A stretch of 64,000 nucleotides of DNA from Owenia fusiformis (lineage: Eukaryota): positions 4,340,001-4,404,000 of the forward strand of contig CAIIXF020000001.1 of assembly GCA_903813345.2 (NCBI GenBank), given 5' to 3'. Of this stretch, positions 1-64,000 are shown in pieces (the stretch's first letter is position 1; every line of letters starts with the position of its first letter). The notes beneath the pieces are model-generated. The model searched no databases, had not been told where the DNA came from, and saw only the letters and a list, made by a program, of their open reading frames with translations. The position numbers and the translations under genes were made by a program.

Positions 1-1438
1 CTTCAAATTCTGGAAGAATAAAGACAATGATTATAGTACACATAGCAATATGTGATGTGACAGTTTGAAATACCCATAACCACAACCATGGGCTTTCAAC
101 TAGTTGAAAGCCCATGCCACAACCAAATGATTGTGGACTTTGGAGACAGATGGTGGTGATGGTGGTAACACCAAAAGGTGTTATACCAAATGCCATACAT
201 GTAATACCGATGCACATTGTAAAGTTTTCCTGCGTGTAACTATCTGCGTGTAACCTTTAAGGGACAATGCAAGAGCAACTTAATTGATAGACAAATTAGT
301 GATCAAACACATACTATATGTAATTAAAGTTTATTTGGAGTAAAATATTAGACAGTTTTTAAGTTTTGATACGTGATATTCATTAATCAGAATTGACGAA
401 AATCCTTGGATACTTTGTTTTCTATATACATCAATTACGAAGATTTCATGTACGTAAAACAATGAAGAAATGTCTAAATAGCACCATGAGAGCCAACTGT
501 TTCCAATCCTGGTATATTTATAAGGAAGTACAGTGGGGGACAAAAATAAAACTCAACGTTCACAAGTTGTCACAATGAGCTAATTTCCAAGTTTCGTGTC
601 TCAAACTCTCCCAAGCAGTAGAAAAATAATTCCCATTCACTAAAGTAGCACAATAAATGAATCCAAAGCTTCATACCTGCAAATAATGGATAAATCCCTA
701 CCAAATCGAATGAATGTTTTCATGAATCGCCATGTTTGTTATCCAAGGACGGTTGACTCCCAGAATGCAACATCAGTTACCGTATTTACTCATGACAGGT
801 TTCAAAATGGAGGAACAGCATTTTGAAAGCTGGCACGTGTCATGTTGCATTCTGGGAGCCAATCCTCCGTTCCGGCGCAATCGGTCTACAAAATCACCTC
901 AACATTTGAAGAGTCGGCATAACATGTGAATATCCACTTGAATTTTTGAAGTTCTTATTTGTCATTAGGGACACAAATTCCACTATATTTGGACTTACTC
1001 AGACGGTGAAAATAGAGCACTGAATACACTGAGGTAAGAATTCATTACATGTGCGACAGCATGTAATTTTCATAGCTTTTGCAATTCTTTATGATCCCCA
1101 CTGTAAGTTTCGGAAGGGAGGGTGACTTACTAAGGACTCAAGTCTGTGGAAATACCCATGCTTTATTTAGAAAACTACGACAATCAAATGATTGACTTCT
1201 ATAGAATAGATCTAACACCAAATCCATGATCAAATCAGAGAAATTCAACAAAAAAGTAGAAACAAAAATAACAGGCCCAAATAGGCCTAACACTACAACA
1301 GAAATTACCTCGAAGTCCCGGATTATCATCTTTTGATCGAATTTTTTTGATTTTCACAGATTTACCACTGACGGTGGCTAGGATAAGGCGCATTCGAAGA
1401 AAATTGCATCCTTCAAAACTCAGCGTGGTCGATGCCAT
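1..1438 (-). CDS. RCL1: RNA 3'-terminal phosphate cyclase-like protein, 5' part (exon 1 = 1438-1309; exon 2 starts at 9 and runs off the window)
   Basis: Exon 1 encodes MASTTLSFEGCNFLRMRLILATVSGKSVKIKKIRSKDDNPGLR, matching the RCL1 N-terminus (GCNFLRxRL...DDNPGLR). Phase-1 donor G|gtaatt at 1308. Acceptor ttcttccag| at 10 continues G|AA TTT GAA G = EFE(A), as expected. Confidence 0.93.
80..123. mobile_element. 30-bp perfect palindrome with 7-bp TSD; probable P-superfamily excision footprint
   Basis: CCACAAC (80-86) + CATGGGCTTTCAACT/AGTTGAAAGCCCATG (87-116) + CCACAAC (117-123). Confidence 0.7.
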
Positions 1439-1670
1439 TCTTGTTTTGCGTAATCTGGTAGAGTAATTAGAGCTAACCGGAAGTAAAAATAATTCTGGGG
1501 AATATTTCTTCCTTCTTCTTTTTTTAACAAATTGCTCACAACTTACGACTTACAAAAGTATGAATCACTGTTAGGAATATAGTTGGATTATATCTCGTTC
1601 GACAGAAGCTTAGATGGGACCTAAATAAAAAGAATATCAGCAATTATCCGTCTAAATGTAAAGGTAGTAT
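1439..1670. promoter_or_regulatory. RCL1 promoter region with ETS motif; possibly bidirectional toward NADK
   Basis: ACCGGAAGT at 1476-1484, just upstream of the RCL1 ATG. A plus-strand candidate donor aag|gtagta lies at 1663/1664. Confidence 0.45.
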
Positions 1671-1865
1671 TTTTGTATGAAACTTTTTATTTTTTTATTT
1701 TACTTTTGGTTTTTAGGTACTGTAGTAAGATTGGAATTACGTTGATAACTTTGACCCTGAGAAATTTATATTATATTCACCGCATGTCAACTTACCATGT
1801 GATAGCTCCTTTCAAGGCCTACGTTACATTTTGAAACCTGGCAAACACCACATTACTGTAATGAC

Positions 1866-2687
1866 CATAGGCCAAGGGTAAAGTAATAGTAAGCCGTATA
1901 TAGAAGAGACAGGTGAACAACTAGGATTTAGGCCACTTGTTAACATGGCGATTTTAACATTATTTGTGTATAATTTTCAAAAAACAATGCAGAGTTGATC
2001 CAAAATTGATAGTTCGCAATTCTTACCTATGTATCAACCCCATTCAAGTGATATAGAGTGAATAAAGCCGTCTTGAGGCGAGATATTCTGAAAACCTACA
2101 ATTGTCTGGCAAGTTACCCGGATTTCCGTGTAAATGGAAGTTTGAAACAAGGAATTTGATTGGTTCCTGATTACCGCCGCCAGTGACACCTATCTGGTTC
2201 TCTAAAATGTAATTCATATTCTAGAAATAACAATCAATTAAAGTGTACAAAACTATAAAAGGTGTACTTAATAATTATTTATCAAAACATCTGTTTCATA
2301 TAATATTTTTTTAAACCCAATTTAAATGGTGAAATTAACATTTTTCTTGGAATTTTAAACTTCTAATTACAACCAATCAAATCAATCGTTACAAGATTCA
2401 ATCTTTCCATGTATCCGGAAGTTTCAACTTGCCGGGCAATTGCAGGCTCGTACAGTTGGTGTTTTTTATGCAGTCTTATCGAAGAGTTAGGATATAGATT
2501 TGAAATATTCAACAATATACGTTTCGAAAACACTTTGGAGAAGATTCTTGGGAGATTTGGTGGTACGACTCGATACCAGTAAGGAGAACTCGTACCAAGA
2601 CGGCAAGTTTTTGAAAATTTTTTCAATCCTAATTGTTTACCTGTCTCTTCTATATACAGCTTACTATTACTTTTCCCTTGGCCTATG
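1866..2687. mobile_element. Non-autonomous TIR transposon, CATAG termini, 8-bp TSD (P/hAT type)
   Basis: ~60-bp TIRs CATAGGCCAAGGG.../...CCCTTGGCCTATG. TSD GTAATGAC at 1858-1865 and 2688-2695. Confidence 0.85.
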
Positions 2688-2804
2688 GTAATGACCCTTG
2701 GGCACATCCGCAGGGGAACTGTAGTGTAACCCGAAAGGGAGTGTACTAAATTCAATGCCCAGTGCATGAATCAAACTCAGGACCTTCCGCTCGCGAGTCA
2801 GACG

Positions 2805-4308
2805 GGAATGTACTAAAAACCCTTCGCCCCTTCGACCCTACGACCCTTCGACTACTGGGTATCAAAAAATTTTTGCAATGGATTTGAAACGGGATTATGA
2901 AAAAACCCTTCGACCTTTGATTTTTATTTCAGTCCCGTTTTTCTAGTTAATACATGGTTACGTATAGTTCTATTCCGGGTTCCCCTGTGTTCTTGCGTAA
3001 ATTGGACTCCAAATGACACGCTATTTAGCTGTTTACCTTATTTCTTTTTCCTACATAAAAATGATCAGTCCCTAAAACTTTTGATAATATCCCAGATGCG
3101 AGTAGAAATAATCTTGATTTACGTCATTAAAAATTCACAATTCAGTCAAACTGATGTCATATTTGGAATCTACATGTAAAATTACATCTAGAAATGTGGT
3201 TTTAAAAAGTGTTTATCAACTTTGAAAAATTAATTTTCTTTGAAAATGTGACTTCTAGGTCGGGGAGATTCCCCATAGAGCCCATGTTGTAAAACCACAA
3301 AAAGTGAAATATATTTTCTTGTGTTGGGCAGATAATATTTTCTTTTACTGGACATATTTGAATTTGCATAACTATTAGATACATAAAGGTAATATGAAAA
3401 GTGAACCATTAAAACTGATGCATATTCAAGTTTAAGGGAATTTTGCAATACCCTGCCATGTTAATTCCCCCGAATCAGCCACCTGGTGGCGAAACTGGTA
3501 ACTGCCTACTCGCATCTGAGTAATTGCGCATGTGTATCTAATCTGGGTCACTCAGGTTAAGGTATGAGTACCGTAATCCAACACCAAATTCGAAAATTCA
3601 TATCAATACTTTGCACATATGGCGTTCGTGATCAACTTTAAAACGCTTACCCCCCATAGTGTTATTTATCAAAATGTACCTGTTCATATAGGGGTTCGAT
3701 TGATCTACATCAAATTATAGGGAGTCAGGTTACTTTTTGAGATATCAGCGGATGGATATGGAACCTCATACCTCAACATGGTCAAGATTGACGGGACTCG
3801 TGAACATTTTAGTAGAACAAATAACTGATTTTATCATCAGTCAGTCATCACATAAGACATGTACGGGTTAACATCGTGTTCTGCTAAGTTCATATTTCAA
3901 TCTTGTTTCTTGAATATAGGCTAAGATATAGATCTACATGTAGTATTACTTCGATCCTGTAACTTCCTCCTGTAACAAGGGAAATGACAATACCCGGGAA
4001 ATTCGCAGGTAGTACGGTTGTGTTTCGTTCGTGGACAAGCTGCATAGGGACCGGCTATTTTGTGGATTATGCTATCAACGGCGTCAAATCAAATCTTGTT
4101 AGAAAGTCAATCAGTTGTACAAGCACTTTAAAAATTACAAGTACGTATAATGTATTGCTTGGTACATGTAGATCTATTGGTTGTACTCTGAATAAGTACA
4201 CAATCCAAAGTCGAAGGGTTTTTTATAAAAATATATCCAAAAATTTTTTGACACCCAGTAGTTGAAGGGTTGTAGGGTCGAAGGGGCGTAGGGTTTTTAG
4301 TACATTCC
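2805..4308. mobile_element. Mutator/Foldback-like non-autonomous element, 9-bp TSD
   Basis: >100-bp TIRs starting GGAATGTACTAAAAACCCT with internal ACCCTTCG sub-repeats. TSD AGTCAGACG at 2796-2804 and 4309-4317. Confidence 0.88.
3093..3518. mobile_element. MITE with CAGATGCGAGTAG TIRs, nested in the Mutator-like element
   Basis: 13-bp TIRs at 3093-3105 and 3506-3518. A second, left-truncated copy lies at ~8216-8568. No TSD seen. Confidence 0.65.
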
Positions 4309-4548
4309 AGTCAGACGCTCTACCGATTTGGCCATAAAGGCTAGCCACTACAGCTCAGACTGCTGTAGCGACTTGCTATCGAAGGTCATTACACCATTCC
4401 CCCCTTGATGACAACGTCCAGTCCTAACTGATTCACAAGGGCAATCCCACTTCTGACACCTTGTAATGACCCTTGGGCACATCCGTCGGGTAGCTGTAGT
4501 GTAATGAGCCAGATACTAGACCCGAAAGGGAACTTGTGCTAAATTCAA

Positions 4549-4622
4549 AGTCCAGTGCGGGAATCTAACCCAGGACCTTCCGCTTGCGAGGCATACGCTC
4601 TACCGATTCACTCATAAGGACT
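4549..4622 (-). pseudogene. tRNA-Ala(CGC)-like module inside the TRIM LTR
   Basis: Minus strand reads GTCCTTATGAGTGAATCGGTAGAGCGTATGCCTCGCAAGCGGAAGGTCCTGGGTTAGATTCCCGCACTGGAC: D-loop GGTAGAGC, loop CTCGCAA, B-box-like GGTTAGATTCC. The other LTR copy has a better A-box (TGGCCAAATCGG). Stems are imperfect. Confidence 0.65.
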
Positions 4623-4696
4623 AGCCACTACAGCCGAGACTGTAGTAACAACTTCCTATCGAAGGTCATTACAGTATAGTCTGGACTGTAATAAAT

Positions 4697-4800
4697 CACA
4701 CCCCGTGATCATACAAAATGACTGGAGGGGGAAGTAGGCGATTTCTGCAAGAAAATTCAACAAATCTGGAAGATTTATTTTTCAAGAGAAAGTTTACAAC
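4697..4800. mobile_element. Truncated copy of the CAC-terminal MITE family seen at 10872-11703
   Basis: CACACCCCGTGATC...GGAGGGGG...AAAATTCAACAAATCT...GAAGATTTATTTTTCAAGAGAAAG matches the reverse complement of ~11598-11703. Confidence 0.6.
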
Positions 4801-5093
4801 TTTATCACCAAATGAATAGGTACAGTACATGACAATATATGTTAGGTCTTCTAGCATTTTTTTGAACTTTGATTTTTTTGTATAACGCATGGAAACTAAC
4901 TTTAAAAAGCGAGCAATGTAAAACAGTAAACAAAAAGTGGTGAAAAACAATGAACTAGAATTGAAACATCAGAAAGTTTTCACCTGAAATTGCCAAATGG
5001 ACTGTAGAATAAGCTAGGGTTCCATGTAGATCTGCACACCTCGGGGAGTAAGTCACTGACCTCTGATCCTTACCTATATAATATAAGTTATTA

Positions 5094-5218
5094 AATGATT
5101 TGAAGTGCAATACAGGATATATTCTGCTTGAGAAATTCCATATTGGGACAAGACAAAGTCGAGTGCCAATACAGAATATTGAGAGCAGAATATATCCTGT
5201 ATTGCACTTCAAATCATT
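5094..5218. repeat. Long hairpin (35-bp perfect outer arms), part of a non-autonomous repeat
   Basis: AATGATTTGAAGTGCAATACAGGATATATTCTGCT ... AGCAGAATATATCCTGTATTGCACTTCAAATCATT. Confidence 0.75.
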
Positions 5219-7017
5219 CTATAATGTTTTTATCGTCTGATCCTCTGTATTGCTACTGAGAATGTCCCCTCCATACCAATATTTTCTATATTGTGAAGGA
5301 GATGATCAATGGGGACAATCTCAATAGCAATACAGAATGGTACAGCACAAGAACTGACCAATCAGAAGATCATACGATACTAACATATATCGATACTAAC
5401 AGTTAGTATAAAGGCTATAAAAGCAGACTATGGTTCAGTGACTTACCTCTCTTGGATCTACTATAGGAAGAAATTAGATTATACATTAGATTATTCAAGT
5501 CTGAGTTAACAAGGCTGTAAGTATATTTGTTTGCCTATTAGATCTTTATCTAAAATCTGATATTCATTTTATCCTCTAATGCCACAAGAAAATAAGGGGT
5601 TTTCAATCAGTTGGTGTCATATTGTTAAGAAATGATTTTTCTTTAAAATGATATATCTATATCTATCAATATACTAATTAAAGCTCTATTTTTTGAGCAA
5701 CAAAATTCGTTATTGTTAAATTATTACATGATTAATATATGGCACGGATTAAGATATTTTATATGAAGCATTCATCTTTTAACTTGGATATTGTTTTTTT
5801 GGCCCACCCTGTACATAATACCCAATAATAACATGAACTAACAAGTCCTAGAAGTATTATCTGTATCAAGCAAGACAAGATCTCTAGATGTGACACATAT
5901 GTGCAGCCAAATTGAATTATATCGATTATTTCTGCCATAGACAAAATGAATCATTATTTGTTTACCAGTGAGTTTATCTCAGACTAATGTAATACTTAGT
6001 TCTCATTCTATGAGTTATGCCTGATTCATAGACCACACTTTTGTACATAGGTCAGGACATAGGCTAAGGTCGATAGAAATAATTTAGAAATTAAGATGGC
6101 ATGGTAATCGATCTGTGTTTATCTATATAATATCTATGTTTATCTCTGACAAAAAAATAATACTGGATTCTGTTGGTGCTGCCATCTTTATATCAGCCCA
6201 GAACCTATGCTTTTGTACACATGTACTGAAAATAGGTTTAAATTTATGTATACACAAGCCTCGAGTTTTGTTAAGTACAGTCTTCTGATAATAAAATGAC
6301 AAGAAAGTGGTTGGTAAGTTAATATAGAGCTAGTAAAGTGTGATGAAAATGACTTGCAAAAATGTTAAGACATTTAAGGCAATAAAATCATACATTTGAA
6401 ATACAATTCGTGATCTTGCATTTTGTCACTTATCCTTTCAAGTGAAAAGTCAGACTGTTACACATGCTGTAAGTAATGCTGAGTATTAATAAAGATGAAA
6501 TAGTAAAATTATTGCTTTGCGTTAATGTGACTTCATATCTTTAGAATAGAACAATTTAAGGCAGTATCGTCTAGAACAAGTGAACGCTGCTGACTTTCTA
6601 TAAGTGATCGCTGACAAAGCCTTCACATTTCACGGTGCTGGAATCTGGGAATATTTTTGAATTAATATCATTTACCAGAGAAATAAATAATTTTAGTCTT
6701 ATTGGAGCAATATTGACAATGTTCTAGAGATATGATAGGAAGTGGAAAGCATCCTGCCATCTATATGAGTAACAAGGATAATTAAAACTGATGTTTTGAA
6801 GTAATGTTATCCCCAGGCAGTAAGAAGGTGACAAGAGGTCTAAAAACAACCATATATTGCATAACTCTTAATCAGAATTTAATCCTTTATTTTGCAGACT
6901 AGTGAACAACACTATTAGAAGCAGTAATCTCTGCAACATTCGAAGCCATATAACAAGCTTATGATACTGTGAACCTACTAAGAATACAGATATCAACAGT
7001 TACAGCCATCTCTAACA

Positions 7018-10000
7018 ATGGCATCGATAGTTGACTCAGACAATGATGGAGTTGAGTTCGCCACACCTACTACATCTGTTAACTCAAGCCCCAACCACAA
7101 GTGCAGTCTGCGTGATGATGAGATACCTAATGTACATCCGTCAAAATTTAGACAAAGGTTTGTTGGTTTTGTTATCTTATTTAGAACTGTAAAGGAAATG
7201 TCTTAGTTTTTGCCAGTACATAAAGAATTTGTATAACATGAAGAACTACATTTTGGGTTTCTAGGTATCCATTTATATTTGATTAAGTTTATGAAATTGG
7301 AATATAAATAATTTCTATAGTTTTTTGTGGGGTGTAGTTCAAATTTATGTTGGTGAAATCAAGTTGAAAGCCCATGGTGAAATCAACTGTGATTTTCACT
7401 CGCTAGCTGTATGGTGAATAGCTGTTTGGTAAATAAGTCGTTACCATTAGGTATAATATATCAGATATCTATGTATCATTCTGGCTTTTGGCGCCACAAG
7501 ATAAACTCCATCAAAGATAAATCAATTTCGAATTTGCATCACTTTCACAAAAGTCAAAAGATTGACGATTTGTTGCATATAATTTTAAGCCTCACAATAC
7601 AAATATAAACTAATCAATGACCCTGAAAACCAATCGGTTCAACTAGAAATAACTTTATAGAATGCATTGTATTTATACAACAGTTGTACTAAGACTTGTA
7701 AGTCTTACTCATAATCGCCATTTAAACAATTTCAACATTGTATTTCATCTATGTATGTATTGTGTTTGTAGCAAATAGCAATTACATCTTATCTCAATAA
7801 ACTGGAACCACAAGCCTATTGCTTTCTTGTAATCAAATGTTATATTTACCCAAAAGGCGAACATACCCTAACAATTGGTATAGAATAGATAAGTATTTCC
7901 TTTAATCATTTAGAATTCAAGGAAACTAATTACAAAAACAATTTTATCAATCTGATAATTTTCTACTTATTTGAAATAAATATTCATTGAACATTTTTTT
8001 AACTCGATGACTTCATAATTAAAAGGATAACTAATTTCCTGTTGTGATGACTGCTGAGGCAATGTTTATATTAACAAGTATTATTGAAACAGTTTATTGG
8101 TTCAGGTACGGGTTGTGTATATTATGCTTTTAAGATCCTCGTGCACCACTCAGCCATCTTTTAATTATCAGTAGAACTATTTCTGTTTTTCTCACGTATC
8201 AACAATCTATTTACATCTACATGTAAAAGTACATCTATAAATATTGTTTCGAAAATTGTTTATCAACTTTGAAAATTTAATTATTTTTGAAAATGTGACT
8301 TCTAGTTCGATTGATTCCCCATAGACCCCATGTTACAAAATCACAAATAGTGAAGTATCTTTTCTTGTATTTGACAGATAAAATTTTCTTTTATTGTACA
8401 TATTTTAATTTGCATAACTATTAGTATAGATACATAAGGGTTTATGAAAATTGAACCACTATAACAGATGTAATTTAAGTTAAAGTGAACTTTTTACTAT
8501 ACCCGCCATGCTATCTGACCTGAACGAGCCACCTGGTGGTGAAACTGGTAACTACCTACTCGCATCTGCGTTATTGTAAAATATAATACATATGCAATGC
8601 ATAAATGAGACAATCAATTACTATTATTTTATTACCCATTATCTAGTTTGATAAAACTAATATACATTGTGTCTCAAAAAAACGCAACAAGCAAAAACAT
8701 TCCAAAATCACAAAACCAGTGATACCTACACTGTTTCCATTTAGTTGACCATAAAGCCATGTGTCTCTTCTTTCCAATGATAACATTTTGACATGAAGAG
8801 ATGAGCCAATATCTACTTGCAGAGAAATGATAGGCATTGAATGTAGTTTACATGAGTAATCATTCATAAGATAACAGAAAATGATAGTAACTTAACTGTT
8901 TTGATAATGCTTCTTTTTTCCATTATGTGTGAGGTGCCTTTAACTAAACTATCATGAATACTGATAAACACATTAAGTAAAATCTTTCTTTTTTTTAGTA
9001 GAACTAAGTCTGAAATGTATGTCATGCAAGGCTTGTGACCAAAAGATAATCCTCAGCCCCATACATAATGATTTACCTGATTGCATAATAAGGATCAGTT
9101 GAATTAAGATGTTTCGAACTTGGCACAAAGGCATTTTCATCCATGTGCCAAGAAACAATGATTATTCAGTGGTCTTTGATCGTATATGAAGGGGGGGGGG
9201 GGGGTGTATAGAGGGTCTTGGAAATGCATATACAATATTTTTCAGCTCTCTTATACCATATACAATATTTTTTCACCCCTTTTATACCATATACAATATT
9301 TTTCACAGCTCTTATACCATATACGATATTTTAGGTGAAATACAATATACGATAATTTTGAAACTGCTTTTGATTAAAGTTTGGAGGAAATTATATTTGG
9401 AGAGAATCCATGTACTAAAGTAAATGTATTATTATAAGGCAACTAGACTCCACATAAATACCACAATGATTTCATTTATTACATTATGAATAAGACACCA
9501 TTCGGGTACATCCGCATCAGAAAAGCTGTGACCACATTTTATTTTCAGGTAAACAAGTTGATTTAAAACACATTTATGATATAAGATTCATGACTTCTCT
9601 TTAGTGATTTAACAACCTACTTTGACCAAAAAACTAGCTTTGACATTGCTGCAATTTGCTAAAGCCATTAGCCCATTACCTGTAAAAGTACCATAAAGAT
9701 ATTCAAAATTAGCACAAAACCTGCATCATTGGAATGGGTGGAACTCAGTGTTTCTCTTTCTTATGACCTACTTTCCCATGACTTATTTTAATGTCAATGG
9801 AATCCTTCATCGTGAGCCAGGGAAAAATATTCTTGAAACATATTTGATGCAAAATTGAGAATGTGGAATAAAAGATGCGTCATGTGTTCTATGAAAATAA
9901 AGTTTGCTGAGGAAAATATGTATCAGATAGATAATGAAGATTCACAATGCACAATAATTTTGTAAAGCAGTTACATTCGAAATAGAGACACTTCGGGGTT

Positions 10001-13000
10001 TCAGATAAGGCAGCCTCAAAGACAGTATAAGTTAAACAAAAGTGTGTCAAAATTAAGCAAATTTCTATGAAGGTCAATCCACATGTTTCACGAATGATTT
10101 CAATGCATTAACTCCAGGACAAGCAGTCATAGAGTTTATAAAATAATTTGGACTTTAAGACAGGGAAGGTGCAAACACCCCATCAACATGTTTTTTTCTG
10201 TAATGTTGTCCTGATTTCCAGCCCTTTCCACACCTGTTTTTCAATGTTTGTTGCATCGATCACTCTGTTGCGGTTTTTTGGTTAACGTCTTTAAATGAAA
10301 ATATGATTCATGCAGGGTTTTTAAAGATATCAAATTTGGATGACCAAAATTAGGCTGAAAACAATGGATCACATGAGTTTTCCCTATGGGAAAATAACAT
10401 GGGAAATACATGTACTGTTTTCCACTTTATCCCAAATAAATCATATTTTAGAGGTTAACTGTGTCTCAAAGTGCAACATGTTGGTGAACATTGAAAAAAC
10501 ATATGTGGAAAGGGCTGAAAATAAGGACAACATTTCAGAAAAAAACTTCCCTGTCTCAAAGTCCAAATTATTTTATTACCTCTATGAGTGCTTGATCTGG
10601 AGTTAATGCATTGGCCTAACATATGCACCTGTTCGAGTCAAATCCCCAATAAATATCCGAAATCCAACATATGACAGTTTGAAGACCAAATAAACACCTT
10701 TTGCTATATTATGCTATATTAGCATTGTGATGCTTGTATTAAAACATGTGCTGTATGAACACTTTATACTCAAATATTTTAATGATTTATCCCACATACC
10801 CCGAAACACGAGTAGCCATAGTGACCATTTTTGCATCAAAGTTAAGATGAGTCAATGATATTTGGCAGTCTCACGCCCGGTGATCTGATGAAATGAACGG
10901 AGGGGGAGTAGCTGATTTTCGGTAAATTAAACAAACGTTTATTAAAAAGGCGCAGCGTCGCCAATGTGCAAATGCCAATGATTTTGCTATAAATCAAGCA
11001 ACAATGGTCTGCACAACATGTAATAAATATATAAGTGACATTTTTATCACAAAATTCATTGCCCGTTTTTAAAATAATTTTCCAAATGATTCATAAAAAA
11101 TAATCGAAAATAATTAAAATTGAACGGAGGGGGAGTGAACAGAGGGGGGGGAGTAATATGAAAAAATTTCCACAAATTCGTGTACTTCAAAAATGAACTC
11201 ACTTACTCAGTAACTTGATGTTACAACTCTGAAAAGTGAAAAATGGGGACATATGGAGTTATTGGAAGTTTTCATATGTCTTATAGACACAATACCCCAC
11301 CCCCCTCCGTTCAATTTTAATAATTTTCGATAACTTTTTATATAACGTATGGTAACATGTTCTACAAAACCAATGAGGATAATAGTTTTGTGATAATTAC
11401 TTCACTTACAAGTATTTATTACAGGTCGTGTAGACCCCTGTTGGTTGATTTGTAGCAAAAACATTGGCATTTGCACGTTGGCGACGTTGCACTTTTTTAA
11501 TAGATCTTTTATTTTAGAACTCCACAGTTAAAAAAATCCAAGAAGACCTAACATATTCCCCCGTCCACTGCGTCTATTCATTTAGCCATTCAATTGTTAA
11601 CTTTCTCTTGAAAAAATAAATCTTCAAGATTTGTTGAATTTTCAACCGAAAATCAGCTAGATCTACCCCCCCCTCCGATCATTTCTTCTGATCACCGGGT
11701 GTGATTCTTATTTGAGACTATATTTAACACCTCCTGTGAAAATTTGAATGAAAAGGGCACAAAACTCTTAGTATTGATTGACCTGGAATGTGGAACCAAT
11801 TATAGAGACTACTTTTCCATGTTTTTCCAACACGGTTTCAGTAAGAGAGTTGGCACAATGGGGGAACTTTAGGGTACAATTTCTTCATAATTAGCCTTCT
11901 TTAATTCTAGATACCATATACCATAAATTTTCTATTTTACCATATACCATATTTTTTACACCTCTTATACCATATACGATAAATTTTGCCCCCTCTTATA
12001 CAATATACAATAAATTTTCAGCCTCTTATACGATATACAATATCTCTATACACCCCCCCCTATGAACAAATGACGTATCATTTGAAAGATCTTTCTTTTC
12101 CTCTTAAGAGGAGACATGGCTTCATTGTAAATTAAATGGAATTGATGCAGTGTAGGTCTTAAGGGCTGGTCCGCTGGTCATTATCAGGTTACTTTTGATA
12201 CAGACCAGTTGATTTTTTCACTAGGTATAGGAAAATAACATTGCAACTGGTCCGTAATGCCATTTTGACCAGCAGGTTTCAGATCCTTAGGGCCTAAACT
12301 GAATTGATGTAATTATCACTGGATTTGTGGTATTACAATGTTTTTGTTTGTTGCGTTTTTTTGAGATGCACTGTATAAGTTGTTTCAATATAAAACAAAT
12401 TTTCATGATTGTAATAAATAGACTTGTTTTCTATCAAAAACATGTTTTCTCAAATATCCATATTGTGTTAATCAAGGCTGTATCACAAAAAAATATTTGC
12501 AGTACCTAACTATTTTTTATACCATATATAAAGAATTAATAGCCACATTGAATCCAATGAGTAAAAAACATTGGATTAACTAAAGGTTCCATGCGTAAGT
12601 ACTATTACTCACAGGTTCTGACCAGGTTCTTACCTTTCTGATTTCATAGTTTAAATTCATTGTTATAAGACAGGTGTGGGGTGTCTCAAAAGTATATCAA
12701 CTTATTCTGCCATTTTTAGGTCACTTGTAAAGCCTAAGAATTGCAAACTCTAATTTATTATTTGACTACATATTAAATTTTGCTGAGATAACATGACATT
12801 ATTTTATCTGAAAAATGGCTACAATAGTATTAACAAAATCTCAACATTAGTCTTGATACTTTTGGAACACCCTGAATAATACTATTTATTTTCCACCAAA
12901 GATGGATTTTACAGATCAGTGATATCACAGATAAGGTAAGTTGATCATGTAGTTGAAGTACATGTAGTCAAACTTATAGGTCATTTTAAATGTCTTTTGG

Positions 13001-16000
13001 ACCTTAAGCCAACATCTGCTGGCAATTTGAACATTGGGTTGGTCATTAAGTTTCATGTATTAACCCTTTCACTACGATAGGCTCAATATGGAGCCCTATT
13101 ATGTAATAACTTTCAGGACGATAGGCTCCATATGGAGCCCTATTATGTAATACCTTTCAGGACGATAGGCTCCTTTTGACACCATTATTTTTATTTATAT
13201 ACATCAATGAAATGACGATATCTCCAGTTCTATTCAATATTTTTACACCATATTTTGAAGAGTTGTTCTAATGTGGCAATCCTTACTAGAAATTGTATTT
13301 CAGTGATAAAATTCAAGGTATATGTCTCCGGGCGGAGGTACTTTGCAGTTTTCCCTTCAAAACTGCTCTTACTTATCCACACAAGGGCCAACTTTTTCCT
13401 CATATATTCACGCCAGGAAAGGGTTAAGTGAAGATTAATAAGTCATTAAATAATAACAAAATGATTCATTATATTATAGTAATATGTTTCAAACTTGCTG
13501 GCATGTGGGAAATGTTATATTAATTACCCTTATCTTTCTTTTCCTTTATCAGGAGCACTACAAGGCATTCACATTGCAGAGATCTTTTACATTGGTGTTC
13601 AATGTTTTGCAATGATCAAGATGAATACCACAGACATTTGCCATCTGTATCTCTCTAGAGTTGCTTTAATAATATTTGTAATGTTTCATTAATTCATTAT
13701 ATGAATGATTTGTCACTAGAGATTTTTTCTTTATTTGCATCTTTCTTAAAAGAAAATTTGAAATTAAATCAAAAATGTATGGATGAAACACTAGAAATTA
13801 TTTAACAAAATTCTATCGAGATATACATGGTGTGATGTCAATGGTTCTTGAATACATTGAACTGCAGTGAATTTTGTGATAGAATTTTCAACTTTTTATC
13901 AAGTATGCAAAGTTTATAGATTATAATAATCCAGTTTCAAAGTGCAGTACATGTTATAATATATAACAAGTACACATGTATTAAAACCTATGCTATTCGT
14001 GTATAGGATTCTCATTTATGGAAATAAGCTCACAAATGAAGTACATTTGATAAAAAATAATGTAATTTGAAGGCAATCACCATACAAGCAGCTTATGGCA
14101 AAACAGTAGCAGCATTTTATTATAATCACCTTAATGCATGTGATTGGTTTAATAGAATACAGAAGTATATCGTGATGTATATTTGATGCAATAATCTTAT
14201 TGTGAATTTTGAATTCTGTCTATCACGCAGCATCAGCAATGAGGAGCGGTATATGCATAATCAAGGGTAAGAAAACTGAATAACGTTGAAGGGACATTGA
14301 TGACGTTTTTTTCTTTAAATTAGTTTTTTTTTTTATTAAAATATTTATTTATCTTTAAATTAGTTTGACAAATTTATGTTTGTTTTGATTTCACAATTTT
14401 ATTTTGCACCTGATGAAACCTTTTCAGCAACAGTCTTTGGCTCTTTAAACTGATGACTTGATTGATTTTCAAAATCAAAAATTAATTTACTCCTTTTTTA
14501 TAGAAGTTTTAGCATATCGTTAGTACAGTATTTGTTATGACCAATCAATAAAAATTCACTTTTTTCAAAAGTAAGATAAAAAAGATTCAATAAACGTCAT
14601 TTATAGTTTGGTGCAAATCAGGTCACCATTTTAAGATCTCTATTGTATTAGACTGAAGCTTTTCAAGTTTAGATTTGTTTATTTCGTTTTGTGTACATTA
14701 TTTAGTTACAGTGCTTTGCATGTTTTTTTGTGCACGGTATTCATATGTTATTTTGGGTGTTTGAGCATGAGCATGAGCATGTCCTTGGCCTGGAATGTAT
14801 TTTATTTGACTCAGTGTTTTACACTGTTTGACACAGTGTTTTACACTGTTTGCCACAGTGTTTTGCTATTCCAAAGTTTCTGTAGACTCCACATTTAAAC
14901 TTAAAAGTGCAATAAACCTCAAGTTTGGCAACTTTGGTGTCAGTTTTGTTTTGATTTATATTTTTCCACTGATTTGATTCTTAATGCATGTGTAACTGTA
15001 AAGGCACATTCTAGACATAGAAGTGATCCACATCCCTAATTATTTGAATTCTAGAATTTAGAAGCTAATTAATGACAAGCTAATGCAGTTGAAGCTCTCT
15101 TTTAAGAAGTGAATTGAATGGGGTTAAAGCCTTGCTATTCCATTGGACAACATTGGGGTGGTATAGAGAATGTTCAGTGATGATACAGATCACTTGTATT
15201 TATCACAATTTTGGGAATAGAGAATGATGTTTAAAAATGCTTCATTGTTATTTTCCTTGTTATTGCTAATATAAGGATATGTTACATGTTATTTTCACCT
15301 TTATATGGGACAATTGCATGACTATGGGCAGCATGCCATAGTTAGTTGGCCAAGATACAAAACACTTGACTTTGAGACGTATAAACTTTGCAATAATTGT
15401 ATTATCTTACTGAGCCTTACCTTTCCTTTATCACTAAGGACTTGTATTATAGACAGCAAATGATCCCAAAATAGTCATCTTCGTTCACTCGGCTCCTGTC
15501 GATGAACGTAGTGAAGACCGGAGCGTGCGAAGATGCAAAATAGTAGGAATTTGATATAATTCTCTTCTGCAAACATAGGTAAAAAAATGATGTCAATTTC
15601 AGTGATGGTTTAAACACATCATTTATCAATTCTCATAACTTTTATATTGCATCAGTATTATTTTTTTATAGATCATATTAAGGTTGAGAGTGTCTTTTTG
15701 CATGTTTTATGGATTATTGGCAAATCTCACCTTATGAACTGCATAAATACATGTGATTGAATTAAAACAATCCTTAAGTAAATCCCTTAAGAAGATTAGA
15801 GGTTAATTTTTAGCAAGTGAATATCATGTTTTCATAATCTTTTTATTTTGCTATGGATGTTTTAGTTTCAGCTTCCCTAGTTTTGTGTTTTTCTCTGGAC
15901 ATAATTTTGCAAAATGTTAATTTAGCCCAAATTTTATTCACACAATGATTTCATGATGACCTAATTGTTTTGATCCTATTCAATTATCAGATTGTATTAA

Positions 16001-19000
16001 GTAGGTCATATTCCCATGATATATTTGCAATTTGAAATACTTTGACCTTCTGTAATCTCATGCATGCATCACATGTTTTAAAAAAAATCTAAAAAATGTT
16101 CTTATGATGATATTTTCAAATTTTCAAATGGTTTGAAATATAACAATATCATTTGCCTATCTTTGTTGAAGCAATGTTTAGATTCACAAAGGGTGTTCTA
16201 TTGCATAGCCGTAGGGACCGGGTGTTCGATAGGTTCGGACGAACCCCCGGTCAGGGTTCCCCAAAATAATATTTGTAGAAAAATTCATTGCAATAACCAG
16301 GAACATTAATTCAATTCATGTGACCAGTAAATAAAAACATAATAAAGTTACACTTCTCTCAAAAGGTTTGGCAACCTTAGGCACGGGATGGGATTGTTTA
16401 ATCTTGGGAAGACACCCGGAGCATCATGACATTATGCAAAGAAATATCAATAATTTTTTAGGGTAATTTGAAGCCCCCTCCCCACATAGAAATGAATGAA
16501 TATGAATCGCTCAACATTGTGATTTACACATTTCTGATACTTTCAGGAGTATCATTCAGCAATTACACGTAATAAACGTACTTAATCAATCCAGGATTCA
16601 TTCATATTAGTACTCGAAGCGCTAACTATATTAGTAATCTATTTAGAATCGATTATTTCGACCAATCAAATCAAGGCTTTCTGTATCGCGTTTTCATCTG
16701 TGGTATATGGCATATTCCGCAGTTGAGTTTGCCATATTCCACAGGAGAGTATGACATATTCTGCAGTGAGTATGTAGTATTCACTGAAATCAATATATCG
16801 CATATTCACTGCAGAATATGCCATACTCACCTGCGGAATATGCAATAAAAGAACTTTTGGAGATTAATAAAGCCCTGATATTTAAAGAATTATATACAAA
16901 ATGTGTATATTCACCAGAAAGACGAGAGGATTACCCTTGCACAAGTTTCAAATTGTGTGTCCAAAAAAAGATTTGACAGCATTCTTTAATAAAATAATAT
17001 AATATTTCTCAAAAGCAAAGTCTATAATAATTCACAAATTCTTCTAAAATGATTTCAGTTCTCAAAACTTTCATGATTCTCATCATTAATAATAAAAGAA
17101 AACAGCGAACGTTGATAGGGGATGCAATGTTTTCAAAGTTATTAAGTTCAGATTATTTTTATTTTCAATTTAAAGAACAAATTGGTATTTTCAGCACTAG
17201 GTGTTCTTTGTTGCAAGGCATTGCAATTTAAAAGAAAGCTTTAATTTTAGAGCCTACGGAGCATAATGGATATCTTGTTACTTCAATTTGGTCTTTTTGT
17301 AATTTCAGTCGATATTCCGTTTTATTGCAATACTAATTATCATCTGTCACTTCTATCGTCAGTACCAATTTAGAGTATTTTTGTAGCCATAAAGACTTTT
17401 ATTGTGCCCCATGATTAACATTCTTCAAAAATATTTGCTATTGAATATATTCTACTATTCGGTAACTAAGTGTAAGTTCATAAGATTATTATGAACACTC
17501 CTCTATAATAAAATGAAATACCTCAAAACAATCTTTTGATTTGGAATCTTTTCAAAAAATCATCTTATCTCAGTATCAAAATGTGGGAATCACATGTTTC
17601 AGAATTTGACATATCTTTGAATGAAAATTTGACATATCTTTGAACGAACTCTTAAAGTCTCAATGAATTAAGGATGAGGATTTTTCCCTAAAATAGCTCG
17701 TTATAAAAAAAAATACATGTATGTTCCTTAAATATGTGTTAGGAATTGCTTAAAGTTAGCCCAAGCTATGACTCTTGATTTGCATTTCATTAAGCAAATG
17801 TTATATTAAAATGTATGATTTTTTCTTCAGATTTCAGGAAATCTATATATTCAGTAAAAGATTCACCAAAAACTGTTTAAATATAGAAAATCAAATTGCT
17901 TAACTTTTTCAAATTCAATTGTATTTTGCGAAACAAAATGGAGGTATCGGAAATGATGTCGATTTATTTTTTCCAGCCCTAAAACAGTTATTCTTTACAC
18001 TGTGTATATTATGCAAATAAGAATTCAAACATAAGGAGGCTTAAACACTCCAATGGGGGAGTTACGGTTGCCAAACTTTTGGAGGCGGTGTAAATAAAAT
18101 TTTATGTATGAAAAATACAAAAATGGTTTTATGCTATGGCATTGTGTTGTCTTATTTCTCCCTAGCAACTGAGCACTTATTATCTCACATATTCTTTGGG
18201 GTTTTAATAAAGATATACAGAAACTTATTGGTTATTTAAGGTGAAATACTGAGCTATTTAACATTCCTATTCCTATTATAATGATTCAAATTACTTGAGG
18301 GTAGTATTATCCCAGCATTAAATAAAATGATAGGTCTGTGTTATGTTGTTGTAGAAGGAGCAGATCCCTCTATGGTGCAAGCCCCAACTGCTACTTTGGA
18401 CCAAAAGGTCGCATTATGAAGAACTCTGCAAATACACTGTAAGTATGCAAACTGTTACTTTATTTTACTTTATGCAATTTACAAGGTGGAACTTAATATT
18501 TGATACAATTTATAAACACAAAATGAACTATTATACAAAGAAAATAAATTATAGATCATAATGTCTGACAGTTTGAGATATAAAAAAAGGAATTTAGGTC
18601 ACTGTGACAACTTTTGATGAATGAAGTTTAATAAAGACTTCAAGTTTACTGAATCTTTCATTTGACACTAAAGAAAGTTCAAATGAACCAAATGGGAGCT
18701 TACAATAAATGATCAAAAATATTTTTGATATCTTAATTTTATACCACTATTAGCTGATTGGAATATTGTATTAAATGTATGTAATATTACTGCTGAATAA
18801 AAATATATATATAAAGTTTTACATGTCAAACACCATGTTACAAATATATGTAAAAATATGAAAAGCTGAAAAAAATATGAAAAGTGAAAAGCTTGCAAGT
18901 GATTATTTTCTCGCTTCAATATTTACAAAAGAAGCTTTGTAAAGTATTCAGTCAATTTTGCAAGTAACACTTCAACTTTTCATACTTTTTATTCTTAAAT

Positions 19001-22000
19001 ATGCATAGTGCCAGTTTAATACAGGAGTACAAATTGTGCAAACAACATTCCATAAGAAAACATACAGTGAAATGGAAGGTTCCTTAATTCCCATTGTTCT
19101 AATTATGGAATTAAATGCCAGAAATTTTTATTAAGATGCTATATTTATCATGAATTCTGAGATCATTACATGGCACTTTATGAATATAAAATTAATATTG
19201 AGAACAAAGTGCAGTTTTAATTGTAAATTTTCTAATCTCAATGTATTTGCACATATAACCCAATATTCTTATCATTGTGAAAGTGGAATCAACTCTCAAG
19301 TAAAGAGTGAGATGATAATTATAGATGTATGCTATACATTATTACATTGGAATGATATATAAGAAGTAAATGCTGTATATTGAGATCACATGCGGATCCA
19401 GGATTTTGCTTTAGAAGGGGTGCCAATATATCCAAAAAATTAGATTTTATTGGATTTTTGAAAAAAAATTTTTTTGAAAAATGTTAAGCCTAGATCCGCT
19501 AGTGGAGATGATTTGTGAGAAGTAAAGTGCATTGAAATGATATATAAGAAGTATTTGAGATGATATATGAGAAGTAAAATGCTGTGCAGACGCAGATGCA
19601 GACCTATGAGATGCTATGCAAAAAGTAGGATGTTGTTATGAAACATTTGTGAAGCTTCACTTTTGCAATTAAGATATATTATATACCTAAAGTATGTTAT
19701 CCATGAATCTATCATAATACTGTACAATCACAAATTATACATATCATTCTTCTGGACATGTCATAATTTTGGAACAAGTATAAAATATTTTGGTGACCTT
19801 AAAATGCTAGTACATGTTCTTCTATTATTCAGTGAAGACTTTTTCTGACTGAATGCCCAAAACAGTAATGTTTTTGCCTATTCCTTGTTTATTTTAAGGT
19901 TCAGTTTTTATGTTAAATTAGAACAACTCACAATTTATCAGTAATGGACCAAGCAATAGGGGTATTTATTTTCTTTGCAGCGTTTTGTTATTCTGTAATG
20001 AATACAAGGAATGCAATAAAAATAAATAGTTAGTACATGTTCTCAAAACATAGTCAAATAACTCCTACACAAATTCAGGACAGTTCCAAGGTTGACAGGA
20101 CTTAATAACTCGGCAGATCAGTCTGTGCCAAGAAATGCTTGAACTTGTAGACAAGCCTTCTGTTTATTGTCAGAACATAATTGACGCTGTATGCTAGACT
20201 GAAATTAGGCAATTATTTAATTTACATGCTTTGTGAGAATCAATTCATTTCAACAAAATGCTAGGATCAAATTTGTGAGTATTTTCTGTTTGTTATTTCA
20301 TTACTGTGTGTTATGTAGTGTTTAAATTACTTAAGCTTGAGTATGCATATTATATTTGGCACTATGTTTTATGACATATCATGCATAAATGCTTGGAATT
20401 GGAGCTGAATATTTTATCTGACTTTAATGTAAAAAATTGGGAACTTAGACATTCTTGACATTCACAAATTCCAAATTTATCACAAATTTTCATGTCAGTG
20501 AGATGTATTTTTTAAGGTGAGTCAAGCAGAAGGTATAATATGGCCCGGCTGTAACATTCAGACCTTCACACGTTGTTTTCCCATACCCACCTTAAGCTAT
20601 TAAATTATTTATTTCCAGCACTATTCAGGACCCAGGGAGTCAGAGACTTACCTGGTATAATGTACCCAAGACGACCCTCATCATTAAGAAGATATTTGAC
20701 GACACAGTATGGCAACCATTTAAGGATATTGCCACATGGCTTGTTAAGGTATCTGCTTATATATAAGTTTTTCTGATTGCTACATGAGTTGGTTAAGGTG
20801 CCTGTATGTTTATAAAATTTCCTTACAATAGTGTAAAAACTAAACTAAGCCATCTGTCTCCTATTTGCTTGTTTATTTATTACATGTATTTATATTCACA
20901 ACAGAATAAAAAGAAAACAGGTCGATGTGGTCCATTTGTTTTATGAAAGAGTTGAGTTAAGAGTAAACATTCACAAGTTTGAAATTGATTAGATGGATTT
21001 TAAGAAAAAGGTGAAAGGCTGCAAAATGATGACTTATTGCATGTCCATGTGTTTACAGGAGAAGAATATGACTGTCTATGTCGAGGAGAAAGTGATGGAA
21101 GAACCCAATGTTATTAATGACAATGAATTCAGAGCTCTGGCTAACCAACTCAGCACCTTCCAAGAAGGTTGGTGGAGTTTCACTTGTGGAGTGTTTTAGA
21201 AATGTTGTACTCATGTCACATATCATGAACCCATGTAAAATGTTGTACTCATGTCAAATGCCATGAACTCATGGAAATGTTGTACTCATGTCACATCATG
21301 TACTCATGTAAAATTTTGTACTCATATCACATCATGTACTCATATAAAATTTTGTACTCATGTCACATCATGTACTCATGTAAAATTTTGTACTCATGTA
21401 AATTTTCACTTTTGGAGTTTTGAATCCTTTACAATAGCCACATATTAATCATAATTTATCATTCCTTTTGGCTTGATATGCATTCCTAGCATTTATTCAT
21501 TATTTTCTCATGTAGGCAAAGAAGATCTGACGGACAAAATAGATTTCATCATCTGTCTTGGAGGAGATGGTACCTTACTCTACGCATCTTCATTATTCCA
21601 GGTAAGTGGTCATTTACTCTGAATTATGTTGATCAAGTAAAAATCATAATCTACCTTTTAATTTGGAACTATATGTTCATGTATCATGGGCACATTGTGT
21701 GATGTTAATTAATGAGTCACTTCATAATTTCAATAATGAATGTGATTAATTAATTAATAGTTTTATTTGATGTTAATAGTTCATAAAATGATACTTCTTC
21801 AACTGTGCGGTCTTAATCTGTATTTTAAATTGATTGACATGAACATCAGTTTTGTCCTGAAAATTGAATATTTATCTTCAGTAAAGCCTGTCTAATTAGA
21901 ATGCAACTGGAACTGTTTATCTGTTCAACTTACTGGTTAGGTTTGGACATGCAGGATATACTGGTAATACTGATATTCGTCACATTGTGTCTTGATTAAT

Positions 22001-23089
22001 GTTTGAGTCGATTCAATGGGAGTTTACAAAATTGGAAGAAAACGTGTTCACATTGAGAGGTGTTCAGATTACAGAGATGTTTGATAGATGCAGTTTCACT
22101 TTAATAAATGAAATATTTAAGTGACTCATTAGACATGTTTACTATAGCAACACATTTTGTCTTCTCAATTATGGATTACATTATCAGTTGTTGACTCTCA
22201 GAGACATGATAAACAGTACCGTGAGACCTGTGTAAGTGGAATACATTTGTGGAAGTGGAACACATTTGTGGAAGTGGAACACACTGAATAGTGTTCCACT
22301 TGGGAAGTAATATCAGTAAGCCTAAGATATATTTTTCTGATTTTATTGACCACTGTACTTGTATGTTTTGTAGCAAAGTGTTCCTCCAGTGATGGCATTC
22401 CACCTTGGTTCTCTGGGGTTCCTCACCCCCCACCAGTTCACAATGTTCAGGGAACAAATCACTCAGGTTCTTGAAGGTACACTATGTCAAATATACTTAC
22501 ATTTGTGTAAATATCAATGTGAAACTCATTCCCAGGTTTACTATTAATTTTGTAAAAAGTTGGACCGTCATTTTGGTCAGAATTTTACAACCTATAAAAT
22601 GATTCCATGCTGACGTCATTGTACTAATCATATTTAGCTTTCCTATTGTATGATATTGGTCATACATCCATGATATATTTTTTAACTTGCTTTGCAATCT
22701 GACCAACTTATGCAACTTGGCCAATTTTTCTTGAATGATATGTCGAAAAACTAATGAAACTTAAAGCAATCCTCCAAAAAATCCTTCGTGCATATCAAAT
22801 ATTTGGTAACTTGTGAATAAAAGAATCATCATAAATTTTCACCAAATGAGCCCACCAAAACATTTTTTCAGTTTATGATTTTGTTAATTCAGGCAATGCA
22901 GCCCTGACCTTAAGGAGCCGTCTGAAGTGTGTAGTACATAAACTAGCCATTGATGGACCAGATATGTTTGAGCGAGAGAAATCACCTGAGACTCATCACC
23001 ACCATCATACAAGCAAGAAACACATTATGGTGAGAAGACAACATGATCTCCATCTTGATTATTATTATTTTCCTGTCTGATGTTCGATA

Positions 23090-23129
<40 letters not shown>

Positions 23130-26100
23130 TCTGTATTAAAAGTTGTACAAATACAATATTGTAGAAAGAAAACATACAGTAGTTGCATATGCTATAATAT
23201 CGTATTTATATATAATATTAGCCTTATTTAGCATAGTAGATTTGATAACAAGAGGAAGGGAAGGGGGGGGGGGGGCAAGGGAAAAGGCAAGAGGGGGATT
23301 TTTGTGATTTTCTGCTCGATGGTTTGAGCTTGGTGAGGGGGTTTTTATGTTCCCAGTGTGTATTTTACTACGTTATGAAATGTTTGAGTTTCAACCATTG
23401 CTGTTCCATAAGTTCAGGTTTTTTTCTTCTTTGGCTGATTCTTTCTTCTATTTTTTTCTCTGTTTTTAGGAAGTTTTGCCAGCCTATCATATTAGGTCTC
23501 CTTATTTTCCTTTTACATGTGTTTAGGAATATCTTTTGTTTCAGGAATAGATGTTCGTTTTCTGTTTTTCCATCTCCGAAAAGGAATGTCTCAATTGTGG
23601 GTACATCTTCGTCAAGTTGGTTGAAAGATGTTATTAGGAAGTCTTGTACGGCCTCACAATGGTATATTCCATGTTCTAAAGTATCTATGTCACTACGGCA
23701 TAGACTGCATATATCAGTGTTATAGCCGTCTATGTTCATTTGTTTTAGTTGTTTGTTATAATATAGTATCCGGAAGAATATTTTTATTTGGAAATATTTC
23801 TCTTTTGTCCTGAGAATATTTTTTCTATTTTTGTGGATTTTGGCCCACATCAAAGGATTTTGTAGTTGCAGTTTGATTTGCCACTTATCTTCCATCTTCT
23901 TTGGCAGTTTCACTGCATTGTTCTTTTTTAGTAAAATCTTGTAAACTTCTTTATTGTTTGTCTTTTTTAACCATTCTGTGTTAATTGTGACATTCGGATT
24001 CTCGGTTTCTTCTTCATTTTCTCTCGGGTGTCTTAATTTTCTTTTCCAATTTTGGGGGATGGCTGTAATTATACTGTTATATTTCAAAGTATTCCTTTGG
24101 TTCATAACAATATCATATTTATGGCCTAATTCTGCTGCTGTGAGGAATCTATTTTCGTCCTGGATGTCTTTTATAAATTCAATACCTTTTTGTATCCATA
24201 CTTCGTTTTTCATGATTTCTCCATTGATTTTTATCTGTTCATTGTGCCATAATGATTGTTGCTCTGGGTTTCTCGTATCCGGAATTGTTTGATATTTTAG
24301 ACTGCACCAATTTTTGTAGACTGTCTTCAGGTACCTTAAGTCTAAAACATTTATTTTGTCACTATTTTTTGAAAGGTTCAATGCCCATACTTCTCCCTGC
24401 GTCAGGTTCTTCAGGTAGTAGTTCCATATCTTCTTCCATTTGCCACTATATGTAGGGTCTATATATTTCTTTATCCATTTGATGCTTAGGTTTTTTATGT
24501 ATGATTGTAAGTGGAGCATGTTTAGGCCACCTCTCTCTTGTTCGTTCATCATTATCTTTCTTCCAATTTTGTCTGGCTTCTCATCCCATATAAAGTTGAA
24601 AAACATGTTTTCTATTTCTTTGATAAAGTCATCTGTTGGTGTGAGCACTGAACATAGATATGTCAGCTGAGATACGAGGAGTGATTTTATCATTATTATT
24701 TTTCCTAGAGGTGTGATGTTTCTACTTTTCCATGCTCTAATAAGACCTTGAATTTTGTTTCTTTTCTCTGGGAAATTTAAACTGTTTATGTCTCTTCCAT
24801 CTAAAGGAATGGTTATACCAAGGACTTTTATATCTTTATCTTGGTATTTTAGCCCTGATGCCATGCTTTCATCTCTTACTTGTTGCTGTAATAGTGCATT
24901 TTCTCTGCCTATCACGGCTTCTTCTGTTTTGTGGAGATTGATGTTCAGTCCTGAGATTTCTCCAAAATTTCTGAACTTTTTAATTACTTTTTTCGCAGAT
25001 GCAATATTTCTTACAAAGACTGAGGTATCATCGGCGTATTGTGAAATCTTTACTTCTCCATCTGGTATTTGTATGCCTTCAATTTCTTCATCTCTTCTGA
25101 TTGATTCACTCAATATTTCGGCACATAGAATAAATAAATACGGACTTAGGGGGCATCCCTGTCGTACTCCTCTGTTCAGGTTAAAGTAGCGTGATGTATA
25201 CCCGTTATTTATTACTGAGCTTTTTGCATCGTTGTATATGGTTTTGATCCATTTTCTAAAGTCTGGTCCAAAATTGAAGTAATCTAGCGTCCGATCAATA
25301 AATTTCCATTCCACTGTGTCAAAAGCTTTTTCAAAGTCGATGAAAAGCATTATGCCAGATTCATTGTTTGATTTAAGGTGTTCCATACAGTCTATTATGA
25401 GTCTAATATTCTCTGATATATTTCTCCCTTTAATAAAACCTGTTTGGTCTTCGTTAATTATTTTTGTTAAATGGGCTTTCATTCTTTCTGCTAGACATCC
25501 TGTAATTATTTTGTAGTCTGTGTTTAGCAATGATATTGGTCGCCAATTTAATAGGCGTAGAATGTCACGGTCTTTTTTAGGTAGTGTGGTTATAATGCTT
25601 CTTTTTTGTTCGGTTGATAATTCTTCTTTATCCAATGCTTCCTTGTAGCTTTTTACCAGTATTGGCACAACTGGTTCTTGGAAACATCTATAAAATTCGC
25701 TTGTTAAGCCGTCGCTGCCTGGTGACTTCCCGGTCTTCAGGGACTTAATCTGTGTTGTTATTTCTTCTAAGGTAATATAGCCCTCGCAGCTCTGTTTTTC
25801 CTCTTCTGTGAGACTGGTGATTGATTTTATAGCAGGGAAGAATGTTTCTGAGTGCTGCCTAATGTTTGGGAGCCTGCTTCTGTACAGTTCTTCATAGAAC
25901 CTTGCACTTTCTTTCCTTATTTCTTCAGGATCATTTAGTTCCCTGCCATCGTCTGTATTCAGTTGTGTGATGTTCTTTTTTGCAAAATTTCTTTTTTCTA
26001 ACTTCAGGAAGTAACTAGATTGTTTTTCACCTTCTTCCGCCCATCTTATTTTTGCTCGAAGTATTGCGCCCTTTGCTTTTTCATCATTCATCTCTTCTAT

Positions 26101-29100
26101 CTCTCTTTGGAGTTGTTGTTCTTCTTCTCGTAGCTGTGTTTCATGGATGTAGTTATCTCTTAGGTTTGCCTCTATTTCTTGTAGCCGTCTTATTTTGTTG
26201 GTGATATCTAGGTGTTTTCCAGCGTTTTTTTGCTTTGAGTACCTAATGGACTCTGTTTTGATTTTGAATTTTATGAGTTCCCATAAATTTTGAGCAGTCA
26301 TGTCCTTGTGCTCTTCAACCAAACCTTTGATTAGGTTTTTTATCAAAGCTACATATTCTCTATCTTCTGTTAACCTTGCATTGAATTTCCACAGTCCCGG
26401 GCCACGCTCTTGAGTGCCCATCCTTAGTTGCAATTGAACAAATTGGTGGTCAGCTATTTTGTAGGATTTTGGAGTGTGAATGTCTACGTCACTGGTATTG
26501 TTGATTAGTGGAGAGGCTATAAGGAAATAATCTAATCTGGATTTTGTAGTGGTAGCGGCATTTGACCAGGTGAAATTTCTTTTAGTAGGGTTATTTACTC
26601 TCCATATGTCCACAAGATCATGTTCCTCCATTAGTTGCTTTATCTGCTGTCTTGTGTTTCTATGTGCATCCTGGTTGGTATTGCCTGTTTGGCTTTCTTT
26701 ATCTTTGTTTGGCTCTAGGGGCACGTTGAAATCTCCTCCTATTATAATAGAATAATGATTACGCCCTTCTCTCAGTTTTTTTGCGATATTGTTGAAAAGA
26801 TTATTGTTGTCATTGTTATGTCCATATATGTTCACTAAGGTTATTTCCTTTCCTTCTATTTTAGTATTTATTATTATGTATCTTCCATCTTCTCCGATGT
26901 CGCTGTCTTCAATTTGGATGTCTGCCTTATGAGAGAATAGTATACCAACTCCGACTGAATTTGTGGCCCTTTCTGTAAAATATGATGTCATGCCCCATTC
27001 ATTTTCCCATTGTTTTGCTTGTTTCATGCCGCAGTGGGTCTCTTGTATGAGTAGAACGTCATAATTTTCGTTCCGAGCGTGTAAGAAGAGTTTTCTTCTT
27101 TTTACCTGGTCTTGCAAGCCCCTCACATTAATGGTACCTATTTTAACCACCATCGTCCTTGTATTTGTATATAGGCCCTCTTGCAATTACCCCTGCCCCC
27201 TTTTTTGTATACATAATAGCTCTAATGTCTTTTATTTGACACTTTTCTATGTTTTTAAGGCACTTAGGAAATGTTCGATAGGACTTGCTAGATCTTGGTG
27301 TAGCTGTTATTTAGTTGAATTATGATAAAGGCGTGACAGGGTTATTTCATTTTATGATTATAAAAATATAGAATTTAATTATGGAAAATTGTCAAAGATT
27401 TCTGATGGCCAGTTAACCATAGATAGCTCTGCCCTTATCCACTTCATTAAGTTGGAATATTTTGGATGATATCTTATAGGTTCTCAATGAGGTTGTAGTA
27501 GATAGAGGACCCTGCCCCTACCTCTGTAATGTTGACCTCTACATGGATGGACGTCATGTCACATCAGTACAGGGTGATGGTGAGAAATACATTGTACTTC
27601 TAATCACTTGTAATCTAAATCAGGATTTAGCAATTCAACAAAGTGGACTATTATAGAATGTGGAAAATAGTTGAAAATAGATATGTGCCCAGTTGAAATG
27701 GATTTGCACTGAGTTGAACATTATGAAAATCACATAAGATGTCTTGATTTGTTCGAAGATTCTTTTCATGGGGATTAGGCTGATTTTAAGATGACAGTAG
27801 TGGTTTATTTATTGAACATATAAATAGACAAATTACTTCTGTCATTTTATTGGTCTAAAAAGATTTTTCGTTGCAAAAAATTTAACTCGCTGAAGAAAAA
27901 ACCCTTGAGACAACACTGACTCACTTGGAAAATACTACAAGAAAAATGCTACTATAAAACAAAAAGTACTTCTGCTGTTTTTCAGGTTTAATCATCTCCA
28001 CACCTACTGGAAGTACCGCATATGCAGCAGCTGCAGGGGCCTCCATGATCCACCCTAATGTACCAGCCATCCTCATCTGCCCCATATGTCCACATTCCCT
28101 CTCATTCAGACCCATTGTAGTCCCTGCGGGTGTAGAGGTCAAGGTAGGTCCACATTCCCTCTCATTCAGACCCATTGTAGTCCCTGCGGGTGTAGAGGTC
28201 AAGGTAGGTCCACATTCCCTCTCATTCAGACCCATTGTAGTCCCTGCGGGTGTAGAGGTCAAGGTAGGTCTACATTCTCTCTCATTTAAACCCATTGTAG
28301 TCGCTGCAAGTGTAGAGGTCAAGGTAGGTCCACATTCCCTCTCATTTAGACCCATTGTAGTCCCTGCGGGTGTAGAGGTCAAGGTAGGTCCACATTCCCT
28401 CTCATTCAGACCCATTGTAGTCCCTGCGGGTGTAGAGGTTAAGGTAGGTCCACATTCTCTCTCATTTAGACCCATTATTGTAGTCGCTGCAAGTGTAGAG
28501 GTCAAGGTAGGTCCACATTCTCTCTCATTTAGACCAATTGTAGTCGCTGCAAGTGTAGAGGTCAAGGTAGGTCCACATTCCCTCTCATTCAGACACATTG
28601 TAGTCCCTGCAGGTGTAGAGGTTAAGGTAGGTCCACATTCTCTCTCATTTAGACCCATTGTAGTCGTTGCAAGTGTAGAGGTCAAGGTAGGTCCACATTC
28701 CCTCTCATTCAGACCCATTGTAGTCCCTGCAGGTGTAGAGGTTAAGGTAGGTCCACATTCCCTTTCATTCAGACCCATTATAGTCCCTGCGGATGTAGAG
28801 GTCAAGGTAGGTCCACATTCTCTCTCATTCAGACCCATTATAGTCCCTGCTTGTGTAGAGGTCAAGGTCGGTCCACATTCCCTTTCATTCAGGCCCATTG
28901 TAGTCCCTGCAGGTGTAGAGGTCAAGGTAGGTTCGCATTCCCTCTCATTCAGACCCATTGTAGTCCCTGCGGGTGTAGAGGTCAAGGTGGGTCCACATTC
29001 CCTCTCATTCAGACCCATTGTAATCCCTACTGGTGTAGAGGTCAAGGTAGGTACACATTCTCTCTCATTTAGACCCATTGTAGCCACTGCAAGTGTAGAG

Positions 29101-29836
29101 GTTAAGGTAGGTCCACATTCCCTTTCATTCAGACCCATTGTAGTCCCTGCTGATGTGGAGGTCAAGGTAGGTCCACATTCCCTCTCATCCAGATCTGCAA
29201 GCTGCAAGTGTAGAGGTCAAGGTCACATTCCCTCTTATTCAGACCTATTGTTGTCCATACGGGTGTAGAGTTTAGATATACAACTGTTTGTAGTTTAGTA
29301 GAAATTGAAAAAACAAGAGGTTCTGTCTTGGATAAATGAATATTTCATGATTTTGTCATTGTAGATTATGGTAAACCCAGATGCTAGGAACAGTGCATGG
29401 GTCTCATTTGATGGCAGAAATAGACAGGAAATCACCTCAGGGGACTGGTATGTATCAATGAACAGAAATATGTACCTCATTTACCACAAAACAATTTGAT
29501 TATGTGTTATTGATAAATATTTATTAATATGAATCATTACTGCATTTTTAATTAACTGCCATGTGTTGTTACGTATTTTGATTGGCTTATTCCAGTGTGC
29601 GAATCACAACTTCAATCTACCCAGTACCATCAATATGCAGTCAGGATCAGATTCGTGATTGGTTCGATAGTTTAGCGGAATGCCTCCATTGGAATGTACG
29701 ACGGCAACAGAACTCATTCAGTCGGACCTCAACTAGCACATATAGCTTGGAATCTTTAGACTTATCCAATAACGGTGACTCTGATAGTCCGACAGATAGC
29801 AATACTTTTAGTCCTGGATTTAGTACATCTAGGTAA
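7018..29836 (+). CDS. NADK: NAD kinase (cytosolic type), 11 core coding exons, ~456 aa
   Basis: Exons 7018-7157, 18355-18438, 20619-20748, 21059-21167, 21516-21601, 22374-22476, 22893-23029, 27480-27579, 27986-28143, 29365-29447, 29596-29836. All junctions are GT-AG and phase-consistent (1371 nt). Motifs: [66 protein letters not shown]. The first exon is linked by phase and position only. Confidence 0.95.
7353..7383. mobile_element. Asymmetric footprint of the same family as 87-116
   Basis: GTGAAAT (7353-7359) + CA-AGTTGAAAGCCCATG (17 bp) + GTGAAAT (7377-7383). Confidence 0.6.
10101..10613. mobile_element. Fold-back MITE
   Basis: CAATGCATTAACTCCAG...CTGGAGTTAATGCATTG, with imperfect inverted similarity extending well inward. 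Confidence 0.7.
10872..11703. mobile_element. Fold-back MITE, CAC...GTG termini, imperfect 5-bp TSD (Transib-like)
   Basis: CACGCCCGGTGATC / GATCACCGGGTGTG termini, flanks AGTCT / ATTCT, long internal inverted arms. Confidence 0.72.
12915..12935 (+). CDS. NADK: Candidate NADK micro-exon (21 nt, phase 2-2)
   Basis: ttttacag|ATCAGTGATATCACAGATAAG|gtaagt. In frame it adds SVISQI plus one junction codon. Confidence 0.4.
13064..13423. mobile_element. piggyBac-type MITE
   Basis: TTAA|CCCTTTC ... GAAAGGG|TTAA. Internal 44-bp tandem repeat (~2.3 copies) containing the palindrome GGCTCCATATGGAGCC. Confidence 0.8.
14231..14266 (+). CDS. NADK: Candidate NADK micro-exon (36 nt, phase 2-2)
   Basis: tctatcacgcag|CATCAGCAATGAGGAGCGGTATATGCATAATCAAGG|gtaaga. 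Open in frame: [12 protein letters not shown]. Confidence 0.5.
16351..18090. mobile_element. Decayed Tc1/mariner-type element (TA TSD)
   Basis: TA|CACTTCTCTCAAAAGGTTTGGCAACC ... GGTTGCCAAACTTTTGGAGGCGGTG|TA. A palindromic repeat block is nested at ~16710-16843. Confidence 0.55.
19387..19504. mobile_element. 118-bp MITE, CAC...GTG termini, 5-bp TSD
   Basis: GAGAT|CACATGCGGATCCAGG ... CCTAGATCCGCTAGTG|GAGAT. Confidence 0.65.
21201..21402. repeat. Intronic minisatellite, ~17-19-bp units with TGTACTCAT core
   Basis: About 10 copies, alternating TGTACTCATGTCACATCA and TGTACTCATGTAAAATTT. Confidence 0.85.
22234..22301. repeat. Short 19-bp tandem repeat plus inverted copy
   Basis: AAGTGGAACACATTTGTGG repeated, ending AAGTGGAACAC-actgaata-GTGTTCCACTT. 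Confidence 0.7.
23096..27270 (-). mobile_element. L1/Tx1-type LINE, recent insertion lacking ORF1, antisense in a NADK intron
   Basis: Pure T34 tail at 23094-23127. 16-bp TSD ATGTTCGATAGGACTT at 23080-23095 and 27271-27286. Uninterrupted ORF2. Confidence 0.95.
23368..27153 (-). CDS. LINE ORF2: APE endonuclease + reverse transcriptase + C-terminal CCHC finger (1261 aa from the ATG)
   Basis: Motifs [61 protein letters not shown]...H...C. Confidence 0.95.
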   Translation of the reverse strand: MVVKIGTINVRGLQDQVKRRKLFLHARNENYDVLLIQETHCGMKQAKQWENEWGMTSYFTERATNSVGVGILFSHKADIQIEDSDIGEDGRYIIINTKIEGKEITLVNIYGHNNDNNNLFNNIAKKLREGRNHYSIIIGGDFNVPLEPNKDKESQTGNTNQDAHRNTRQQIKQLMEEHDLVDIWRVNNPTKRNFTWSNAATTTKSRLDYFLIASPLINNTSDVDIHTPKSYKIADHQFVQLQLRMGTQERGPGLWKFNARLTEDREYVALIKNLIKGLVEEHKDMTAQNLWELIKFKIKTESIRYSKQKNAGKHLDITNKIRRLQEIEANLRDNYIHETQLREEEQQLQREIEEMNDEKAKGAILRAKIRWAEEGEKQSSYFLKLEKRNFAKKNITQLNTDDGRELNDPEEIRKESARFYEELYRSRLPNIRQHSETFFPAIKSITSLTEEEKQSCEGYITLEEITTQIKSLKTGKSPGSDGLTSEFYRCFQEPVVPILVKSYKEALDKEELSTEQKRSIITTLPKKDRDILRLLNWRPISLLNTDYKIITGCLAERMKAHLTKIINEDQTGFIKGRNISENIRLIIDCMEHLKSNNESGIMLFIDFEKAFDTVEWKFIDRTLDYFNFGPDFRKWIKTIYNDAKSSVINNGYTSRYFNLNRGVRQGCPLSPYLFILCAEILSESIRRDEEIEGIQIPDGEVKISQYADDTSVFVRNIASAKKVIKKFRNFGEISGLNINLHKTEEAVIGRENALLQQQVRDESMASGLKYQDKDIKVLGITIPLDGRDINSLNFPEKRNKIQGLIRAWKSRNITPLGKIIMIKSLLVSQLTYLCSVLTPTDDFIKEIENMFFNFIWDEKPDKIGRKIMMNEQERGGLNMLHLQSYIKNLSIKWIKKYIDPTYSGKWKKIWNYYLKNLTQGEVWALNLSKNSDKINVLDLRYLKTVYKNWCSLKYQTIPDTRNPEQQSLWHNEQIKINGEIMKNEVWIQKGIEFIKDIQDENRFLTAAELGHKYDIVMNQRNTLKYNSIITAIPQNWKRKLRHPRENEEETENPNVTINTEWLKKTNNKEVYKILLKKNNAVKLPKKMEDKWQIKLQLQNPLMWAKIHKNRKNILRTKEKYFQIKIFFRILYYNKQLKQMNIDGYNTDICSLCRSDIDTLEHGIYHCEAVQDFLITSFNQLDEDVPTIETFLFGDGKTENEHLFLKQKIFLNTCKRKIRRPNMIGWQNFLKTEKKIEERISQRRKKPELMEQQWLKLKHFIT
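28088..29270 (+). repeat. 60-bp tandem array made of a NADK exon 3' end plus its splice donor (18 full and 2 degenerate copies)
   Basis: Unit GTCCACATTCCCTCTCATTCAGACCCATTGTAGTCCCTGCGGGTGTAGAGGTCAAG|GTAG. One unit is 63 bp. Confidence 0.97.
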
Positions 29837-32462
29837 CAATAGATGGCATCTCACAACTTACAGGGTGGTAAAATGCAATTGTACAATATCGATATAACAT
29901 TAATATTATTTTTTAAATAATTGGTGCAGTTTCTGTTAAATGTTAATGTTGTTTTTAACACTCTGTTATTCATACAATATGTATACATTGTAGTTGTATG
30001 TTCAGTTCACATCATTGTTAAAAGATTTTGAGTTGAGGACCCCACATGTGTGTCATTTACAGGGGTGATTTCCTAATTGTTTCATTGGAACTGTGGGCGT
30101 TATTTTATTTTACGTACTTGTACTTTTAAGAACATTGAAATATTACCTAAGCCTGGGTTACCAACAAACTGTATTCCTTTCAGGCTTGTTAGCTTGGCCA
30201 GTATTTCAAAAATCTGAATTATTGTACATCATCAAGCAAATTTTTATTTTTAAAATTTATTTCTTCACAATATTTCATCTTGATTTTTCAATTCTCGACA
30301 TGGTGCAAGCCCCAAGTTTTTTTATTACTTTGGAAATGTTTATGTTACTAAGTGGCAATAAAGCTGTTGATAAAAAGTGCACATAACACTGCCGGTGTAC
30401 TAATTTATTAAATATCATAATGATGTGAAATGAGTTTGGGATATCTTGGTTAGGAGGCTAAGAATATGAACCCAACTAAAAATGCTTTAATTTCTCCAAA
30501 GATGGAGAAAATGAAATATCACCTTGTACAGTAAAGAAGATGATTTTATCTTTATGTTTAGATATGGGTTAATCTTAGTCAGTCATGCAAGAAATAAGTT
30601 CACTAAGTGAATAGTATGAGGTTGATTAATTACTGATCCTGAAGACTAACGCACAAAATCAAAATTTTTTTAATATATTTATAATGCTTTTGTAACACGG
30701 TGCAGTATATAGATCGCCTTAGATACCAATTGTAAATACATTGATAGATGTCTGTTTTACAGTGTGTCCCAAAAGTAAAAATGTCTCAGCACAACAAACT
30801 TTCAGCACAATATATCAAGAACTAATTCGTATAGCAAGTTTGACAATTTAAGAGTGTGAAGTGTTTGTCATTGGCAGCCATGGCAGCTGAGTTTTGAACC
30901 CTGTTGCAGTCTTACTTTTTGTACACTCTGTATTACATAAACATCACATATTATGTAATTTGTATAAAGCAATTTATTCTGGAGAATCAGGGAAAACATA
31001 ATTATATTGACATTCATAATGAATGATAGATATGTTAAATGCAAATTAAGCAGAATACTTGAAAAGTGCAAATAGATGGCACTCACTTCAGTTTTGCTTT
31101 TACAGCATGAAAAAACGTGATTGTTAGCCTTTTGTACTCCACCTTTGCTAGTGCTAATTTAATACCCATCGTGATGTGTTGTTTGAGAAGAATAAAATAC
31201 TCAAGCGAAATCGGGTTTGTTATAATGTGTACTGTATAGTCCAATAAAATTTATTTGTGATTTTAGATGTAATTTTATGGAGAATGCCAAAATAATATTT
31301 TCTGTACTTTAATTTCGTCCCAAGTTTAAAACATACCCTGGGTTCACTAATGATGTTGTGGTGCCTGTATAGATAAATAATAACAAATCCAGGGAACCTT
31401 GATGACTGATGACTCTTCTTCCATTAGTCTTTACATATTAAACATATTTCTAGACTTGGTGCAAGGACTGGGACTGGCTAAATTTATACAAAAGTACAGA
31501 TTATATTATTTTGCCATTTCATTTTATGTCCATGATTAATTTTTTGTAAATATTGTAATACTATGATATAATACATGAAATGTAATAATACAATAAAATT
31601 AATTTTATTGTAAATATAATACAATACAAAGTTGCTTTTTTAAGTTTTATTACAGGGCAAGTAAATGGTCTTTACACATACTGTAACATAGTCATGCCAT
31701 TAGAATTTTCATTTCCTAATAATTAAGGATATACATATACTTGTATAAGTAATTCCATCTGGTGGCCCTGTCCTGTTGAGATACAATGCTCAGAAAAACC
31801 TTAGTCTCACAGATATTAAATCCTGTTACTAAAATCTCCAAACAAAACTGAAATCAATATCATCCAAAGACTTCTAATTTGTACACATGTCAATGTGAGC
31901 ACTTTTTCAATCTTCCATTGAGTGAACTCATGAAATATGAACACCTGCTAACCCAAACACTTGACCGGTCCCAGTGGTGTTCGGATTAACAATTTTATTA
32001 GCCACATTGATGGGAAGTCTGCAGTGCACATTGCTCCTTAATGCATACAGATTCCCTGATAGCATGTCACCAGCAACATGTATTCAGGAATGGGAAAATG
32101 CCTATAAGTGGCCATTAATTCAGATTCATGCTATTTCAGTTAGTCATATTAGGAGTTGTTAAACAGTATCGAATGCAGATATTTAGTCCATGTGTATATT
32201 CCACTTTTACAGTGCTGGTGTACATTCCAAAACAGCATCTGTATTAGATACTTTTTCTTTCGATGTTCTCTACAGTTTACACTTGTTCCTACTAGAATCT
32301 GCACCTTTAGGTAAACAGTACTACATATCACGTCAAGAAATCAACTCCTAGGCAACTTCATGAAGCTATGATACTTGATCCATTCATGACCAGTTTATCT
32401 CATTATATAAAAATGTCTGTTGAACTGTACACTGTTGAATACTATATATACAGGTATTTGTC

Positions 32463-35400
32463 TCAGGTGAAATACTGTGGTTTCTTCACGTTGATTCCGT
32501 ATTCCTGCAAGGCGGGCGTCAGATCTTCCATAGTAAGTGTGTACTTCTTATCCTATAATAAATAATAAAGCACATTTTAAACCTAGCATATGCATAACAC
32601 TGTAGCATATCTGGAATACTAAAGAATTGGAATGGCAACTCATATCCCATTGTCCCCTGTTTCGGATAAGTGAAATATGTCACACCTGTTTCGACCATGT
32701 ACTTCAGGGGCAGGGCCATTTTGGATTCTAAAACATTTCCAGAATACAGAATATTTTTTTTTTTTTTTATAAAAATATTTATTCAAAAACATAAACGCAA
32801 AATACATAAACACAAACAATACTTAAATCAATAAAACTATGCACAAACGGAAATATACATATATCCTGGATTAGAATTTATACAATAGTAAAATAGGATT
32901 TTCACAGCATTATATACTCTATCAAAATTTTGATCCTTATACAATAGTAAAAGTCCATAAAATCCATTCAATCTTAGTAAGCAGCAAAGGCATTTATAAT
33001 TTTCTTAAAATCATGAGCAATATTTACTTTTCCTTGCAGTTTAAAAATGTGTTCATAAATATTTAATTTAGATGCTATTTTCGATTTAAAATTTGCTTGT
33101 TTATATTGAGTTGGATTGTCTGAGTTTTTTGTCCAAATTTCATGAATACATTTCATCAATATTGTGTAAAGCAACATTCTAAATTCTAATTTGCTGTTCA
33201 TGCTTTGGTACCCCAGAAGTATATTTTTCCAAGTAATATCCACCTTTAGTGTTTCACTTAGAATATTCCATAGATTTTTAATTAACACACAATCATATAA
33301 TAAATGTCTAATGTCTTGTACAACATTACACTCACTACATTCTTTTGGTACATTCATATTCCACTTATTTACCAGTTTTCCGCAGGCTAAGAAATTATGT
33401 AATAGTTTAAAATTAAATTCTGATAACTTTTGGCATTCAATATCTTTTATCTTGTTTTTGTATATATTTCTAAAAGTGATTCTATCGTTCTGAATATTGA
33501 AGGATTTTGTCCAATCTGCTTCCATCTTTGGTCTAATAAATTTATCTTTCAATAGGATTTTATAAAAGAACTGTGAACTTAATTTCTCAAGGTTTTCATA
33601 TTTGTCATTTCTAAATAGGAAAGAGTTTGAATGCCTTTTGTTAGCATATTTCATACTTTGTTTACATTCATATTTTATATTGTGCAAAACAAGTCTAATT
33701 CTTAAAAATTCGGTCATCCAATTTTGCTTATTCTTTAATCTTAACAAAACAGTTTTCTCATCAATGAGATTATTTCTCTCGTCAAAAAAGTCCTTGACAT
33801 AAATAAAACCTGCATTTATCCAATTTTTCATGTACAAAGTTTCTTTCCTTCATAAAAACCGTTTGTTAAGCCATAAAACTTCTGTTCCAGGATGTTTATT
33901 TTTCTCTATTTCCTTACATCTATTGTATGCACAAAAGACATGTTTGTAGAACTTATAGTGATCTAAAATCTTAACATTTTTGTCAAAATTTGTTTTGTAA
34001 AAATCGTTTATTGTAAAACCAAGCTTATTTATGATAAATTCTGGAATTATTTTAACCGATGTGTTTGTTGTTTTACAATACAGAATATGTTTATTTCTAA
34101 AATCTTACATATGGGTCAATATTTGGCTGCCATCTTTACGAAGAATAAATCATAAATATAGCATATGGGTCAATTATTTTTTATGGACTATTTACTTCCC
34201 AGAGATCTCACAATTAATGGAAATGCCCATTTTCCCTATGCCCCATACTTGTCCAATGGGAGACAGACCAAAAAACCCAGAATTTTTATAAAATACATAA
34301 ACCTAACACTAATATGTTATCCACAAATTCATGCAGAAATATTCATTACTTTAATTTGAAATGAAAGATTTTCGTGGCAGCAATTTAATCCCTTTGTTCA
34401 TTGGGATAACAAATATCCAAATGAGTTTCCATTCGAGCCAAGCTGATTTTATTCCAAGAGTGAACATGGTATATCTCACAATTCCAGTCTTAACACAACG
34501 GTAACTTTCTGACCAATATCAAGTCAAAGAATGGTTTAGCTAAGAGTAAAACAACACAATGAAAATGTCTCAATAGTTCACTGTATCTTGCACTTTAGAA
34601 TGACTACTTACTTTTCCTTGTTTCTTTGAGCTCTGACCTGATGCCTTCATCTTGCAGTGCTGTAAAGCATCATTAGCCACATCTGAGATAAACTTTTGAG
34701 CTGCCAGTGAGATCAATCGCACACTGCAAATATTCAATATACAATGTATTTAGTAAGCTAAAAGCCTTTGTGAACCCCCTCCCTACTACACCTTCCAACA
34801 AGGTCTTGCATATTCTATAGAATAGATCTATAAACTTTTGAACTGCCAGTGAGGTCAACCGCCCACAAATATTTTAATATAGTCTGATCAATACATTAAG
34901 GTGAATGACGTCAGTAATTACAGTAAAAGCCTGAATTATTAATTATTCAGCACATTCCTTCAAACAATTTCATATCCAGTTACAGAAAAGTGCTTTTATG
35001 TACTATGTGGGGCTATATTACAAATGCATTATACTTCTTTCCTGGAGTTAAAGTATTTTTGGCAATTTGATGGCAGTGCATTAAAGCCTACCATTTGCAA
35101 ATCATTTTGATTCTTGGGTTACAAGAACTTACATTCGAGGGTCTTGAGTATCAAATCCAGCATGGCTTAAGTAGTATGATGTCACAGAGTCAGGAATCTG
35201 AAATTATTGAGACATTCACTTAAAACATGGCACCATTCAGTTGGTGAAGTCAGTGACTCTGAAATGAGACCATTTTTGTAAATTACCAGCGTGGAGCCCA
35301 ATGAATATGAACATTGGTTCAGACAAATTTCAAAGAGGGAATTGCAAGTGATTTGATTTTAAACAATCAATGAATCATTTGTTTTATTAAGGGTATTACA

Positions 35401-38400
35401 ATAAATATGCCACTATTTGCATTGAATTATATATACATGTACATGCAGACTATGAACATCAAATTGTCCGAATATAAGAGAACCAATAAGACTTACTGTG
35501 GGTGTGTAGTCCTCTAGTTGCTGAGTAAAGTCACTAAGTGGTTGTCCTGCTAGCCTCTTAGGAGCAGATGCTTCTCTGTCCACTTGCTCTTCTTTTACCT
35601 TCACATCATCTTAAAACACACAAATAAAATATGAATAGATTTTGGTCACAATCAATAATCATTTATTACCAAACTGTAAAGATATGGTTGTAGTCCGTAT
35701 TAAAACCATATAATATATCTTGTGATACTGTAACCCAACTTATATTTGATGCTTTTGATTAATATAAATATATTGTAAATTTTTAGTTATTCTGAAATTT
35801 AGTGGCTATTAATTTTCGTAGATTTGTGACTTCTCAAAATTCACTGAAAGAGCTAACTTCATTTTGAGCTATTTTGTGAGAATGTTCATTTTAATAATGA
35901 TCTTTTAGAACCCGAAATGCAAGAATACAGCTCAGAATACAGTTACCAAACTTTTGTCACCTACCCTCCACGCGGAGTCTAGTTATAAACTACCCTCTCC
36001 TAGTTGTTAGACTATATCCTGTAGTCTGAAATCTTTTTGAAATTTTGAATGAAAATAGCTGTGTTACTTTTCATAGTGTTTAATTAAACCTTAATACTTA
36101 ATTGAATTGTTATAATGTTTATTTTTGGAAAGTAAAGCTTCCTATTCACCTTTCCACAAAGTCAGCTCATGAATATTATAATGAGCTGTTTAAAAATCTG
36201 TGACGTCAATGAGAGAAACTTTTTCCCGCGAAAAACAAATGCAATTGAGTTTACATGGAAATCATCGGTTGATTGCTGTAAGTTTTACCTCTTCAAATGT
36301 GCAAGTAATCAGTAAATTATTGACAGATTTTTATTGAACGTTAAATTGACATTTATTTACGCCTTCTAACCAATTTAAATATCAAATTTCTGTTCATAAT
36401 GAGTAAATAATTTGAAGAGAACTACTCCCGGTCAGTTTTCAATCATAATAGTAACTGGATGTGAACAGGTGAAAGTATCATAATCATAAGTTCACCAACA
36501 TTATAACATGTCTCTCGTGCATAAAATAGATAGACAATCTATTTTAAGATAATCTTCAGTGTCATTTGATGAATGACCCGTTCAAATTAAAAACATTTGC
36601 TCTTATTCATTAAATCATTGACTTCTCTAGTTCCATAATTCAATCAACTAAACGATTACTTCTTATTTATTTCTGCATGTCATATCAGATCGTGTCTTGA
36701 GAATATTATACTTGAAAACATCGGGATATAGAATTGATATCTTGGAGGAGCGCAACATATATAGAGATTATCCTATATGAGGTTCAGGATATTGGGATTT
36801 CCCCGAGGCAAATATAATATATCTACCCGAGGGCCGCAGGTCCCGAGGGAAAATATATTATATTGGCCAAGGATAGTCCCAATATCCTGAACCGACTATA
36901 GGATAATATCTTTATCCCATACCAATCTTGGTCATCTGGTTCACATTGTTCAATCGTGGAAATATTTTAGAATATCCATTTCCAGTTTTGTTTTCTTGGC
37001 CATGGGCGGATTTTCCTGTTCTCTCAAATATTCCCACATTTATTTTCTCGAATTTTTGATTGATTAAGTTTTTTTTTTTAGTTTTTTTTTTATTATTTAT
37101 TTATTTCATTGATATAGTTCAAAAATACAATTACAATAGCATCCCTAAATCGCCAGAGGGCATTATATAGGAATGGTGAGAGGCTGGGGGTGGCAGGCAG
37201 ACAGGGTCCCGGGCCGGAGCAGGTGTGACAGGACAACAGGATATCAGAGAGAGAGATATGATGGAGGGAATTAGCTATTGTCTATAATGAAGTCAAGTAT
37301 CAGTGAAATGGCTTTAGAGTTTACATCTATGCTTAAGTTTGGGCTTCCTGTTTTCAAAATGGAGATAAAATCGTACTGGGGAAGATTATTATTGAGAGAA
37401 GGTTCTAATTCAGCAAGTTTATCCCAGAGATCCTGTCTTACTAAGGTTAAGCGATTGCACTGGAAAAGAATATGCTTTAAGGTTTGAGAGCTGCCACAAG
37501 CACAATTAGGGCTGTCAACAGAGTTAAAATTATGGGCATAAAATTGAGCTTTTAAAAATAAGTCAGCTCTTACTTTATTCAACACTATCTCACGCCGTCT
37601 AGAAAGATTCAGTTGACTTGTGGTCAAAATTTTAGAGGGGTTTTGGAGGAAAAGCCGTTGGTGTTTTTTGAAATTATGAAGAGTTTTCTTGGTTTTAATA
37701 GAAGGGGGGAGCTCTAGCCATTTTGAGATTGCAGAAGGTATTGCTGAGGATGAGAATCTAGCAGAGCATCTTATGGGCATTTTGAATGGATCAATGTATC
37801 TCAAGTTTCTATTCCTAACATTACTATACTTATCAAAAATGTCTGTGATATATGAGGGACTTGTACCATTGGCAACTTTGAACATAAAATTATTTGATTG
37901 TATTCTACGTCTAGATTCAAGTGTTGGCCAGTTTAGGAGACTTAGGACCTTTTCTGTACTGCTCCCTTGGATGCAGCCAGAGCAATAGAGTGCCGCTGTG
38001 TAATATAGACTATCGAGTCTTCGCAAAAGAAATTTAGAAGCTGTGCCATATAAAATGGCACCATAATCAAAGTGAGGAAGAATGAATGAGTTTAAGATTG
38101 TTTCTAGGTGCTTGCTCCCAAGCTTGAATTTGAGTTTCTTTAATGGGTTTAACATTTTTCTTATTTTGACTAGTAAATCACCAATATGCTTATCATAAGA
38201 TAAACATGGGTCAAAAATGAGTCCTAAATGTTTGTGCTCGGTATCTCTTTTGATTTCTATATTGTTTAGTTTTGAAGTTGACACATTATCAGTTTTTGTT
38301 CTAGGTGAGTGAAAAATCATCTCGGAACTCTTCTCCGGTTTAAAATCAAGTTTCCAAGTGTTAGACCATTCTTCTACTTTAATTAGATTGGATTTTACCA

Positions 38401-41400
38401 CTGCTTCTATTTGTTGTGGTTGTTTTCGGTCAAAAGGATGGTGTAATGAGGTATCATCTGCATAAATGTAGCAATGACCATCCAGATTGTCTGGAAGGTC
38501 ATTAATATATATTAGAAAAAGTATTGGCCCTAGTATTGAGCCCTGTGGGACACCGCAGTTTATAAAATTAGTTTCTGAGTAATTGGAGGTCTCACCAGAA
38601 ATTTGAACAGCAATTTTCCTGTTGGTAAGATAAGATGTGATCATTTTAAGGATTTGACCTTGAAAACCATACGCCTTGAGTTTATGGAGGAGTAACGAGT
38701 GCGGAACCCGGTCAAAAGCGGCGGCTACGTCCAAAAATATTGTTTTGGAGGCTTGTCCTTGTTCAAAAGTAGTTTGAAGAAAATGCTCGATAGATAAAAG
38801 TTGATGAATGGTGCTATGACCAGGTAAAAATCCGGACTGATACTTAAAAAGAAGATCATTATCAAGTAAGTGTTTTCTGATTCTGTCAGCAAGAACCTTT
38901 TCAAAAACTTTGGATATGGAGCTTAGCAAGGTGATAGGTCTGTAGTTATTAACATTTGATTTATCATTTTTTTTAAAGATTGGACAAACATTGCCTATTT
39001 TCCAAATATCTGGATAAGTGCATTTAGTTAGAAGTTTATTAAATAATATGGTAAGAGGTTTTGAAATGGTATGAGCTGTAAGGTTCAACATTTTGTTTGT
39101 GATATTATCTGGCCCCCATGCTTTGGAGGTATCTAAGGAGAGAATTATTTTCATAATTTCAAATTGGTCAGTCTTAGCGGAGATGAGTAAGGAATTTGTC
39201 CTCATAGGGAATAGAGGCAAATGGTCAAAACTGGCATCTGTATGGTTTTTAGAAGCAAAATAGTTCATGAATTTGTTTGCAATATCAAGGTTATTTGAAA
39301 ATGCGTGTCCAGTAATTTCATCATAAATGCTAGATATGCTGTTTTTCGTCAAATTTGTGCCTAAAAATGATTTGATGATTCTCCAATAATTTTTATCGGA
39401 CTTATTTAGCTGGTCAATTGATGATAAGGTTTTTTTTCGTGATCTATTTTGGCTTGTTCAACAAGTTGGGCAACTTTAGTTGCCTGTTGGTCATATATTA
39501 ATTTACTAAGTTGAGAGGGAGATTTGGAAAATTTCTTGTAAAGTGTTTTCTTCTTCGATAGTTCTTTTTTAAGTGTACTGGTGATCCATGGCTGATCATT
39601 TGACCGAACAGTTATAATTTTATTTGGAATTCTGGATTTGTATATATCCATGAGTTTATTCATAAAGTTAGAGGTAGCCAAATCTAAGTCTATATTCTCA
39701 TTTAAAATATGTAACCAGTTTGTGTTCCTGATTGCGTTGTTCAGATTTTCTAAGTTGACTTCGTTGTATTTCCAAATAGTTTTTTTTATAGGTTTGGATT
39801 TGGTTACTCCAATCTTTATTTGTGCAGTGATAGTGCTGTGGTCGGTCATGCCTATAGGGTCACATATTTCAAAATGGTCAAATATATCAGGTGAGTTGGT
39901 CAAAATATGATCTATGCATGATTTGGAATGGTCAGTAATTCTAGTTGGTTCGTTAATAATTTGAACATAGTCATTAAGATCTAAGGTTTCCAAGAGTTTT
40001 GTCCCTGCAAGATTGGTATCTTGGTTGTCAAACCATATGGAATGTTTAGCGTTGAGGTCACCCATCAAAATAACATGATCAAAGGATGGTCGGTACCTTT
40101 CTATTTGTTCAAGTAAGTGTTATAATGAAGAAAAATAATTACGCGTTTCAGTGGCATTCTGGCTCGGTGATCTATAGCATGAGCCAATAAGGATTCTTTT
40201 ATGGTTCACAATGATAGTCAAAAGAAGGGCATCAATCCCATTTAAATTAAGATCACCAGGTTTAAATGCCTTGGTCACTATACTGTTATGGGTATAAAGG
40301 ACCAGACCCCTGCCAAGTTCACTAGAAAATGTATTGTAATCATTTAAGTCAAAGTCACCAGAATCCATCCTTATTTTTGAGATACCGGCCTCACAGAGGC
40401 CGACAACACTTGGGTTAATTTCATTTACCCTGAGTTTTAGGGATTCAAATCTTAGGCCGTTATTGGCTGTCAAGCTATTAATGTTTGAGAACAGAAATGT
40501 CAAATTATTTTGTCCTGGATTAGGATGAACATGAACATTGATTAAGGTACAGCTGGAAAGTAACATTTTGGTAAAAAATTGCTATACCAGCACATGTTAT
40601 TTTCTGGTACAAAATAAAGTATGAAGACATGTGTCAATTGCCTTGCTTTTTTCAGGAAAGTATCATAACACTGTCTTCTTTAAGAATATCTAGTAGGAGT
40701 TCAATGGGAACTCCAGGGGCCCTCCAGGAAATTCTGATATTTCACAATTTCTTTTTTTCCAAATTTTCTTTCAAAGTTTCCAGACAACACAGGAGCTACC
40801 ATTGACCCGTTTCCAGGTTTACTAAAAGTAAACAGTGTAATGATACTTTCCTGAAAAAAGCAAGGAAATACACACATGCCTTCATACTTAATTCTGTACC
40901 AGAAAATAACATGTGCAGGTATAGCAATTTTTTACCAAAATTTTACTTTCCAGCTGAACCTTAAGTGGATGCTCCTTCCCTTTTTTAAACCATCAAACAG
41001 ATCCGGATTGTCTGTGTTTTCTCCATTGTCGTTTATAGTCGTTTAATTTTCAATTTTTTTTTCAATTTTTTTCAAAACTTTTTTTTTCAATTTTTTCAAA
41101 GTTTCAAATTTTTCAAGTATTTTTTTCAAAATATTTTTTGAAATAGTATCTGTCGGATACGATTGGATATCACGTCATATGGATCGGATACGATTTTAGT
41201 GGCCTATACGAAAATTATCTTGTGTTGATATCCCCATATAATATGTATATTTAGTATCCATCGGATAAACATGTATATATATTCCAATGTATATATTTTC
41301 CGCTGTGTATCTCCCGATCCAAATATTCCCGGGAAAATGTTTTTTATTCAGTGTAGAAACAGTCAATTTGTTAAAATATCTTGCTTAAGGAAAACTGTCA

Positions 41401-44300
41401 AAATAGATCCAGCAGACCGTAGATTTTTTCTTAACCAAAATGATGATGGATTTCGCGAAAATAATGAGAATGAGAACGCTTAATACAAAACAAACCTGAA
41501 TATGCAGGGTGTCCTGAAAACTTCACTTGTGAAACCTCACTTCTCATAGCTAGGATAAAAAATTAGTTACGTGATGATCGGTTTTGTATAATGATCACTG
41601 GGAAGATTTTAGAGAAAGAGCGTATATCATATAATGTTTATTGATGATATGTTGACATTGCTGATCATAATTGACATTGCTGATGGCGAATAAATACCAA
41701 AAGGTAACGCTTTGCCCTAATGTCTTTCATGGTGAATTTCTGATGGAACTTCTTACTACGACATAACAACCATTTAACAGTATATTGTATGACCACTACC
41801 AGATAATTTAACCGACTTGTTTGTAATTTCCCAATTTACATTTTTGTTTACAATCGCACGAGCCCGGGTATGTGAGGCTGATCTGAGAAGTCTTAATAAA
41901 CGATAGTTCTGTCAAAAAAATAATTAAACTAAGTTACATAAGATTCGGAATGAAAGTGCCCCATTCATATTTCATATTTGATTTAAAATAATTAGTGCAT
42001 GGGGCAAATAGAATCCTTTTTATTGCAGTTAATTCAAAATATTCCTATGTTGGCTGTACTAATTCTTCAAAACTTTCAGTCATTGACGTCATTGATTTGA
42101 CTCATTTGCATACAACCAATCAGCGCGCCAGAAATTATCGATTTTCTTTACTTTTTGGAAAGGTGAATAATTGATAATTTTTTTGCAAAAAAATTCTCTG
42201 CAATTCCCACAGGACAGAACATAAGGTTGACAGATTCACCTTTTAGTCTGTCAGATACAGACTTCTCTCCTAGTATACAGTAAAATTTTACGAAGTGTCT
42301 GGAGAACCTTAGATTCTAAGGCTCTTTAGCCAAAATGCTAAAGAGCCTTAAAATTTAAGGCTATTTAGCTGTGAACATAGTATTTTGGTACGAGCCTTTG
42401 TATTTATAATCCGTGTTTATTTTGTTTTTTATTGATGTTTTCGTAATCTAAACGAAAAAACAACAGTCTCCAAAGTTTTTCAACCCAGAATGCCACTTAA
42501 AAAGATCACACATGTATATCACCATGAAGTTTCGCAAATTTTAGCACAATCGTGAAAAGACCACTCTGGCGTAGTGGTTAGGGTGTTCGCTTTGCACTTC
42601 TGCGGCGTGGGTTCGATTCCACATTGGAACACTTTTTTTTGTTATGAAAAACAAGCCGGAAGTTTGTTTTCTAGAATTTTTGGGCTTGCTCCATCTTGAT
42701 GCAATTTTCCGTGAATGCAGGGACATCAGCCCGGGGACATCACAGAATACACTTCAAAATCTATTGCCTATTAGATTTCAATGCTGTTTTTTAAGATAGT
42801 TTTGGGAGTGGTGACTTAGACCGGAAGTAAATTTATGAGTCGAGTAAAAAGTGATAATGCTCTTTTTATGAAGTGGGGAAGTCAAACCAGCACTAATAGA
42901 AGTCAAAGTAAGCTTTCGAAGATTATTTAGAAACATTTAAAATTAAATCGACGGCAAAATTGGAATTGACTGAAATCTTTATGTTTTCTTCTTCATCTTC
43001 TTCGCGGACCTCAGAGAAGACACTTCCGGTTTAATAATCAGTGATTTTATCGATCAAAAAATATTTCTTTTTGAATTTGTCCGATATCTGCTAATATGGT
43101 GTGTATATTTGTGCTGATTGTTAAATTACAAAAAAGGGTGGGTATAGAATATGCCAAAGTCGTTTGATCTTGTCCCAGAAACAATATTTCGTCATTTCTG
43201 TCGCCTGGAATTCCTTTAAGGCTCTCTAGCAGAATTGGCTATCAAAATGCTAAAGAGCCTTAAAATATTTTGGTAACCCATTTGGCTAGAGAGCCTTAAA
43301 TTTTAAGGCTCTCCAGGCACGACCAAAATTTTAAATGTTTGGACTACTTTGGATTTAAAAAATAAGCAATCAAATGACTATATTGCAACAGTCTATGAAA
43401 AAATAGAAACCTATGTACAAGTCCTAACTTTTGTATATTTCAGATAGTTATGTATAATGTGCAGCAAAGCTGTGGCCTTTTGTAATTTAGGGAGTTTCAG
43501 CCATGTACATTTTTTGAAAATAACATGGCAGAGAATCATCAAAATATAAGAGGCCACAGTTATGATAGCTAAACTATGTTTCTTCCTACTGGCTTGTCAT
43601 TTTCGGAAGTTATGATATGTTATATTACCGAACATGTGTGAAAATGTAATGTTTGTTCGATGCTCAGATGTTCGCATTTTATTTAGCTCTCGTAAAATGA
43701 ACGAACAAACATTCCATTTTCACACATGTTCAGCAATATAATGTATCATAACTTCCGGAAATGACAAGCCAGCAAGAACATTTTTGGGAATTTTTACAGT
43801 TCGTTTACATTTCTTGTATATCTGTACTTATTGTTGATCGGACAAAAAGATAAGCTGATGTAATTACATTGGAGTTCGTTTACTACCATTTGGAAGACAC
43901 GTGAGGGTCCCATTCATCAGGTAACACTCATATGTCGAAGTTAAGTTCTTGCCTTTTTTAACACGTAACAAAGGAGTAGTTCTTCAGTAGGTCTATTTCT
44001 AAATAGGCCGTATGTACACAAATATCATTTTTTGAAAATAAGCAAACCAGAGAACTGCTATTTCAAAAATTGTATTAGTGTTTACATAAAGACTGAATTG
44101 AAACTATCAAACAAATCAATGATCAACGATTTCAAAACCGATTATCACCCACCAATTCATAATTTTCCCTGAATTCAATCATTATTCCCAACTATATCGG
44201 TAGACTATGGGGAATGTTCAAATTGCGGATAAATTTTCGCTGTGATTTAGACAATAACTAGTACTATAAATGAGTAATGGAACTTACCCTCTTCTTTCAT
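32463..44300 (-). CDS. TAF10: Transcription initiation factor TFIID subunit 10, 5 coding exons, 130 aa
   Basis: Exons 44300-44288 (MKEE+G|gtaagt), 35609-35497, 35197-35133, 34723-34612, 32552-32463, all phase-consistent (393 nt). Encodes ...QLEDYTPTIPDSVTSYYL...DPRIVRLISLAAQKFISDVANDALQHCK...YTLTMEDLTPALQEYGINVKKPQYFT*. The 13-nt first exon is inferred from phase and position. Confidence 0.93.
32755..34076 (-). mobile_element. 5'-truncated L1/Tx1-type LINE (ORF2 C-terminus only) in the last TAF10 intron
   Basis: T-tail 32754-32768. TSD AATACAGAATAT at 32743-32754 and 34077-34088. ORF 32974-33837 carries CSEC...H...C, with an in-frame TGA just upstream of it. Confidence 0.88.
36761..36915. 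repeat. Long imperfect hairpin, part of a non-autonomous repeat
   Basis: ATTATCCTATA..GGTTCAGGATATTGGGA ... TCCCAATATCCTGAACC..TATAGGATAAT, centred on CCGCAGG. Confidence 0.7.
37069..40536 (-). mobile_element. CR1/L2-group LINE, disabled APE-RT ORF (one nonsense, one frameshift), in TAF10 intron 1
   Basis: ORF pieces 40536-40120 (SNINSL, CYRSP), 40068-39406 (GDLN, CIDHI, TDH) and 39352-37271 (KAWGPD, NYRPITLL, GVPQGSILGP, YADD). In-frame TAA at 40120-40122, frameshift near 39410-39440. A-rich tail. TSD ATTGATTAAG at 37059-37068 and 40537-40546. Confidence 0.92.
40546..40960. mobile_element. Kolobok-type MITE (TTAA TSD, GG termini)
   Basis: TTAA|GGTACAGCTGGAAAG ... CTTTCCAGCTGAACC|TTAA, with ~130-bp imperfect TIRs. 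Confidence 0.8.
42291..43324. mobile_element. Mutator-like non-autonomous element, 9-bp TSD, carrying a tRNA-like sequence
   Basis: TSD AAAATTTTA at 42282-42290 and 43325-43333. TIRs GTGTCTGGAG.../...CTCCAGGCAC with AGAGCCTTA/TAAGGCTCT sub-repeats. Confidence 0.78.
42560..42640 (+). pseudogene. tRNA-derived Pol III-type unit
   Basis: A-box TGGCGTAGTGG (42567-42577), B-box GGTTCGATTCC (42610-42620), T8 terminator (42633-42640). Acceptor and anticodon stems do not pair. Confidence 0.65.
43590..43772. repeat. Fold-back palindrome with ~70-bp arms
   Basis: CTGGCTTGTCATTTTCGGAAGTTATGATA...AACATGTGTGAAAATG / CATTTTCACACATGTT...TATCATAACTTCCGGAAATGACAAGCCAG. Confidence 0.8.
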
Positions 44301-44730
44301 ATTTACAGATTTAATCTAGCACTTTTTAGATTTGATTTTTTTCAAAAAAAATTCTAGTTTGTGGCGTGTCATGGTTATTTACAATGACACACCCCCAGAG
44401 ACGTCATTCACTACCACACACATGTTGCAAGAATTTTATCTATTGCGGATATAAACAAGAATTTACAGTATTGTGGGATGGTTAGCTTGGCCACAACATC
44501 GTATATTCCAAGATCAATATATACAGAAACATTTTAGGAGTTGTGAAGAAAAACCGACCTGCTTTTGATACATAATCAGCGTATCACAACTCGTACTCAG
44601 TAAAATCACATCTCAGTTTTACTGAGTTAGATCTAAAAACCAAAACTTGGGCATATATTCAGACTATTTCTCATCATTTCACATTTCGTTTATGTAAGCT
44701 GGTCTTATTTGTGGACAGGACCTACATACT
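44301..44730. promoter_or_regulatory. Probable bidirectional promoter/5' UTR region, TAF10-GLS
   Basis: Only 430 bp separate the two divergent ATGs. CRE-like GACGTCA at 44400-44406. Confidence 0.6.
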
Positions 44731-47700
44731 ATGTGGGGAAGACAAATTCCCCTTTCATTATGGAAACTTATTGGAAGGAATACTCGTCAGCTAAGAAAGT
44801 TATCCTCGCTTCACAATCAACATCAATTATCCAAAATTGTTGTATCGGCAAGTAGCAAAGAAAAGGATGCATTGACACAAGGAGTTAATAGCAAGTTTGC
44901 CAACCATTATAGACTGGTCAGTGAGGGGGGCAGCTCTGGGCCTGAAAATGTCCCAAGTACGGAAAGTGACAGAGAGGAAAATATTGATGGCTTGAAACAA
45001 AGGTAACAGATAAGGCATTCATCCCCTCACCATTCTTTCTGCAGGCAAAGTTTAAAATTGTAATTACCAAACAGGACTTAGAACTTGTAGATTACCAGCT
45101 GAAGCTACATGTAGTGATGCCAAAGAACTCATCTCTACATGTTTTTGATCTTTTAGCAATGAACAGAATAAAATCTTCAGTAGTCACACATGTGTATTAT
45201 ACCATAAATCATAGAATGTTGATCTTCATCCTTAATTTCTAATTCAGATTTTATATGGTACTTCTATATTGATTGCAAATGGGACGACATAATGATATTT
45301 TACAAATGACCATGATTTAACTTTTGGGACATCCTTTTTTATATCAGTTGACCTTCCATCTAGAATTTAGGGAGATGAGGTCACATTTACAAGTGAATAA
45401 TAATTATGAATCAATATACAATTAACTGTATTATTAGTTATCTATGTATCGTTTAGATTTGAATATTTACTTATAGAAGGTCAATTGCACTTGTATGTCA
45501 AGGTCATTAGGTGTAATATCTAATAATTCACATTTTGTAATAATCAATCATATTCATGCAAAAGGTTTTTATAGGGTTTAATGCAGACAACACTATCTAT
45601 CCCATTATAGTGTACCCCGCTGCCTGAAAGGACTGATTATTTCAAATGGGTAACCTACTTATAATACACAATAGTAGAAAACTTTACTTTTTTCTTTTAG
45701 GAGTTATGTATCAACCATACGAAGTGCAGAAGAGCACTTATTTGATATGCTGTGTGACAATAGTGGAAAAATATCTATTAATCGATTCTTAATGGTAAGT
45801 CACATATACTGTCATCTTACTATAAAGTGTGGTAATTACCTGCTTGTCTGTCTGATGGTACAGACTCTAATATAGGTGGTCAAGGTAATAGTGAAGCTCA
45901 AGGTCATTTGAAAAATCATTGAGAAGTTCATAGTAGGTCAAGGTCATTATAAAGACCAAGGTCTTATGTATATATTTATTTGCATCTTATTAAGACACCT
46001 CTACATAACATTGTATATATAATATTAATAAATAGTTTAGAATCAATTTCAATGTGTAGGTTCTTATTTTTGTGTTATATCTGATATGTTGGGAAACAAC
46101 TGAACCCAGGAACTAGTTTTCTGATAGACATATATTTTTGTCGCAAACTAAGATGAAATAATTTGTGGAATGATCATTTTATTGGTGTGATGGTGAATAA
46201 TTTTATTTACACTTTTACTTCATAAGGAATACATGATCTAATGTATTACTGACCATCCCAAATATTGATAGAGATAGGCTTACAGAATATTACTTCTGGT
46301 ATATTATTACATACTTAGGCTAAGACCCAATCACTCTTATCCAAATCAATATATTCTAATCTGGTTTTCCATTAACTTATTATATTGTAAAGCTTGTTCA
46401 TTTTGCTGTTTTTCCTTTTTGGTATTTTGGAAAATAAGCAAAAATGTCAATATACTGGAATAATGAATATCCAAATATTTCATGCATTTGAATCTTTACT
46501 AATGATACTGTCGAATTGAAAGCAAATAGCACAAAACTATGGATGAATGACATTTTATTGGGCATCTCTTAAGTGGGCTAGAGAATAGTACAGTAATTGC
46601 TTATCAATATATGGCTTGTATGAAATACTTAATTCTACCAGTTTATTTCAGTCATTTGAATTATAATGACACATGAGTCTTGCTTCAAGTCTCTAGATTC
46701 TCCCCCTCCATTATCAAATTCACCACAAGCTGGAGGTGTCGTCACTGTCGTGGTGTGTGGGGGGGGAGGTGTCACAAGGGTTTGAATTAGAGGTTAAGCA
46801 GTGCAGCAGTTTTAACATTTATGGTGCATTTGCTCAATCATCTCTCTTATATACCTTACCTGCTTGGATTAGATTTCAATCATGAAAACTTCATACAACA
46901 TCATATGTGTGGCATTTTTTGTTTCACCCTGTACATTGGAAATCTAAGATGACCTATTATAACATAAGAAAACCTATCGGAATGTGTTTAAGAATAGACA
47001 TATATAAACATAGCCTAGTTAGTTAATCTTCCAAGCTCTTGTTTCATTGGAGAACCTACCAAGAGAAGAATGTGATATCAAACTGAGATCTTCCAGAGAT
47101 CAACTGAGAAGAAATTTACTGTAATCCATCAGATTTCTTTATCTAGATTTCCTCTAAGATTTCTGATATTAATTGTTGATTTTCACTTTGGAATCCACAG
47201 CCTTTGCTATCCCTTTGACATGTTTGAAGCATAAGACAAAGAAAGATTCTGATAAATCAGATTGGTAGTAATTCAAGAATGAAGTACTTATCTGTTTGGG
47301 TACTTTAATATGGACATAATTAACAGCTCAAAGCTTAATGCAGTATTGATTCATATGGTAATATGATATCATTGACATAATAAGTGGTTTCTTTCCAAGA
47401 CTGAAGAGAACCTTGTGTTGTTCCTGGGCTCTTGAACACGATTTGAGTCTCTTTAAAAACAATGTTGATGTGTTTTCTGCAAAAATGTATTTATGATAAC
47501 AATTGTTTCTAAAATTACTTTCATTAGGAAAATTGTCTCAATCAATAGGGTTCAGCAACATCCCGCCTCAAATATCCATAGGCAGGAATTATATCTTATC
47601 AATCATATTTCTTGTTCAGGAACAAGTTGAGTTTTAAAATAAAAAATCCTGCTTTTTATGAAAAATTGGAGGTTTTCCATATAAAAGTAAATGAAATGGA

Positions 47701-50700
47701 CCAGAAGAATCTTATTAAAGAACTTTTTCTTTTCATTTTTAAGTCTAAAATATATTGTTACATGTTTTAAAATACAATACTTCTAGACAGCATATTTGCA
47801 TATTTTTTCTCGAACCAAATCTAAAAATATATTTTCCTTCAATAAGAAGAGTGTATTTCGTTAACAATACATTGAATTTACATATAAGATTGTGTAAACC
47901 GTTCATTCAAGTTTGGTTGAAAGGGCTGATTATTTGATATTGAATCCAGTCTGACATCAATTCAGTGACATGTGCAGATGTTAACAGGCAGCAATGTCAG
48001 GTTCACAGTAACCGCATGATACTGGATGTAAGGAAGGAACTGTATTATCCAATAAGCTTGCTGAATTTTATGGGTTGGTGTATAAATCACCAATCAAATC
48101 CTTGTATTTATGGGTGTGCTAAATTGGGAGATTTTCAGGTGGTTCACCTGTACCTTGATATATGTTTGGCTTATGATTATCCCAATTTCAACAAATCAAT
48201 GTAAAAGGCTTATAATGTTAATGTCATTCTAAATATGAATTAGAGAGGATTATTTACAGAAGGTTCAGAATTTTAGATGTACAAATGTATCCCTGTATAA
48301 ATATAATAAGTTTTTTAATAAATATTTTTGGAATACCTCCCCCTCCAAGTCTGCATCTTCAAAAATAAATGATATGTGTATAATGTCACCCAGTGTGCCA
48401 GAGCTGGGTGTATTCAATGTAGGGAACCAATGAAGCAGCATTGAAGCTCTATAATAAACAAAAAATTATTGGAAATGGTCATATAATATATACATGTTAT
48501 GATATTGTTGGATAATTCCCAACTGAGGATTGTCTAATAAGTGGATTTGTCAATGCCTTATGTTAAAATTGCTGCACTGCTCAACCTCTAATTCAAAACA
48601 AGTTACATGTATACTTTATTACATAATTTAAGAAATTAAAGAAATGTTTTTGATACATATTGGTCAAATGGGGTCACACATACTGATGATGAATATTAAC
48701 AAGTAAGAGATCAACACAAGTGAATCTTACAGCTTAGTTCTGGTTTAACCAAAGTACATTGTATTCAATGAATATGCAAAGTTTTTTGTGTGAATTGTCC
48801 AAAGCACAGTGGCGCAATGGATATCACATTGGCTTCAGCGTTTGTGCCATCATGGTTCAATTATTAGAAAGTAAAAGCTTGTATTCCACTCATTTTTAAT
48901 TTTTAGTGTTTTTGTTGAGCTCCTAGATGTTGTATCTTCACATAAATCAATAAATGAGCTAAACTACATGGAAATCTATTGTAACCACTTATGTAAATCA
49001 ATTTCCAGAATAGTCTTACATGTATATGTAGCAATGTTAAAAATATGAAGTGAATTGAAGGATTCCCAGCATGCTTTAAAAGGACAGGTTCTTTAATTTT
49101 GATCTGAAACATGCACCATCAACAAACTTTGATACAAATCTTCTTTGAAAAGTTTGAAGTTTGAAATAAAATGGTTACCAGCTCAAGTCTTAAGTAAAAA
49201 ACTGAAAGCAAACTAAATTTCGTTTTTATGCTATATTTGGCAGGCTCTCTATGCCACAGGATTGCGGCCCAGTGACCCTAGGTTGGCAGAGGTAATGAGG
49301 AATTTCTCCAATGTTCAACACAGCTTTGCTCTGACTGATAACTCAGATCCTTTACTGTTGGACATTGAAACATTCAAACAGTGAGTATACCCATTACCCA
49401 TCCCAAAATATGTATGTATGAGTTATAGTGTAGACCACTTGATGTAGAGGCTATCTTTCCAAAGTAGTGGGCTGTTGAGGTTGCAATACCATACCTTACA
49501 AAGTCTTGATATCATGTTAGAAATAGTATACGATGTTCTAATATTCAATCGGTTTAGTTATTTTGTTGTGATTATCGACATATATATATGTATATATATT
49601 AGGTGAAGCAGGGGTATCATTAGCAGCAGGCAACAGGCGATTTTCACCAGTTGCTTTCACAAAATTGCCTGTTGTTTTTTAGGGACTGTTGTGAGAAATT
49701 CTCGTGAAACTCCTGTGAAGGGATTCTGTCTATTATACGATTCAATGCTGCGTTATTAAAAATATAATATGGAATATTTTGTATGAAGTGTTTACTCAAT
49801 TATTTAACCATCATAAGAGGAGCATAGAATATTATAGTGAATACAAATAAAATTGGCAATGTTTTCCAAAGGCAGGATTAGGATAATCTCACAATGTTTC
49901 CTTTCAACTTTTACTACAAATAGCCTAATCCGGTTTATGGTACTTTACTAGTATTAGTACAATACTTCAGTACAAAAGTGAAAAGTCAAAGCATTAGCTT
50001 GAATGACCTTGAGAAAAGTTCAATCACCCGGAAAATACGAGGGTTGTCCCATAAGTCTCGTAGTTGTGAAATTGTTGCTACACCCCCATCTTTCTGTATT
50101 ACTGCTATATCTAGCCAATCAAGTTTTTGTGCTTAAAAAGTACTCATGTTGTAATGGTCTTATGCTGTGAATCGATGGGGGATATAATGTTGTTTTCAAC
50201 CTGAACATCATGATTATCCAATAACATATATTTAATAAAAGGCTGGATGCCAAGTATAATCTCTCGTCTGAGGTTAAAATTGATACTGGTCCAACTAAAA
50301 TCAAGCTTAGAAATAGTTTCCATCTCCTCTCCAGTGTAACCCAACACATGAGATTCTTAATTTGGACATAATTATAATATATTATCCAATCACTTGCTGT
50401 ATCTGTCTCAAGATGTACTCCAATGAGATAATTTGGACCATGAAAATTCAAACCATCCAATTATTGGATAACATGAGATATAGCCAGACCAAGTGCACAC
50501 ATTTCTTAATGTCTGTTAATCCAAAATTGTTTTGTCTACCTTAAATAAGAGTAAGTGGGAAGCTTGTTCCATTGCTATATACTGTAGAAGCAGTGCAGTA
50601 ATAAACCAAGTGTTACACCACACACACCTCTGCTTCTGAGGTTACATGTACAAGAAAAGATGCATGGAGGGGTCAGTTGATATAAGTTCAGTATGCAGAA

Positions 50701-53700
50701 CTGAATATACACAAATATAAATTTGTGCATTTTTATGTATTTATAAAATTCAGAACTGTTGGACTGAGAAAATAGGTATGACATAGAAAGATGAGAGAAA
50801 AAACTATTCTGATATTGTGTATGTTTTTTCAAAGTTACTTTTAACTCATCTGTATCCTTTTTATTTCCTTTAAATCTGAAGCTGATTTGATTAACGCATC
50901 TGAAAAAATTCACTTGCTTTTTCAGATGTGTAATGGACAATATGGAGTTGATAGGCAGAGCATTCCGGAACCAGTTTGTGATTCCAGAGTTCCAGGAATT
51001 TGCTGGTGTTATAGACTCAATGTATCATAAATGTTTGACAAACACAGAAGGAAAGGTATGTTATCAGGAGCATTTGATAGTTTTTTTAGTGATGTATGAG
51101 TAAATTAGTGGATAACTTATGGTATAATGAACAGTTTATCATTCTCATATAATAGCTTTTGGGCTGATATAAAGATGGCAGCAGATGTAGAATTTTATAT
51201 TCTCATCTGGAAATATGTACGCTGCGTGCGTAATTAAATATGTGCATGTCATTGGTCAATTCCGGACTCAACGATGACGTCAGAATGAATGACCATATAT
51301 AGAACGTCGGTCAAATTTGGCCGACGAACACTGATTGGCGCGTTGAGTTCACAGGTTTATTTTAGTTTGAAAGAGTGAAGACGAAGCTCTCTTTTAAGAA
51401 GTGAAGTCAAACGAATACAAAGGGTAGGAAATATGAGAAGATTGTTAAATAGATTGATCGCAGTGCCATCTTTATTAAAAATGTCCATCGGCCTTTAGCC
51501 TATGTCTGTAGTTTGATCATGCTTGCTCTAAGGCTGTTCATTATGTGGTAGTCAAATTGTAAAACAAAAAGCCAGTGAATAGTAAATATTGATATGTATT
51601 TTGTTTTCAAAAGAATGGTCTTGCATCAAGCCCCTGTACACCCCTATTCATTCTCTAAATCTATCACAGGCTATATAGATTTAAAAATAGTGGATTACTT
51701 GGTGGTGAATGAAAGACTACATGTACATAATAATTACACGAAATTGACAAAGGAAAAACTGATTTCTTGAAGTTTTTCTTAAACCATTGATGCTATTGTT
51801 ATTCTTATTATTTTGTTTCAGGTAGCAGACTACATCCCACAACTTTCAAGATTTGACCCAGGATTATGGGGAGTGTCAGTGTGTACAATAGATGGACAGA
51901 GGTAGGATGTTATGGTATTTAATTTTTGCTAAAAGAGAGTATGAATATGTCAAAAAGTAAAAATGATGGAAAAGACGTACATCGTACATGATTTTATGGA
52001 AAACTAATTTATTTGACCTCTACATTATTATTTCATTGCTGAATGAGTATGCAGGGATGTGATTAAATGCACCTGTACTTCAAGAGATTTTTCCTCTTGT
52101 ATTAAGCAAAAGCGTAGAGCTTTATGTTTGAATTCCTCCACTGTTTAGACAAGGGCTTATATAATAGCCGGGCTTAGAATGACAGTGCAGCCAGTATGAG
52201 AGAATTTATTGAATTCTACCACCGCTGCCATCTTTATATCAGCCTAAAACTTATTCTATTTATATTCCAGGGTCTCATATGGGGATACAGATATGAACTT
52301 TTGTCTTCAGTCTTGCAGCAAACCACTCATGTATGCTCTGGCATTGAATGAGTTGGGCTCTGATATTGTGCACCAATATGTCGGCCAGGAACCCAGTGGA
52401 AGGCCATTTAATGAAATCTCACTCAACTCTAATGGTAAGGCTGCAAGGAATTATGCTTAAAAGTATTTTGAAGAAATGAAGAGATATTTGTAGAGAAAAC
52501 TTGAATAAAATAAAGAAAGAAATTGTTACAGTTGCACTCCTTGTCGTGTCTTATATTAGTCTTTTGAAATATTACTTGACATTGTGGTGTTCATAAGAAG
52601 CAGAATACATGTATTTCCTATTTATTTTAGAATCTCGGGGGTCCTGTACTTGCATTTCTAGACCCTCCTATACCTTATAAATTTGCATTTAAAATTACTT
52701 TATGTTTTGTTTTTTTGGTGGCTCCTTTATCATCTGTTTTGGAGGCTTTTGCACATTTTTTAAAAGATCTCCCAAATGTTAGTGTATAACTAAAGTGGTC
52801 ATAGTTGATAGTGGAATATCACATTTGTCACATTCTAAGGGTTTGGAATCCCGCTTCTCATCAATATGGACATGTGTTTAAAAATTATTTTAAAATGTTT
52901 TGCTACATTTTCAGACAAGCCCCACAATCCATTGATTAACTCTGGAGCAGTTGTCATCACGTCCTTACTGAAGAATAACCTGAGTCTACCAGACAGGTTT
53001 GATTATGTGAGTAAAAAGTCAGAATTATTGAGATTTATGCATGTCACTAATTAGTTATACTAGTCACCACAACTAAAAACACATATTTTCTATCACTATC
53101 TTTATATATATATATATCAATCCTGGGTAGGCTGGTTTGTAATACGATTTTATCAATCATATCTGTACTCTGAGACTATGAGAATATAGTGTTTATATAT
53201 TATAGTGTTTATATATTATATTCATCTCTGCTCTGTAACCACATACAAATGACCATAATGATTTTGCCTTAAAGGTGCAGACTCAGTTCAAAAGAATTGC
53301 AGGGGGAGAGTTTCTAGGATTCAGCAATGCCACGTGAGTTTTTTTATTTTACGTCCATGTTTAGATACACAATAATGAAATACAGTTATCCAAGAAGATA
53401 ACTGCATGACATTTTACCTTTTCTAATTTCATCAAAATTTAATCTTTGACACTTTGTATATTTCACATTAGACTAATATGTCATGAAAAGAAATATATAT
53501 ATACATGTAGTTGTGTTGACACATTATTTCATTAACTTCATTGTTTTTTTATCAGTATCATCTCTAACTGGAGATTTTTACAAGTATATGCCCTTGACCT
53601 TTTAACACAGGAAATGTATGGCACTTGCAAATTGTAAATTATTCTTAGTCCATTGACAAACCAAGTACAGTAAAACCTGTGTAACGGAAAACCTTTAGTA

Positions 53701-56700
53701 AATGAATAAACACAAGCAGCACATGTGTCTCGAACTCGCAACCTCGTGGTTACGGCGCCCAATCGCCTAGCTCGAACGTGCCGGCAATCAAGCCCTCTCG
53801 GCCAACTCGTCAACCCAAACATATTTGTGAGTTGACTTTCCACAGTCCCTTGACCTGTTGAGTTAATTTTGATGAAACCTCTATGAGTTGAATGGAACAC
53901 TTTTTTAGAAGGAACCAAAGGTGTTCCACTTAAACAGGTTTTAATGTACACATATTGTTTTGCTTATATACATTTAAAAGATACAAATAAAATCTCTGGA
54001 TGAACCTGACTAGAATGATCTGAAACATCTGGATCTAGAATTTTTCCAAATTTACCAAATTTTACTGACCATTAAATAATATGTGAGGTTGACTTAATGT
54101 TTCAGATTCCTATCAGAAAGACAAACTGCCGACCGTAACTTCTCCCTGGGTTATTATATGAAGGAAAAGAAGGTCTTCCCCGCCTCAACCAATCTCATGG
54201 AAACATTGGATTTCTACTTCCAGGTAAACATTGAGAACGAACAAAGGAAATAAAACCCCTATAAATAATTTGAACCACATTAAACCATAATGAAACATAA
54301 ACTATTTACCATGAACTACATGATTTTCAAAAAAATCTAGACATGCCATGTTTCCAAATCTGAAAACAAAAATAAGTAATAGTAACAAAAATGAACAGTG
54401 GGTGTTATTAGTGAAGGTGAAGGTATCTCTTAATTATGGAATAACTAGATATTAGTTAATATGTTGTGTTAATCAAGGCTCAGTCTTAGTAACCTCAACA
54501 AGAAATCTTCAGCACTTGTAGCTTTTGTAAACTACCCCCATTGTGACTTTTTATGTTTGAAAAAATTAAGTTTAGTTGAAATTGAACTAGAGTATGTGAT
54601 GTTACGATTGCCTGTTTAATTTCAGCTCTGTTCCATTGAAGCTAATTGTGAATCTGCTAGTGTCATGGCAGCAACACTTGCCAATGGAGGAATATGCCCA
54701 ATCACAGGGGATAAGATTTTAAATCCCCAGAGTGTACGCAATACTTTGTCCCTAATGCATTCCTGTGGCATGTATGACTATTCGGGACAGTTTGCCTTCA
54801 AGGTTAGTTCAAAATAATGTGTTGCAATGTGAATTTCTCTCAGTTTGAGCCTCTCTATTATCAGATTATTGTTTCAATCAAACATCAGTTACTAGGAATT
54901 AGTATTACCAAATATGTGTACTATCCAGTTTTCAGAATTCTTGTCAAACCAAATTGTTTTTGAAACAACATGCACAGTGTAAGTACTGCCTCTGCTATAT
55001 CACAATTTATGACTTTAATTGTTATTATAGGTAGGCCTCCCAGGCAAGTCTGGTGTATCAGGGGCTATATTGCTTGTTGTACCAAATGTGATGGGAATAT
55101 GTGTATGGTCACCTCCCCTGGATGCAACGGGGAACAGCTGTAGAGGCATTCAGTTCTGTGATGTAAGCAACACTATGTATCTTATCCTTTGTAATCTTTT
55201 TCATTTGTCTTTAAGAGTTTGTTTCATTAGTAATATGTAAAATTACTCTGTATAAAAGTATAAAAATAAAAAATGTATACAGTATAAGGAAATTTCCAAC
55301 CAATTTTCTCCAAATATTTTTTAAAATGTGTAGAAATAATCTCTTCCGACTTATTTTACTATATTGAGCATTGTCTGTTGTAGTAATATGTCAAAAAATT
55401 GGTAAAAATGAAAAATTCTCTAGTTTCAAACGAATTAAAGAGCCTGGGATTCCTCATTTCTAAGGGCAATATAATGAAATATTGGACCGAGGGCCGAAGG
55501 CCCAAGGTCCAATATTTTACTATATTGCTCGCAGAAATGACGTAATTAGTATTATTACCACCGTTAACGACCAGGGCTGAAATAGCAAGAAAATCTTACG
55601 CACTGAACGATATCTAATTTCCCGGAAAAAATTGCTGGTCCAGAATATATTCTAGACCGGTCCATATGGACCACCACTATGACGTCACACATTTCTCAGG
55701 TCGATATAGTAAAATGAATGCCTTCTAAACTAGCACTAAAACCCCTAGAACTGGCCTGACAAGGTGGTAATAATAGAACTTGAATGGAAACTGACATGGA
55801 ATGGAAACCCCAAATGACATCATTAATGACCGCTTCATTTCTGGCATATTAACTAATGTCATAGCTTCTTATTTCAAATCAAGATAAAGAAAGGTGTATA
55901 GAATATGCCTACATCAATGAAAACATCACATCGAAGTGTAGTATTTTGAAACTAGCCGGTGAAAATTAGAACAAACCAAGGGGAATATAGCTGAAATTAG
56001 GTCAATGGAAAAACAATTTGGAGGGGGGCAGTAATCCATCGGGTCATGAAATATTACACATTCTCATACAGTTACCTAAACAATGTGTAGCCTTACCTTC
56101 CAAAATATTACGCTTATTTCATATTTGTCTTCAGGAACTTGTGCAGCAGTTCAATTTTCATAACTATGACAACCTAAAGCATAGTGACAAGAAGGATGAC
56201 CCGAGGAAGAGGAAAACAGAACTCCAGGCACAGAAAATTGTGAATCTCATATTTAGTGCATGTAATGGGGATATAACAGCTCTAAGGAGGTATGTACTGT
56301 TTGTGATTACTGTCTTACTGTCTTATTGAGATATAAGTAAAGGTTAATATATAATAAGAAACAATGATGGATTTGCAGTGACATATTTTACATATCTTGC
56401 CCTTATGCTTCCCTGTTGCATGCATTTACATTTGTACTTAATATGTTGTTCAGCTTAGCCTATAATGCCAGTAAGGCGATTGGCAAGCTATATTTATATG
56501 ATGAAATAAATTGTTAATCTATAAAAAATGATGGATTATGACAAAAAACAACAGACAGCGTAATTTTAAATGGGAAGTAAAATTTGAAAAGTAAACTATT
56601 GAAATATGTTTTATTATGTTAAGATGTTAAGAATAAAATTGAAATCTATAACATTTAGGTTCGCTCTCGCTGGGTATGACATGGAGCAGTCTGACTATGA

Positions 56701-57325
56701 TGGCCGTACAGCGCTACATCTAGCCGCAGCTGAGGGACACAATGAGATTGTGAAGTTTCTCATTGAAAGATGCAATGTAAATCCTCAGCCTACAGACAGG
56801 TGAATCATTCAACTTAATCATAAGTTAAAGTGAAACAGAACAGCAAGTATACTATACACAACTATTATAATTGGCACCATGGTTCATCATAATGTTGCAG
56901 AATGTTTCCCACATTCTCTCACATTTCATCGGGGAATCCATCATCAACTGTGCTTGGTTCCTCTATTCAGGATCTTTCCTTCACCAGTGACTGATTGGTT
57001 AGAATGAGTTGATTGAATTTCAAACACATACAATAAATTAGCCTCCTGTAAGCAACCTCTTTGAATTAATTGTGTAAATTATTAGTTAACTGGAAACTGA
57101 TAATGTTTTCGCAAAACTGGTCATTTCAATATTGTTATTCTTTTATTTTACAAAACTTTTGGAATAAAACTCGTTGAATGGAAATAATTAAATCCACATT
57201 TTTTGAGTCTTGTTAATTTCTGTATTTTATGTTTCAGATGGGGTTTCACTCCATTGGACGATGCCAAGAGATTCAACCACCAGTATGTCATAGACACTCT
57301 AAACCATTTTAGTATGAAACCATGA
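44731..57325 (+). CDS. GLS: Glutaminase (mitochondrial, with C-terminal ankyrin repeats), 14 coding exons, ~612 aa
   Basis: Exons 44731-45002, 45701-45794, 49244-49380, 50926-51055, 51822-51901, 52271-52434, 52915-53006, 53275-53333, 54106-54223, 54626-54802, 55031-55162, 56135-56289, 56659-56799, 57238-57325, all phase-consistent (1839 nt). Motifs: [23 protein letters not shown] (catalytic SxxK), [46 protein letters not shown]. The basic N-terminus resembles a presequence. Confidence 0.96.
46781..48597. mobile_element. Possible old TIR element in GLS intron 2
   Basis: ~40-bp inverted pair TTTGAATTAGAGGTTAAGCAGTGCAGCAGTTTTAACAT / ATGTTAAAATTGCTGCACTGCTCAACCTCTAATTCAAA. No TSD. Confidence 0.5.
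53668..53946. mobile_element. pogo/Tigger-type MITE (TA TSD)
   Basis: TA|CAGTAAAACCTGT ... ACAGGTTTTAATG|TA. Confidence 0.65.
55454..55540. repeat. Hairpin with GGGCC-GAA-GGCCC core, part of a non-autonomous repeat
   Basis: AAATATTGGACC-GA-GGGCC-GAA-GGCCC-AA-GGTCCAATATTT plus outer arms. Confidence 0.75.
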
Positions 57326-59106
57326 CATAAGAAAAGATGCCACTAAATACGGAGATGAGATTCAGATCTGGAGTGTACAGATTAAAAGAATATACATACC
57401 TGGTTCCTGCCCCTTGCCAGCCAGTTTTGCTCAAAAATGCAAATTTTCCCCAAATCTTACCAATCTTGAAAAAAATTGCCAAAAAATCCTTAAGGTTATG
57501 TTCCAAATTTGACTACATGTAATAACTTTTTTAAAAAGCCACGAATATTACCAGTTTTTGAAAATAATGTCATTTTTACAAAATTCCTAAAAAGTATTTT
57601 TATTTACAAAAAGTAGGTCAAACTTTTTCTGGGTGATATAAGGTTTGAGGAGCTTACATAAAACCCTTGAAATCCCTTTGGCTGTGGGACATATGTCCAT
57701 TGATATTGACAATGACAATGACATGTATGAGGAGAATGCAGGCAATGCACAACATATACATTATACAGTCATATAGCCTCACCATTCCTTCCATACAACT
57801 TGAACATACTACTTGAAAAAGAAATGAACCTTTCGCAGTTTCAAAAAAAAGCATAACAGAGAAAGGTATTATCCAAAATTATTGACACAATCAAAAATAC
57901 CAATTTCTACCTTTAATCCCTAATCAAAAAGGCTTGAGTGTTAACATTTACAAATAATGCAAGATACAGCAGTTAAGGAGCTTTGCTGAAAGAGGGATTT
58001 TGTTCCTGTTTTATTTATGGCTAATCAAAGTGATGAGGGTCCAAATGGAAAATGTACATATGTACAAATTACATGTAAATCCAGGGCAGCTTCTTGAAGA
58101 ATAGTAACATTGCTTGAAAATAATAGAAATCAATCTTACACCATAGTAATTTTAAGTATAGACCACTTGTGGCTGGGATTATAAATATTAGACATGTGTA
58201 CAGTATGTGTAGCATGTTTTGGACAAACCTGTTTAATGCACAAATGATTGTACAAATTGTTTAAAGCGAAACCTGTATCAATCTTATTTTAACTGAATTA
58301 ACATTATTTTCATTGTATTGTTGATATAGCAATCAAAGAACAATACAGCATATTGTGTTTTTAATGAATTACTTAGAGAACTGATATTTATGCACAACAG
58401 GGTGGTACAGAAATTAACTCATGAATCAAATGTCCCTAGTTCAAATCTCTTATTTGGTAAAAAAATTTGGCAAAGGGACATGAACTTGTTGCTGTTTTTT
58501 TGCATTGAACTCTACATTTCATCTTTAAAGACTACAATCAAGAAAGTCTCTCTATTCTTGCCAAAGTAATTCCAAAAATTGAATGATCACATTTTTGTGT
58601 CACCCTGTAATTTTTTAATTAGTAGTGTACATTAGACCATTTAACTGAAAAACAAATAATACTTATACATATATACATAAGAACTATCAGAATAGTTTTA
58701 TATGACTTTTCATCATAAAAATGAGTATTGAACTTAGTTTTGCACAACATTGCTAGATTTTATTGCAGTGGCCAACCAAAAACTATTTTTTTTATGAATT
58801 GCAGCACATTGTCTCTTGGTCTCTTGTGAACTGTCTCAAAAACAGCATATGAAGTACTATATATATTAGTACAAATATTTATTAAATCACACAGGATTTG
58901 AAGAACTGTATATATGTACAAATATTTAAAGCACACAGGATATGAAGTACTGTATATATGTACAAGTAATGAAATTATACAGCATATGAAGTACTTTTTA
59001 TTGTTTTGAGTATTACTATTATAAGTACATGTACTCAGCGTATACGTACTGTTCATGAAAGCAACTCAAAGTACTCATTAAACAAAATACTACACCCCCA
59101 ATCCAC

Positions 59107-59290
59107 ACTGTAAAATCATGGTACCGTACGGTACATTTAGAGTATGGTACCATATGGTACTGTTGGAGTACAGTGCCGTACAGTGTTCACGGTACCGTAC
59201 GGTACCATTTTAGTCTATGGTACCGTATGGTACCATATTTCACGGTACCTTATAGTACCATTGCCAAAATGGTACCGTATGGTACTGTTG
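59107..59290. repeat. Cluster of GTACCGTACGGTAC palindromes after CACTGTAAAA; probable MITE end
   Basis: At least six GTACC(G/A)TA(C/T)GGTAC-like units. Confidence 0.7.
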
Positions 59291-60405
59291 CAGATTGGCT
59301 GTGTAGTCATGTGCAAGTACATAAAGGAGTTCAATCTCTAGTCCTAAAACAATCAAAAATCAGAATTATATGTAACTGTCCCATCGGTAGACTTATGTAG
59401 AGATTGTATTACTAATTAATACTCAGTGTGTGAAAAAGTTGTTAAAGATGTAAAACATTTAAAAGTCCCGTAAAAAGTACTCATTGTATGATAAAGTGTA
59501 TGAAGTGTTCGTGAATAAGGATTTTAATAGTTCTCAGTGTATAGTTATTCATCTTAAAGTACTTAGAGTGCTTAGTGTGTAAAATACTGTTCAGGAATAA
59601 AAGTAATCAATATAAAGTTCTGTTCATGAAGAAGTATTTGGTTCTCTGTGTGTAAAGTACTTCATTGTAAATAACTACTACAAGTATTCAGTAAAGCATT
59701 GTTCATGAAGAAGTACTTAGATAGTTACCGGTGTGTAGAATACTTCATGTGTAAGTACTTAGAGAAATAAGTGTGTAAAGTACATTATTTATTAAAACAT
59801 TTGAATTAAAATGAAAACAGAACTTGGGAGTACTTATCATGGGTCATTATGTGACATACAGTACTTGTATAAACAGTTAAATTACTCAGCGTGAGTTAAA
59901 CTTTTCATATCTTAAAATGACTCTGTGTGTACAGTACTTCAATGTTTAAAACTAACAAGGTCTAATTTTACAAGATACAGCATACCATACAATCCAAATT
60001 ATTCTTTGTAATCATGTATTATCGTATATTCAGGGTGATAATTTCAGACCATGTTTATATTATGTTACTGACATAATCATGCTATGAGTATCTTAACATT
60101 AAGACTCAAATACTCACCATTTGAAAATCATGTACTTATGTGTAACTCCATCCAAGACTTGCCAAATATTACATTAACCTCAGTTTTTGAAAATTGGACA
60201 AATAATATGAGGCATACTAGGTATTGCTATTAATTTGGTATTTGCCAAACACGTAGTGCTATGTGAGAGTCTTATATTCAGACAGAAAAGATATGTGCGG
60301 GCAAAATTTGATAAACAGTTAACTTTTAGATTCTGATGTTTTTATTAGGGTTTCTAGTTTCTACATGGACTGCAAATATTCCTCTTGGAGTCACAATTTT
60401 TTCAT

Positions 60406-60670
60406 ATGTGATATATTCAATGTATATAACGTAGCACTTACACAATTTTAATTGTCAAGACAATACCATGTCTGTTTCAAATATTTTAATCATGTCTTAT
60501 GGAATGGGCTGCATTGTATGACTGCATTTACAAAAATGTGTTTTTCATTTTTTCCAATGTGATATATTCATTGTATATAACATAGGACTTAAACGATTTT
60601 AATTGTCAAGACAATACCTTTTTGTTTTTATTTTGTGAACATTGTATGACTGCATTTACAAAAATGTGTT
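60406..60670. repeat. Diverged tandem duplication, ~151-bp period
   Basis: ATGTGATATATTCA...TTTTAATTGTCAAGACAATACC...CATTGTATGACTGCATTTACAAAAATGTGTT occurs twice. Confidence 0.8.
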
Positions 60671-63600
60671 CTTTCTATTGTACAATGAACAAAAATATCA
60701 TCTACTAAGTATGTTGTTTGGTTACACATCTCATAATATTTCTGTCAGGTTTACAGTAATAAAGTGTTCTATTAAAGTGTATGTGTATTAGAAAAATAGC
60801 AATGTTGACCAAGTGTGCACTTGAGAGGAGTCCATTCAAAAATGAGTATACATGTGCGTTTTTGAACAACATGCCATCGGGTTTACATTAAAACTAGAAA
60901 ATAGTGTTTCATAAATAAATGCAGAGAGAATTAGATCTAGCGAGCAAGCTAAACAAAAAATGTAACTTTTTCTATTTTTATAGCTACCATTTTTATTATT
61001 TGGGAGAATCTAAATCCTTATCCTTAATAACTTCACCAATTCACAAAATATCGCAGATCTTTTGGGAAATATTGTTGTATTTGAGATCATAAGGAATAGA
61101 TTGGTAGGCCAATTGTACTTTTTGCTTGCAACTTTGTCACTCCCTATAGATCTGATTCTGCCTTTAAATTGTTCTTATTGTGGACTAGTACTTATTGTAT
61201 TAACTTTTTTTTAGATGTGTAACTTTTTGTGAAGTATGACACCCTTACTTCCAGCCCTAACTAAGTTTTAGTTTGTTGAAGTCACAAATTGTGCTTTTAG
61301 TTCACCAACATTGATTTAATTGTAATGCTCTGGTACTGTCTAAATTTGTGTACTGATAGTTTATACATGTAATTGTACAATTATATTAATCTTGTATATT
61401 ACAATAGTTTGCTAAATTTTCCAATGATTCAAGAAAAATACAGAAACTGCCAAGTGAATTTTTCTTGGCACAATATTTTCCGTGTGAAAATGTGCTTATT
61501 CAGTGATATTTGGGATATACATATACTGTACTTTGATGGTTTTTCAACAGAAATAATGTTTTAGACAACAAAACGTCATGATGTGGTGTCAGAATGTAAT
61601 ACGGATTTTGTGTCACAGTGTGAAAATATATTTATAACACATGGGCCAATCAGTTCACTAGAAATTTCACCATAAGTGAATAAATGTATGTACATCATTC
61701 CCTTAGCACAATATTATATTGTTACGGAAATATATTTATTTATACTGTTATGAATTACTTTTATTGTTCGTTCAATCAAGCTATTTAGGGAGGCAGAATC
61801 CTGTGAATAATTTTGGTTATAAAATATTTCAAACATATTACATGTAGGGTTGTAGATCCAAGAGTTTTATGAAGCTCTGCTTTAAAAGTCCTTACAACTT
61901 TATTGTTCCGACATTCCACACTAGACTCCTCACTTGCATTATTTCCTTAAAAAGGACATCTTGCTTCATCAAGCTTCGGACCTATCCTATACTGTAGAAC
62001 GTAGTGATTGAGCATGGGAACCGACGATGTAAAAAGGATGAGTCAGGATATATGAAAAATTGTTATCATAGAAAAACACCAACAGCAACATGTATGAAAT
62101 ACAAAGTAGAAATAACTTAAAGACTCATGAAGAATTCAAAAGAAAATCATATTTTTGAAATACATTTTAGGTTTTTAAATTACAAATTTTTGAATTTCCT
62201 GCCAGTTTAATTTGAAGGGGGAAAACAATATCAGAAATAAAAAGTTGCTTCACTTTTTAATTTTCCCATTGGGCAGTTTTATGGTTTATTTTTTGATTGA
62301 TTCTGACTGTTCATCATTGTGAGATATCCTATCAGTTTCCTTCTTTGCATGGCAGAGATTGTCTGAGCATCAGAATGACTGTTTATCATCAGGGTCATGT
62401 ATAGAGATTATAAAATTGAAACCATAAAGCTGTGCTCTGCATGAATTTGATGTATATAACTTCACCAACACAACTGAAGTGTCAAAACTGGATGCTCAGA
62501 ACTTTGATGACTATAATCTCTTGATTACCAAGATAAACACCAATTCAGGAACCATGACATTAGGGAAGTTAGGATACACATTTATTTTAAAACTTGTATG
62601 GGAAAATGTAGAATTGTGATATGGAAAATAATTGTAGTTAGGTCTCTGGAGAAGCGGATTGAGAGGGGTCTAAAGTTATCCTCAGGGGTCAAAATATTAC
62701 ATGTTCACATCAGGCTCGTGAAAGTTAACCTCCCTAGTGACAATACTTATTTGTGGGGTTAACTATTTTTATCTCGATTCAATAATCACCAGGGTAAAGA
62801 TTTACCACCTACATTTTTTAGGAATGGTTCTATGGGTTAGCTTCCCTCACACATAAACCAGGTTTATATATTTATAAGTAATAATCAAGGGAATAAAGAG
62901 TCACTTGTACTTTTCAGGACTGGTTTCTTGGTTAAACATACAGTATCAATTTGGACTGCTCACCACTGCCTTTATCCTCTCTCACACACTACACAATGCA
63001 TGAACACAAAACATATTTTTTAATAATTGTACTTCACTGTTTTATTGCAAGTACTTGTATTTTTGTAATTTTCTCTGTAACAATAAGTCTGTACATTAAG
63101 TCCTAATATTGAGCCATGGACACGTGCCCCAGAAATTGGCCCGGAATCCCCAAATACAAAAGTCCCCATATGACAGTGCAAGTAAGAACTTTTCATCACA
63201 ATAAGTAAAATCGCATAAATTATTCAATTTCTATCATAATTTACACATGATACAACTAAAACTTAACCAGTCTTATGATGGTGCTAAATTGGAAACAATT
63301 TTAGCCAATAAACATTCTGACTAGCAATTGAACAGGCAGAGAAAATACTGTTTCCAATAGTATCATAAAGAAAAAATTGAGAATCTTAACTGATGAAAAA
63401 CATGAACTCTCCATGTGAGAAATATCACATGAAGAAAATTGGGCCTCTCGCAATAGCGGAATGCTTCAATAAGCTCTATGAGATGCCCAGCATAGAGCCA
63501 ACACACACACACTAAAACACAGAATCCAAAACAAACGAGAAAACAATGTCCTTGATATTTGTCCCACATGGATTAAATTCTGTGTTCCTTCTTTAAATAC

Positions 63601-63722
63601 AATATAGATCATGATTGTGAGCATTGAGATGATGCCATTCTGGCTTTGGATGATGATTATGAATAATGTCTGCTTGACGCCGTAAGATGATAATGTATTG
63701 ATGTTAGGTGGTTTTTGATAAT

Positions 63723-63826
63723 CTATAATTCGTCGTGATCTATATCTCCTTCTTCTTCTGGTTCTTCATCTTCATCCTCATCAATCTCTCCCATATCATC
63801 CTCATCTCCCTCCTCAGCATCTTCAC
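63723..63826 (-). CDS. Last coding exon of an ER-luminal protein with acidic tail and HDEL signal (PDI, calreticulin or GRP94 type; unresolved)
   Basis: attgcag|GT GAA GAT... encodes EDAEEGDEDDMGEIDEDEDEEPEEEGDIDHDEL*. Minus-strand AATAAA at 63046-63041. Confidence 0.85.
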
Positions 63827-64000
63827 CTGCAATAATATCACATACATTATGCCATGCTGTTAATAAACACTTCAAGTAACATACATGACAAGTAAAATAA
63901 TACACCTTTAAAACACACTTGAAAGCAAAAGAAATTACAATGACTTGCAAAAAACCAAAGCCTGCAGATATCACTGCTCTCACAAACAAAAGCATCAACC

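Follow-up and report, generated by a model that had tools for sequence, protein, structure and literature searches.

An intronic minisatellite in the annelid Owenia fusiformis reiterates the exon 9 splice donor of NAD kinase, and mature mRNA is joined from the first copy

The 64,000-nucleotide stretch of Owenia fusiformis DNA analysed here (the window) carries a NAD kinase (NADK) gene on its plus strand. A protein search with a translation read through the repeat array described below returned NAD kinases, among them P0004, a 456-aa NCBI unnamed protein product of this annelid, residues 1-456 of which map in order over positions 7018-29836 by tblastn, most high-scoring segment pairs (HSPs) being 100% identical. 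P0004 matches the Pfam families NAD_kinase (PF01513, E = 3.5e-18) and NAD_kinase_C (PF20143, E = 1.1e-37), exon 9 spanning positions 34-86 of the latter profile, and it aligns with the solved NAD kinase chains 8kgc, 9cr3 and 3pfn at E = 1e-151 to 1e-142. The features on which the argument turns are the following:

7018..29836, plus strand: NAD kinase gene, coding part, with 11 coding exons by tblastn (tblastn of P0004, Pfam, solved structures)
27480..27579, plus strand: NADK exon 8 (joint 27579>27986; letters of the upstream exon in the loose end before 27480)
27986..28143, plus strand: NADK exon 9, 158 nt, its last 54 nt being the founder of the repeat unit (sequence, RNA, tblastn)
28088..29270, plus strand: 60-bp minisatellite of 19.8 copies, made of 18 full units and a decayed tail with deletions (Tandem Repeats Finder, unit cutting, blastn)
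28141..28149, plus strand: authentic donor AAG/GTAGGT (the slash marks the cut, after 28143), used in RNA (RNA joints; 8/9 match to MAG/GTRAGT)
28144..29172, plus strand: 17 pseudo-donors, all in frame with the acceptor at 29365 (unit cutting and consensus scoring)
29365..29447, plus strand: NADK exon 10, its acceptor following tgtag at 29364 (joints 28143>29365 and 29447>29596; P0004 residues 350-387)
29596..29836, plus strand: last coding exon of NADK (RNA joints and tblastn)

Two retroelement traces lie in and near the gene, both on the minus strand. An intact 1272-aa ORF at 23368-27186, with Exo_endo_phos endonuclease and RVT_1 reverse transcriptase domains (Pfam), is a non-LTR retrotransposon lying antisense in NADK intron 7, and it makes up most of that 4.4-kb intron. 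Downstream of NADK, a 291-aa ORF at 32974-33849 weakly resembles zf-RVT (E = 2.5e-05, which falls short of the Pfam cut-off) and is probably the C-terminal remnant of another retroelement.

Between exons 9 and 10, and hence within an intron according to both the RNA joints and tblastn of the protein model, Tandem Repeats Finder reports a single strong array in 28088-29270, with period 60, 19.8 copies, 88% matches, 1% indels and a score of 1772. The unit consists of the last 54 nt of exon 9 followed by six intron bases, so that 90% of it (54/60) is exon-derived. Cutting at AAGGTNGGT yields 18 exon-end positions, from 28143 to 29166, spaced by 60 nt in 16 cases and by 63 nt in one. Unit 1 (28084-28143) is the genuine end of exon 9 and spans the exon/intron boundary; each of units 2-18 begins with GTAGGT (GTCGGT in one, GTGGGT in one) and continues with a copy of the last 54 bases of the exon, units 2 and 3 being identical to unit 1 over all 54 exon-derived bases. 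The tail, 29167-29270, consists of two decayed copies with deletions. Repeat finder and unit cutting thus agree with a preliminary description of this DNA on the extent of the array and on its unit of 54 exon-end bases plus gtaggt, as they do on the sole indel among the 18 full copies, which is a 3-nt duplication of ATT in unit 7. A dispersed repeat or a transposon as the source of the unit can be rejected, for all 22 of the blastn HSPs obtained with the unit in the 64-kb window fall inside 28088-29270 and none outside the array. A gradient of unit age with distance from the exon is weak (Spearman rho 0.38, P = 0.13) and was set aside. Intron 9 measures 1221 nt, the array having lengthened an existing intron by ~1.1 kb. 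A second tandem repeat of a NADK intron, at 21200-21403 (period 18/36, 5.5-11 copies), starts ~30 nt past the exon-4 donor, outside the junction.

Every full unit reproduces a splice donor. Cuts at the 17 pseudo-donors would fall after 28203, 28263, 28323, 28383, 28443, 28506, 28566, 28626, 28686, 28746, 28806, 28866, 28926, 28986, 29046, 29106 and 29166. Unit cutting bears out the earlier count that all 18 full copies keep AAG/GT: the 18 AAG/GTNGGT sites carry GTAGGT in 16 instances, GTCGGT in one (after 28866) and GTGGGT in one (after 28986). Scored against MAG/GTRAGT, 16 of the 17 pseudo-donors match at 8/9 positions, the same as donor 1, and one (28866, GTC) at 7/9; two neighbouring donors confirmed by RNA reach only 7/9, vs 8/9 for donor 1. 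It had also been claimed that each unit has a pyrimidine-tract CAG able to serve as an acceptor, and this holds in part: the acceptor-like site is CAG in 12/18 units, TAG in 5/18, and TAA, lacking an AG, in unit 4. From the acceptor-like AG to the donor there are 34 nt, and the gap between adjacent units is 26 nt. As to the genuine acceptor, the RNA joints and the 456-aa protein model both place it, in phase 0, at 29365, where it had been predicted; P0004 passes straight from the end of exon 9 (GVEVK) to the start of exon 10 (IMVNPDARN), which corresponds to donor 28143 joined to 29365. The proposition that RNA structure hides the pseudo-donors is not supported, the predicted unpaired probability being 0.45 for donor 1 (rank 12/18) vs a mean of 0.475 for the others.

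Donor use in RNA was read from three stranded RNA-seq runs of 2026 (raw reads X21, X22 and X23, under the same species label) aligned to 27400-29900. Sampling ~6-12% of each run gave 58 reads over the end of exon 9 in total, which fits the totals of 50 and 75 at the neighbouring junctions (27579>27986, with 15/20/15 reads in X21/X22/X23, and 29447>29596, with 31/23/21). The joint 28143>29365 is carried by 33 unique reads (15/4/14), whose shorter side reaches 69 letters at most, and 3+4 more reads are soft-clipped at 28143, their 13-14 loose letters being the start of exon 10. These 33 joints and seven clipped reads uphold one of the two outcomes envisaged beforehand, in which the foremost among 18 near-identical donors is chosen: in mature mRNA 28143, the first donor, is connected to 29365, and the array leaves with the remainder of the intron.

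The aligner also placed 15 reads at 28986>29365 (2/9/4) and three, from X23 only, at 28383>29365, labelling both joints 'between: not known'; the upstream parts of these 18 reads are just 31-42 nt long, and at such lengths 28986 is indistinguishable from the exon end. Each of the 15 has only 31 nt upstream, the final 51 nt of unit 15 are the same as those of the exon, none of the three runs shows any depth in the bin preceding that unit, and the probability that all 15 reads would stay within unit 15, if donor 28986 were truly used, is ~4e-7; these placements are therefore to be taken as ambiguity and not as donor use. Ambiguous placements amount to 31%, in keeping with the 27% expected if donor 1 alone were used. 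The three X23 reads at 28383>29365 show G>A at 28368 and have no exact counterpart among the reference units; the true exon may have such an allele, or a donor farther downstream may have been used in a different haplotype. Only 28143>29365 discriminates between units, and joints from two or more of the reiterated donors were not seen in the three runs.

Any later donor requires reads that run from exon 9 into unit 2, and 0 of the 58 reads from the three runs does so; the use of downstream donors is therefore at most ~5% (95% upper bound). Depth in the bin of unit 2 (28156-28239) is 0/0/0, vs 21.3/12.1/16.1 in the bin holding the exon end. Across 28156-29247, where repeat units in mature mRNA were not seen in any of the three runs, 10 of 13 bins have depth 0 in 3/3 runs, the rest being accounted for by one intronic read and by short ambiguous overhangs. 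That read, 151 nt long and lying within units 5-8 (X22, ~28380-28530), is at the same level as other intronic reads. Since isoforms with extra units would be in frame and free of premature stops, nonsense-mediated decay would not be expected to hide them. The other outcome of the preliminary description, a 60-nt length ladder of isoforms, was thus not seen, with no read-through among the 58 reads and an upper bound of ~5%; the pseudo-donors are apparently silent, and isoforms below ~5%, or confined to another tissue or stage, may exist.

The open reading frame of the array might seem to tell of coding function. As had been noticed from the letters, the NADK frame is open from 27958 to 29268, through 18 in-frame donors and across all 18 copies, with no stop codon. 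Compared with the unit consensus, the array has 58 non-consensus cells, which reduce to only 27 distinct variants, 12 of them synonymous and 15 non-synonymous; just 5 of the 180 possible single changes in the unit make a stop. In a neutral simulation, with the observed types of change placed randomly on the founder unit, 27 events leave the array without a stop with a probability of 0.63; treating each of the 60 cells that differ from the founder as an event of its own still gives 0.46. Three of the six frames of the unit in tandem are free of stops, and on the minus strand a frame of 431 aa is likewise open through the array. An expressed gene corresponding to this 431-aa ORF is rejected, for the three stranded RNA runs hold no antisense reads on the array. 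Given a probability of 0.63, with 15 of 27 variants non-synonymous and the minus-strand frame open too, the open frame does not go beyond chance and is rejected as a sign of selection, which vindicates the caveat, attached to the preliminary description, that it may be accidental.

Two further patterns in the variants were considered. Synonymous changes show a borderline excess (12 observed vs 8.3 expected, P = 0.05), which may come from exchange with the selected exon copy. Along the same line, units 12, 14 and 18 share their C>T change with an exon SNP that the RNA shows at 28101, and this hints at exchange between exon and array or at the capture of exon alleles. The donor 9-mers hold 2 of the 27 distinct variants, a depletion that is not significant (P = 0.18), and a conservation of the donors beyond chance is accordingly discarded. 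The most variable columns of the unit, 45-46, adjoin its only CpG.

Minisatellites whose first monomer lies across an exon/intron junction are known. Borensztajn et al. (2006; PMC1557585) name human F7 IVS7, IFI6, CBS, LMNB2 and PDGFA. According to that text, F7 IVS7 has a 37-bp unit in 5-9 copies, of which only the most upstream donor is used physiologically; in 50 minigene constructs the pseudo-sites proved functional and yet lost to the most upstream site, their function coming to light when the first donor was knocked out (PMC1557585). In the minisatellite of IFI6 (6-16) intron 2 (Turri et al. 1995) and in the CBS intron 13 VNTR (Yang et al. 2000), the latter with a unit of 31 bp by the title of Lievers et al. 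2001, the junction is said there to be reiterated 15-25 times, and splicing also makes use of the pair of pseudo-sites closest to the authentic donor (all cited in PMC1557585). LMNB2, with a 100-bp unit in 10-15 copies, and PDGFA intron 4, with an 81-bp unit in 16-18 copies, are given there as using the authentic donor only (PMC1557585).

The likeness of the NADK array to F7 IVS7 is close: the first monomer spans the boundary, an authentic donor is followed by pseudo-donors, and the most upstream site is the one used. The F7 unit differs in that its 37 bp, including 4 exon bases, are not a multiple of 3, whereas 54 of the 60 bp of the NADK unit are exon-derived and every copy is in frame; moreover, the 5-9 copies of F7 are found in human and the ~19 of NADK in an annelid. 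With IFI6 and CBS, as presented in PMC1557585, the array shares an exon/intron junction reiterated many times, but in the three RNA runs no read supports the second or third NADK donor. A long unit, many copies of the junction and use of the authentic donor only are the traits in common with LMNB2 and PDGFA, which are vertebrate genes. Judged on the traits described there, the NADK array belongs to the known class of which F7 IVS7 is the type, and the class itself is not unprecedented; the array is a new spiralian member, with an annelid host, 17 pseudo-donors, 90% of its unit derived from the exon and a frame kept at every copy as its particulars.

In the model of Rogers, an internal tandem duplication that includes a splice signal leads to the gain of an intron or to alternative splice sites. 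The NADK duplication resembles those of the model in copying a splice signal and so making extra candidate sites; unlike their outcome, no new intron or isoform has resulted, and an existing intron has merely become longer.

I therefore favour, at a probability of about 0.85, an intronic minisatellite born by tandem duplication across the junction of NADK exon 9 and intron 9, in which the first donor wins and the copies drift neutrally. The segment duplicated would have been the last 54 bases of the exon together with GTAGGT; amplified to ~19 copies, it would have placed behind the authentic donor, every 60 nt within the intron, 17 pseudo-donors nearly identical to it. The choice of donor would proceed 5'-to-3', exon 9 being delimited by its acceptor (27986) and by the donor encountered first, 158 nt farther on, which would be committed first; by analogy with the human F7 IVS7 experiments, the most upstream site would win, a mechanism borrowed from mammalian work. 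Position probably best explains the choice, since the pseudo-donors are neither weaker nor more buried in structure. Nor could the units, in all likelihood, be taken up as exons, on account of the 34-nt span from AG to donor and the 26-nt gap between units. Neutral drift of the array is presumed to proceed through point changes, which peak near the sole CpG of the unit (positions 45-46), and through turnover unit by unit; as turnover of whole units keeps the length a multiple of 60, the frame would stay open and free of frameshifts.

Read in this manner, the locus offers a clean natural experiment on how 5' splice sites are chosen in an animal other than a vertebrate, the real donor prevailing over 17 strong, evenly spaced pseudo-donors; preference for the most upstream site, known from a few human genes, is thereby extended to an annelid.

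Internal duplications are also found in NADK models of other animals. The top three matches of the protein search with the read-through translation are models of this kind. The bivalve Mactra antiquata (P0003, 398 aa) has 3 copies of a 17-residue (51-nt) unit ending in K plus V, and the gastropod Littorina saxatilis (P0002, 468 aa) has 3 copies of a unit of 38-40 residues (~114 nt) that reads 15 residues into the intron; the units of both all end at the exon end of the NADK array and are followed by V (GTN), just past the same donor. As the unit boundaries differ, the duplications in Owenia, Mactra and Littorina are independent. The two mollusc cases look like junction duplications read through by gene predictors, and they may reflect mis-annotation, a hotspot or both; being drawn from proteins, the comparison reveals in-frame cases only, and the search is biased toward the PHSLSFRP segment. 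In-frame junction repeats can thus be swallowed into coding models, a warning for annotation that may apply to the Mactra and Littorina NADK models. Among the 493 matches there were no longer gene models holding many units of the array. Two of the 493, P0121 and P0122, stand out by score; their duplicated 7-mers lie ~380-450 residues apart, as expected for two NADK domains, and they were set aside. The model of Gryllus bimaculatus (P0068) has a 35-residue repeat of the next exon, with apparent read-through of an intron, and in that of Capra hircus (P0015) 8 residues are repeated where the STPTGSTAY exon begins.

These data bear on three other explanations. That downstream donors are appreciably used, giving isoforms lengthened by 1-17 further copies of the 20-residue PHSLSFRP segment over a range set by copy number, gains some credit from the 17 pseudo-donors, which are in frame, stop-free and at least as close to the consensus as the neighbouring RNA-confirmed donors (8/9 vs 7/9), from the shortest resulting intron (29167-29364), which at 198 nt is long enough, from the human IFI6 and CBS genes, where PMC1557585 reports use of the two pseudo-sites nearest the authentic donor, and from the three X23 reads placed at 28383>29365. 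Yet such use requires entry into unit 2, which none of the 58 reads over the end of exon 9 makes; the joints at 28986 come down to ambiguous placement and the lone in-array read (X22) is at intronic level, while the open frame is not beyond chance and 15 of the 27 variants change a residue. Appreciable use of downstream donors is hence regarded as very improbable. Much the same holds for the array as a functional element, that is, for U1-binding sites kept as helpful because they recruit U1 snRNP for the first donor or guard the intron from premature processing, in which case the similar mollusc duplications would reflect selection. The fall of only 2 of 27 distinct variants in the donor 9-mers and the independent duplications across the same junction in the predicted Mactra antiquata and Littorina saxatilis proteins speak for it. 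Against these stand the lack of significance of donor conservation (P = 0.18) and an ascertainment bias, since the mollusc cases would have escaped notice had they been out of frame or had gene predictors not read through them. Other NADK models, moreover, are duplicated elsewhere (P0015, 8 aa; P0068, 35 aa of the next exon; P0001), and arrays of the F7 type are explained without any function in PMC1557585. A functional array together with selected mollusc counterparts is, on this balance, highly unlikely.

An assembly artefact, with the array or most of its copies absent from the genome, would agree with the DNA run X24, which gave no reads on the array. Collapse or stutter, however, would yield identical copies, and among the 18 units there are 27 distinct variants, grouped in shared sub-types, along with an insertion of 3 nt and a tail that has decayed; one 151-nt RNA read, moreover, comes from another individual and lies inside units 5-8. 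An artefact is thus exceedingly improbable, and an intronic minisatellite spliced out from its first donor is retained as the preferred reading. That in spiralians the end of this NADK exon, donor included, is a hotspot of repeated duplication, or is targeted by selection, is a separate and unlikely proposition; if the hotspot were real, features of the junction sequence, or a benefit of reiterated U1 sites, would drive the repeated birth of donor arrays in an essential metabolic gene. Should its copy number prove variable, the array would be a marker ready for use. Harmful alleles might also arise from it, by exchange of sequence between its units and the conserved exon.

Two observations on the reads themselves may be added. 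The DNA run X24, under the same species label, has 8 reads over 27988-29900; they are 90-99% alike, cover exons only and for the most part run into unlike sequence; X24 may represent a lineage that shares the name but has diverged, or a run made up mostly of other DNA. In exons 9 and 10, the RNA differs from the reference at 28023, 28026, 28038, 28080, 28083, 28101, 29379 and 29433. Exon 9 is highly polymorphic at synonymous sites in the RNA runs, the positions checked (28023, 28080, 28083 and 28101) being third codon positions, and 29433 C>T recurs without exception in the reads of the three runs.
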